A model generated the notes under the pieces. That model was not told the DNA's origin, ran no database searches, and saw nothing but the letters and a program-made list of their open reading frames with translations. The translations under genes were made by a program, and so were the position numbers. Positions 1-64,000 of a stretch of DNA of 64,000 bases are shown here, piece after piece (the stretch's first letter is position 1; each line of letters begins with the position of its first letter). The stretch spans positions 38,564,001 through 38,628,000 of the forward strand of contig OZ024745.1 in NCBI GenBank assembly GCA_964016885.1, in the 5' to 3' direction. Source of the DNA: Eledone cirrhosa (Eukaryota).

Positions 1-1391
1 TCGCTTTTTCTGTGTTTTCCATTTCAGCAGTAAATGGGACTTCTGAAATGTGTAGTCCATTACTGTATCTTTGTGCATCTTTTGTAATGGAATATGATCT
101 TTTGATGCTTTCGTGTTTCAAAACGAGTTTGATCATCCAATCATGTGATTCCCTTAGATATGTAGATTATCCAATTGTTGCAGTTTTCAACGCAATGTCT
201 AACTGGATTAACCCACGTCCTCCTTCTTTCCTAGGGAGATATATTCTATCTATATCTGCCTTAGGGTGATGCATTCTGTGCATGGTTAAGAGTTTCCGAA
301 TTTTTGTATCGAGCCTACGGATCTCTGTGCTTGACCAGTTGATGACATTGTAACTGTAGCTTACTACTGGTATGGCAAGCGTGTTTATGGCATCGATCCT
401 ATTCCTTACATTCAATTCCGTTCTTAAGATTGCTCCTACTCTGCGGTAACATTCCTTCCTTATCCTTTCCCTCATTGTCGAGTGCTTGATTCCGTCTCCT
501 TCACAAACACCTAGATATTTGTAAGTTTTTTCTTGATCAAGTTCTCTTATCACGTTCCCCCGATCAAGATTAATGTCTGAACTCTTCAGCAGCTTTCCTC
601 TGGTGAACGTTGCTTTGGCGCATTTATCTGGTCCAAACTCCATTTTAATGTCATCACTGAACTGCACCACAGTGGATAATAGCCCTTGCAACTTTTCATC
701 ATTTTTTGCAAATAGTTTCAGGTCATCCATGTAGAACAAGTGATTAATGGTTGTGTCATAGACTTTATATCCATATATTGTTTTATTGAGCATTTTACTT
801 AATGGTATAAGTGTGATGCAGAATAAAAGCGGTGATAAAGAGTCACCCTGAAAAATTCCACAATTAATATTAACTTCTCCAGCTTTCAGTGATTTTGTTT
901 CATTATTCAAAAGGAGCGTCGTTTTCCATGTCTTCATACTGAATGACAAAAGCCTCCTGACAACGGGGGATATTTTGAAAATCTCTAAACATTTTTCAAT
1001 CCAACTGTGTGGCAAACTATCGAATTTTTTTCATAATCTATCCAAGCAATCGATAGATTTGTGTGTCTATTATGACAATCTTCCAGTATCATTTTGTTAA
1101 CCAGAAGCTGATCCTTACAGCCATATTTGCCTCGTTTACACCCTTTCTGCTCAATGGGAAATAGGTCATTTGTTATCAGGTGGTCATATGTGTATTCAGT
1201 TAGAACTGATGTTAAAAGTTTATACATTGTGGTCAAGCAAGTTATCGGTCGGTAATTTTTGGGATTGTTTGTCTCATCATTCTTCGGAAGCAGGAATGTA
1301 TTGCCGTTAACTAGCCATGATGGTATCTTTTCTGGCTCCTTAACTATTTCATTGTAAAGTTGGGCTAACAGCTCATGAGACTCTGTGAAGG

Positions 1392-1392
<1 letters not shown>
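1..1392 (-). mobile_element. 5'-truncated R4/Dong-clade non-LTR retrotransposon, RT region, frameshifted near 1015-1030; runs off the window start
   Basis: ORFs 985-1236 and 167-1015 give [48 protein letters not shown] and GGRGL. NYRPITCL lies just upstream. The 5' end abuts (ATT)n at 1393. Confidence 0.93.

Positions 1393-1440
<48 letters not shown>
1393..1440. repeat. (ATT)n microsatellite at the R4/Dong junction
   Basis: Direct reading; Dong-type elements are known to target (TAA)n. Confidence 0.95.
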
Positions 1441-1443
<3 letters not shown>

Positions 1444-2221
1444 TGCCTTGTGGTTAATAAATAAAGTATTATTTGCCTAAATATTCATAGAGGGGCTATG
1501 GATTCAGTAGCATGAAACACGCCTTCCAGCTTCCGTCTCTAATTGATCCTGGTGGAGCTCCAAGTGCGAATATGGGTGGTATCCAACCAACTTGCTAACG
1601 TCTAACCTTACTTCTCCCGGCAGTTGATTTTGCTCGGAAGATATGTCCATCAATTCTTTCCTGTAATCCTCTAACAACATGCTCATAGTATCCGTTCTGT
1701 GGACTTTCTCTTTGGACAACAAGGCTTTTTGAAGGGATGAGTGTCTAAGTCTTCGCAGCACTGATTGTTATAGCAGTCCTCGAGGCATCAAAGGTATCAA
1801 GTGCATGAGATCACCTGATGACGACTTAAGTAATACCATGTCATGTTAACATTCTTGTCGACTAATCCTACACTCGCCTGTCCTGGAAGTACATCCAGTC
1901 CGGTGACACATGTCCAGCCTATTCATGGGTTATGAACAAGAACGGTGAGTGTACGACCACTTGGCAGAGTTTGACTCCTACATGGAATGTTTACACAACA
2001 TACATATAGGTATGTATTAAAACCGTGAGCGTTTTTTAATCTTACATCGTTTTATTGATTACATTGTTACTGTGATATATATGGCAGTGGTATCTATTAC
2101 ATAATAATATACAACTTCACCAGACAACAAATGTGTAATCACTATTTCAACGAGTGATATTTCCCGGCGGGCTTTGTGGTTAATCCTCCACTGCCCAGTT
2201 CTCTCTCTCTCTCACACACAC

Positions 2222-2261
<40 letters not shown>

Positions 2262-2330
2262 CGTAGAACACTGAAAGGTAATATCCGTAGTGGTAGAGCA
2301 CTCAGTCCATAGGACGAGTTAGGTAGAAGT

Positions 2331-2454
2331 TACACAACAGTTATTTCACCATACCGAGAACATTTGTTTCAACTTAGCGGATCCTCAGCTCGTAAGCTGA
2401 GGATCCGCTAAGGTGAAACAATTGTTATCAGTATGGTGAACTAACTGTTGGGTA
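2331..2454. repeat. ~60 bp-arm inverted repeat made of two head-to-head hammerhead-containing pLTR ends
   Basis: tacacaacag..ggatcctcagct / cgta / agctgaggatcc..ctgttgggta; (TA)n starts at 2460. Confidence 0.9.
2355..2392 (-). ncRNA. Minimal type-I hammerhead ribozyme
   Basis: Minus strand reads cgag CUGAGGA uccgcuaaguu GAAAC aaau GUU cucg. Stem I is cgag/cucg; stem II is weak. The mirror copy at 2393-2431 has a broken stem I. Confidence 0.6.
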
Positions 2455-3011
2455 AACACTTATATATATATATATATATATATATCTGTGTGTGTATGCG
2501 GGTGTATATATATATGTATACACTCATAAAGGTATTTATATAATGATAAATTAATAATAATACAAAATATTATAATTATTATGGATAACGCTATTATCAT
2601 ATACATATAAGTACGTGTGCATGCGTTTTATTATTATATTTCATAATACTCTCTATCCGGTTTGTTCTCAACATATGTACAGTGATGGTGTAAGATATAG
2701 AGAGTGTAATATTGAAACAGAAACTTATAAAGATGCATTTTAATATATATGCATTTGGTGATTAATCAACAATTTATACATAAAACACAGCGGCGTACTA
2801 GACATATTTCTGTTCATATTCCGAAGTTTCGTTAACCTTCTATATCAAAAGTGGACAGTAAAGTGTGTGCATCAATTTCATTATGCAAGTAACATATTAA
2901 TCAAGTTATGGTGCTGTTTCATATGTTTAGCTTTATTAGCTATATATATATATATCATCCTCATCATCATCTTCGTTTAACGTCTATCTTCGACGCTAGC
3001 ATGTGTTAGAC

Positions 3012-3013
<2 letters not shown>

Positions 3014-3049
<36 letters not shown>

Positions 3050-3140
3050 CGGATGCATATACATATGTATGTGTATGTATATATATACATATATATATAT
3101 ACATATATATATATAAATATGTATATATATTTATATATAT

Positions 3141-3211
<71 letters not shown>

Positions 3212-3263
3212 CGGATGCATATACATATATATGTGTATGTGTATATATATATATATATATATG

Positions 3264-3358
<95 letters not shown>
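3014..3358. repeat. Compound (TA)n microsatellite with duplicated gttacggatgcat spacer
   Basis: Direct reading; source of the YI-repeat ORFs. Confidence 0.95.
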
Positions 3359-3361
<3 letters not shown>

Positions 3362-3576
3362 TAATGTTCTGACATACCATGATTGATACCTGAACGAAGT
3401 TGTATATCGAATAATATAAGGAATTGTCATGTAAATAAATATTTTTACAGCATTGAAATGAATTTCAGAAGTGGTGAAATTCACAACTGGTCTTCACCAC
3501 TTCTAAAACGCTAAAATGAGAAACGATGGCATTGACGATTACTTCGCCCGGTTTTAATGAGTCTCGGTGTGTGGCG

Positions 3577-3600
3577 ATGGTCACAACCGTAAAAGTCTTA

Positions 3601-3650
<50 letters not shown>

Positions 3651-3674
3651 TAAGACTTTTACGGTTGTGACCAT
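3577..3674. repeat. Perfect palindrome centred on a (TA)n tract
   Basis: atggtcacaaccgtaaaagtcttaaac-(AT)n-gtttaagacttttacggttgtgaccat. Confidence 0.92.
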
Positions 3675-3688
3675 ATATATATATAATC

Positions 3689-5368
3689 GAAGAACCTCAT
3701 CTATCTCCCCTCCGACAAGGGAAAAAAATTCTGCGTCATCAGCAGAGAGGCCTATAACACCCTGGCCCTCCAACACCTTGACGATGACAACCTCTACTCC
3801 AAGGTCACGGGAATCACTCCCGCGCAGATAGAAGAACACATCAACTCCGCCTGGACCAACATCTGCGACCGGCGGAAGCTCCCGAAGAAGCTGAGATACA
3901 ACCTCCTCACGAGGAACAGCAGACTACCCGCCTTCTACCACCTCGTGAAAACACACAAACAGGGACCCGACCTGAAAATCAGACCCATCGTATCGAGCAT
4001 GGAGGGACCACTCTACAAAATTTGATGGCTCCTCGCCAGAATACTCAAACCCATCTTAGACACCTTGCCGGGACACGTTAACAGCTCCGAGGAGGTGTTG
4101 AAGCGCCTGCATCAAATGGATCCCGACACCAGAAGGAATAACAGATATGCCTTCAGCCTTGATGTAGTCGCTCTCTACACCTCGGTCCCGGCACTCCCGG
4201 CCGTCAATATACTAATGCAACGCGTCCAATCCACCGACCTACACTGCTTCGTGCTCACCACCACTGACATCCACCAACTCCTATCCATCGTCGTCGACAA
4301 CACCTATTTCGGATTCCTTGACCAAATATACCAGCAAACCTCGGGATTGCCCATGAGATCAATCCTATCAGGTGTGCTAGCGATCTCTTACATGGAAAAC
4401 CTCGAACGCAAGGCACTCAACGCCTGCCACCCCAACGCGGTATCCTTTTTCTCAAGGTACGTGGACGATATCCTCATCCTCACACCTTCCCAAGACACGG
4501 CGAACAGAATCTATGAGACGTTCAACAACACGGACGAGAACATTGACTTCAGTGTTGAACACCACAACGATGACGGGTCACTTGCCCTCCTCGACTTCCG
4601 AATCAACATCACGGAACAGGGAAGGATCCACTGCAACTTCTACCGAAAGGCAGCCTGCAGGGACATATTCATTCACTACAAGTCCGCCCTCCCTAACAGT
4701 GCCAAAAGAGGATACATCACGAACGAGATCGCGCGAATCAAAAACAGATGCACCGATCCCGCGAGTGGTGTCACTCATACCAAGCGATTCCTCGAGGTGC
4801 TGGAGACGAACGGGTACCCTACCTCGATCACAGACAGAATAGTAGACACCAGACGCTAGAGACAGAGAAGCACCCAAGGCAAGTGCTTCCTTAAAATGCC
4901 ACACCTGGGCGAGAAATCCACCAACGCTATCCGCAAGGCTATACGGAGGGAGGGCCTCGACATCCACCTGGCCCACTCGGGCCCTTCCCTACGAAGATGC
5001 CTCTCCAGGAAACCCGAAAAATCTACTGACGCATGCTCCCTCAAAGACTGCCCGATACGCCATGCGAACTGTTGCCTACGCACATACGTCTTGTATAAGA
5101 TAGAATGTGACAGGTGCAACCAATACTACATAGGTAGCACAATTCGACCTTTGCACATCCGGATCAAGGAACACTTAAAACCAGGGCCTCGTCTTTCCGG
5201 AAACACATAGACAAATACGGAAACAAAGACGGAAGGCCCATTGTCACAATCCTAGCGACTGAAAGAAACGTCGGCACGTTACGTATCAAGGAAGCGCTTT
5301 TTATCAAACGACTGCAACCGCAAATAAACAACCGATCAGAGAGAAGCGAAATGAGATGGCTGGTTTAA
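3689..5368 (+). pseudogene. Penelope-like element ORF (RT + GIY-YIG endonuclease), 5'-truncated, with stop and frameshifts
   Basis: LPSDKG, FYHLVKTHK, IRPIVS, SLDVVALYTSVP, YQQTSGLPM, RYVDDIL and FLD-like LLDF motifs. Endonuclease reads VLYKIECDRCNQYYIGSTIRPLHIRIKEH...KEALFI..QPQIN. TGA at 4023; frameshifts near 4859 and 5180. Confidence 0.93.
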
Positions 5369-5782
5369 GTTAACAAGTGATGCAACAACACACAACACAC
5401 GCACACACACACACACACGCAAACGAGACAACTACACACACACACGCACACACACACAGTAGCATTCCACCATACGAACATACTACACTGCCAATACAGA
5501 GGAACAAGGCAACAACACACGCACACACACACACACACACTCAAGCAAGACAACAACACACGCACACACACACACAGTAACATTTAACAAACAGGCAGAG
5601 AATGGACTGACAGCTAGCGCCATCCCACTCCCTCATTCGGCCGCTGATCTCTGTACGACCGACCCCATTTCACGCGCACGCGCGCTCTGCCGAATACCTC
5701 AGATATTCAAAACAACAAACAGCGAAGGACGCGTTCCGGACTTTTCCGACAGACAACCTTTTCCCCCACCCCGGAAAAAAAA

Positions 5783-5817
5783 CCCAGTTGATGGATGTGA
5801 ATACGAAATATATAGGG
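5783..5817 (+). ncRNA. Degenerate minimal hammerhead in the 3' UTR (pLTR) of the Penelope element
   Basis: cc CAGUUGA ..gugaauac GAAA uaua UA gg; the core has two mismatches to CUGAUGA. Confidence 0.35.
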
Positions 5818-5875
5818 ACTATTAAATCTCTCCCAAGGTAACTCTCTCTTGTGTTGTTATTTTTATTTTATCCTT

Positions 5876-6030
5876 TATACTCTTCCCTTCATTCTACACA
5901 TCTCACGCATCTTATACACACCACGCACGCAACGTACACCCACTTACATCTCTCTCTCCACCACCGGACCATGTTACCCGGAGATTTACCCATTTGCATT
6001 GTCGAGGCTTCCAAACGACTTAAAGATATT
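5876..6030. repeat. Interspersed repeat, second copy at ~13786-13940
   Basis: Near-identical ~155 bp (tatactcttcccttcattc...acgacttaaagatat). Separately, 8024-8083 matches 13731-13790. Confidence 0.85.
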
Positions 6031-6119
6031 TACTTATTGTTCCACAATGCTTCAAGCAAACTTCAATACTCTCTTATATATATATATATAGGTATGTAAT
6101 AAACAACATAAGGCAATTA

Positions 6120-6179
6120 TTTCATTTACCAGTAGTTTCTTAAAAGCAAAAGATTTTGCTTTCAATCCTTAGAATGAAA
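6120..6179 (-). ncRNA. Hammerhead motif, core mutated to CUAAGGA
   Basis: uuucauu CUAAGGA uugaaagcaaaa uc uuuugcuuuuaa GAAAC uacug GUA aaugaaa: 7-bp stem I, 12-bp stem II. Confidence 0.65.
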
Positions 6180-6321
6180 AAATCCTGGTCTGTTTATTGA
6201 ATTTGGATTTTAAAAACAAAAATGCAATCTGTATGAAAGTGAGGCTGGAGAAGGAAGAAGGAAAGGAAAAATAAAATAAAACTACACATGCAAACACACA
6301 CAAAAAAACACAAAAATATAG

Positions 6322-6370
<49 letters not shown>

Positions 6371-6617
6371 TATACATATATATACATACATATACATACA
6401 TATATATATATACACATACATACACTCATACATACACACACGCACACATATATACACACATATATGTGTATATAAATACACACAAACACATATATACATA
6501 CGCACATAAATATCAACACATCCATACATACAAATACATATATACAACCACACACACATATATACACACATACATACACATAGAAACATAAATATAAATA
6601 CATATACATACACACAT

Positions 6618-6658
<41 letters not shown>

Positions 6659-7063
6659 TATATATATGTGTGTACAAGCATACACATACACAAACATAGC
6701 CATACACACATACATAAACGTACATACATACATGCACACAATCATACATATATACACACGTACATACATACACATACATAAATGCACTCCTCTACATATT
6801 CACACACGCAAATAAATATAAGAAAAAAAAAATATATATATAAACACATTTTTGACAGCGATACAGAACGCAGCTAACTGGACAGACACACGTCGTAATT
6901 AATACACACAAATGCACGTATACATACGTACGAAATAGTAAATACATACACACACTCTCGCACATAAATATACATATACAAATACATAAACACATACATA
7001 CACATACATGCACAAACACGCACACGTATACAATTATACAGACACATATGTATATGTAATTAT

Positions 7064-7094
<31 letters not shown>

Positions 7095-7384
7095 CATAAA
7101 TATAAACATACACACACACACATATATGTATTCATACACACATACATATACATACATTATACACATACAAATACGTACATATCATAAACACGCACAACCA
7201 AATACAAACACACACACACATACATACATACATATATATAGATATACATATATATACACACACACACACATACACACATACATGTGTGTGTAAAACTCAG
7301 TCTTAGATAATTCATATGAACCTTACATATACATATATATAGTAGTAAAGTAATAAAGTAATAAGCAACATAAGGCAATTATTC

Positions 7385-7438
7385 CATTCACCAGTGGCTC
7401 CTTAAAAGCAAAAAAATTTACCTTCAATCTTCAGAATG
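7385..7438 (-). ncRNA. Hammerhead motif, GAAAC mutated to GGAGC
   Basis: cauu CUGAAGA uugaagg..cuuuuaa GGAGC cacug GUG aaug. Its lesions complement those of the 6120 copy, so the consensus is canonical. Confidence 0.6.
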
Positions 7439-7523
7439 AAAAAAACCTGGTCTATCTACATATACATACATATACACACACAAATATATATATATATACA
7501 TATATATACACACATATATACAT

Positions 7524-7564
<41 letters not shown>

Positions 7565-7918
7565 AATATACATACACATACACATAGGTATGTAAAGGGC
7601 AAGGCAAAAAGAATATATGGGGGGGGGGAGCATAGGAAAAGGTGAAATATAAGGGGAGGTAAGGGAGAAAAAATAAATATACAAGAGTAGAGAACGTAGA
7701 TTCAGCAAAAAAAGCGTAGCAGAAGTAAAGAGCAGAGAAGGAGTTAAAGTCGGTTGATTTATCATAGGAGTGTCAAACCAGTTACAGATCAGATGCGATT
7801 TCAGATGAGTACAGCATCTGAAGATCTCAGTCTTTGAGTTAAGGCAAGCGGAAGTGGCTCTCAAATTTAGCAAAATCCTATACTTTTCTATGGTACACAA
7901 AGAACAATTCTTTGTGCC

Positions 7919-8020
<102 letters not shown>

Positions 8021-8277
8021 ATAATAAGCATATCGGTGTCATCGTTATCCAAGGAATGTGTTTCCGTAAAAATATATATATACTTAGGTTTCAAGGTTCA
8101 CCACTGGATAGAGATGATCAATTCCGTATGGTCAATCTTGATGTAATAATATGGAGAGTACTCAACGTAAAGCAGCTCAACCGTCTTCATTTGTGTAGTT
8201 GGTGGTGCGAGTACGGAGTTAAATATTATAATAAAATGACATGAGATGGACTTATGTAAATCCTTGAAATGTTTATT

Positions 8278-8335
8278 ATACTATGATCATTTCAATGACC
8301 GGGTTCCGTATGAATCCGGTGATATCATCAGGTAT
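8278..8335 (-). ncRNA. Minimal type-I hammerhead ribozyme
   Basis: auac CUGAUGA uaucaccgg..ccggucauu GAAAU gauc AUA guau, with palindromic stem III loop (AUGAUCAU). Confidence 0.75.
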
Positions 8336-10180
8336 TCGAATTATAATAAATGAATGTCACAGATAAAATCCATGGGGCTGAAAATCATAGACCCGAGGAC
8401 GACCGACCATCTAGCACCTTCCACTTTAGCCGGTCGCCCTCAAGTGCTGCCCATTCGGCCTACTTAAGGCTATCTTGCGAGGGCGCTAAAGCTTATAGTG
8501 TGCTACTAACCTCCCGGTCAAAGAGGAGAAAAACAGAAAGGAAGAAGAAAAGTCAGTGTTAATGTCATGCTACAAGAAAAAAGACAGAAAGAAAGAGGAA
8601 GAAAAATCACCATAAATGTCATGCTACAATCAGGCCAGGAATTGCCGCGAAAAAAGTTATTCTACAGGTCCCGTCTCTTAACAGAGGTATATATTATAAC
8701 AGAGGTATATATAGTGGGGGGTCTACATGTACTGTATTGACTAAATTCTCTACCCTATAATTCAGGGCCTTTGTAATAAACACTGAATTCTCATACTCGA
8801 ACACACACTGATTCTATTTGCATATCTATATGCATTATCTGACTGCAACTTGAACTATATTGTATTTCTCCTGTGTTCTGATTTCTCCGTTTTACTCCAC
8901 CACCAATCTAGTTATTTTTATTTGTTTATTTATATATTTCTACCTTTTTACTTTATTAATGTGTTTTATCTACGTATTCTACTTTTATCTATCCATGTAT
9001 TTTTTATTCCTTTTATTCGGATTTTTACTCGCTTGTACCCATTAGCACACGACACTAGAATATCTCCCTCTGAGAACAATAACATCTATTATCCGGACTA
9101 TCCGGGGACCTAGATATAGTCTATTTGCGCTTTTCATCTAGTTTTACAATTGATTACACGCGATGATCCGACTGTTGTGTTGGTTTTCCTGGCTGCGAAA
9201 CCGGCCGCTTGGTACACAGACCTACCTTGAGTGCTTGGAAAAATAAATTTCCTACTCGGAGCGCAGCCGTTTTTTGACCGCCATATAGTACCTTTAAATT
9301 CTAGGCCTAGTCATAACTATTAGCTGTATCATGCCTCCCTCTACTTAAAGAAATCCCCCGCCTGTGTAAATTAATAGTACTCGTTTGGTATAATGATGGC
9401 CTAACGAGATTGACTGACTTCCCACCACTAGCACACCTGAAGCCTGAAATACATTCCTAGAGTGCTTGGAATAATTGATTTCCTTATCTTTCGCTAGGCG
9501 ATCTCACTCGGAATGGCTGACAAATGGTTAGGATGGGCTGGCTGGAGTCTGCAGACGCCGCATGCTGTTTGACTGCTAAACAACGACATAATCTTTACTC
9601 TACACCCCACTCGGATAACTTATAGTGGATCTCTATAATACAATTAAAGTTTCTTCATAAAAGACTCTTTTATTTAACTAAACCTCGCAACCCAAAACCT
9701 GAAACATTTTTTTAAACTGTTTAATTTTCAATTTTCTAATTTTTTTCAATTTTATAATGTTAATCTTTAATTTGTTTAACTTCATCCTATAAATCTAAAC
9801 AAAAATGTAACTTTCCAGTCTTCTGTTCACACATTATACCATGTAGACCCCCACTATATATACTTCTGTTATAATATATACCTCTGTTAAGATACGGGTC
9901 CTGTAGAATAACTTTTTTCGCGGCAATTCCTGGCCTGACTGTAGCATGACATTAATGCTGGCTTTTCTTCTCCTTCCTTTCTGTTTTTCTTCTCTTTGAC
10001 CGGGAGGTTAGTAGCACACTATAAACTTTAGCCCGCTCACCAGATAGCCTTAAGTAGGCCGAATGGGCAGCACTTGAGGGCGACCGGCTAAAGTGGAAGA
10101 TGCTAGATGGTCGATCGTCCTCGGGTCTATGATTTTCAGCCCCATGGATTTATCTGTTACGTTCATTTATTATATTTCGA

Positions 10181-10238
10181 ATAACTGATGATATCACCGG
10201 ATTCATATGGAACCCGGTCATTGAAATGATCATAGTAT
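10181..10238 (+). ncRNA. Minimal type-I hammerhead ribozyme (mirror of 8278), one stem I mismatch
   Basis: auaa CUGAUGA..GAAAU gauc AUA guau. Confidence 0.7.
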
Positions 10239-10284
10239 AATAAACCTTTCAAGGATTTACACAAGTCCAGCCTCCTGTTATTTT

Positions 10285-10326
<42 letters not shown>

Positions 10327-10379
10327 CAGGAAAGAAGGTTGACATGGTTTGCTATACAAAAAAGGTTTTTAATCTCATA

Positions 10380-10485
10380 TCTGACAATTGTTTCTCTGAA
10401 CTGGTAGGTCTAGAGATCGCTATTCGCTTATTTTCACGTTACTCGATCGCCAATAGAAAATTATAACCAGTCAGATCTTCGGAGC
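10380..10485 (-). ncRNA. Hammerhead motif with CCGAAGA core and long stem II insert
   Basis: gcu CCGAAGA ucugacuggu...accaguucaga GAAAC aauu GUC aga. Confidence 0.6.
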
Positions 10486-10883
10486 ATGCGAGAATGAAGA
10501 GAATACACAGGCAAGAAAAGAATATACAGGCTACTATATGAAGTAGTAATGGCATTCAATTAGAACAATAACAACAATTACAACAATGCTATTAATAAAT
10601 TATTTGAGGAGACCCTGACATTACTTAGGTGGGGGGTATAATGTATCTAACATTACGGCGTGTAAAACTAGCTGTCATGAGGCAAAAGTAAGAGTTTGGC
10701 ATGTACAGAGTATCGAAGTGTGTATCAATTTTAAATTATAAAGATAAGCTAGTGTTTACAGTCTTTCTTTTCATCTTCAATAGCATACATGAGTGGGACA
10801 ACACTGTCAAAGCTAAATAGTTGTTGAGTTAATAGAGAGGTTAACGAAGTAATATACGCATATATTTACACACACATACACAT

Positions 10884-10929
<46 letters not shown>

Positions 10930-11075
10930 GCATGTGTACATAGACACATACATACACATCAATATACACTTGTACAAAAATATACATACATGCAAAGAGA
11001 TAAGCGTGCTAATTGTAATTATGGCAAAATAGCTACTGGGTAAGAAAGGATAGAATAAATAGCTTCGATATAACA

Positions 11076-12527
11076 ATGGCATCAAATGATTCTGCGCAAA
11101 TCACAGATATCGTGGGGCTATTCATAGCACACAACCTACATAAGGAATTCAGTAACTTCCAAGGAGGAATTTATAGGGACCACACGTTACTTATAACTAG
11201 GAATCTAAACAACCAGAGCATGGAAAGACTAAGAAAAAAAAAAATTAGAATATTCTTCAAAAATCTAGGCCTAAGTATTACCTACGAGCTAAACCATAAG
11301 AAGGTAAATTTTCTAGGTGTGACTCTAAATCTAAATACTGGATTAATAGAACCTTTCCACAAAAATAAGGAAAATCTTGCCTACATTAGTTACAACTCAA
11401 ATCACCCCAAATCCATAATTAGATCCATAGCACGTAGTATATCCCTCCCAATATCCCGCTTATCCTCAAACCTAGACATCTTTAACGAGCATGCAGCCTA
11501 TTATAATGCAGCATTACGTAGCGCCGGTCATAAAGATAAACTGCAGTATATAGTGAATAAGGACAACGTAAACAATCCTAGTAATTACTACTCCAACCGC
11601 TCACATAATAATAGAAATAACTTGACTAGACATAGGGTTAGACACGTAACACCTGGAGTAAACGGCCAAAACACTAATAACGTAAACCCAAGAAACAATA
11701 GAAGAAACAGACAAAGAAAATACCTATGGTTCAACCCAATATTCAACTCCTCTATAAAAACTAGACTGTCCTCTACATTCTTTAAACTAATAGATAAACA
11801 CTTCCCTATCTCGCATAGATATCACAAAATACTCAATAGATCTACTATAAAACTCTCATACTCAACAGCAGCTAACATAGAATCACACATACGCAAGATC
11901 AACCACAGACATATCTCTAGTAAATCAACTGCACCTATACATAACGTAGCACCAAATTATAAGCACAAACACAACACAACATCACAACCACAAGCGCATA
12001 CAAACGCGCAGCAGCAAAACCCCATTGGGCATATATCACAACCCTCTTATAACAGAGTACTAAACAGGAATGTAAAAGCTGCACAAAATAGCGCCTCAAA
12101 CTGTAACTGTCACCTACCAGATAGGTGCCCATTGGCGAACAGATGTCTCGATTCGAGCCTAGTGTACATGTGCACGGTCATCTCGGGTAACTCCACCTGG
12201 AATTACATAGGATCCACCGCGGGTTCTTTTAATAAAAGATGGTATGTGCACAGACACACAATGAAAAACCGTGCACTTATGGGTTCCACAACCCTCGCCA
12301 AAAAAATATGGGAACTGAAGGACAGCAGCACTAACTACAGTATCAACTGGTCGAAGTTGTCGGCTGCTAAAACCTATAGTACAGGGATGTCCCACTGCGG
12401 GCTATGTGATCTTGAGTTATTGTATATCCTAAAAAATATAAAAAGGCTACTTAACAATAAGTTAGAAAGATCTATCTTCTGCAGACATAGAATTGCCACT
12501 AAATTCATAAGATTCAAACCTCCGTGA
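11076..12527 (+). CDS. Penelope-like (Naiad-type) RT C-terminal half + GIY-YIG endonuclease; truncated and probably non-functional
   Basis: FDITMASNDSAQITDIVGLF, GIYRDH (YxDD with D>H), VNFLGVTLNL, SNHPKSII, WFNP, CNCx5Cx5C linker, LVYMCTV..YIGST..FNKRW..H, CGLC..E..LLN..CRH. Confidence 0.88.
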   Translation: MASNDSAQITDIVGLFIAHNLHKEFSNFQGGIYRDHTLLITRNLNNQSMERLRKKKIRIFFKNLGLSITYELNHKKVNFLGVTLNLNTGLIEPFHKNKENLAYISYNSNHPKSIIRSIARSISLPISRLSSNLDIFNEHAAYYNAALRSAGHKDKLQYIVNKDNVNNPSNYYSNRSHNNRNNLTRHRVRHVTPGVNGQNTNNVNPRNNRRNRQRKYLWFNPIFNSSIKTRLSSTFFKLIDKHFPISHRYHKILNRSTIKLSYSTAANIESHIRKINHRHISSKSTAPIHNVAPNYKHKHNTTSQPQAHTNAQQQNPIGHISQPSYNRVLNRNVKAAQNSASNCNCHLPDRCPLANRCLDSSLVYMCTVISGNSTWNYIGSTAGSFNKRWYVHRHTMKNRALMGSTTLAKKIWELKDSSTNYSINWSKLSAAKTYSTGMSHCGLCDLELLYILKNIKRLLNNKLERSIFCRHRIATKFIRFKPP

Positions 12528-12840
12528 ATCGAACCAACACAACATAGCTTTAAATTAGGATACCTACTACCCACAGAAATATATTCATTAAGTATACTAT
12601 ATCCTTCACAAGTCTATACCACACAAATGTCTGTAAGTACCTCATCAACCCACAAACTTATTCCTTCTCAGCTGCTGCGATCATTTGATCCTAAATCCTA
12701 GTTTTTCTCAAATCACTACTACAATGTAACTTTACCTTCCTTTTGCCATAATTACAATTAGAACGCTTATCTCTTTGCATGTATGTATATTTTTGTACGA
12801 GTGTATATTGATGTGTATGTGTCTATGTACACATGCATGT

Positions 12841-12934
<94 letters not shown>

Positions 12935-13323
12935 GTGTGTGTGAATATATGCGTATATTACTTCGTTAACCTCTGTATTAGCTCAACAACTATTTAGCTT
13001 TGACAGTGCTGTCCCACTCATGTATGCTATTGAAGATGAAAAGAAAGACTGTAAACACTAGCTTATCTTTATAATTTAAAATTGATACACAATTCGATAA
13101 TCTGTACATGCCAAACTCTTACCTTTGCCTCATGACAGCTAGTTTTACACGCCGTAATGTTAGATACATTATACCCCCCACCTAAGTAATCCAGGGTCTC
13201 CTCAAATAATTTATTAATAGCATTGTTGTAATTGTTGTTATTGTTCTAATTGAATGCCATGACTACTTCATATAGTAGCCTGTATATTCTTTTCTTGCCT
13301 GTGTATTCTCTTCATTCTCGCAT

Positions 13324-13429
13324 GCTCCGAAGATCTGACTGGTTATAATTTTCTATTGGCGATCGAGTAACGTGAAAATAAGCGAATAGCGATCTCTAGA
13401 CCTACCAATTCTGAGAAACAATTGTCAGC
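13324..13429 (+). ncRNA. Hammerhead motif with CCGAAGA core and long stem II insert
   Basis: gcu CCGAAGA ucugacuggu..~60 nt..accaauucuga GAAAC aauu GUC agc, with palindromic ACAAUUGU. Confidence 0.65.
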
Positions 13430-14018
13430 TATGAGATTAAAAACCTTTTTTGTATAGCAAACCATGTGAACCTTCTTTCCTGATTTATTATTACTCCAAG
13501 TGTTTACAACATAGGAATTACGGCATACCCGCAGCATCACTATGAAAACGCCTTGTTGAGTCAAACCAAGCCAAGCGTTAATATCATCCACTACCTGGAA
13601 TACCATAACTGGACTATACCTAAGTGGACTGCATTTAACTATTATTTGTTACCCCGTATGTATATATATATATATGAAAACAGGGAGAAAGAGACGATTA
13701 GTAGGAAGAAAAATATATTTGTTTATAGACAATAAGCATATCGGTGTCATTGCTATCAAAGGAATGCGTTTCCCTAACAATATATATACTCTTCCCTTCA
13801 TTCTACACATCTCACACATCTTATACACACCACGCATCTCAACGTACACCCACTTACATCTCTCTCTCCACCACCGGACCTTGTTACCCGGAGATTTACC
13901 CATTTGCATTGTCGAGGCTTCCAAACGACTTAAAGATATATATATATATATATATATATATTGCTAGTAATGGTAAAAATTTGAAGCATCACCCTAAGTT
14001 GATTAATATGATATATAC

Positions 14019-14059
<41 letters not shown>

Positions 14060-16309
14060 AGGGGGCATTTCGTAGTTGCTAGCGGCGACGCTGTTTCGAG
14101 CACTAGGAGTTGTTACTGAGTCCGTCTCTTGTTACATTGTGGTCCAGGTTTCTGACGGCTGTTGTAAACTTTCATATCTGAAGACGTGTCACTTATGAGT
14201 CGGGATCCGATCACATGATCAAATCCGAACTGATCGATATTGAAGCAAATTGTAATAAAGCTTACAAAACGCTACAAATCATATTGTCACTTCATATATA
14301 TATATATATATATATTTTTTATATATATTTATATATATATATATATATATATTTATATAAATACATAGAACGTGTGTATATAAATTCAATGAATGAGAGA
14401 AAAAAGAAGTTCAGCGTATCAGACTTTAGCTTTTTCTCAGTTGATTACAAGCCGACATTTTATTAATAAAATAAATATGAGTAAGTTTGTTTTTAAGGTG
14501 GATTAGCTAATTTTGTTTGAGCAACATAACTCTTATCTCGTCATAGCAACACAATAAAACGGTCGCAGAGAAATGCGCGTGAGTATGTGCTGTTTAGGGT
14601 GTGTATGTGTGTGTGTGTGTTTGGTCTATGTGTATGTTTGTGTACATTTCTACGTGAATATTTATTTACAAATGTGTTATATTTATTTTGTTTTATGTGT
14701 ACGAAGTCTAAGTGTGTGTGAGTATTCCAGTGTGGGTGTGTGGATGATGGAGGGTACTGGATGCCGTAGGAAGAATAGATCTGAGGAATAGAATAGAGCA
14801 TTAAGACCACTAGCAGAAAAAACAGCCTTTGAGTGGTTTTCTGCTAACATGTGTATTGTGTCTATTGATAGTATACGCAAGTATATATACATGTAGATAT
14901 GATACGTCAAATAAAATTGTAATTGACAATATACACATAAATTGAAGAGAGTATTGTCTCACTGTCTTATGTAATCAGTAACGTAATCCACGATACATTA
15001 AAAAAAAGCGATATTATATATAAATTGCATTAGGAGAAAATTAGTGACAGAAATATATGAATATTTATTTAAACGCTCACTAACCAGAAGTATTGACATT
15101 CGAACATTTTAAAGAAGTCATCTTTAAATAAATAATAAAATATATTTAATGAATAGCCACGAAATTTAGTAGATAAATTATGTAATATTTATTCATTATT
15201 TATTCAAAGTAATCCAACTTATTTTACTAATGGGATACAAAATTATAAACCGCACGCAGTCGGCGCGTCTTACTTTATAGATTAGATGGTGTTAGACGTA
15301 TTTAGAAACAAATTAGACTCTGTCAAAACTGGAGGCGCTTGTCTTGTGGTTCGATGTAGGAAGCGAGTCCGAGCACAGTGAGCTGACTCATCGAATATAC
15401 CAAAGTGTACATTTATAAATACATACTTACATACTTTCACATATAGATACTATATACATACATACTGATTCCTACTCCAACGCTTTGCTTTTGCCTGATC
15501 CTGTATATATATCAGATCTGTCAACTCTCCCGTCAGATAGGGAAATCTCCCACCCAATTTGATGTGGGTGACAGGTGTGTTCTCTTGTGAAAATGAATAT
15601 AGCTTTCATTAGTTAAATTTCCCCATTTTGCCTTATTTCGGCCTGATTTGAGGAACGTTTTTTCATGATACTCCCTGCTTGGGTTTTTAGAGTTTGACAA
15701 GTTTGATATATGTATATATATTTTGTGTGTTAGTGTTATTATTTGCATATATATTCGCAGAGGTACCGGGCGTGGTCTTTATGTAAAATATGTAGAAAAT
15801 ATTTTGTATTTTGTATATCCTAAACTTATATGTTACTTTTACGACTTTACTTCTCTTTTACAAACACATCAATTAGCAAACGCATTTACAATGTCCATGT
15901 CAGAATATCTGACATGCATACGCATAAGCCACGGAACACTTAAAAGGGGATATATTAATGTATACATACACATGCGACAACTACATAGAAACACAATTTT
16001 TATATTCGAATCCACATACAGTCATTCGTCAGGAGAATACACACAAGGCTTTTACATTTTATTTCATACACACGTCTACACACACACGTTAGTTTTATGA
16101 CACACACAAACGTACAACAATCAATTAAAATGGGTACATTTATTAAAGCATGGGTATATATAGATTAATCCACTTATGTATAGGCATAACAAACACAGAA
16201 ATGAGGATAATTGAGAAAGAAATACAGTGAGCTAGAGAAAGCTTGTAGGGAGACTGCTGGAGAAAGATGAAATTTGTCGACTATATATCACAAGTTTATA
16301 ATGCGTTTT

Positions 16310-16492
16310 TGGATTGGCAGTATCGGTAGAGTGTCGGCAGCCATGCTTTGCAAGAAAGAGTTACGGCCCTTTGTGGTCTGAGTTCCAATCCCGCTGATGA
16401 TAACTTTGCCTTTCATCCTCACAGGGTCTATAAAATAAAGTACCAGTAATACACTGTTTTAATTGCTTGCCTTGTGCCAAAAGTAGAAACTA
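16310..16492 (+). mobile_element. tRNA-derived SINE (octopod-like family)
   Basis: A-box-like tggcagtatcggtag, B-box-like gagttccaatccc, body actttgcctttcatcc..gataaaataaagtaccag..ccttgtgccaaaagtagaaac; many copies in the window. Confidence 0.85.
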
Positions 16493-16652
16493 TTACTTTT
16501 CAGTTCACATACAAAAAAATGAATATTTTATTTTAATACACTTTTGTTTTACTGTTCTCTATCATTGTATCAGAATTTTATTTCTTCCTCACCTGTTTCC
16601 TTGAATACTTAGAAGCACATGGGAAAATATAATTAGAGAATATATTTTCTGA

Positions 16653-16840
16653 TGGCGGTGGATTGGCAGTATCAGTAGAGCGTCGGACCCCATGCTTTGA
16701 AGCATAGAGTTACGTCCCTTTATGATCTGAGTTCAAATTCCGCCGAGGTTAACTTTGCCTTTCATCCTTACGAGGTCGATAAAATAAAGTACCAGCAATG
16801 TACTGGGTATTTGCTGGTCTTGTGCCTAAAAATAGAAACA
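16653..16840 (+). mobile_element. tRNA-derived SINE, same family
   Basis: ggcggtggattggcagtatc..gagttcaaattccgccgagg..aatagaaac. Confidence 0.88.
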
Positions 16841-19581
16841 CTTATTTTTTTCTGAAATCGATCGCTTTTGCTATGCGGCGTTTCACGGATATCGTTTGGT
16901 AAAGCACCTGGACATAACTTACACATGACGTAGGATATCTCGCAAATATTGTAGGCGTGGGTAGCATAATAGTTGGGAATGACACCTTTTATTAAAATTA
17001 TTTTTATCCAATGAATGAAGAAAACACAAAACACGACTTATAGGTTTTGCTATAAGGTTTTGGCCGTTGAATTACATATTAAATCTATTCGGCAAGTTCC
17101 AAAGTGTTCCCTCTAACCTTTTTCACTCGATAAAGTATGGTTGACAATAACCTGTTGTAAATGACGCATATAGTACTTGCCAGGAATGGAACCACTGACT
17201 TTATGATTGCGAATAGGTCAAATTCCGTCCATCTTACACCCTAAATAAAAATAGAAATGATCATGCATTTGAACATAAATCTGTTCGATAACAATTGTCC
17301 TGTTACAGAAAACAAAACAAAGAAAAACATTACATTTTTTTTCCTCATTTTAATCATACCAATCCGTATATCGCCACCTTTGACACAATCTCGTTCTTCA
17401 CACAACAAACTACACCGTACAATATATAGTGCTGGGCTCTGATGTATATATATAAAACAAGTAACTAATTTTAACAAGAGGTAGTATATTTCATTAGATA
17501 TTTTATCACTGATCTGAGAAATCAAATGTCTTAGTATCTAATATATCTCAACTCCCAAGATGTAATATAACAGTAGAAGGTTACTTTTTTCTTAATAAAG
17601 GTGATAAGGTTAAACAATAAAAATAACACTCTATCTATCTATCACTTTTTTCTTTTTTTCTCTTTCGTTCTCACTTTCCCTCGCTCTCTCTTTCTCTCTC
17701 TCTCTCTATATTTTTTGGCGGGGGGGGGATGTGTGTGTCTGTATATATGTATGTACATTTTGTTCGTATGTATTTCGTCGTTTTACAATCATATATTTGA
17801 AAAAAGTATAGAATTTAGATTTATACACGAACACTCTTAATATTTTTCTATTGGAGTATAAAGACTAAAGAGAATAAAGAACGAAAATAAATGAAAAAGG
17901 TAAGAGACAAATCAAAACTATGGGAGAAGGTGAAAAATAATTTCCTTTTACTATTGGTTATCTAATCTGGACGACAAATAAAAGATGAGTAATGATCAAC
18001 ACACACGCACAGATACCTTTTCATGCTGAGTTCAATTTGTTCCTTTAGTTAGATTTGCTTACAAACTTTTTTAAGAAATGCCAAGGTTGCAGCATTTTTC
18101 TTTCATTATTTCTTAGTAAAACAATAATATATTGTACAATGCCATGACAAAATTTGTGTTGGATTGTCCGCTGTGTAATAAAGTGTGTAGGTAATTGTCC
18201 GTCTACATTTTGCACAAAATCACAGTTCATCTGCTATAATATCGATAAACAAAATGATCACCAGAAAAGACAAAGTACTTTCGTAAATAACCCAGCTGGA
18301 AAGTTGTCACTCTCTTCCAAAAGTAAGCTGATACTCATAGAATCCCACCAGCCCTACTCCTATATGAACGTATATTTGTATAGATAAAGTTTCTTAATAT
18401 GCAGCTAGTCCCCACCACACACAACACGATAGGTTCTTTTTCTACAATCAAGTGATCTCATCAAGTAATATGCAATGACAATGATATGTTCAATTTTCAG
18501 GTAATACAAATGAACGTACAGTCAAGATGCTGACCCATGGCTCTTTCAACCAACGTTTCAATGATGATAAACTGTTCATAAACAATGCCTTGTATCAAGG
18601 AGTAAATCACCTTATTTTAATAAGCTTTTTATAGAACATGTTACACATAGCATCGGTAATATCTTCGACCATTTCTAGCATGAGAATGTCATAGCTACGC
18701 CGATCACCTATTGTCCAGATCCAGTTTTCATGTATGTGTTCAGTGATACCCTGTGCTTTTTACATCATCCTACCTTATTACGCTACTCACATTTCATAAT
18801 TTTGTTTTAATTCAATATTCAATTATGTATCAGACACTCTCACCTCTCTACATGCCTAAAATTTAAACATTTTCACAAACAATAGTATGGATAAAATATT
18901 AGGCAATACAATTGACAAGAAAAGATTCATCGCACACAGAGACGTTGAACAGGTGCACCATGTCTTCTACTTAATGTATGATCATGTGATGCTGTAACAC
19001 TACACATTTGTTTGTGAAGTTACATGGCTTAATGTTGGGTGTCTAGCTCGCGATCGTTAGGCTATAAGATCGATTTTATGCGATGTATTGAATTATTGTA
19101 CAAGAAAATGAATTTCTCCTTCTCTCAGTACAATCCAGTGCTGAAAAAAAAATGAGTTGCACCCCTAATTCAGATATCTAGAGTTGCACATACTGTGCCG
19201 TGTTGTGACATTGATACGACTCTTAAGAGTACACGGATCTGTGGATGTCTCAGACACGTACAACGTAATTTTATACGTAAGTTGTTCCGTTGATTAAGCA
19301 ATTAGAACACATATCGTCCAAATCGAAGGTGGTCCATTTCATTGTGGAATGAAAATCATAATCATATAGTTTACCATTTGTGAATTAAACGCAACGTTTC
19401 TCCTCCCTAATATGAGTTACTGCTAAAGAACGATTCTAAAAAACATTCTCCACAATCTATTCACTATAAGGCACTTTATATGTAGTATCCTACAACTGCA
19501 ACAATCTACACAAAATACTTTTAACAAATATAGTTTCCTCACATCAATATCCCTATGGGATTTCTTACCCCCCTCTCTCTC

Positions 19582-19613
<32 letters not shown>

Positions 19614-19750
19614 CTCATCTTCATCTCTCTCTCTCTCTCCTTATCTCCCTCTCTCTCCCTCTGTCTCTGTATATATATATATAAAATATTTATTATATAT
19701 ATATATATATTTATTAAATATATATATATATATATATATTTAATATATAT

Positions 19751-19890
19751 AAAAACCACAGACCCTCCATCTCAACTCACCTTTTGAAAAGCAGAAGAAC
19801 TGCGAAACCGGTAAAGGAACCAAATAAATATATATATTTAAAAAAAAAATAAGACTCCAGTTGCATTTTCGATTTCATCTCTTTTTCTTT
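19751..19890 (+). mobile_element. Short hammerhead-bearing repeat (family also at 34822 and 38831)
   Basis: aaaaaccacagaccctccatctcaac..ccagttgcattttcgatttcatc shared by three loci; TA-rich flanks. Confidence 0.8.
19780..19817 (+). ncRNA. Minimal hammerhead ribozyme, U3-A8 core variant
   Basis: ccuu UUGAAAA gcag aagaa cugc GAAA ccgg UA aagg: perfect stems I and II, palindromic CCGG loop, compensatory C3U/G8A. Confidence 0.78.
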
Positions 19891-19948
19891 ATACTTTCAC
19901 TCGTGTAGGACACCTCGGTTATTTTTCATTTTGTAAAAAAAACCTCAC

Positions 19949-20034
<86 letters not shown>

Positions 20035-20329
20035 AATATATATATATATATGCTCAATTTAGGAAGTATTAGAATTGAAAAAATATATCCTGTTTTAACC
20101 CTTTTTTAATCCAACTTAACTCTACTATAAGTAACTTTCGAAAACAAAAAAATGCTGCAATACTAAAATCTATACACTATGGATTGCGTATGATTCATAC
20201 AATTCTTGCATCTTCCAAGAACTTGAAAAAATATTATCAAAAAAATAAGAAGGTTAATTTAATGGACATTAATAGACAGTGCATAAACATTGTTAAGCTA
20301 CTGAATAGAGAAATACATACTGTACTATT

Positions 20330-21100
20330 TGTTCCCAAACCGCTTAGTTATATAACAAAACAATTCATTCTTAACCAATCTATTAGATTAATATGGCCTT
20401 CCACATTAGATATAGGGAAAACTATTAAAAATATCCCCGGTAAAAATTGTACCTGCTGTAAGTCAGAAAATTACACTAAATTATGGGGAAATACTAATGC
20501 TGTTATAACATGGTTCATAACATTAGATAATAGAAAGTATATGAAGTTTTTACGTTTTGACATTGACAATTATTATACATCAATTTCCTCTAACCCGCTG
20601 AATAATACGCATTTAATGGCCTTGTACCACACTAACATTATTCGATATGAAATCGATATTGGTCACTAGATACACTATCATAGAATTTGCTAGTAGCCTG
20701 TACAAGAGGAAAAACTGTATATATAGCAACGGCATTAAAATGGAATCACGGGATTCCATCAAACGTCGCTGATCGTGGTTATTTCTCTTTAATAAAGGAA
20801 GTGAATTCCTTTGCATGGAAGCTGGCCTACATAGCGATGATGCGCCTTAAACGTTTAAAATTCTTTGTAATTCTGCGCTCGAGAGAGAACAGTAGGAAAA
20901 CACTTGTAAAAATTCATTAAACACTTTAACTTGTCTCTACCAATTGAATATAATATTAAAATAGGTATTTTCGTGGTTGCCAACCTGGATTCCAAAACTG
21001 ATATTTTTAGCGACAACACTAAACCCGAGACATCTCTAAATTATGTACAAAAGAATTTGAAATGCCTCAACAACCTATCGGGTAGATTATCTACGCTTTC
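20330..21100 (+). pseudogene. Decayed Naiad-type Penelope RT fragment
   Basis: IRLIWPSTLDIGK..LWGNTNAVITWF..KFLRFDIDNYYTSIS resembles the PLE RT motif WKNT..VI.WF..FDI..FYPSI; stops and frameshifts downstream. Confidence 0.65.
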
Positions 21101-21397
21101 TGCCAACACATGTATGTATGCATGTATGTGTGTGAATGTGTGTATGTATGTATGTATTACGTATGTATTTATGTATGTATGTTGGTGTATGTATGATTGT
21201 GCGTGAGTGTGTGTATTATAACTAGCATGCACATCAACACAGCATACGACAAGGCTAACACGTCAATGCTACTATTACTTTTCAGTGTGAGAAAGAAAGT
21301 TCTTCCCTCTATCCACTTGTATTGAGTGCATATTCGATTAATATTTGAGTGGTTTAAATATTTTGGTAAGTTAAACAAATAGTAATATATATATATA

Positions 21398-21754
<357 letters not shown>

Positions 21755-21950
21755 CGTATATATATATTAGTATGTACACGTACATACAAATATGTATGTA
21801 TATATATATACATACACACATATATATATGCACGTATGGATTCACCGAACATTTATTATAATGCTCGGTGTGTTTGTAAACAAACATCAGGTATTAAGCC
21901 GTAGTGTCCAGCAACCATCGTTGCACGTTTGTTCAACACTGACAAAGGAA

Positions 21951-21991
21951 CGCTGTACTAGTTTCAAGCTTATTAGCTATCGTCAGCAACG
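21951..21991 (-). ncRNA. Intact minimal type-I hammerhead ribozyme
   Basis: cguug CUGACGA uagcu aaua agcuu GAAA cuag UA cagcg. Confidence 0.85.
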
Positions 21992-22380
21992 TATACCTTC
22001 CTGTCAGATTGTTGAACATCTGAAAGTATATACATTCCTTATGCATATTAACGGCTGAGTAGCCCAATTTGCATATCGATTGGGTTAATCGGCCGGGCGC
22101 ACCGAAAACGATAAACGGAAAAAATGAAACGAAATTTCATTTCCCACTATTAGTACGGCTGTTACTTAAATATAAGTATGTACACGTACATACCTATATG
22201 TATACAGACGTACAGTAGTACGTATATATATATACATACATACACATATATATATATATCTACGTATGGATTCACCGAACATTTTTTATAATGCTCGGTG
22301 TATTTGTAAACAAACATCCCTAATTAAGCCGTAGTGTCTAGCAACCATCGTTGCTCGTTTGTTCAACACTGACAAAGTAA

Positions 22381-22421
22381 GGCTGTACTAGTTTCAAGCT
22401 TATTAGCTATCGTCAGCAACG
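22381..22421 (-). ncRNA. Intact minimal type-I hammerhead ribozyme (tandem copy)
   Basis: Identical core, 430 bp from the 21951 copy. Confidence 0.83.
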
Positions 22422-23342
22422 TATACCTTCCTGCCAGATTGTTGAACGTCTGAAAGTATATACTTATGGGGCATGTATGTATGTATATATACATACTACT
22501 GTACGTCTGTATACATATATGTATGTACGTGTACATACTTATATTTAAGTAACAGCCGTACTAAGAGTGGGAAATGAAATTTCGTTTCATTTTTTCCCTT
22601 TATATATATATTCATATACATATATACATAATTATATAATATGTGTGAGTCCGTGCATTTCTGGTGATGTGCATCTGCATACACATAAACATAGTCTGTT
22701 CAAATTTACTCGGAATGAGATAAAAAATCTAATTTTGTGAACTCATTATGATAATAAACAATCAAAATATAGAAATTGGTTTTAGCTTCTTACATCGAAA
22801 AATAGGAAAAAGTCAGTTGCCATGAAATCTAAGAGGCTTGCCAGAGATTTTTTAATAAAATATGGCTTCCAAGTTTTTTTTTTCATGCAGATGCTTTATA
22901 TACACTCGATAGCAGAGGCTCTAACTCTGTTGAACACAACGAAATGGATAGGTAAATTGACGGATATGATAGTTGTTTCATAGCAAAAAATTAAAGATGT
23001 CTACTTTCTTTCGTATTTCTTCATTTCTTCTTTTACTGTTTTTCGCTCGTGTATAGTTCTGATTAAATTCCCTCTTCTCCAATCTACTTCTTCATGTTCC
23101 TGATTGTGGCTTCCTATAAACAGCTAGGTTATATATACCTCTATTCTCTCCCTTTCCCTATTCCTATTCAGTTCCTTCTATCATTCATCCCTATACCCTT
23201 ATCACTTCAGTCTTGGTTTTCTAAAGCACTCTATCCTTCTCAGAATAATTTCATTTTTTAACTTTTCTTTCATTCTTTCTATTCCTTCAGTAAACTTTAC
23301 ATAGATATTTCGATTTGATTTTTTATTATTATCTATCATTCA

Positions 23343-23545
23343 GGGGCGGGGAATTGGCAACATCGATAAAGCGTCGAAAGACATGATTTCCGGCATTGAC
23401 ATTCTATGTTCAATTCCAGTTTCAGTTTTCTTTGCCATTGACCTTAACGGTGTACATAAGGTGAAGTACCAGTAACGTACTGGTTACGATATAACCCGCT
23501 TTGCATTCACCCAAAATTGTTGATCTTCGGCCTTAATATGAAATA
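23343..23545 (+). mobile_element. Degenerate SINE copy
   Basis: gggcggggaattggcaacatcg..gttcaattcc..aagtaccagtaacgtactgg. Confidence 0.6.
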
Positions 23546-23735
23546 ATATTTATTTCAATTCCACTCACTCATCTCATTATATTCAACGATTTCACCCACC
23601 TGCAATTTCTGATAACATTATATCAAATTATCTGATTAAATATGTGATCTACGTAAATTATATTTCCAATGGGCAAATACGATATAGCCTTTATACCTCT
23701 GTGTACAGAACGTATTTTATACGTGTTTGATGCCG

Positions 23736-23799
<64 letters not shown>

Positions 23800-23907
23800 G
23801 TTATATAGTAAGGTGCATTATTGGTTGTGTAAAATTGTCCAATAACTTTATGTTAGCAATATTAAGTTCTCCACGCTTTTGTATACCTTCAATTCCATTC
23901 GAGGGAA

Positions 23908-24480
23908 CAGCTAGATGATGTAAAACGGAGTATAAGTATCAAAATGAAAATCCGAAGGCAAGGTACAATTCCAATCATTTAATCATTTAATTCAATAAGA
24001 GATAGATCGATTGTGAAGTCATAATCGATTATCACTGATTTCATCAGGTGAAAATGAATTGTCTTAAAATTCTTGATATGAGGGAGAAAAATAACGATGT
24101 TCTCTCACAGAATTCATTCCCTCATATGGAGACACACCAGTCATAAAAGTTTTCAGATTTCTATCGCTGCAGAAGACGCTGGACATCAATTAAATCTGTA
24201 GGGATACAGTCAGTCACAGTTAAATGTGAGTGGGTACACACACACTCCACACCAACATACATCGGCTCGGGGCCAAGGAAAAATATATAGAAATATATAC
24301 ACACATCAACACAGTATTAAACCCGTAGAATTAGCGTGGGTAGGTACACACACACTTTCACACACACCGAAGCGATGTCCGAGAAAAAACAAATATGAGA
24401 ATGTACCAACACAGCACTCACCGAAAGTTAGTTCACAAAGCAGCAGAAGGTATGTCTGTCAAATTGAGATTTGACCGACA
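23908..24480 (-). mobile_element. Solo pLTR-like repeat, homologous to the 41.4-43.5 kb arms; decayed hammerhead (CUGAUGA at 24041-24047)
   Basis: cagctagatgatgtaaaacggagtat...aaattgagatttgac shared with 41485-42075. Confidence 0.8.
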
Positions 24481-24544
24481 TGGTAGAACACTGAACTGAA
24501 CTAACTTGGGCGCACGCGCATGTGTGTATGTGTGTAGCGTTGGT

Positions 24545-25261
24545 TATCCCAGTTCGGGTTAAACTCTACAGGCATGGAGGTGCCATCAGCCGGGCATGTC
24601 CGAGATGCACGCAGGGTGACAAACCGTCCTGATCGCATTCGTCCAGTGTCCGAGCATTGCTGACTTGTGGGTTTATGTCGAACACGTGCTGTCGCGTGTA
24701 GGACGGATCCAACTATCAGCTGAGTCCATCGCGAGGATTGCCCCGCCCTCTTCCTTTAGCCGGGACAGGCAGGCAGTTGTTATCTGACTGGTGGCCATGG
24801 CAAAATAGATAGTATGGTGGAGACGTTTGAAAGGGCTGAAGACGAGCACTTACCTCTTCGGTGATGCCCTGATTAACTTTTTCAAATATCATTTGAAAAG
24901 GAAAATCAGGGAGGAGAGGGAAGTGCTCTCTTCCCAGCAGTTTGTTAAAAGATGGGTGAGAGAAGCAAGAATGGCCCGAATGAATGGGCCTACTCTGAGT
25001 ATGTGTCTGTAAATTAAAGGTGGAACACTGGGAGAGGGCACCTGCCTTGGTGGTCAGGGTCACTGTGGCCTTTTACTGGGCTTTCTCCACAAATGTCCCT
25101 CCGAAGTCTCCCCCCTATTGGGGAATTTGTCATTGTTATTTTTTGTTACATCCTCTGTTTTTGTTTTTTACACGCAGAAATGCCCATTTGTACCGTCCTG
25201 TATTGTCCTGCACTGTCCTTAATGTCTACTTTATGTAAACCCTTGTGGTTAATAAAGAAAT
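24545..25261 (+). mobile_element. 3' fragment of an L1/Tx1-like LINE (ORF2 C-terminus + 3' UTR)
   Basis: PVRVKLYRHG..ACPRC..TVL.AFVQC..LW (zinc-knuckle-like), then WWRRLKGLK..FFKYHLKRK..FVKRW; ends ccttgtggttaataaag; internal stops. Confidence 0.7.
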
Positions 25262-25262
25262 C

Positions 25263-28200
25263 ATTATTATTATTATTATTATTATTATTGTTATTGTTAT
25301 TCCTTGAATCTCAGTCATTGATGTTGGTTAACTGGAAAGTCCGTTGGATTGAAAACAAGCCACTACCTGCAGCCTCAGATATTCAGGACGTATCGGATGG
25401 TTCTTGCTGTTCCAAGCAAGCATGCCTTTTGAAGCGTTCCAAAAAGCGTGAAGGGGCCGATTTTCTTTAACCATCCCTGGAAACCTTTGGAGATAGTCCC
25501 CAGTGCGCCTATGACAATCGGGATCACTTTGACTTCATGGCAGTTCCAGATCCTTTTCACCTCCCACTTTAGGTCCTGGTATCGGTTAATTTTCTCCCTC
25601 TCCGTCTCTTGCACTCTCGTGTCGAACGGGCAGGCCACATCCACAATCAGGCACGATCTTTTTTCTTTGTCCACAACCACCAGGTCAGGTCTATTGTGTT
25701 CCAGTTTTTTGTCCGTCTGTATCCTAAAATCCCACAGCACCTTCACCTGACTGTTCTCCATCACCGCCTCTGGCCTATGCTCATACTATTTCTCAGAATG
25801 TGGTAGATTGTTTACTTTGCACAGGTGCCAGTGGATCACCCTGCCCATCACATCGTGTCTCCAGCCCTTATAGTGGGTCTGGGCTAGGTGTTTACACTCG
25901 GACACAATGTGAGCCACAGTCTCCTCTCTCTCTCCACAGATCCTGCACAGTGGGCTAGCCTCCTCCTTGTAGATATGGTGCTTCAACCACTTCGTTTTGA
26001 GGGCCTGCTCCTGCGCAGCCATTAGCATTCCTTCTGTAGCCTTTTTGAGGTCTCCTCTTCTCAACCAGTTCCATGTCTGTGGATCTCTAAATTCAGTTTT
26101 CTCAAAGAAGGTACTATGAAGGGATTTTCCCTTAAGGCTGCTCTTCCTCCTTGATGTTATTTCCTCCTTGGACATCCCCTGGCCTACTGTCCCCTCCTTC
26201 AGTACAGTTCTGAGCATTGGCTCCTTACTATAGGTCACGTATTTGTATAGGTTGTTTTTCTCCATCTGAACACAGTCCTCTATGCTGATAAGACCTCTTC
26301 CACCCTCAGATCTCCTTAGGTAGAGTCTATCGACATCACTCCTCTTGTGGAACATGTTGTAGATAGTCAATAGCTTCCTAGTCTTCCTATCCATTTCTTT
26401 TTGTTCAGCAACATTCCATCTCAGAATTCCCGCACTGTACCTAATAATAGACACAGCTCGGGAATTTACTGCGCTTATGGCATTTCTGCTGTTCAGATGT
26501 GACTTCAATACGCTCCTTACTCTCCGAATGTATTCAGTTCTTAACAATTCCTTCATTTTTTTTGTTCTTTATGCCATCAGCCTCCAGAACGCCCAAATAC
26601 TTGTATCCTTCCTCAGAGTCAATTTCCTTTATCATCTCACCTGTTGGTATCTGGATCCCGTTACTTCTGCTCAACCTACCCCTCTTCATCACAATGACTC
26701 CACATTTACCAATACCAAACTGCATACATATATCACTGCTGAAAATACGGACAGTGTCAACAAGCACATCCAACTCCTTCTCACTTTTCCCGAAGAGCTT
26801 AAGATCGTCCATGAAGAGGAGGTGATTGATGGTAAGCTCTCCCCTTCCCAACTTGTATCCTGCTCTCACTTTTCGCAGCATAATGGTCAAGGGCATCAGG
26901 GCAAGGACAAACAACAGAGGGGACAGGCTATCTCCCTGGAAGATACCTCTGTTGATCTTCACGCTTCCCAAGGATACTCCAGTTGATGTCAACTCTGTCT
27001 CCCAGGACCCCATACTCCTGCCCAGCAACTGTCTGATGTTATCTGCCACCCTGAAGACCTCCAGGCTTTTGGTGATCCAGGAATGAGGCACCATGTCAAA
27101 TGCCTTTCTGTAGTCTATCCATCCCATGGCAAGATCAGTGTGTCTCCTCCTGCAATTCCCCATTACCATCTTATCAATAAGCAACTGATCCTTTGTACCA
27201 CGTGACTTCTTTCAGCATCCTTTCTGTTCGTCCGGTAACAAGTTGTTTGTGTGGAGGTGATGGTAGATTTCCTCAGACACAATGCTCGTCAACAGTTTCC
27301 ACATTACGGGCAGACATGTGATAGGTCTATAGTTGGTAACATCATTACCCTTGATTCGGTCTTTCATTATCAGAACTGTGGTACCTTTTGTCAACCACTC
27401 TGGCACCTCACCCGACACCAAGCAGTCATTGAACATGGCCGTCAGCTTCGGGTGGAGGGATGTTAAATGTTTAATCCAATACCCCTGCACACCATCTGGG
27501 CCTGGTGATTTCCAGTTGGTTAGTTTTTTGGCTTGCCCCTTAAGAGTTTCAACTGTGATACTCAAATCAGTCTGTTGTTGTGCCTTCTCACCGATCTCCC
27601 TCTGTACTGTCTCAATCCACCCTGCCTGGGCATTGTGTCTAACATCCTGCTCCCATATTCCTCTCCAGAATGTTTTAGCTTGTTCCGCCCCAGGGATCAA
27701 GTCGTTGCCTATTTCTTTCCCTTCAAGCTGTCCAAACAGCATCTTCTGGTTGTTGTCGAACATGCGGTTCTGTTTATACTGACTGACTCTGTTCTCGTAT
27801 CGCCTGATTTTGGCACTCTTTGCTACAATGCGTTGCTTCAATTCCTCTATTATAATATTTAGCTTTTTACTCCTAGTTTTGTATTTTATTTCCAGTCTAT
27901 TTTTAGTGCCTATGTTTTTTAGTGTCCCATTCAGTAGTGACTCAAGCTTTCCTATGTCATTTCTCATTTCCCCGATTTGCCCACTCAGTCGCTTCTTCCA
28001 CCACGGCTCTGCTCTTTCTTGTCTGTTGTTTCCTCTCGCTTTTATACCAAGTAGTTTCCTCACCGTATTTGCTGTTGCTTTGAGGATATTGTTGCACTGG
28101 TGGAGACTCCTCGCCTCAAGGTATGGGATGACTTTGTTTACCTTAGCTGTTGTTTCTTTTAACTTTTTCCTGTCTACAAATCTTAGGTTCATAGGTCTCC

Positions 28201-28950
28201 CACTATCATTGTTCAATTCATCTACCACTAGATTTAGGATGTCAACCGAATCTTGTCCTAGCCCGTCAGCATTCATCTCCTCAGTGGCCGTATCTCTGTT
28301 CCAGGTATTATTTATCTCAGTATTCAGATCATTGTCTGCTTCGGGTGGTTCCTCCGTTCTCAGGACCTCCTCACCTTCATTTCCCACCGGCTCGCCTGTC
28401 TGGCATACTACACCCGCCATCTCCAAGCCATTCTCTCTGCTCAGTTTCTCCAGTTCCAGCTCGCTTATCCACCCATTAGTTCTTATTACCCGAGCCTGCC
28501 CGGCCAATTTTTGTTCATCTAATTTAAATAAACCAATCTCGTTCCAGATGTTATGCATCCGTCTCCTGTAGCCCCTCTCCTTGGGGTTACTTTTCAGGTA
28601 GCATTGCATAACAGTTCTATTCAATTCTTTCGTCCAGTTGGTTCTGGCCCCTTTCCTTCTTCTTCTTCCATAACATCAGCAGTATTTGGTTGACAGTCAG
28701 GTTCCTGCTGCTGAGCCAGGGGGCACCTGTTGGGTGAGAGTCTGTCACATGACGTTCTAGTCTCCATTTCACCGTTATTCGAACTGTTTATGTTCGATAT
28801 TTAAACACTCTTATCGAGGATTGGCGAATGTATGTTTACATAGCCATCTGTGGATCCGCCATCCCACTTGGCCCTTGTGTGGCATTATCACCACGCTGTA
28901 TACGAACACACATAAACAAACAAACACACGGGCAGAAAGGGCCCCAAAAA
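25263..28950 (-). mobile_element. Near full-length R4/Dong-clade non-LTR retrotransposon with (AAT)n 3' tail
   Basis: Four consecutive minus-strand ORFs form one broken polyprotein; tail at 25263-25300; 5' boundary approximate. Confidence 0.93.
25375..28640 (-). pseudogene. R4/Dong ORF: RT, CCHC zinc knuckle and restriction-like endonuclease; three breaks
   Basis: [88 protein letters not shown]. Breaks near 27200, 26545 and 25775. Confidence 0.95.
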
Positions 28951-30064
28951 TGAATAAGCATAAGTTTCATTGTAATGTAGTATTCGAATGTCTGACTTAG
29001 TTTTTGTTTTTTAAGTTTTACTTTTTCCCCCCTCTTCTCTGTCCGTCCGCCTGCTTCTCTCTTCATTCTTATTTTCTTTACGTTTTTAGGGTTTCTTTTT
29101 TTGTTTTTGTTTTTGTTTTTCTCTGTTTGTTTTTCTCGTTTTTTGCTGTTGTTGCTGTGCTGCTTTGGTTTTGTTGTTTGTTTTTTCTTTTTTCTTTTGA
29201 GTCTATCTATATATTTTGATGCCTTCCTCTTTGTTAGTAGTAGGGATTCTATAATGTGGGAGTAGTAGCAGCCAGCAGGGAGAAGTGGGAGAGGGCGGCG
29301 TTGGCGATACTGAGACAGCGGTGGTGGTGATGTCGATACCGAGGCAGTGGTGGCGGTGATGCGACCGTATTACTGTAGTGATGGTGCTGTAGCGGTGGCA
29401 GCAGCAGTGAAGGAGTCAAGGGGTGGTGGCGGCGGTGATGGGATAGTTGTGGTAATGATGGCCGTAGTGAGCGGTGGCGGTGAAGGTGAAAATGCTGTTG
29501 TGTTTAGTGTACTCAGATGGTGGGGTGGGTGGTGTATCTAGTTTCTGGTGTTGGTGAGTTTAGCTGTCCTATATAGTGTAGCCAGAGGAGAGGAGGGGGG
29601 GGGGGGGTTCTTCTTCTTCCATTTATAGCCATTTTTCTTTTGGATATACAGTGTACAATACAAAGTTGAATATTTGAATATTTGAGCCTTATAACAATAT
29701 ATTTTGGGTCCGAATTTTTCGGGGCTCAAGCCGAGTGCTTTACGTAGCATTTGTACTAAGAGTTGTTATTTCACAAATGATTTAAATATGTTAAAAATTC
29801 AAAACTTACGGGAGCGATTTCATGACCTCCGTCACCTCGTGCGTCTTCTTCCCTATATTATTATTATTATTATTATTATCTTTATTATTATCATTTATAT
29901 AAATATATATATGAATCTATAATGTCGCATTCCTTTAAGCTTTATATAAATATCGTGGAAACACAACTAATATTACCTCGTATAATTGCAATTCTTTAAA
30001 TATGTTTTTGTGTAAACAATGAATAATTATTAGGTAAAATAAGTAAAGTAAACATTAAATATTA

Positions 30065-30240
30065 TCTTCTTCTTCTTCTTCTTCTTCTTCTTCTTCTTCT
30101 TCTTCTTCTTCTTCTTCCTTCTTTGAAGTTTGTGGGGACAGAGTCCTCAAACACTCCTTCCAAAGGGTCCTCTCAGAAGCAATCATGACCAACTTATCCG
30201 GCTGGTTCCTCAAGCAAGACCAGACGGGCTCATCGATGTT
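30065..30240 (-). mobile_element. Extreme 3' end of an RTE-type LINE with (AAG)n tail
   Basis: Minus strand WSCLRNQPDKLVMIASERTLWKECLRTLSPQTS followed by (AAG)n; resembles RTE/Expander C-termini. Confidence 0.55.
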
Positions 30241-33200
30241 ATCGTAACATCTTAATTAGAGTCAACGTCTGAGACTCGTACCAGCAATTTATTTGTCCAG
30301 CAATTAATTTGTGAGACATTCAAATCATGTACGTAATATCTGAGCTGTGATCTCTCCGTATTGATACATTTATACTTTTGATATTATTATATAAATTATT
30401 TACCCTTGAAATTAGTAAGCCAATAGCACAATGCCCCTTAATGTTTGCACTCAGCTTTAACCTCTGCACATGACTCACACAAGAGCAAGACACAACATCG
30501 TTGTTGGGTAAACATTCTCACATTTGGCAACAAAACATGGATGTATATATATATATAGAGGGAGACTAACATATATTTCTAACCTACCGACTCTCGACAA
30601 TACTCCGGTGTTTTATCTTCTCCTTCAACACGCACTCGTACCAATATTTCACTTAACTTATCTCAATAGTATCAAATCGAAGACGGCGATAGATGTAAAA
30701 TACTGCTGAAGAAGAGAAAAATGTTCTCCATAATTTAGTGAAAAACAATATGAAAAAATGAGGGCAAATTATTAAACAAAGTCTCCGGTAAATCAAGAAC
30801 AATGTCATACCATATTTTTTAATTTCTAATACAATTAACCCGAAGATCTACACGCCCATGCAACTAAACATATCATACGAATGAAAAGTCCTTTAGAAAA
30901 TACACAATTATGAAAAGTAAATGACGGCCAAATTCAATAAAAAAGATACTGATGAATACTATCCTGCAAACTGTAATAACAGAGTTTGATGTGAAAAGAG
31001 CCAACTGACTTAAATGCGAGGTACGCAGTACGAATAGAAGCCCAGAAATTTCACTTTGAAAGGAAACCGATTTTCAAAATGAAAAATTACTTTTCTATAT
31101 GTATTATAATATGAATATGTTACCATGAACACTACATTAGACAATCCGACGTAAAACCTACAACAGATGATGGGTCCAACGTCACAAAAGTAGGAATCAC
31201 TTCACCAGAATGATTCCTGTTGACCAACATACACAACGGAGGAAGAACTTTGTCAAATTTCTGTTTTCCAACTCTATCAATGCAACCGCAATACAATGGA
31301 GGAACACCTGGTCAACGAAGATAAACTGTTCAATTAAAGTCACCGAATTACCTTTTGTGACAGCCCAATGCATCTTCATGTACGTAGCAGTTTTATTCGA
31401 TATTTGACACATTTTGGAATGATATCGAATGTGCGGTGCTTGGTTGTTTCAAGCAGGTGTCTACTTTTATTTTGATTATTGTCTTTTTTGTGTGGTTTTC
31501 TCTGTAGATAAAGCAGTGTGTGCGTTACGTGTGCATGTGTGTAAGAGAAGGAGCCTCTGCGTGTCATAAAGGACATGGTTAATGTTACAATGGTATTTTT
31601 TGAAAGGTTTCTTCAATGTCATTTGAGTATTATTGGAAGTAAATATTGTGAAAGTATACTCCACATTTCACCAATGTATTTCGACAAACATTCGCAATTC
31701 TCTTAGTGCTATATTATATAAATTTATAATTTGTTCAAGAAACCTTAAGAGAATACCATGAACGTATTTGTTTTTCTCTCTCTAAAAAAATGAAGGTAGG
31801 GAGGAGACACCTATCGCGCTGTAATGTGTATGTATGTGCATGCGTGAGTGCATGTGAATGTGTTTGTGCGTGATTGTGGATGTATGAGCGTGTGGGAATG
31901 AGAGATTATATATCTGAACTTCATTGAATTGAATACATCACACGGTCAGTAGGAGTGATGGAAGTTTTGACTGCCCCTAAAATACTTGTGACCCCATCAC
32001 ACTGAAGTGGCAGATAGAGGAAAAAAGTATGTTTATAAACACTTGTGTACGGACATAGAAATGTTTCGATGCAAATAACTGAAACGAAAGCATTAAGAAG
32101 AGCTAAATAAATATTTAATTTCTAAATGAGAAAACTGTTTCCTATGCACCTTGGCAAGTTAAGTATTGTAATGTATATAGCAGTATCGTTTATGTCGAAC
32201 ACAATCATATTACGTGAGAAATAGACATTGATTATGTTTGGAAAAAATTAAGGAGGGAATTGCTAAGTAATATAAATATTAATGAATAGTTATTTATTCA
32301 ATAAAGAAATATTTCATCATTGTCCTCTTCCTTAGTTTGTTCTACATGTAAATAATTCACTTTTAGTTTAATCTGGGTTTGTTGTGTACCAGCGTCCAAA
32401 ATATGTACCCAGAGAAAAATAATAGTAACAAATATATATATAAAAGCAGCTAAGTATTTCTAATTATATTTATCAATAAAAACATCGGAATATTGTATAT
32501 CCATTACATTTTTCCTGATACATTTATTGTTGTATTTAGTCTGGTTCGTCTAGAAAAAATATATAGATTCACAATCTTTTAATTCACGACCATGAGGAGA
32601 GAATTTCATTTTTCATATGGGTATGTACATTAATAATGGATATTTGACGGTCGGCAGTAAATTGAATAAAAGCTTATCCCAACTACTAGGATTAAGATTA
32701 CCTAAACTTGTCAAAAGTCCAATAAATCATGACTGCGATTACTCGTACTTAAGTAGATTGCATCAGAACCCTGAGCATTACTGATATTTCCAGATGGTGA
32801 TATATCAGTATCCTTAGAGCCGGCAGTGACAAATGGTTTGAGCAGAGGGAGGCGTCAGAAAAATCGTTATCATCATGGATGGCTGAAGAGGGTTATAAAC
32901 AACAGTACAAGTATAGGCATCAGAAGTGTGAATTGTTAGATATAGGTCAGGAAAGAGAATAACTATCCTTGCCTTTAAAATCATTATACATATGCTGAGT
33001 TTGGCATGGGTGTGACAGATGCGAACGACCAGCATAGCTGATTTAACGTGGAAGTAGGTAACAAAATCACTAGCCATGGACGAATTGATATAATTGGAGA
33101 GACCACTACCGGTTCAAGAAGCAGTATCATGAATCGTTTTAGGCTCGAAGATATCAGAAAAAAGCCATTATTGTTACAATCATGTATGCTATGTTGTTGT

Positions 33201-34518
33201 TGAAAACATCAATACCATTACATGCAACAGAAACTTGAAATGTAAAACTGGGTCGGAGATAACAGAACATCTAACAAACGATCTAGACACACTTCGGCAG
33301 TAATCAGTAAGAAATAATTGTTTTCCAACCACAAGACATCCCAGATCGATTTACTACTTAGAAACAAATCATCCATTTAAGAAATGGAAACGATTATAAT
33401 GGTGTGGCCTACTTAAATAAAATTATAAGCTGTATAAATTGCATGACATACTTATCTCAATATATGTCATAAAATGATATGGCACATTTGCCTAAAGTTT
33501 TAAGCGGCATAATTTGCTTTACATATACGCTTAAAAGTATTAGAAGAAAGGAAAACAACATTAATTATACTTCGAAATTTGGCTGTAATTCTTTTTCTAA
33601 GAAAATTTATTCCTTAAAGAAATCCTGTTGAACACGGGCAAACAAATGTGTCTGAATGCGGTTGCGCATTACTGTAAAAATTGCTATAAAATCGATTGCA
33701 AGTCCCACTACAACTTCGTAAATAGAGAATCATACATAGCGCTTCAAACTCAAAGCGAATACAGGATTGTCTTGACTGGAATGGAATTGATTAGATGTTT
33801 GCTCTGAGTGGGACGACTTGGGTAAAACAAAACCTACACCTATGTGAGGGAATCTTTTAAATTAGTATGGATATGAAATGAAGATTATAGGTATATCATA
33901 TGATTTAACTGACAATTCCAAATGCTGGGCGCATTTTCGTACCTAGTGCGTATATGAAGTAAATAAGCATTACAACAGCATTTTTAGCTAAGATGTCGAA
34001 TAAAAGTCTAAGGGGAATTTAGTTACGTTTCTTTCATGCTACGAGTTTAATTCTGAACGATACTAAATACGATTTGATCATTCTAGGTTTGATAGAATAG
34101 AGTAATAGTGAAATACTAGAATTAACTTAATCGAATTTCCCGTCGAAAAATGTGTTGATTTTGGGCCTAAATTTGTAAGGTAATATATTTATTTTTGGTG
34201 TTGTTTTAAACAAACGAATATACCCGCGACAGCATAAAAAATATAATGTTTAATAACCTGAAAACTTTATGTAGGATGCCTAGTATACTCCGCCTGTCAG
34301 AACTATCAGTTTGAAAATATGTTTAACCTATGGAATTATGGTAAACGCACCCATGTGTGTGTGGGTGTGTGTGGGTGTGTGTGGGTGTGTGTGGGTGTGT
34401 GTGTGTATTCAGCCATATTCACTGATCCAGAACAATTCTCCCCATCCCATTTCTCTTGACCATTATCTTTTGTTTGTCATAAAATTCTCTAAAAGGCTAC
34501 AAAATAAATTCCCAAATA

Positions 34519-34790
34519 CGGGCGCGTTATATAATGAATTTGTTCACGTGACATTCATAATTTCTCTTATAACCAATCAAATTACATTTATAAAAAAAAG
34601 CCTTCGTGAGCAACTTTTTTTAATTAAAAAGAAATTGAAAGAAACTGGGGCGAAAGCTGATGTGCTATTTCACGTGACTGCATCAACCAAGCAAACTTCA
34701 CTCATATATGAAAAAGCAACCTCAAGTTGTTTGAAGAACTTTGGCGCGAAATTTATTATACTTATTCACCAACCAATCAAATTACTTCTC
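34519..34790 (+). promoter_or_regulatory. Three degenerate ~100-125 bp units with E2F-like, E-box and CCAAT motifs
   Basis: GGCGCG/GGGGCGAAA/TTTGGCGCGAAA at 34521, 34647, 34740; TCACGTGAC at 34544, 34670; AACCAATCAAATTAC at 34571, 34771. Confidence 0.35.
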
Positions 34791-34821
34791 TAAAAACCTG
34801 GCGTTTCGAGCCACTTTTTTC

Positions 34822-35249
<428 letters not shown>

Positions 35250-35529
35250 GCATATGTTTTCTGCTTGTGATATTATCAAAGTATATTCAGGGTTACATAA
35301 TATTGAGTGACCAATCACTAATGCCTGAGTTCCTAACGGAATCATTCTTGTGCAGTCGTGCGGCTACTCTCCCACTTTAGCATTGGCCATTACAGGTTTC
35401 TCACAGAGAGAGAAATCAGGAGAAAAATTGTGAACAAATGACATATCTGTTAATTTCGTTGATTATTTATCGATCGAAAGTATAAAAAGCAAATTTCACT
35501 TAGAAGTATTAGAAATTCGCACCATAGGT

Positions 35530-35574
<45 letters not shown>

Positions 35575-36432
35575 GTGTGTGTGTGTATGTGTGTGTGTTT
35601 ATGTGTGTGTGTATGTATGTATGTATAGTTACTAACCAGTGGAATGCATTAGAAGATTCTTACTATGGAACCAGTATTATATTACCTCTTCGTACTGTGT
35701 ATTTATATACGTCAGAGGCGAGGAATAATTTATTATTTGTATAAAACACCACACACAGCGGCAGCTGAAATCAACTCTTCGACTAAAGGAATTAATATTC
35801 ATTAATATATGGTTCTCATATTGTAAAAACTGAGGTATGAGCTTTGTATTGCTGAGTAGCAGTTTAGAACAAGGTGCGTTGCTGATTATCTCGTCTTTGG
35901 AAATATTTCCTCTTGTATGGCCAGATTTGTCTTTCACTCTTTAGACAGGTAATATCCATAAGAATGAATATGGCCTCTGTGACAAAGTTATCCTTGATTT
36001 GGAGACGTGAGCCGAATGCTTACAATAGAGTTAAACCAGGGGACAGATTAATCATACCAATCATATATTATACTATGAAATTTGAACTCCGAAGAACTTT
36101 TGAACACTACCAAACCACAACCGTGCAAGAATATTTTATTTTATCGACCCCAAAATGATGAACAGCTGTGTTGAGCTCGTCTGAATTTGAACTTAGGGAA
36201 CTGACAGATGGAAAATATGTCGCAATAAATTTTGTTCCTACGCTCTCATAATTCCTGACCAGATCTGGCCAATACACCAATATATAAGCAATTATGAACC
36301 CTCTCGATGTAGTTCTCAAACCATTAATATTTATTCAACATTATACATATATATATATTTATAAAGGAAGTAATTCCGTCGGAAAAGTCCAGGAAAAAAG
36401 AGTGCTCTATGTAAGCAACAGAGCTTAATTAT

Positions 36433-36552
36433 TATTATGTAATAAACAACATAAGGCAATTATTCCATTTACCAGTGGTTTCTTAAAAGCAAAACCTTTT
36501 GCTTTTAAGAAACCACTGGTACATGGAATAATTGCCTTATGTTGTTTATTAC

Positions 36553-36558
<6 letters not shown>
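36433..36558. repeat. Fold-back palindrome (62 bp arms, 2 nt loop) derived from the 6120/7385 hammerhead family
   Basis: ..ggtttcttaaaagcaaaa cc ttttgcttttaagaaaccactggta..; one mismatch; followed by (TA)n. Confidence 0.92.
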
Positions 36559-36621
<63 letters not shown>

Positions 36622-36637
36622 GTGTGTGTGTGTGTGT

Positions 36638-36676
<39 letters not shown>

Positions 36677-38830
36677 AGTGTGCGGGGGTGAGTGAGTGAG
36701 CGAAGTGTGTCTGTGTGTGTGTATGTGTATGTATGACTTGGAATCAATGGTATAGAGCACATTTACATTACTACCAAGCAATATATTTAATGTTTACAGA
36801 GATGTTAGTTTAGATTGTACACTGAAACCATCCTATTGCTATATAAATATGTTGTGTTTAAACATGTCTTGAGCTGTCACCTGATAAAATCCTACATGCT
36901 CCGTTTACGTCTATAGTAATATGAACATATGTGGAGCCAAGGCCGGTTTAAGCATGCATGTGATCCTTAGTAAAATTTCTTCATTGATCTTGTGTCATTA
37001 TCTAAGTTTGCAAAACCGAAATTTGCTTCCCTGTAAATATTATCTGTTGTTGGTTAAAATATGTCTTCCCCCAACTTCACTTCAATCAAATTTTACAGAA
37101 CCCATGCGTTCTCATGTATAATAATATACAGTAAATTTTATAACTGATATTTATATATATATATATATTATAATAAAGTTTGTGTAAGTAATTTGAACAG
37201 CTGGTATATCTAAACAATAGCTTCTTCAAACTATCAATGCATGGTAATTTTAGGATTCTTTCTAAATATTCCCAAATAGGGGTTTTAAATTATTTATTTT
37301 AATGACGAAATGTTCCAAACTATCTATATATAATGTATTTACATAAATCAACTAGAAAACATTACGTATTAAAATGGTAAGAAAACGTCTTGACATACGT
37401 TCACGTTTTAAATTTGAATAATGAAAGGTTAACATCCCATATAATTCTGTTTTCTAGATGTTAAAAGTAAAAACTTCTAAGCTATAACAATAAATATTGT
37501 ATGCATATATATGTATAAATTTATTTGTTCACGAGATCTAAAAAAAACATTGCATAACACGTTCTACGAACAAGAGATAAAACGAGATTTCTTTGTAATG
37601 AAAAATATTTCCAAAATGAAATATATATTTCAACTTCGTTGTTCGTCTAATATTTATCTATTACATTTACGCCTCTTTATTTCGTTAACAGACATTAAGG
37701 TTTTTTTAAGGTTTATATTCTTAAAGATTTAAAACTGATTTCATATAGGTATACGTTCAGAGTGTGTTCGCATCGGTGTTTGTCCAATGGTGAATACGAA
37801 CTTAATTCGTTTTTATGAAATTGTCAGGTTGTGAAGTTTATGGTATAAGAGAAAACGGTAATATATAGATAATTGTATATCATTGAAAGGTTAGATACAA
37901 TATGCATCCCCCCCCCCCACACACACACACACGCACACACTAACACACACACTCAAATATATATATATATATAATACACCATAGAAATTCTTGTCGCAAA
38001 ATTCCATCTGTTCTACTATGCTGAAAATACTACACTGTCATCTGGCATATGAATTAATCTTTCAGGATGTATGTTACTAATTTTTAAAATATATTAATAC
38101 CAGCTTATATAATGTTGCTGCAAAATCAGAATTATAATAAAGAAGATCGAGTTCAATTTATGTATTTTTAATAATCGTATACTTACATCTTACGAATCGG
38201 GAGTGCATGTTACTGGAATGTCACGAATAGCACGACGCATATTTCTTTCGCTCGCCCATTATTCCACTCTCCCCTCTATTCAATATTATGCTTTTGTTTG
38301 TGACTTGCCAACTCAAAACAGCGCTTTTATATTTCGTACTATGGTATGTGTAGTTAATTTAAAATGTTTGGTGGTTTCAATATATAACCCATCACCTGAA
38401 GGCAAACAACCATACCAATTGTGTGTCAGTTTTTATTTTTAGACTAACAATATTCATTCATTCCTCCATCACCACCACCACCATCATCATCATCAACTTC
38501 TTTTTCTGATGATCGTTTACTGAAGATGCCGCATTATTTCACATAAATTCTTACATATAAATCACCGTCCAACACATTTGTAAACGGCGTCACTATCCAT
38601 ATGAAGATTACACTGTGCAGACATTCTCGAGAGGACGAAAGATTCAGTCTGCGTTATTGACACGTAAGGCTTTATTAGAATATCATGGAACGTTTGCAGA
38701 TTTTATTAAATATTAATAAGGTGTTTAATTAAAAGTGAAGTCCTGAAACATGTATAAATTAATTGTTTCTACTTTTGGCACAAAGCCAGCAATTATCCCA
38801 GTGTATTAATGCTACTTTATTTTATCGATC

Positions 38831-39015
38831 CATATAAAACAAGTAACATTCAAAGACCAACCAGATGTGAGAAAAACCACATACCATACATCTCAAATCT
38901 ACTTGTGAAAAGCAGAAGAATTGTGAAACACCGGTAAAGGAACCAAATAAATATATATATTTTTATTAAAAATAAGACTCCAGTTGCATTTTCGATTTCA
39001 TCTTTTTTACTTATG

Positions 39016-39054
<39 letters not shown>

Positions 39055-39089
39055 CTTTACAGATATTTCACATATTTTAGCTCAATCAG
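38831..39089 (+). mobile_element. Short hammerhead family element between 89 bp direct repeats of a SINE tail
   Basis: Flanks 38743-38831 and 39091-39179 are direct repeats; decayed motif at 38902-38940. Confidence 0.8.
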
Positions 39090-39108
39090 TCTGAAAGATG
39101 TATAAATT

Positions 39109-39240
39109 AATTGTTTCTGCTTTTGGCACAAAGCCAGCAATTATCCCAGTGTATTGCTGGTACTTTATTTTATCGATCCCGTAAGAATGAAGGGAAAAGT
39201 TAATCTCAGCGGGATTTGAACCTTACACTGTGGGAGCTGG
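39109..39240 (-). mobile_element. SINE copy (minus strand)
   Basis: gtttctgcttttggcacaaagccagc..ctggtactttattttatcga..gggatttgaac. Confidence 0.8.
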
Positions 39241-39287
39241 CCGATTACAAATATTCTCGAAAACATAAACAAGAGATAGACATCATT

Positions 39288-39470
39288 ATGGATTGGCAGT
39301 GCCGGTAGAGGGTAGGACGCCATGCTTTGACGCATAGAGTTACGGCCCTTGCCATTCTGAGTTCAAATCCTGCCGAGGTTAACTTTGCCATTCAACCTTA
39401 CAGGGTCGATAAAATAAAGTACCAGTAATGTACTGGTTAATTGCTGGCCTTGTGCCAAAAGTAGAAACAA
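39288..39470 (+). mobile_element. SINE copy
   Basis: tggattggcagtgccggtag..gagttcaaatcctgccgagg..aagtagaaac. Confidence 0.88.
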
Positions 39471-39611
39471 TTATATATATATATGTATACACTCATGCAT
39501 TCGTACCTACGTACATACCTACGTACATACCTACGTACATACCTATATATTTATCTATATACATACATGCATATGTTCGTACATACATTCATACATGGAT
39601 ACATACATATA

Positions 39612-40125
39612 TATATGTAAGTACGGTGAACTTTTTAAAATTTATTTTAAATCTTTTTCACTATTTGCTAAACTTTGATTTTATATGTTCTGGCTTGTTA
39701 ATTTATTAACCTGCCATAGAACCACATTGGCATAAAGTTGGACAATACTTGTATCCCTATATGTATTTTTTACACGCAGGAACAGACTTTATTATTAAAA
39801 TCCCCTAAGGTTGAGATCACTTTTGGTCGTTTGAACCCTGCCTTTTGTCTTTACACACGAAACTAGGCAAAATTGTTTCTTCCATCATTCACTCTCATTC
39901 GGGAACAGTTTTGTATGACGCCAGTTTGTGATTTGAACTCGAGAATTCTATATTCTCCGAGCGAGAAAAGCCTTCTGACGGAAATTCCCTTTCTCAATGG
40001 AAATCCGTTTGGATTACCTCTTTCTTTTGGGGTTTGAAATCGCGATGTAAAGGCACATATAGTAAGTACAGTGAAACTTTTAAAATTTATTTTAAAACTT
40101 TTTCTCTATTTGCTAAACCTTCATA
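39612..40125 (+). mobile_element. ORF-less ~445 bp unit with ~65 bp terminal direct repeat and one hammerhead
   Basis: gtaagtac.gtgaa..ctatttgctaaac at 39617-39674 and 40062-40119; TA-rich flanks. Confidence 0.72.
39970..40054 (+). ncRNA. Hammerhead motif (A9G) with extended stem II
   Basis: gccuu CUGACGG aaauucc..gggguuu GAAA ucgcgaug UA aaggc; 5-bp stem I, palindromic AUCGCGAU. Confidence 0.62.
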
Positions 40126-40249
40126 TTATATATATATATATATTATATATGGGAACAAGTAAGGCCATGTTGACATACCCGTAAAAAACAACCTTGACGG
40201 TTTATGGTTCGCTGGATAGTGTTGAATCCAACAAATTAAATATGACTTC

Positions 40250-40314
<65 letters not shown>

Positions 40315-40772
40315 TCATATATACATACATATATATATATATATATACAAACATACATTTATATATACAAACATACACATGTACATAGAGGATGCAAGTG
40401 TAGCTAGGAGAATTGGACAAGAAATCAAGGATTATCGGAATACACATCACTATAGTATATCCAAATAGACTACCATCTCCAAAGATGACTCACATTCAGA
40501 TTACTCTGTGTTTGCATGCACACCCCCATCTATGTGTGTGTGTGTGTGGTAGTACTACTCCTGCAAATGGCATCTACGTATTGATTACGTTACTTAACCG
40601 TGTCTACCAATCGATATCCATGCGGAATCCACAAATATTTAGGCATACACAGACATATACACACACACCCATTCACACACAAACATACACACACACATTA
40701 TATATATATGTGTGTGTGTGTGTGTGTGCGTGTGTGGGGGGGGGGGTCTGCGTGTGTGTATGTGTGTGTGTG

Positions 40773-40813
<41 letters not shown>

Positions 40814-41424
40814 ATACGTAAGTGACTGGATGTGACTATTGGTCTTTAGAGAATCAACAATCTAAATGAATTCAAAGATGTAAAATAAATATTAATTTGC
40901 AGTCAAGTAATTTGTACGCTTCAAATTTAGAAAATTAATTTTCTGCCACGCTTAATTTTCATCAATTACATTGCTGACTTAACCTCTTGATTAATATTTT
41001 ACAACTTCCACTTGTGGAATTTATATGTAACTTCTGTAATTCTTAGACCTGAATTTCCTTATAAACAAAACTTCTACGGAGTAAATATGTCGTTTATGAA
41101 TACTTTGTACTTTACTTCACATAGCACCATCCTCTCAGCTAAATAAATTATTTGAACCATTTGATTCCAGTTCCTCGGCGGACTAACAACACACCCAGAA
41201 GCTAGACATATCCATGCATTGACAAAGTGAAACACACTTCAACAACATGTGTACACCGAAACATATATAGCAGTAAATTTATAATATTTAATATACGAAA
41301 CCAAATTTTACATTTTTGACTTACTTATTTTATTTTACATTACTTCGGAGTAAACAAACCAACCTTCGTACTTCGTCGAGTACTCCAATCTGCATACTGA
41401 GGTTTCCGTAAACAACCAACATAT

Positions 41425-43505
41425 ACTCAAAATAAATAAAATATATGTATATATAATATATGTATATATATATACACATACACACAGCTAGATGATGTAA
41501 AACGGAGTATTTGTATCAAAATAAAGATCCGAAGGCATGGTATATATTTCCAATCAGTTTAATCACGACACATATTTCAATAAAAGATAGATCGATCGTG
41601 TAGCCATGATCGATTATCACTGAGAATGAATTGTTTTGAAATCCTTAATATGCGGGTGAACATTAACGGTGTTCCCTCAGATTGTAGTCCCTCATATGAA
41701 GATCAAGCAGTCAAAACACGGCGACTGCTATCGTCCTCAGTTAGGGTCATAAAACTATCAAGTCTCTATCTCCCAATAGCTGTAAAAGACGCTGGATATC
41801 AATCAAATCTGTAGAATTACAGTCGGTCACAGTTGGTACACACACACTCAAACACTAACGACACCAGGTCAAAGAAAAAAATATATATAGATATACCTAC
41901 ATAGCATCACATATGTAGAACTACAGACGGTCACAGTTAGTGTGAGTGAGTACACACACACTCACAGACACCGACACGAGGTTAAAGAAAAAATATAAAT
42001 ATACCAACAAAGTATTCACCGAAAGTTAGTTTACAAAACATCAAATGTTATATTGGTAAAATTGAGATTTGACGATATAAATTCGAAAAATTGGGTCAAC
42101 CGCAACTCTATACACACTCATGTATTTTCAGTTCAATGTTCTGCTATACGTGTATAGATTTAATTGTAACATCCGTATCTTCCTAAAAAGTGTATGTTTA
42201 GGTATATACACATCCATGTGAAGAGCAAGTAGTCAGCTCATATCGAACTCAGTATGTGCCGTTGTCCCATTGAGAATCTGAGTACCCAAATCTGTGCGTG
42301 CAAGCAACCTCTATGTAGGCCACCAAGGGGCTCTGTGTAGGGCTGGGTATTTGGGTTAAGGTGTCAGTATGTGCGATTTCCCGTCATGTGGGCCCTTGGG
42401 CTTTTAAGATAGGTGTTTGAGTGGTGGAAGTATGTTATCCAACACAATAGGCAAAATAAAATAACAAAGAATAGCAAAACCCCAGAGAATGTGTGTAGGC
42501 CCATTAATGGTGTGTAAGTATTATTGTCAAATCTGTAACCGTGAGCACTCCATGGTTAGATGATCACGGATCAAAACCTAGTGTAGTGTTCAATCGATAG
42601 GAACGTGACCAGTAATATCTGTGGGACCTCAGTGTCTAAAGAAACCGGGTACTGTGTGTAGAATTATGTTTAGAGAGCGTAATTAGTCTTAACTGAGTGT
42701 GTAATACGTCTAGCTATATCCTAACCGAGAGAACTCAATGGTTAGGGTATCTTAAAGTAATGGTGAATGCGCGTAATCGGTCTTACCTGAGTGTGTAATC
42801 ATTCTAACTATTTACTAACTAGGTATTCTAATGTGCACTCAGCTGTGAGAAATCTGTGGAAACAGGCCGAGTACCGTTTGTATATATTTTTATATATTTT
42901 CTTTCTTTTCTCGTGTCGGTGTGTGTGAGTGTGTGTGCACTCACTCACACTAACTGTGACCATCTGTAGTTCTACAGATTTGATGCTATGTTGGTATATG
43001 TATACATATTTTTTTTCTTGAACCTCGACCTCGCGTCGTGTGTGTGTGTGTATGTGTGTGTACCCACCCACATTAACTGTGACCGACTGTAATTCTACAG
43101 ATTTGATTGATGTCCAGCGTCTTTTACAGCTATTGGGAGATAGAGACTTGATAGTTTTATGACCCTAACTGAGGACGATAGCAGTCGGCGTGTTTTGACT
43201 GCTTGATCTTCATATTCGGGACTAAACTTTGTGAGTGAAGACTGTTAATTTTCTCCCTCTTATCAAGGATTTGAAGACAATTCATTTCCACCTGACGAGG
43301 TCAGTGATAATCGATCATGGCTACACGATCGATTTATATTTTATTGAAACATGTGTAGTGATTAAACTGATTGGAAATTTATACCATGCCTTCGGATCTT
43401 TATTTTGATACAAATACTCCGTTTTACATCATCTAGCTGTGTGTCTCTCTCTCTATATATACATATATTATATATACATATATTTTATATATTTTGTGTA
43501 TATGT
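41425..43505 (+). mobile_element. ORF-less Penelope-type element with ~600 bp inverted arms (41425-42010 / 42875-43505)
   Basis: Long inverted repeat; the right arm has a hammerhead, while the left arm has its core deleted. Confidence 0.85.
43289..43360 (+). ncRNA. Type-I hammerhead motif with extended stem II
   Basis: cac CUGACGA ..aucgaucaug gcua cacgaucgau.. GAAAC augu GUA gug; base of stem II imperfect. Confidence 0.68.
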
Positions 43506-44220
43506 AAACATTCTTCTCTACTCAAAGCATTTCTCCCTTTAGATTATTATTCTCTCTGTGAATTAATCTGGAAGGTGAGCATCGTATAAGGTGCTGCGTG
43601 GGAAAATTAATTTGCATAAAACTAGATCCCGGAAGCTTGGGAAAACCTACTATTGAGAAATGCAACAATGCACTACAAGTTGATTTGAAAACATGAACCT
43701 AGACCAGAATGTTTGATATAATTACAGTCTCATACGTCCTTTGTGGTGAACTAAGTGAATAATACATTGCATATTACGGTTTGAAATATATTGTTTATAA
43801 GGGATATTGGAAATATGGATATTACAGCCCGACTAATGATGTAAGGCGAGAGAAGGGAAATGGGTGAAATTAAGACATCGGTATCAAGGAGATGACAACA
43901 AGTAGGAAAAACAAAATAATTTTTTGTGCAGTATGTGGAATGAATAATGGATATGGAAAATATGTAAATATGAGAGGCAGCGGTGATTGAAACTAGAGCA
44001 AGTGTGAACAGAACGATGTAGTAAAGCATGATTTAAAGAAAATTAAAAGAAATGTAAAATGTAAATTGATTAAAAAAAAAAAAGGAACATATATGAAGAA
44101 GAAAAAGAGAAAGAGAAGCAAATATAAATGAACCAAGGAGTATAAGAACTCGAAGATTCGAAGTAGACGGAAAATATGATATATTAGAAATGAAGGAAGC
44201 GGGAGTACGTGTCGTAAAAT

Positions 44221-44361
44221 AGAAGAAGAAGAAGAAGAAGAAGAAGAAGAAGAAGAAGAAGAAGAAGAAGAAGAAGAAGAAGAAGAAGAAGAAGAAGAAG
44301 AAGAAGAAGAAGAAGAAGAAGAAGAAGAAGAAGAAGAAGAAGAAGAAGAAGAAGAAGAAGA
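44221..44361. repeat. (AAG)n microsatellite
   Basis: Direct reading; source of the poly-F ORF. Confidence 0.97.
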
Positions 44362-44639
44362 ATGAATTAACTAGATGAAGTATTAGTGGTAGATGAAGGA
44401 AAAGGAAGGAAAGAAGTAAGGAAACAATGTGAAACATATCCGAACCATAATTAGAAAAATTAGAAAAGTAAAAAAAAACTCCAATGCAAGAAATCAATGA
44501 TGAAATTTAGAAAACGACTGACATTTTGACAACAAGCACACATACACATAACGCGCGCGCACACACACACACTCACACACACACATATTTATATAAAGCT
44601 CTCTTTCCATATATGTGTGTATGTGTGTATGTGAGGGCG

Positions 44640-44760
<121 letters not shown>

Positions 44761-45659
44761 ATACATACAGATGTACTTGTATTCGTGTCTCTGTCAGTAT
44801 CAGATACATTGTACTTGAATTAAAAACATAAATAATGATGAGGCGAACATAACAAAAAACCTAAGTTGCTTTTATTTAAGTTAGGTAAATCCTGTTTCCT
44901 AAACTCTGAAATACTCTTCTACACTTGATTGATTGAACTGTAATGAGTGTGACAGTCGACGAAGGATTAAGATATGTTATAAGTCCTCTTCGATATTTAT
45001 TTCGACATATAGACTTCTTTAGGTTTACTTTTTTGTAAAATCAAGTAAATATTATGAAATGAAATTACATCCGTTTCTTCGTATTGTTTGGTGTATGTGC
45101 GTTTGTATTTTGTTTTTGTGCAAATTCTAAATTTGTATGAAATTTCATCCGATGTTGTTGCAACAATCGTGGATATTGCGTTCGTTTTAATTAAATGCTG
45201 CAGCTGTTTCAATGTTCAAAGTGCAATTTTGAGGTAAAAGATAGGAAAACAACAATAATCCGTACAAATGAAAGAATACGTCGAATAATAATAATGAAGT
45301 AGCGGTAACATTTAAAGATTAAGAAAGTGTGAAATTGTTAGGTCATATGCACACGTTGACACACGTTCGTTTCTTTTACAGAAATAAGCAAACCAAAAAC
45401 AAATTAAATGATCGTCTGAAGCATAGATTTATTTATTTATTTATAAAAATGTTGTTAGCCGCAATCTTGGCTTGTTAAATTTAATATCATTTCATATGAA
45501 AAAATAAATAACAAATCAAGTATTGTTTGTTTTATTAAAATCATCACTGGCGTGGATAATAAAAGAAACAAAACAAACTTTTTTTCGTATTTTACTTGAA
45601 GACATCTGTTAACAATTCAGTGAATATTTTATACTCGACTATTTACTTTTGATATTGAC

Positions 45660-45686
45660 AATAATAACAACATAATTAATAATAAT

Positions 45687-45745
<59 letters not shown>

Positions 45746-45749
45746 TAAT

Positions 45750-45835
<86 letters not shown>

Positions 45836-45853
45836 TGATAATAATAATAATAA
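45660..45853. repeat. (AAT)n microsatellite, imperfect
   Basis: Direct reading. Confidence 0.97.
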
Positions 45854-46660
45854 AATTGATGGTAGAAATATAATCGATAATATTTATACAATGTAAATCA
45901 ATATTGAATAAACTGTATTGACACTAAAACCTTTGAAGCTAAATATATTTTGCATGGAAATTTGAATGCATCAATTTTGCTGTGTTTTTTTTTTATGATT
46001 TCAGTCGGGTGAGATGCTACTCATTTGTAACATCCAATTTATTGCCCGTTATATCTTTTTTATTGGCTTATTTCAGCAGACGAAGTCCATGCTGGAGCAC
46101 AGTATACGAGGATTTAACAGCTTATATGGATGCAAAAATTAGTCAGCTGCTTCATTTAATCGATGAGATAAACAACAGTAGAAAAGACAAATATTGTTAG
46201 AAGTTCTATACCCCGAAAGCGATATAGATTTCGTAATATCATAGGGAGAAAATAAGTAAGTAAATTGTTGGCACTAAAAAATAATATAACACACACACAT
46301 ACCCCCCCCCCCCATATATATATATATATGTATATATATAAGCAAACACAAACGCACACACAAACACTGACACACTCACACAGGCACACACTCAAGTTTA
46401 TCCGACCCAAATTCTCACATATTGCATTTTCCACACGTTCCTTACAAGGTTTTGATCGATCTGAAGCAATAGTAGAAACGGCAAACATTAGTCCAGGAGA
46501 GTACTGTAAACAATAATAAAAAAGTACATACGTCAGTCAAAACGGCTGAGAAAGATTGAAGTTTGCTGATGAAATAAGAACATTACTCAAGGAAATGTGT
46601 CAATGGCTACATCTTGGATTTGCGGAAATATGCAAATATATATACATATACATACATACA

Positions 46661-46742
<82 letters not shown>

Positions 46743-46818
46743 ATAAATTTGAAGACTAAACTCCAAAGAGGGCTCGATAAGGATAAATATATATCAAATA
46801 TATAAGAACCGTAGTCAA

Positions 46819-46880
46819 ATATTTATTAAAATAACAGATTAAAGTTTGCTTAAACTTTAATCTGTTATTTTAATAAATAT
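46819..46880. repeat. Perfect hairpin, 29 bp arms with a GCTT loop
   Basis: atatttattaaaataacagattaaagttt gctt aaactttaatctgttattttaataaatat, running into (TA)n. Confidence 0.92.
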
Positions 46881-46898
46881 ATATATATATATATATAT

Positions 46899-47092
46899 AA
46901 CGAAGGAAATGTGGTAAGGAACCAGGTGGACCATAACGCACCAAAGTCCTCAATACTTAGGGTAGTAGAGTGGGTAATAGGAACAAATAAGACCCCGACG
47001 GCTGAGCTCAAGCCGTTTCGACGGCAAATTCTGTACAGAATTAGCCGTCGAAACGGCTTGAGCTCTGCCGTCGGCGTCTTATTTGTTCCTAT
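46899..47092 (-). mobile_element. pLTR 3' fragment ending in a fold-back palindrome (46977-47092) on a half hammerhead
   Basis: Centre aattctgtacagaatt; both arms read GAAA cggc..gccg UC; (TA)n on both sides; homologous to 21398-21591. Confidence 0.85.
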
Positions 47093-47178
47093 ATATATAT
47101 ATATATATATATAAAAGACGTAAAATAAGAAAATTTTAAAAAAATTTTAAAAGATTAACTTACTTACTAAAATTTTCA

Positions 47179-47257
47179 CTCCAACTAATTACTTACTGCA
47201 ATGGGATAAATACAGTTACGTAATAAACTGTTGAGAATTCATTGCATCATCAGGGAG
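47179..47257 (-). ncRNA. Hammerhead copy in the inverted arm, GAAAC mutated to GUAAG
   Basis: cucc CUGAUGA ugcaaug..cauugca GUAAG uaauua GUU ggag. Confidence 0.65.
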
Positions 47258-47627
47258 GTCTATTCTCAGCTAAGTCTCCGGGCAATGCGCGGACACTGGG
47301 TACTCATATAAAAATAATAATAATTCAGTAAATGGAACAGCTAGCGGGAACTGGATTCCATGTACTGAAAATCTCGCTGTCACTGGTCAAATGGCAGATT
47401 CTAAAGAATCAATCACGTGACACTGAGGCTAGTCGGTAGGAGTGGGATGGTAAGATGACAGAAGCCTACTAACACACCAACAAATTAGTAGTGGTTTTGG
47501 CAGGTTTGCTCGACAAATAAGTGATTTGGAGATAAATATAGAGAATTTAGTATATCTACTAACATATATATTTTTATATGAGTCCCCAGTGTCCGCGCAT
47601 TGCCTGGAGACTTAGCTGAGAATAGAC

Positions 47628-47706
47628 CTCCCTGATGACGCAATGAATTCTGAACAGTTTATTACGTAACTGTCTTTATCCCATTGCAGAAACTAATTAG
47701 TTGGAG
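47628..47706 (+). ncRNA. Type-I hammerhead ribozyme with extended stem II
   Basis: cucc CUGAUGA cgcaaug..36 nt..cauugca GAAAC uaauua GUU ggag; palindromic AACUAAUUAGUU. Confidence 0.85.
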
Positions 47707-48172
47707 TGAACATTTTAGTAAGTAAGTTAATCTTTTAAAATTTTTTTTAAATGTTCTTATTTTACGTCTTTTATATTATTGTTCTGCATCCTCCTGCATT
47801 GAACCACCTAGGTACTATTACATAACCTGTGTATTTGCTGGCATTAGCGTACATCTGTTCGCATATGTTAGTAGATATACTAAATTCTCTATATTTATCT
47901 CCAAATCACTTATTTGTCGAGCAAACCTGCCAAAACCACTACTAATTGTCTGTTGTGTTAGTAGGCTTCTGTCATCTTACCATCCCACTCCTACCGACTA
48001 GCCTCAGTGTCACGTGATTGATTCTTTAGAATCTGCCATTTGACCAGTGACAGCGAGATTTTCAGTATATGGAATCCAGTCCCCGCTAGCTGTTCCATTT
48101 ACTGAATTATTATTATTTTTATATGAGTCCCCAGTGTCCGCGCATTTCCTGGAGACTTAGCTGAGAATAGAC

Positions 48173-48251
48173 CTCCCTGATGACGCAATGAATTCTCAAC
48201 AGTTTATTTCGTAACTGTCTTTATCCCATTGCAGAAACTAATTAGTTGGAG
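48173..48251 (+). ncRNA. Type-I hammerhead ribozyme (tandem copy)
   Basis: Same motif 545 bp downstream. Confidence 0.85.
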
Positions 48252-48428
48252 TGAAAATTTTAGAAAGTAAGTTAATCTTTTAAAATTTTTTTTATATTTT
48301 CTTATTTTACGTCTTTTATATTATTGTTCTGCATCCTCCTGCATTGAACCACCTAGGTACTATGACATAACCTGTGTATTTGCTGGCATTAGCGTACATC
48401 TGTACGCATATGTTAGTAGATATACTAA

Positions 48429-48473
<45 letters not shown>

Positions 48474-49003
48474 GCATACGTGCGTTCATATATATATATA
48501 TATATATATGTGCGTGTATAATTATATCATGTTAGATTTTAATGCTTTCAGGAGATAGTATGCTAACAGAGTCTTAGAGTTATTAAATAAATAATAAATG
48601 CCATAGTAGCAGATATATTCACAAAACATTCATATATAACGAGAGACGAATCTTACGAGTGAATATTAAAGCTGAAGGGGGAAATCTCAGACATATTTCG
48701 TTATATAAATACTGGTAAACACGGGAGTACAGACAAAAATGTCCATAAATAATTAAACATAAATCGGTAAAATATATATGGATAAATAATACGTAAAACT
48801 ATAGAAAGTTTTGGAATTTATAACTAAGTACTATGACCTGAAATTAATATATAACTTATGTAAATGTCTGAGGCGGTTTTGCAACAACGATGAGGACAAA
48901 AACATTCTCCCTGCCTTATCTATTACCTAACCAACGTGTACATTTATATATGATGCAAATATCTAGCTACTTATTCATCTGTATATTGCTATTATTAAAT
49001 CTT

Positions 49004-49034
<31 letters not shown>

Positions 49035-49928
49035 AATGTACATCAGTTGCATGTATGATACATATTTTAAGCGCCGGTTGGAAATGTATCATTCTTTAAT
49101 ATGGAAATGTTCATCTGTCTGCCGCATGGTAATATGTATGAGTGAACCACTCATAACTCTCTGATCTCTAATTTGTATTCCTTGCAGAGATTTATTTAAA
49201 GATACTTTCAATACATTCCAGCTCTTACAAGAATAATCTACTCTCATTTCTTTATGTATTCAGGTTAAATATGGAATTATTTCAAAGCCATATGTTTCAA
49301 AGCATGTTAACATATTACTTATATATCGTATGGACCTCATAATTCATATTTTTGTATGTTTCAGCATGCTTCTGTGCAATAGTTAATCATCCTGCTATTT
49401 CAATCTCAGAAATGTTACTGCATTTTCGTTAAACCTTTTCGGTAATACGAAATTGTTGAAGCATAAAACCTCTCACTTCCTGGTACCCGTCTAATACAAA
49501 AGAGAATTGCGCTTTCAACAATGGTTAGTCAGGGCTTTGTTCCAGCATCTATCAGTCACACTGATTCAGCATACATGCTATATATATATATATATATAGT
49601 TTGTGTGTGTTATTATGTGTTTGATGTGAGGTAGAAACATCATGTTATGTCACAGAAACATCAACACTTTTATAATCATTACAAATGTGTTCTATGTTTT
49701 TATAACTATATACATCATTCACAAAGTGATTAATTTCATAATTTCGATAATTCTGCTAGATCCTCTTTTCTCCTATATATTGTTAATTTGCCCTAATGAT
49801 ACTGATGCTTCACACAGTCTGAAGATGTTACACTACATTTCTATTTAACTTTATCTATTATCTAGTTCATGTGGATCGTTAAATATTCTCATAACCAGAA
49901 GAAAATAACGTTATTTAAATTCCTGGTC

Positions 49929-50092
49929 GGTGGATTGGCAGTATCGGTAGAGGGTCGGACGCCATGCTTTCCAGCATAGTTACGTCCCTTTACAATCTGA
50001 GTTGACTTTGCCTTTCATCCTTACGGGGTTGATAAAATAAAGTACCAGAAATGCACTGGGTAATTGCTGGCCTTGTGCCTAAAGTAGAAACA
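49929..50092 (+). mobile_element. SINE copy with internal deletion
   Basis: ggtggattggcagtatcggtag..gataaaataaagtaccag..aagtagaaac. Confidence 0.85.
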
Positions 50093-50664
50093 GTTATTTA
50101 AATTCCTGGTCAAGATATAATTCAACAACGTTTTATATTCTCCCGACAGGAGCACATTAACTAAAGCAACTAGATTTATTTGAAGTCATTGAACCAATTC
50201 ACAATCAGAAACTATCGCTGAGAAATATTTGCCAGCTCTTGAAAGTTTTCATAGTCGACTGTATTGCCTTAATATATTTCCTAAATCAAATTCAGAGAAA
50301 CGTCAATATTCTTTTTCCCAGAGGCTAACATATATGAGTTTCACAATCATCCATTCTATTAAGATTTACTTAGCAAAAAATAACGACAAAAGAAAGAAAC
50401 AAAATAACCCTAAATATTAAATCTAATATCAAGTGATATTTATGAAAAAAAAATAATTCCCTCTCCTTTCCTCACATTCTCTCTCTGTCTCTCTTTCTCT
50501 CTCTCTCTGTCACTGTCTCTTACATTTTCCAAATATGATACTATTTAATGTTTCGTAATTTTTATGATTTGTTACATAACACTTAATAGAATGGATGTGC
50601 GTGTGTTTGTGCGAGTCTGTGTTTCGATTGAGTGTGTTGGTGTGCGTGTATGAATATTTAAATA

Positions 50665-50718
<54 letters not shown>

Positions 50719-50844
50719 CTAAAGACTGTCTTAAGCCAGAAGGCTCATTCGGCCAGTGCTTATCCCTGATTCATGGCGTGAAGCGACTCAGATTACAAGG
50801 CGATACGGAATTGACCAGCTCTATCCAGTGGCGAACCTCAAACC

Positions 50845-51204
<360 letters not shown>

Positions 51205-53005
51205 GCAAAAGTTTTATTTAAAACTGTTGGGTTACAACGAGTAAATATTTTATAACTGATATAAAGCACTCAACACGTTTTGGAGTAGATATACGATTTA
51301 AACAAATGGAAACTATATTTATAAAACCATATTTATTTCATTATACATATTTCAGGGATACCATATTAAAAATATGGCATGCCTTCTTCAGATAAAATAC
51401 AATATATAAGCAGTTTTATAAATAAATTTGACGTACCATAAACATTGATCAACTTCCATTTAAAAAGTTGGTTTGGTAGTGAAATGTTTGTAAATATTTA
51501 GTGTTAAGCACAGTTAGAAAGAAAGACGGAGAGAAGGAATAAATGTATGTAAAGAAAAACAGAGAGAGATAGAGAGAGATATGGGAGAAAGAAATAGTGA
51601 GGGGGTGAAAAATGAGAGGCAGCTGAGGCAACAGATGAATAATAATAATTCATCATACAAATTGAGAGATTTAGGAGGGAGGGAGTACAGTAATTATTTA
51701 TTTATTTATTTATTTAGTTATAGTGTTAAGGAAACGGAGAGAAAAAATAAATAAAGAGAAAACAGCGATACTTAAATTTCATCATGTATAGAGGGAGGAG
51801 AAGAAAGAGCTATATCTAGAGAGGAGGATGACAGATTTACAACTTTACGTTATGTCCTATCAATTTGAATTATCAATTCATATGAATTGGGTATTATAAT
51901 GTATATATCACTATTCATGAATGAGACATAGATATATAATGTGTGAAAAATAATGACCATATGTTTAGTTTAAACATTCTTAGGTCGATATACCAAAAAC
52001 TGAGATAAAACTTCAAAAATACATAAGTATATATGTACTTTCCGGAAAAAAGAAAGAAAGAGAAAAAGAGAAGGTCATCTCAAGTTCTAGTTGACACTAT
52101 AGATATACACGTGAACTTACGTGATCAGCTCTGTAATTTCTTATTTCACATGAAAAAATTTTCCCTTGCGTTATAAAATATTTTACTATATATATATATA
52201 CATACATACACATACATACAAATATATATTAATATTAATATTCCTGCCCTCACATACATGATTATCGTTCATGTATAGAATAGACAACAGATATCAATAT
52301 ATCAAAACGCTAAGAATACTTTCATCACTCCCTAGAGTATCTAGGGCCTTAAAAAAACACAGTATGCCCCCCATATCAACCACAGAAATCAACCCTTCCA
52401 ATTTATCTGACAATATATTGCCAAGTTCATTAGAAGCAATCAGAACCAAAAAACAAACAAAAAACCAAAATTATTCAACAAGACTTATTTAGCAGAAATC
52501 ATTAAAAAGATTTAGGAGACCCTGTTGTTCTACAGATGCTCTTATATTTAGTATAGAAGTTTATCTAGCGTAAAATTTATTCAATAGATTGGGAGCATCA
52601 ACATTTTAGGGTAGTTTAATTACATCATTAGTATATATTTATGAAGAAGGTTTAAAAAAGAAAAAGTTGAAGGAATCGAAAGATTTATCGTCAGGTTTCA
52701 TAATTAATTAAATATCTTAACTAAATATACTATATTTTAAATTTATATTTATATTTAAACGTTGAGTTCAATCTATGTCTGCAGCAACTGAATAAATTGC
52801 TCCTTAGATTAAGGGAATTTTTAGATTTTAATATAAAGAATATCTCCTCCACGAAGAGGTCACATGTCTCAGATGAGGAATTAAAAGGAATCCCTCTTGA
52901 GACTATATTCCAAAACAACGAATATCCAACGTTATTATGTTTAAGTTGCCAGAGTAAGCCTGATAGTGAAGTAGAAGATTTTTTGCCGATTTTTTACCAA
53001 TACGT
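51205..53005 (-). mobile_element. 3' fragment of a Naiad-type Penelope-like element (endonuclease C-terminus + long 3' UTR)
   Basis: 52730-53000 reads STSLSGLLWQLKHNNVGYSLFWNIV..CDLFVEEIFFIL..LNLRSNLFSCCRHR, colinear with the end of ORF 11076-12527. Hammerhead downstream; (TA)n on both flanks. Confidence 0.7.
51341..51396 (-). ncRNA. Hammerhead motif, stem I out of register by one nt
   Basis: uuau CUGAAGA aggcaugccauauu uuu aauaugguaucccu GAAA uaug UA uaa. Confidence 0.6.
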
Positions 53006-53007
53006 GC

Positions 53008-53042
<35 letters not shown>

Positions 53043-53044
53043 GT

Positions 53045-53110
53045 GAAGGCGCATGGCTTAATAGTTAGAGCTTGCAATCGGTTGTGGGTTCAATTCTCGG
53101 ACCGGGTGAT
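53045..53110 (+). mobile_element. tRNA-like SINE head (second SINE family)
   Basis: gaaggcgcatggcttaatagttagagc (A box) .. gggttcaattctc (B box). Confidence 0.6.
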
Positions 53111-53285
53111 GTATACGATGCTAGCGATATCTAATAAGCTTGAAACTTGTACATCGTTCCTGTGTCAGTGTTGAACAAAAAGTTGACGTGGTTGCCTAAA
53201 CACTGTACGGCGTAATTTGGTGTTTTTGTTTGTTTACAAACAAACCGAGAATTATAATAAATGTTCGGTAAACCGATACGTGCAT
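53111..53285 (+). mobile_element. Diverged copy of the 430 bp hammerhead unit; motif at 53116-53156 with mutated core
   Basis: Reverse complement of ~21828-21996; cgaug CUAGCGA..GAAA cuug UA caucg. Confidence 0.75.
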
Positions 53286-53309
53286 TAAGAAAAACAAATT
53301 TAAAAACAA

Positions 53310-53720
53310 ACGTGGGATATGTTGAGATAGATGGCACTAAGGAATACTTGTGGAACATAAAAATAAAAACTGCCATTAAAGTTAAAGAACAACCGGCCTG
53401 ATATTGTGTTTTGGAACCATTCGTTGAAAACGTGCCCTGTTGTAGAGATCAACTGCCCACTTAATGTCAACGTAATAAAAAAATAAGGAGTATATCTGCG
53501 GACCAGTGATATGGAGTTTGCAGTTCCAGTATACAAGATACACCTTCAGCTTCATTCCCATTATTGCTGGAGATACAATTTATATATCAACCTGTTTGAA
53601 CCAAAGTATGAATGGACTAGGATCTGTGGACAAAGAGCGCAGCTCCCTAATTACAAATGACCACGATAGCTGGGATCTTCAAAATTCGCAAAACATCCTT
53701 GCGGTTCATTCAAAAGTTCA
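53310..53720 (+). pseudogene. Decayed restriction-like endonuclease 3' end of an R4-type retrotransposon
   Basis: EYLWNIKIKT / NNRPDIVFWN..CPVVEINCP.NVN / YTFSFIPIIAG. Confidence 0.65.
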
Positions 53721-55164
53721 TTCCATGTTTCATTGAATGAGCGAGGAGAACTGTAATTAATTTGATTTGTATTATCGCTTTACAACACAACTTCTGTTGA
53801 TTTCTAAACAATATATACATCTGTGTATGTGTGTATATATGTTGTATGATGAAGTGTAATCCATTTGCTTCGTTTCCTAAATGTTTGTGAAACAGATTGA
53901 AGTGAGCATGATTGGATAGACAATATAATTGCTGCACTCATGATATTTATAACAAGCACATCTGCAATGAATTTGGTGAAATGACTGGTTATTATAACAA
54001 AGGAAATTACGCACGTATTTTAAAACGCATACATTTCTAATATCCTAATTCAGGAGTTATTTTCAGTCATTAGCCCCCTTTTCAAAAAAAAAAAAAAGCC
54101 TGCAAAACACAGGGATGGCAATTAGAAGATGTATAGTGTCCTTGAAGGTTTGAAAATATATATTGTTTTGTTCAATCATATGTATATGCAGTATTCACTC
54201 ACTTTTTCGAGGTCTCTGAACTATCAGAGTAGAAATAATGTTATCTTCTGATCGTAATATGTTTGGAAGGCCGAGATTAGCGGACGTCATTATAAAGGAT
54301 TTTACACCGGACATTCTAGTAATTATGCCCCGTGCGACGTGCTTCTACTCAGTGTCTATCTACGTAATTTTACTCAGGAACGTATTACCTAACTTAGGTT
54401 AAGGTGAAATATTTGCCTCTGTTCTACGGAATGAAACAAAACCTTATTCTTCGTAGTTGCAAAGCGGTCATCTTAACTAATTAACCAGGTCGAATGATAA
54501 AGTCTTGCAATAAAAGCAATGGATGAGACAAAGAAGATAAACAGTTTGTCTGTGAAGAAGTCATTACAATTTTGCGTAAATGTAATTGTAGTATATTGTC
54601 TGTTCCTATTTGAGGAGTTAACTCTACTGATATCACAAATCTATCTACATATGAAGACATCATATGATCTCACATTGTTGCTGTGTATTCACATAGCAAC
54701 AAATGTACATAATGAAATAATCGACTCAGGATATACATGTATGTACATTAGGAAATTTCAAGTAGATTCCATTAATGAAACCCTAAACATCTATAGAACC
54801 TATATATATATATTTAGCACGTGTATATATATAAATATATGTATATTCTCACATGAAACTTAAAACATACAGATCCACATATTCAATGGCATCCATACTT
54901 ACAATCACATATAAACCCATACGTAGATATGTACCTAATTCATTTTAACATTTTTCTAATGAAAGAGGTTAGTTGCAATCGTAGAAATCGGCACTGTCTA
55001 ATCGTGGGAAATAAAACATATTAAACCGGAAGCCACATACATACAGCCATCCATCCATACTACAGACATATATACATACATATATACATACATGCATGCA
55101 GGCATGCATACTTATTCACAAATTCACTAAAATTTGATCTCACAAAAAAATATGTCCAGAAATA

Positions 55165-55560
55165 TCTCCCAACTTTTCTTTGTCGCTGCCCTGAAGTTGA
55201 TTGGGCCCAATATCAATCACATCAAAATGCTACTCGAACCCATTACCTAACATTCTACAGATATGGGAATGAAATATTTGACAATATCAAGTGGAAAATA
55301 CGAACCCTCACCTGAAAATCTAATGATGAGCACCGACGGTACAATCTCAACAGTTATCTAACAATTATAGTGTCCGTTGACATTTTGCGAACGTCACGTA
55401 TAATAGACCCATATATAAGGAAAAGACCAGGAATGAAAGCCTCAAGGGAGTAAAGTCAAATGATCATCAGCATTCACAGCGTACAAGAAGCATATTGCCC
55501 ATAAGTCTTTTACTGTTCCCATATTAATGCCTACATTTGACCTGCTGAACAGGTCATTGC
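55165..55560 (+). pseudogene. Decayed R4-type RT fragment
   Basis: LKLIGPNINHIKMLLEPIT*HSTDMGMK and AYKKHIAHKSFTVPILMPTFDLL resemble post-YxDD R4 RT segments. Confidence 0.5.
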
Positions 55561-55892
55561 TTAATGTTATTATATTTAGTTGCAAATTTTCTTATGAATT
55601 AAAGAGAGGATATAGCGTCGGATATACATCAGAAAAAATTATTTTGTCTCAGATTTATAATGCGACCGAGGTTTAATTTGGCGTTGATACTTCAGAGTTA
55701 GATAAATCAATTAAGATTTCAAGGCGGAGGATGATGAAATCATTAGAAACATTTATTTGTTGTCTTAGCGTATCTATTTTTGCCCTCAGCATTCTGACTT
55801 CGGAAATTTTGTAGTGATTCACATTTTGCCGTCAACCAGTCTCAGTCCCTCAAAAATGAGACGACAGTTTACTATAATCGCTGTAATTAACA

Positions 55893-56053
55893 GAGGGGTG
55901 TTGAATTTGTAGAATCGTTGGAATGGCGCATGGAATTATTTGCGGGTTTCCTTCAGGATTCCACTTAGTTGACTTAAATTCGACCGAAGTCAACTTTAAC
56001 TTTCGTCCATTGAAGGTCGATAAAAAAGTACCAGTCTAGCACTGGGGTCGATA
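55893..56053 (+). mobile_element. Degenerate SINE copy
   Basis: gtagaatcgttgg..aactttcgtcc..ggtcgataaaaaagtaccagtctagcactggggtcgat. Confidence 0.65.
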
Positions 56054-59000
56054 CGTTTCCATCTCTCTCAATTCTAGATTCCTACTTTTCTCCTATTCTG
56101 GAAGACATCTGCTGTGTTTACAGCCGGATGGGCCTCACCAGTCATATAGTAGATAAGAAACACCCCTACGACTCCCTCGGGAATAACGGGACCATGCATG
56201 CATGCAATTTGCAGAGAATATATATCCAGTTGTCTACTAGTAGTGGTAAAATGATATTGTTTATTGTAACACGCAAACAAACACATTTATTTACTCATAT
56301 GTGTTCGTTTAAGTGTATGTATGAATTGAATATATACTGCATTAGTAATGTATATTCAACATGTCATTCATTCATAGCGACATATATATGAATGTATGTG
56401 TGTTTCAGTGTTGGTGTATGAATACATATGTGTGTATAGATGAATCATTGCATGTGTGAGCAAGTATGTATATACGTGTGTATGCCTACGTACTTTGTAT
56501 AAAAATGACGATGCTTGAACATGATTTGGATGAGAATAAAAAAAAACTGTTATTGCAAGTAATTACAATGGGAAAATTCCTCCCCATGCAATTTAAAATG
56601 CAAGACGATTCGTTAACTCTCTTGTATAATTCGTTACCTTCTGAGTAATTATATTCGTGCTAAATATTTAAATATAATTAGTTACTGCATTATGTTCTCA
56701 AAATGTATGACGAAATGGCTGAATAGTGAAGATGTTCGCTCAGCAATCATGAGATCATGGATCCATGGCATTTTGAGAGGTGCTTTTAAATTAGTCTATT
56801 GTTTAACGGTACACAAATTGTATAAAATTCCGTCGGATGGATTGTACCTTAATTTTAATAGTCCTTGTTTTTACTTTGTGTCATTGCGATTCAGCTTTAC
56901 AATTAGTTTAATCATAGAGGTGGCAACCACTTATAAGTTTATTCATGATGATCCATTAGATATTCTTGTAGTATGTGAATATATGTATGGTTAACTGTTG
57001 AAATTTTCGTCTATGAGAACATTTTCAGAGAATCGCCTTTAAAAATCTCTAGGAAGCGTCAGTACCTAGTTTCTTCAATTGCTGAATAAAAGGTCAAATC
57101 CCAGCCTGCCAAATTAAAAAAATACATTAATCATATTAGATAGTACAATACTACGTGAGTGTCACCGCTGTAATACCTGTGATGAGAGCAAACAAAAGTG
57201 TTAGTAAAGAAGTGCGTACTGATTGATTGACGAGTCTAAGTACGATATAATATTTGTTAACAGGCGGGGAAGGATAGAGGGTATCATTTTATTTAGTTTT
57301 ACTCTTTTACTAGTTTCATATAAGAATCTGCCACCTCGCAAACATACTGTCGTCGGAGGATTTAGAAGTACATGTTTTCTTTATTACTTACACTTAATTT
57401 ATCGAATTCTGTTTGTTGAACTGATAAGTTACGGAAAACATAAACAGTGAGAAAACGTAAAAAGACAGATATATATAAAGCAAACTCGCACTAATACACA
57501 CCATTACACTCATATTAGATGGGATTCTGCACACTTGCCATCGAGAATATTTTAATAACATAACTAAACTATGTTTCACTACCCATACAATATAAAGAAG
57601 ATAAGAAGTCAATTTACGTTGCATCTAATAGCATATTCCCAATAAATATAATTCCAATTGTGCTTTGTCCTCGGGTTGCTGCAACAAATCTTGGGTGAGG
57701 TGCATCAAATATATGTTGGAAACACCGATGTATATCTCAGTAACTGTTCTTTGCGTCAATGCATTCATCATATTCTCTGCTTGGTGCAGGAGCTGAGATG
57801 TGTCATCCAGCATTTACGAATTACATTTTTAGCATTTCTCAATTAAATATTTCGGGCCTTCTAAAGCAAACAGTTTTATAAAACGATTAGTGTGCCCCCC
57901 CCCCCCCCCCCAAAAAAAAAGAAAGAAAAGAAAAGCATATTCCGAATTGGCTTATCATTAGGCAGTATCATGTGTTTTTATGTATATTTGGCTACACTTT
58001 GCAACAAATATGTAACAGTAACAGAGAGGACGTCATTTGATTGGTTCCATGGCATAGAACATAGCCTAAAGTTGTTACATATTCATTAATTCGTGACTAA
58101 AGCACCCATTAACGCAAATATGTCTTGCTAAGCATTGTCTTTAACGATAATAGCAAAGCACAAATTAATATACTTAATTTGATCAGGTTAATTTTATAGC
58201 TGTGTGCTATTTAATTCTACAATCTAAAATGTATCGTATTTGACAAATGTATTCGTTTATTTTATTAATAATTAATTAGTCATAATCTTTTCCCTTATTC
58301 TTTTCTCAAAACTTTGATATTTGATGGAGCAATAAACACTCTGTAAAAGCTTTGTTAATTCATCCACTAACAGACGCGGCTTCCAATAAGGTATCACGTG
58401 AGGCAGACATTGATTAAATTAATTTGAACTTTGATGAGCATGAAACGGTTTTCCCCTCGAGATCCACACATTCCTTTTTCCGTCTAGCAAATTTCACACA
58501 CGATACTTAGGTTGCTTACACTTTGTGTGAATTTCTTAGCTACTTAACGATGCTTGCATTTATACATCCCCTCCTCTAATCCTGGGTGGAACACATATTC
58601 TATATACTGCTTCATTTCCAGCACCTAGCATTTGTGTGCCTATAGTAGAGTCCACTCTGTTGTATGTATTTTCAACATATTTGGAGTTTGATTAAAACTT
58701 GATATTTGGGTATGAAAATGCAGCACTCATTAACAATTGCTTTTCGACCTCGCAAAGGTGCTCAAACATTGACAACTGATGAGGTGGGCAAGAGTAATCC
58801 ATAGTATGCTGGTGATTTCTAATTGAGCAACAAATAATCATAGTTGATCATTAATATCAAACGTCGCTCTGATCTTCATGTAAACATATAAATTCAATTT
58901 GAGGAACTAAGCTTCCATTTTTTATAATTTATCACCTCCTTTTCTTCAGTTTTGCTAACATCGTTTATTTAAAAAAATTATTACATTCCATTTTGCTGTT

Positions 59001-60267
59001 AAACGTTCTAAGGAAAATAAATTATCTCAAAATTGCCACGTTTACACACTGACCTATTCGAACCGTCGCACAGAACAAGATTTATCTAGACATGATTTAT
59101 CCGACTACACGATTACAAGCTTCTTATGCATAATGTCACTGTCATGTCAAGATATAGACATACAATGCAATTTAGCCATTACCTTCTTCTAAACAAAATC
59201 ACTCTAGAGATTATAGATTAAGCAGCAGATGGAATTAAAGAAGAACATTCATATGGTTTAAATCATAGTATTTAAGTGGTTAGTTTAATAATGTATAATT
59301 TGAAGTGAACCCGAGTGTATGAATATTTATAGCAACATACAATATAATATTGAAATTAAATTCCTTTGCTTTACTCTTGGGATGCGTCAGTTTAATTCTT
59401 AGCAAAATTTAAAGTGGTGTGTTAGAAAATTAAATTTATATTTTCTACAGAGAATTCACATGAAATTATACATTGTTTAGAGTTCCTAATGTAGATTCAA
59501 TAATGGGGAGATTGTCTTTTTTCTATATTTTGAAATCTTGACTTTCACCTAAATGAATGAATTAACTTTGGGAGAGGAATTCACAATATTTTGAATTTGC
59601 CTCAAATTTTCTTTCAGTGTCGCTACTAATTGCCGCTAAGTTTTATTTCTCCTATTAGGAGACAGGTTTTAGAAAATTATTTTTTTAAGTACGGTATTCA
59701 ATACATCTCCACTTATACCATTATACAAAAAAATATGTTTTTCAATTAGCACATAGTATTATCTAATTAAACTAATTATACTGACTTAAAATGATGTGCA
59801 ATTCTTTTCAACAAGAAAATATATGCGTCAATAGATATAAAAGATGTATTAAAAGTATATCATGCTAATAATGTCCTCACCTTTCCCATGCATCCGTATG
59901 TATTTCAGAATTGCCTCTACCCGTATATATTAACTTTCAATGATTCTTTTTATCCGAAAAAATCTACCCTTCTCGTTCAGTGTCATTAACTATTTCTAGT
60001 AGGATTGTGTTACCTTTCTAAGAGTAAGAGGAAACTTTCGATTACAAATAATATTTTTGAGCGGGCTATTATATTATAACACCCCGTAAATAAATTATGC
60101 AGCTTCATGATCATTGCCTATAAGAATTATGCCACTTGTCACAGGTTATTTCTTAATTATACAAATTATACATAAACAAATATAATACGCATTACTTTTT
60201 CTATATGTAGCAATATTTGATGAATTTCGAGACATATTTGAGTTAAATATACTACGCCGATGAAGAA

Positions 60268-60460
60268 TACCAGTAATTTTGGGGGAAGGGAAAGTCGATT
60301 GAACGACCCCAGTACATTACTGGTGCTTTATTTTATCGACCATGTAAGGGTGAAAGGCAAAGTTAACCTCGGCGTGATGTGAACTCAGAGCGTAAAGGTC
60401 CGTAACTCTATGCAGTACATCATGGTGTCCTATTCTCTACCCATACTACCAATCCACCGC
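60268..60460 (-). mobile_element. SINE copy (minus strand)
   Basis: ttttatcgacc..tgaaaggcaaagttaacctcggcg..tgaactcag..ccaatccaccgc. Confidence 0.85.
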
Positions 60461-60698
60461 TCTAAGTCGATGAACAATATTAAAACGAAATATATCCAGA
60501 GCGCCCACTTGCAAATTAACAGGGTTAACTGAAAATTAATTTCAGCGATGGATTTTTAATTTCAACAAGTTATCTCTCCATTTCTTTAAAGGTACACATA
60601 ATTGACACTGGGGTTTAAGTTTTCTAAGAAATGTCAATAAATTGTGGTTTACTTACAACATTTAGAACATCATCACTTAACGAAAAAAGAAGCTCACA

Positions 60699-60762
<64 letters not shown>

Positions 60763-63041
60763 CATACAGACACAATAGGTGATGAACAAAATAACGATGA
60801 CCATTTGACAATTAATATTATCTAAATCAGTTCTAACTGGAATTGAAAGCAAGTCATAGAATTAACATGTTGAAAACATACCAACGACATCAACAACATA
60901 CTACGTTATATGAATATAGAAAAGTGACAATTTCTAAAAATGAAAATATGAATATCTAATAAATTATAAAAGTAGAGTAACAGTCAACAAAACTGATATA
61001 ACACGACATTAAAACGATTTTTTTATACTCTCAACATTAATTGATAACGACATTATTTTATGTTATATCCCATCACCTGCAGATAACAACTTAAATTTTC
61101 TTTGAAATGAAATCGACTGAAAATATTAAAACGACATCCGTTCGACAGCGATCAAATTCGTTCCGAGTGGCTTAGTTTTCGTTTTGAATTTATTCCTTTT
61201 ATATATTTTTTAAATGTTAAGTTAATATTTTGATGAGTAGTTTTGAATTGCATTACAGAGAAATAGTGTAAGATCCTGGCTACTGAAAGCAGAGTTGAAC
61301 AACATTAATACCGGTTATCAATTAGTGCAGACGTTATCTCTTGAGAAACAATGATTCTATAATCATATTCAATGTATTTAAAAAGAGAGAAATAAGCAAT
61401 ACTCATCGACACAGAGTCACCGTCTGGTTTCGAATGAAAATTGGAACTCACGTTTGCAAGAAAATAATGGACATAATTATTTGTACATTCTCAGCCTCAC
61501 AATTAGACCGCACATCGTGCAGAATCGTTAGAAGGTCAGATAGAATGATTCACGGAATTATGCGAAGCGTTTATTCGGGCAAGTATAAAAACCAAAGTTG
61601 GCTGACATTATCTACATGATATTTCGTTTGTTGCAAGGCGAAGAAGTCTACGTGTTAATTAATTATTTAGTCTTTTCTGATTGAAGGGGAATAACTGTTG
61701 TTAATTTCATGTTTATTTTGTTATGCTTATTTTTATTATATTAATGTGTCCCAAATAGTTCCACCCATACAACCTCCACCTCATGCAATACATCATAGAA
61801 AGGATAGCTAGGTAGCCTTGCAGAGTTGGGGCCCTGATCGACTTAGATTAATTGAAACTTTCGATATCGTCGAGCATTGATATATGGTGGCAGTCTTCAA
61901 GACAGCCGCCTTCAGGGTCATTTTCAGAGGCCGTGCAATACAAATGGCAATGTGGTAGGAGTGATCGGTTACTTATCAGAATCCTTCAACATCATTCGCT
62001 CGGTCCTCGGTCTATCAAGTTTTTCTACTCTCTAACAAGCTCCTTCATTGCAGCATTGTACATTTTAATCCCAAATGTATTCATTTTGTTCTTCTGAAAC
62101 TTAGGTAGTTTGTCTCTATTTGTCATGCTGTTACATAAGTTTTATTTAATTCGCTGACAATGTCTTATGCAATGTCTTGTGCATTGCCTACTAGAATTCT
62201 ATTATCATTTTCATTATCCACAGCAGCTTTTTCCCTGTAGTTTTTCTTCACCAATACTCCTATTCTGTTCGACTTCGTCAATTTTCTTGTTGATTTTTTT
62301 TTCTTCAGATATGTTATCAATGGTTACTGCCGGTACAAATATTTATATGTGTATCCTATTACAGGCAGACATTTTTGCTGACCAGTTTCCTCCATTCTGT
62401 GTACGTTTGTTTTGTAACATTTGATTTTGGGTTGTTTAATGCCATATAGAATGCTGTCATAACATATTTATATCCCTCCCATTTCTATTTTTTCTGATTT
62501 CGAGTGTTATTTGTTAGTGTTTGTTCTACTGGCTAGGGATTTCCAGGTTCTGCTGACCTTTTACTGTTAGATGGAACGGCTAAAATGTTGACTTTTTTTA
62601 TCCTAGCCTGCTGTATTAATGGGAGATTCGATCCATAGTAACCTGCGTAATGGATGATGCAGTATAATTTAGGAGATTTAGGTATTTTGAACGAATTAAT
62701 TCTGTTTTATATTCAAGGTTTTATATTATGGCAAGGTGTTTTATATTCGTATGCTGCACAAAACAGGTTTGCTTACAGAAGCTTAGACGTGTCTGTCCTC
62801 ATTGAGGTGTGGTTATCTGCGCTGGCCACCATCCCAGCAGCGTCCGTCTAAAGGAAAAATATAACAAACCCCGGTTAAGGTTTGAGAGCCTAATGTAAGT
62901 GATCATTATCAATATATAAAAAAATAATCATAATCATCACCATTAAAGGAATTGTTTTAAATATAATTGTTTTCCGTGATGTGTTAAGATTTGTGTTGTA
63001 GTGGTGATGGTGACTGTTGGGTTGTGGTAATTGTTATTACT

Positions 63042-63147
63042 CGAGGTTAACTCCAAACCTTCATCCTTACGTGCTCAACAAACCACTGGGGTCGATTTTA
63101 TCCCGTCCCTTCAAATTGCTGTAGACCTTGTGCCAAATGTAGAATTC
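63042..63147 (+). mobile_element. Partial SINE copy
   Basis: cgaggttaac..ccttcatccttacg..cactggggtcgat..ccttgtgccaaatgtagaa. Confidence 0.65.
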
Positions 63148-63727
63148 ATTATTACTTTGAAAGATGACGGTGTTTTGGAACAGACATAGAACATTCCAAT
63201 ATATTTTTAACGTTATGGGTACAAATTGGGTTTATGGTTTGGATTTCCCATTGACCATCAGCATAGAGTGTGTCGATAGATTGTTATATCATCTGACAAC
63301 TATATCCTACCCATATCTACACCTGTGCCCAATTTACAAACCTGAACTGTAATTTCGTTCTTTTGATGAATCTATTTTGATATTTGCTAAACTTCCAGCA
63401 CACTCGTTAACTTTGTATAAAATGTTTCTGGGTGAAACACTTAACCGTGGGAATGATTCCCAAATCCTGTAATGTTGTATCTGTTTTCTGTTTATTACAA
63501 TATCGCTCTAAAATAAAGAAGTTTGGCTCTGCATTTACCCATATATGTATCCCATTAACCTCTATTTGTTACCCATTAGTTTCTATACTATATTTCCATG
63601 AACAAACTAATACACCTTAGTTTAATTATAATCCCAGATTAAAGCTTCTGCTGCCAATAAAGTAAAGAAAGATTGGAGTAAGTTCAATGAAATGAATAAT
63701 TTTATTTACAAACATGATACCAGGACA

Positions 63728-63950
63728 TTTTATTTGCTGATCTGAAGTCGCATTCCAACTTAACCCCAAAGTCCTCCCATGTCGTACCCATTGACGCCTT
63801 TACTGTCTCTGCTGCGATCTTAATGGCTGACTATCTCCGCTGCTATTCCTCGTGCCTGACTGTCTCGACTGCGTAATAAACATGCCTCAACCACACCTGC
63901 TATCATGAACGCCTCTCCAGAGATGTGCATCCTGATGCTGCTCATGCAGA
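63728..63950 (-). pseudogene. RTE-type LINE ORF fragment
   Basis: Minus strand AAETVKASMGTTWEDFGVKLECDFRSAN resembles the RTE AK..WEEFG..ME.DF..A segment. Confidence 0.5.
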
Positions 63951-64000
63951 CCAATGAGTAAATGAAAACGAAAGCTTATCTAAAAAAAAACCCCTTGACA

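Follow-up and report, generated by a model that had tools for sequence, protein, structure and literature searches.

Does the fold-back repeat at 46899..47092 of this stretch of Eledone cirrhosa DNA descend from one inverted ancestor, or was it formed anew when it was inserted? A second, homologous fold-back lies at 21399..21591 of the same 64,000-nt stretch (the window), and we refer to the two insertions as B and A, respectively. We read both as head-to-head pairs of 5'-truncated 3' ends set in (TA)n, probably from a Penelope-like element and probably each produced by one insertion with two primings, and we give this reading a probability of roughly 0.55.

Insertion B consists of two 5'-truncated copies of one repeat's 3' end, placed head to head in a (TA)n target that flanks it at 46880..46898 and 47093..47113. 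Its left arm (46977..47034, sense on the minus strand) belongs to the copy with the long end and continues into an unpaired extension, or tail, of 78 nt (46899..46976, minus strand) that spans the distance from the long 3' end at 46899 to the short 3' end at 46977; its right arm (47035..47092, plus strand) is the inverted copy and stops at the short 3' end. Insertion A, preceded by (TA)n and followed by (CT)n(TA)n, has the same anatomy: an unpaired extension of 80 nt (21399..21478, minus strand) with 7 differences from that of B in 80 nt, a left arm (21479..21534, minus strand) in which the triplet GAC replaces GUC, and a more decayed right arm (21536..21591, plus strand) that differs from the left at 9 positions in 55 nt. 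When either locus is compared by BLAST with the masked window, its sole match is the other, at 84.8% identity over 191 nt. On the minus strand the shared unit runs through the inverted copy, the axis, GAAA-CGGC-loop-GCCG-UC, 97 nt and (TA)n.

The initial annotation described homologous palindromes at 46977-47092 and 21479-21591, and this holds: 55 of 58 positions are paired in B (3 mismatches, axis 47034/47035) and 47 of 56 in A (9 mismatches, axis on base 21535), with folding z-scores of -15.9 and -8.4 and no equally stable sequence among 200 shuffles of either. The palindrome is not the whole homologous unit, however, because homology between the loci begins at 46899 and 21399; the unit is thus about 193 bp long and includes the 78 and 80 unpaired nt to the left. 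Nor is the axis quite the same, as had been supposed, since the two lie half a base apart, B being without a loop and A having one unpaired base. The end points, also described as identical, are 2 nt apart, and these 2 nt are ambiguous with the flanking microsatellite.

Both loci show a (TA)n target like that of the Neptune, Hydra and Naiad clades, a 5'-truncated copy adjoined head to head by an inverted 5'-truncated copy, and a one-sided 3' tail arising from two 3' ends (78 nt in B, 80 nt in A). Any target-site duplication is unreadable inside the microsatellites, (TA)n to the left of A and (CT)n to its right. A MITE or fold-back DNA transposon would have terminal inverted repeats in all copies; because 78-80 nt lie outside one arm and unfolded or asymmetric copies are common, this family does not fit that description. 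Non-LTR retrozymes are defined, in the accessible part of their description, as tandem repeats that each carry a complete type I hammerhead (10.64898/2026.07.22.740005), and A and B are inverted, not tandem, and have no hammerhead core. Exact-pattern scans for the family gave 0 matches in metagenome contigs, viral contigs and prokaryote genomes, as expected for an animal repeat. No open reading frame is linked to the family, which matches only A and B in the window; a 44-codon open sense frame in both copies was considered as the start of one and rejected, with a stop directly upstream in unfolded copies and no ATG. Loci A and B are dead, ordinary insertions.

The arms of these insertions resemble one another by locus and not by side. 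As initially noted, diagnostic bases are shared within each locus (atagtatgac/gtcatacttt versus caaataagac/gtcttatttg), and among 55 aligned arm positions the informative sites number four for grouping by locus, none for left with left and none for crosswise grouping. The arm tree that had been suggested as a check, built from the four arms of the two loci, also pairs them by locus (16 parsimony steps versus 20; bootstrap 98; 6.6 log units better), and an AU test leaves the left-with-left grouping at p=0.077. Left and right arms differ at 3 sites in B and at 9/55 in A, and arms of different loci at 8-11/55; because the arms of A differ from each other as much as from those of B, A is a weaker witness than B for pairing by locus.

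Rare alleles point the same way. B carries adenine at 46987 and the mirror change at 47082, where depth in the public run X1 reads G in 1,582,088 of 1,592,541 (99.3%), so that both of its arms hold one rare allele. Both arms of A carry minority alleles at 46990 (10%) and 46984 (6.5%) that mark a different subfamily and also form a class of loose ends in 54 X1 contigs. With a rare allele in the arms of one and minority alleles in the arms of the other, the fold-backs come from different templates. Because arms group by locus and locus-specific alleles recur in both arms, it is likely that A and B formed separately, each anew during its own insertion, which agrees with the independent formation first proposed; with four arms and an AU p of 0.077, the arms may instead have been homogenised later.

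We surveyed the family in four of 11 public runs (X1, X9, X5 and X6) by matching to the locus at 80% likeness. Matches were found in 16,582 of 16,285,364 contigs of X1, 23,099 of 12,467,656 reads of X9, 42 of 8,254,286 records of X5 and 3 of 36,057,305 of X6; the window itself may derive from X1. The family is therefore high in copy number and variable, and we infer thousands of copies in the genome, a figure that is not a count. Two 3' ends recur across it: (TA)n stands directly before 46977 in 74 X1 contigs, 2,896 X9 reads and 3 X5 contigs, and near 46899-46910 in 90 X1 contigs and 1,262 X9 reads. The end point common to A and B is thus the family-wide short 3' end, which upholds that part of the earlier description, and the extension is the tail between the two ends. 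Unfolded copies, with native letters before 47036, occur in 144 X1 contigs, 888 X9 reads, 2 X5 contigs and 1 X6 contig; the upstream letters of those in X5 and X6 agree over 20 letters and then diverge. A second subfamily (855 X9 reads, consensus agreement 0.74) has the letters of the main sequence at 20 of 30 upstream positions, compared ungapped and by eye. A set of 6,668 X9 molecules ending at 47030, considered as true ends, coincides with an AATT site, presumably that of the enzyme used for this RAD library; we took these ends for a restriction-site artefact and left X9 depth out of estimates of folded-copy frequency.

The unfolded copies show what stood at the axis before inversion. They read CTAATT, an 8-nt loop (TAGTCCAG) and AATTAG, followed by CCGTC and GAAA, so that a native 6-bp hairpin ends 5 nt before GAAA. 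The 8-nt symmetric centre of B (47031..47038) lies in the register of this loop, and an ungapped comparison of the native continuation with B gives 8 matches in 11 positions, which places the axis of B on the axis of the native hairpin; A is one base longer at its axis, so the registers of A and B differ. The loops of A and B are part sense and part antisense. In the second subfamily, 5 of 6 hairpin pairs are kept, one through a double change and one as G-U. Because unfolded copies read other letters beyond the axis, the 14-15-bp "stem II" is mostly a product of the inversion, and the view that the arms begin with stem II has to be narrowed to the 6-bp hairpin, the only native part.

Next to this hairpin lies what resembles the 3' half of a hammerhead ribozyme. 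In the left arm of B (46997..47019, minus strand), the putative half comprises GAAA, a palindromic stem/loop III and a GUC triplet whose last base is 46997, at a distance of 97 nt from the long 3' end; in the right arm (47050..47072, plus strand), it comprises GAAA, CGGC, a 9-nt loop, GCCG and UC. GAAA, a helix III closed by A-U and an NUH triplet are all present, with GUC in three of four arms and GAC in one, so the reading GAAA-cggc-loop-gccg-UC assigned to every arm fits three of them and the left arm of A has GCCG-AC. CUGAnGA is absent at both loci, as had been observed. The unfolded parents that were expected to carry it do exist as unfolded copies, but neither CUGAnGA nor a 5' partner of CCGUC is found in the 30 upstream letters visible in them (four runs, loose-end rows listed). 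An upstream CTAAAAA was considered as a decayed CUGAnGA and set aside: it departs from the core at 2 of 7 letters, the fit is poorer in the second subfamily and GAAA would be preceded by five additional letters. Rfam returned 0 hammerhead families among 134 matches at E<=1, a weak test in that the complete motifs of the window are equally unmatched; its microRNA matches, driven by microsatellites and hairpins, fall below the gathering score and were discarded. The tail and half-hammerhead fold no better than shuffles (z -1.2 to +0.4). As they stand, A and B would not self-cleave, half of the core being missing. With no CUGAnGA in 30 visible letters and no linked reading frame, the family is assigned to the hammerhead-bearing Penelope-like elements provisionally.

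We then considered the junctions of other inverted copies, in X1 contigs with joint sides of 22-28 letters at 80% likeness. Among the best-supported 15 of 65 joints, 13 have an antisense piece whose end lies at 46938-46984, linked to a sense piece that starts at 47034-47050, namely at 47036 in 10 and at 47034, 47042 or 47050 in the others; the remaining two, opposite-strand rows at 46983, were left out of the count. The second piece in the 13 joints holds sequence that is missing from the first, and the letters between the pieces are native upstream loop letters (TC, GTC, AGTC or TTAGTC), so these joints are neither copies of a first cDNA by snap-back nor deletions of a palindrome of the A/B type. 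All 13 first pieces end at the short end or no more than 7 nt past it (chance 0.0006 if uniform), which is what a second primer at that place would produce. Of the 12 junction rows listed (of 61), the nine whose in-between letters are purely native have microhomologies of 1, 1, 4, 3, 2, 4, 3, 0 and 3 nt; the mean of 2.3 nt compares with 0.65 for random junctions (P=7e-5 against a two-sided null; 0.001 with the 3 dropped rows taken as zero).

Raw reads back three of the 13 joints (55 reads from 2 starts, 3 reads and 1 read). The hot spot at 47036 may be overstated, because junctions lying more than about 8 letters upstream of it would be lost in contigs assembled from 31-letter words. Some of the junction depths (37-384, compared with 7-22 for long X1 records) suggest several copies, and some junctions may therefore be inherited and not recurrent. 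A fixed RNA 5' end, made by cleavage after the GUC of the loop, was also considered and rejected, given that two more native letters are present in most of the junction depth. Together, the hot spot and the signal of twin priming form a modest, testable lead.

Two primings are preferred to a snap-back or an inherited hairpin because asymmetric junctions with microhomology join a second copy whose sequence is absent from the first. Under this reading, an endonuclease would nick both strands of (TA)n, and one strand would prime reverse transcription at the long end of an RNA, the other at the short end of that RNA or of a sibling. Copying would tend to stop in the loop of the native 6-bp hairpin just upstream of the hammerhead-like GAAA, and the two cDNAs would be joined by 0-4 nt of microhomology and then filled in. 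A first cDNA that stopped early would give an asymmetric inversion; two cDNAs that both reached the loop would give a palindrome of the A/B type, its arms identical at birth, with the same axis and the same end point.

Other fold-backs in the window have a comparable layout. A scan of the masked window found six palindromes, and five of them, from four unrelated families, follow the order microsatellite, unpaired extension, palindrome, microsatellite, with extensions of 71, 77, 78 and 80 nt and of about 80 nt for 46741-46876 (by eye; the scripted value of 28 halted at an internal AT run). In a comparator of another family (36359..36555), the palindrome (36436-36555) has its centre in the loop of an 11-bp hammerhead stem II that is native to the family, and its unpaired extension measures 77 nt. 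Two unfolded parents of this family lie on the minus strand, at 6096..6191 (core CTAAGGA, stem II and GAAA; ending where the inverted arm of the comparator ends) and at 7358..7453 (core CTGAAGA), and both end at or near the end of that inverted arm. For the comparator family, the position of the axis in the loop of hammerhead stem II is settled. Relaxed type I hammerhead motifs occur seven times elsewhere in the window.

Several further elements are present. Between 46660 and 48460, three unrelated head-to-head insertions stand side by side in one (TA)n tract: the fold-back 46741-46876, which has no GAAA half, B itself, and a hammerhead-bearing element at 47114-48432. The last is built of a 545-nt unit as one inverted copy and 1.6 direct copies, the direct copy running 116 nt beyond the inverted one; of its three CTGATGA motifs, two score as complete type I hammerheads, in which loop II measures 35 nt. 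The fold-back at 2259-2460 has a 71-nt extension and an axis just 5' of CTGAGGA; its core is kept in both arms and it is not centred on stem II. A Penelope-like ORF fragment at 10321-13920 (502 aa, with an Asn-rich linker and a GIY-YIG-like end) lies between inverted repeats of 680 nt, the direct side being about 430 nt longer; its reading frame, 11019-12527, which has inverted flanks, has no Pfam match, is placed at 0.94-0.98 against eukaryotic clusters, in two of seven rows of which 12-26% of members carry GIY-YIG, and resembles the Hydra-1_Obim rows by eye. A Penelope-like RT fragment at 3465-4988 (4026-4859, RVT_1 E=6.7e-8) has a minus-strand CTGATGA at 3742 and a (TA)n run at 3579-3672 that is flanked by inverted arms of 26 nt. 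Inverted or tandem repeat pairs with hammerhead-type cores (CTGATGA, CTGACGA, CTGAGGA) occur at 8227-10290, 21828-22463 and 41419-43505; third copies lie at 53111-53285 for the 21828 family and at 23907-24475 for the 41419 family. A repeat of about 190 nt with a tRNA-like head, which we take to resemble octopus SINEs, is present in at least 7 copies in 16307-16849, 38743-39471, 49928-50099 and 60308-60460. Two broken non-LTR retrotransposons with RT fragments lie at 167-1476 and 25375-28675 on the minus strand (RVT_1 E=3e-17 at 26534-27211), and a decayed RT-like frame at 20079-20669 (minus strand) lies 730 nt downstream of A, on the sense strand of A.

Comparison with described Penelope-like elements, through the accessible portions of the papers concerned, reveals close relatives of this anatomy. 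The endonuclease-bearing (EN+) elements have an adjoining inverted 5'-truncated copy, a one-sided tail of 30-40 bp and (TA)n targets, the last listed for Octopus Naiad and Hydra families, and the origin of the inverted structures is named there as an open task (Craig et al., 2021; PMC8557442). A and B share with them the head-to-head inverted truncated copy, the extension at one end and the (TA)n target, but their tails are about twice as long (78-80 nt), both copies are cut at the same point to give a gap-free palindrome, there is no linked ORF, and no exact motif match to families in the supplement, as far as available, was found. The Penelope elements of Adineta vaga have head-to-head junction palindromes, an inverted copy shorter than the direct one and microhomology at 5' junctions, as here (Arkhipova et al., 2013; PMC3846280). 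The present family differs in its asymmetric junctions, which point to two primings, and in being represented by stubs of only about 190 bp; the part of that paper available makes no mention of hammerheads.

The Poseidon element PAc of Anolis offers a biochemical parallel: both strands are extended in vitro, two RT start sites define the tail, and uncleaved RNA serves as template (Frangieh et al., 2024; PMC11167929). Two start sites defining a tail and an AT-rich target are shared with our family, and the hammerhead cut of PAc falls 85-92 nt before the start region, compared with 97 nt from putative cut to 3' end here. The hammerhead of PAc has been tested and its ORF begins at stem II, whereas our family shows neither a start codon nor a conserved ORF; inverted products of PAc are not discussed in the accessible text. 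Penelope type I hammerheads have a palindromic helix III, and some motifs form opposite-strand pairs separated by 100-700 bp (Cervera and De la Pena, 2014; PMC4209133). GAAA, a palindromic helix/loop III and an NUH triplet are common to these and our family; in the sequence visible here, no CUGAnGA, complete helix II or 5' strand of helix I was found, and helix III is longer than in minimal hammerheads. The literature search, thin in its coverage of subscription papers, returned no paper that connects stem II with the junction or Penelope elements with twin priming.

Twin priming is familiar from L1, where the second priming site is variable. In the account reportedly given by Ostertag and Kazazian in 2001, a second, internal priming leaves an inverted 5' part joined by microhomology. 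In our family, by contrast, the second site is a fixed, family-wide end, and the products A and B duplicate the inverted part.

It is possible, though unlikely, that a single priming sufficed: the cDNA of a Penelope-like element would fold back at the native hairpin and prime its own second strand as far as the short end. Self-priming on an antisense template is how palindromes at inverted Penelope junctions were read in Adineta (PMC3846280, in the portion available), the axes of B and the comparator are in register with native hairpins, and arms grouped by locus would follow. A pure snap-back should, however, keep the native antisense loop, from which B, being symmetric, differs at 3 of 8 positions. 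Moreover, the 13 asymmetric junctions, with a second piece that the first lacks, cannot come from self-priming, which on its own also gives no reason for other copies to end at the short end.

We consider it quite unlikely that a single master fold-back, or a few of them, multiplied as whole units, by retroposition or in the manner of a MITE, their arms being homogenised later by template switching or gene conversion. X1 does hold further fold-backs in the exact register of B that are about 12% different from it (record 8, with 16 differences, satisfies the 31-letter rule for bridging the axis, which records 6 and 7 narrowly miss with 27-29 letters on their short side), and junction depths above those of single records and the AU result would also suit such inheritance. 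Against it stand the abundance of unfolded copies in X1 and X9, the 78-80 nt that keep the inverted repeat from being terminal, the different registers of A and B, the minority-subfamily alleles in the arms of A and the rare allele in those of B, and the same one-sided anatomy in four unrelated families of the window. That the repeat is not a Penelope-like element at all, its inverted duplications being errors of replication or repair at (TA)n and its hammerhead likeness due to chance, seems improbable: the lack of CUGAnGA (in A, B and 30 upstream letters), of a linked ORF and of an Rfam hammerhead match would fit, as would four motifs without exact match in the accessible Naiad/Chlamys/Hydra supplement, but two fixed 3' ends, 5' ends that vary and a head-to-head polarity are features of the retroelement type, complete hammerhead motifs occur in neighbouring families of the same anatomy, and the stem/loop III is palindromic as described for Penelope hammerheads (PMC4209133, in the part available). 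A fold-back artefact of sequencing or assembly is scarcely credible, for although none of the listed contigs covers the whole stretch of A or B, the arms show 3 differences in B and 9 in A, axis and end are common to both loci, and the axis is crossed by independent short-read contigs.

The idea that a reproducible mechanism, and not a single accident, lies behind these loci is supported as regards separate formation, but the mechanism is the inverted insertion already described for Penelope-like elements and is not new; published accounts of these elements already cover inverted copies truncated at the 5' end, palindromes at the junction, one-sided tails and (TA)n targets. The value of the family lies in its junction statistics, only glimpsed here, rather than in loci A and B: high-copy short stubs, two fixed 3' ends and thousands of junctions make good natural data for distinguishing twin priming from self-priming. 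A more specific proposal, which we regard as doubtful for now, is that Penelope-type inversions arise by twin priming from two fixed start sites, with the hairpin at or beside hammerhead stem II as the preferred site at which copying stops and ends are joined. If this were true, the hammerhead region would owe its retention in part to a cis-acting role as an integration signal, and the persistence of weakly cleaving hammerhead motifs in these elements would be easier to explain.

Follow-up and report, generated by a model that had tools for sequence, protein, structure and literature searches.

The element described here lies at 47109-48436 of a 64-kb window (the whole stretch of DNA that was analyzed), which consists of microsatellite-rich eukaryotic DNA crowded with retrotransposon remnants. 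Its main part (47569-48436) is a head-to-tail array, 1.6 copies long, of a non-coding 545-nt unit in which each copy has its own type I hammerhead, and an inverted, 5'-truncated copy of the same unit, referred to below as the arm, is joined to it on the left (Table 1). Self-comparison of the window aligns 47569-47898 with 48114-48443 at a period of 545, without gaps and at 96.7% identity, and 10 differences were counted over 321 nt of the direct copies. Numbered from 47569, the direct part runs through unit positions 1-545 and then 1-323, and the arm, read on the minus strand, runs through 295-545 and then 1-208. Both 3' ends point outward into (TA)n, with which each shares a few TA bases, and they are offset from one another by ~115 nt in unit coordinates. 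No target duplication is discernible at the left (TA)n tract. When all three copies are compared over 204 nt, they show 7, 10 and 11 pairwise differences and almost no indels. An earlier note on this DNA had described near-identical tandem copies with a period of 545, an inverted copy of ~450 bp upstream and (TA)n on both flanks, and each of these features was recovered. Tandem Repeats Finder has a period limit of 500 and is hence blind to this array. According to the self-comparison, there are no further copies of the unit elsewhere in the 64-kb window.

Table 1. Features of the hammerhead tandem element and its flanks (window coordinates)
Feature	Position	Strand	Remarks
Left (TA)n target tract	47090-47113	.	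Last bases overlap the outer end of the arm (TA microhomology); from the sequence and the junction print
Inverted 5'-truncated arm, head-to-head with the direct array	47109-47567	-	459 nt, 96.3% identical to 47863-48321 (reverse complement)
Third hammerhead, in the arm	47257-47179	-	U-A at the stem II base; GAAAC -> GUAAG
Junction of the two 5' ends (47567/47569), head-to-head, short AT-alternating patch	47563-47572	.	
Full 545-nt non-coding unit, copy 1	47569-48113	+	37% GC
Type I hammerhead 1	47628-47706	+	CUGAUGA at 47632, GAAA at 47689, predicted cut after 47702
Predicted 545-nt monomer between the two predicted cut sites	47703-48247	+	Inferred from the hammerhead positions
Partial copy 2, unit 1 to ~323	48114-48436	+	Its end is the right 3' end of the element
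Type I hammerhead 2, same core	48173-48251	+	CUGAUGA at 48177, predicted cut after 48247
Right (TA)n target tract	48433-48509	.	Overlaps the last bases of the element

As the earlier note had stated, the unit has no ORF worth the name: the longest ORFs that start with ATG are 26 aa on the plus strand and 35 aa on the minus strand, and the longest stop-to-stop frame is 91 aa. No ORF for RT plus GIY-YIG exists inside the element, and an autonomous PLE was rejected on this ground. A search for a coding remnant in the unit gave nothing better than E 0.005 by tblastn (120 queries) and iE >= 1.1 by profile, and the DNA of the unit has no significant match to the coding PLEs of the window (best E 0.19). 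As a separate observation, 47718-47811 contains two GTAAGT words (47718 and 47722), a pyrimidine-rich stretch and an AG at 47810-47811, and an ATG farther on (47864) opens 26 codons. This could be an intron of 90-94 nt, comparable to the introns in PLE 5' UTRs, and is given as a lead only, such words being common in AT-rich DNA.

The two direct hammerheads can be written as CUCC-CUGAUGA-C, stem II, A-GAAA-CUAAUUAG-UU-GGAG. Stem I has 4 bp, stem II has 6 bp and is extended by a second 6-bp helix (50 nt for the whole stem II region), and stem III is formed by a perfect 12-nt palindrome (AACUAAUUAGUU), which yields a short stem in a monomer, is available over all 12 nt to a dimer and pairs with itself at ~-11 kcal/mol. 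Dimeric PLE hammerhead variants are reportedly the subject of a 2017 paper in RNA Biology. The cores that the earlier note had placed at 47628 and 48173 are indeed 545 nt apart, but these positions mark the first bases of stem I rather than CUGAUGA (Table 1); N17, in comparison, was correctly assigned to the U of GUU at 47702 and 48247. Its description of the motifs as intact holds for the core, where 13 of 13 positions are consensus in both direct copies, but not for the helix beside it: base pair 10.1-11.1 is absent next to the core, and C faces A (48184 and 48233 in copy 2) before the 6 bp begin. Because of this C-A, a strict hammerhead descriptor matches neither direct motif, and an Rfam scan also returned no hammerhead match at gathering score or at E<=10. 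The matches that Rfam did list by E-value were dismissed as hairpin and TA-repeat noise with no relevant family. Moreover, the count of two hammerheads is right for the direct pair and overlooks the third one in the arm, which departs from the consensus core and is predicted to be dead given its change from GAAAC to GUAAG. A relaxed type I descriptor was matched by 0 of 2,000 dinucleotide shuffles of the unit and only once in 30 shuffles of the 64-kb window, matches so rare that the direct hammerheads are not chance occurrences.

The hammerhead fold of the monomer has -13.5 kcal/mol, versus -16.0 for a mis-fold that pairs the core (2.5 apart). In a two-copy precursor, the pairing probability is ~0.9 for stem II, 0.35 and 0.13 for stem I and ~0.09 for an inter-copy stem III, the last figure coming from a program that cannot model the pseudoknot of a double hammerhead. 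The 545-nt monomer as a whole folds at -126 kcal/mol (z -4.35), and none of 100 shuffles was as stable. The earlier note had envisaged transcription through both ribozymes; at this locus, such a transcript would probably have to traverse the arm. Upon read-through from the left, hammerhead 1 is the first predicted partner of the arm and hammerhead 2 its predicted partner in the full-length fold, so that one of the two motifs would be blocked either way.

The window contains other elements of this kind. A coding Hydra-type PLE (10321-13660) has a 753-nt inverted 5' arm (10321-11029) and ends in (TA)n, and its 5'-truncated RT + GIY-YIG-type ORF (11019-12527) has the Hydra CxCX5C linker as well as the CxxC and CxH motifs. 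Its hammerhead-like motif (13327-13426) has CCGAAGA in both copies, an 81-nt stem II region and a palindromic stem III; the distance from the arm end inward to the cut site is 59 nt, as against 70-74 nt in the 545-nt element. After this hammerhead, no significant ORF start was detected (profile iE 0.5). Remnants matching the protein profile of the ORF are found at 7781-7927, 20100-21056 and 52757-52987. Pfam has no name for the Hydra-type ORF or for any of 4 relatives (4/4), and PDB gave no match; the Hydra clade call for this ORF is based on its motifs, on Atlas look-alikes and on the clade as described in PMC8557442. To judge from the context, the host is an animal; by eye, the RT motif of the ORF is nearer to the octopus Hydra family than to the two coral ones, which is a weak hint. 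In addition, a second hammerhead family was identified on the minus strand at 21770-22603, with CUGACGA at 22416 and 21986 (period 430), U-U at the stem II base, a palindromic stem III, a partial tandem, a 147-nt inverted arm (22457-22603) and (TA)n ends. Its layout is that of the 545-nt element and its sequence is unrelated. Since these two neighbours have the same layout, the 64 kb contain no fewer than three structures of this type, the 545-nt element included.

A third, decayed copy of the second family is present on the plus strand at 53045-53283 (80% identity); its core is broken, and a two-sided change keeps stem I paired. Words resembling pol III A-boxes and B-boxes were seen by eye upstream of it, recalling schistosome hammerhead SINEs, and ARAGORN found no tRNA in the stretch before it.

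In public sequencing data, the unit is at least partly present in 17 runs of 12 studies, none of which is on record as RNA, and half or more of its words are found in only one run. Among the 20 runs listed, X1, X18, X5 and X6 were examined in detail; 13 further runs, X5 and X6 among these, have a word share of 0.15 or less. All of the 29 bins of the unit are covered both in X1 (1,772 contigs) and in X18, a set of RAD reads with the same species label (8,325 reads), neither count being a copy number. The best run has 57% of the words, and the window differs from it at many sites, so that this run may represent another population or species. Real pieces of 150-291 nt come from two other organisms (X5, and X6 at depth 2.5 only). 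The high depth of X5 and X6 at 48276-48313 was set aside as chance, being produced by AT-rich matches of 31-43 nt. Among the pieces listed, some span the right end point of the element (47891) and the copy boundary (48113/48114), and the whole unit is therefore repeated, not just a terminal repeat. Exact-pattern scans gave no match in metagenome contigs (two patterns), viral contigs or prokaryote genomes.

The variation in these runs was also inspected. None of the 40 variant rows listed affects the catalytic core, 48184 or 48233, which falls short of proof, the full set having 65 rows more. In the loose ends of X1 and X18, stem II variants that have diverged still carry C and then G directly after CUGAUGA, and the stem I change 48173 C>T, common in X18 (609 of 1,474 reads), preserves the pairing as U-G. 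The letters at 48103 and 48277, rare in the family (~2% of X1 depth), are common to all window copies. Together with the private changes of each copy, they are consistent with a single insertion, copied from one template, that then decayed neutrally, and a different population or species could be an alternative explanation for them. In one X1 contig, 47890 and 48324 are fused on opposite strands, both points being no more than 3 nt away from the two 3' ends of the element. Two other signals were rejected. The read-end piles of X18 do not mark element ends: 5 of the 6 listed coincide with AATT sites in the window, while the last lies at most 1 base from an AATT made by a common variant. We infer that these AATT read ends reflect a restriction digest, which is not on record; loose ends at 47945 and 47955 sit at another AATT. 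The other rejected signal, 987 reads in which 48364 is joined to 47820, is no proof of long arrays, the unit being equally continuous there in the window. Separately, 48060 is where two X1 contigs depart from the unit and continue for ~134 nt in unlike sequence on which they agree with each other, possibly from a longer or coding partner.

The layout of the locus is best compared with that of PLEs. PLE insertions, as characterized in PMC8557442, are partial tandems in microsatellite targets that often carry, at their 5' end, an inverted and 5'-truncated copy, and have a 30-40 bp tail and no clear target duplication. The element shows what is expected of PLEs (EN+), namely a partial tandem with an inverted 5'-truncated copy in a (TA)n target without clear duplication, and the inverted arm that the earlier note had listed is an ordinary PLE feature and not a novelty. 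In the tables of PMC8557442, (TA)n is preferred by 26 of the 27 listed Hydra-clade families, and the predicted hammerheads of Hydra families have a 1x1 mismatch at the stem II base in 15 of 25 cases (14 U-U, 1 U-C) and U at the cut site in 10 of 25. The same source predicts a hammerhead in Penelope-1_HM whose stem III is nearly the same as that of the unit, an inverted 5' copy with one hammerhead per strand in Penelope-13_HM, and a C...A core in PLE-X1_cBra, a non-Hydra PLE of Chara. Because such mismatches are tabulated both in Hydra families and in PLE-X1_cBra, an unpaired stem II base is a known PLE hammerhead trait. According to PMC3088659, this base pair is the most conserved one after A15.1-U16.1, with U-U as the best-tolerated mispair and others rejected in the search reported there. 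PLE hammerheads are further described as having a short helix I, a long helix II, a palindromic helix III and low activity in vitro (PMC4209133), and the tie between a palindromic stem III and dimeric cleavage, which the earlier note had invoked, is published for PLE and animal hammerheads (PMC4209133, PMC7229834).

With the Hydra-clade PLEs of PMC8557442, the unit thus has in common the (TA)n target, the partial tandem with a 5' inverted copy, a type I hammerhead that lies in sense orientation close to the 3' end, with stem I short and the base of stem II left open by a 1x1 mismatch, a 4-bp stem III that is palindromic and a U at the cut site, which is common there. It differs from them, as they are described in that source, in having no RT-EN ORF, C-A instead of U-U, a 50-nt stem II region and an end offset of ~115 nt instead of 30-40 nt. 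The likeness lies in layout and hammerhead build, not in a sequence match to a named Hydra family. The assignment to the Hydra clade is circumstantial, since Naiads also target (TA)n (PMC8557442) and a Poseidon/Neptune-like RT remnant lies in the window at 3687-5210 (+), where a PLE-like RT and GIY-YIG remnant of this other type was observed.

The unit also resembles animal retrozymes, which PMC7229834 reports across invertebrate phyla, with abundant circles in coral, mussel and axolotl; for an axolotl motif with U-U at the stem II base, that source reports better cleavage by dimers. According to a preprint by Li, Clavereau and Pollet (2026; 10.64898/2026.07.22.740005), animal retrozymes (51-972 bp) derive from PLE pseudo-LTRs and are non-autonomous. 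Like the animal non-LTR retrozymes of these sources, which are non-coding, low-GC, multi-copy tandem units with a type I hammerhead each and lie beside PLEs, the element has 1.6 units, two hammerheads 545 nt apart (with the C-A mismatch in both), a GC content of 37% (below 50%), no coding capacity and multiple copies of the whole unit, and the label retrozyme-like in the earlier note was well chosen. Its 545 nt fall within the range given in the preprint and exceed the 170-400 nt of the RNAs that PMC7229834 shows to circularise. Its hammerhead is of the PLE type (4-bp stem I, long stem II, C-A), in contrast to the canonical coral type described for retrozymes. Arms are not discussed for retrozymes in these texts: the word "inverted" appears 0 times in PMC7229834 and once in the preprint, in a reference title. 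Chlamys PLEs such as MRC1 (PMC8557442) are alike in being non-coding derivatives with pseudo-LTRs and head-to-tail insertions; unlike the unit, they are green algal, mostly lack hammerheads and have a demonstrated 3' similarity to autonomous partners. Plant LTR retrozymes, as summarized in PMC7229834 and the preprint, likewise have two hammerheads in direct repeats around a non-coding middle, and the locus can be drawn in that style as 323 + 222 + 323 nt. A plant LTR retrozyme was nevertheless rejected: measured against those summaries, the hammerheads are type I and not type III, the ends are not TG...CA, there is neither a purine tract before the second repeat nor a 4-bp duplication, and an inverted arm is present.

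Taken together, the 545-nt repeat is very probably a hammerhead repeat that is non-autonomous and mobilised by a PLE, in other words an animal non-LTR retrozyme, and a member of the Hydra clade is the fairly likely mobiliser. The fullest statement, that 47109-48436 is a single insertion made by a Hydra-type PLE into (TA)n from an uncut linear tandem transcript, seems to us about equally likely to be true or false as a whole. The anatomy, the absence of an ORF, the multi-copy family and the coding Hydra-type PLE in the same window are direct observations; the course of events would then be as follows. A tandem array of the unit would be transcribed, and a PLE RT-GIY-YIG protein acting in trans would nick both strands of a TA tract. 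cDNA synthesis would have two internal starting points, which lie 187-189 nt and 70-74 nt downstream of where the hammerhead is predicted to cut, and the two cDNAs would stop early and join head-to-head, leaving 1.6 direct units and an inverted arm. There is a biochemical precedent in Frangieh et al. 2024 (PMC11167929), where, by its account, a Poseidon PLE protein nicks and extends both strands of AT-rich DNA in vitro, using two internal RNA start sites 3' of the hammerhead; cleavage is not needed, unprocessed RNA is the main substrate and no RNA ends were found at the hammerhead cut site. By analogy, this mechanism accounts for the choice of a TA target and for two 3' ends that point outward while the 5' ends meet head-to-head. 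To judge from this locus and the one contig that joins 47890 to 48324, the ends look like PLE start sites and not like a random permutation; the earlier note had spoken of a permuted array.

The template must have been longer than one cut monomer, because the direct cDNA crosses the cut site twice. It is either an uncut tandem transcript or a ligated circle, and DNA alone cannot separate the two. The earlier note had read the 1.6-unit array as the mark of a circle, a reading that loses its force in that the same array would also arise from an uncut tandem transcript and that unprocessed RNA served the PLE in PMC11167929. The uncut transcript is somewhat likelier, since the ribozyme is of the PLE type, probably slow and dependent on a dimer. 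With ~1.5-3.5% private change per copy and an arm that would pair with one hammerhead, the copy at this locus is probably a dead end.

Other explanations were weighed against insertion from an uncut transcript. The published retrozyme cycle with the same mobiliser, in which dimeric cleavage would free the 545-nt monomer, a host ligase would close it and PLE RT would roll round the circle, is a possibility that we regard as doubtful. It draws on the consensus core in both direct copies, the self-pairing stem III, the C and G retained in diverged stem II variants, the U-G retained at 48173, the stability of the monomer fold and the two crossings of the cut site, as well as on the circles of PMC7229834 and its axolotl motif that works better in dimers. 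It has to contend with C-A at the most conserved non-core pair, where U-U is the mispair tolerated best according to PMC3088659, with a 4-bp stem I, a GUU site and a competing mis-fold, and with a low inter-copy stem III probability (the pseudoknot being outside the model). PLE-type hammerheads are moreover poor cleavers in the assays of PMC4209133, PLE insertion in PMC11167929 is independent of cleavage and without RNA ends at the cut site, and, as reported in the preprint, 1 of 9 Xenopus retrozyme dimers cleaved. The linear template, for its part, has to face the abundance of retrozyme circles in the three animals of PMC7229834, a monomer that folds better than its shuffles, an offset of ~115 nt where the PLE tail described in PMC8557442 is 30-40 nt, and the lack of an autonomous partner among the PLEs of the window; the fixed ends of the start-site reading are those of the locus and of one contig. 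A more specific version of the circle, in which the family would be a circular-RNA parasite of a Hydra-clade PLE, its C-A hammerhead cutting as a dimer and the circle being copied from two fixed cDNA starts ~72 and ~188 nt past the ligated junction, one per nicked strand of the TA tract, is offered tentatively and appears rather unlikely.

It is improbable that the locus is debris of a coding PLE, with two 5'-truncated pseudo-LTR ends in tandem plus an inverted one and no self-standing 545-nt family: in that case no other locus should have the join after 47891, which is nevertheless present in X1 records 1 and 2 and in a record of organism B; furthermore, organism C has a record over 47904-48168 (at depth 2.5 only), all 29 bins are covered and neither tblastn nor profiles detected a coding remnant in the unit. 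The same coverage, and the listed pieces that cross the 3' end point, contradict the possibility raised in the earlier note that the unit occurs only as the pLTR of a coding element. What speaks for debris is that, by the account in PMC4209133, truncated PLE ends carry hammerhead pairs 100-700 bp apart on opposite strands, that the agreeing ~134 nt beyond 48060 could be a coding partner, and that X1 depth varies ~40-fold along the unit (loose ends being judged among those listed). Duplication and fold-back of a single repeat copy at the DNA level, by replication slippage or template switching between TA tracts, or an assembly artefact is more improbable still; although alternating AT sequence is found at the junction and at both ends, and other long inverted pairs exist in the window, each of the three copies has its own substitutions and almost no indels, and the same layout, a known PLE product, recurs on two unrelated elements of the window.

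The hammerhead tandem family itself appears to be new; its kind is already known. No description of the family was found in the literature, which is weak as a negative given that the search lay mostly outside subscription papers and that supplements may list it or its core variant. Hammerhead tandem repeats are known from many animal phyla and their PLE origin has been argued in print; the 64-kb window holds two such families. The locus is a tidy example in which the PLE signature (inverted arm, two 3' ends, TA target) is found on a retrozyme-type unit, with a coding Hydra-type PLE of the same layout beside it. If circles and PLE-driven copying were both true, it would help to decide whether PLE hammerheads and retrozyme circles are transposition intermediates or by-products. 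If the family were indeed a circular parasite, each arm-bearing insertion would be a genomic record tying retrozyme circles to one PLE clade, and the unit would be a small, ready substrate for asking whether PLE reverse transcriptase rolls round a circle.

Several further repeats were observed in the window. A 190-nt repeat (46900-47092 and 21400-21591) ends in a nearly perfect 116-nt hairpin (-95 kcal/mol), and each of its 2 copies adjoins a hammerhead element across a TA tract, which probably reflects a common target preference; directly left of the first copy lies a nearly perfect 62-nt AT-rich palindrome (46819-46880). A 2.1-kb element at 41419-43505 has inverted ends of ~570 nt (85%) and an internal 123-nt repeat, with a decayed further copy at 23907-24475, and descriptor scans found no hammerhead in either. 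A long inverted pair at 8220-10297 (307 nt at 93%, plus 122 nt) adjoins the Hydra-type endonuclease remnant at 7781-7927. Besides these, two non-LTR retrotransposon remnants with Pfam RVT_1 matches are located on the minus strand at 167-1476 and 25375-28675, and a SINE-like dispersed repeat of ~190 nt is present in at least 6 copies that are 75-94% alike (16307-16849, 38743-39486, 49928-50099 and 60308-60460).
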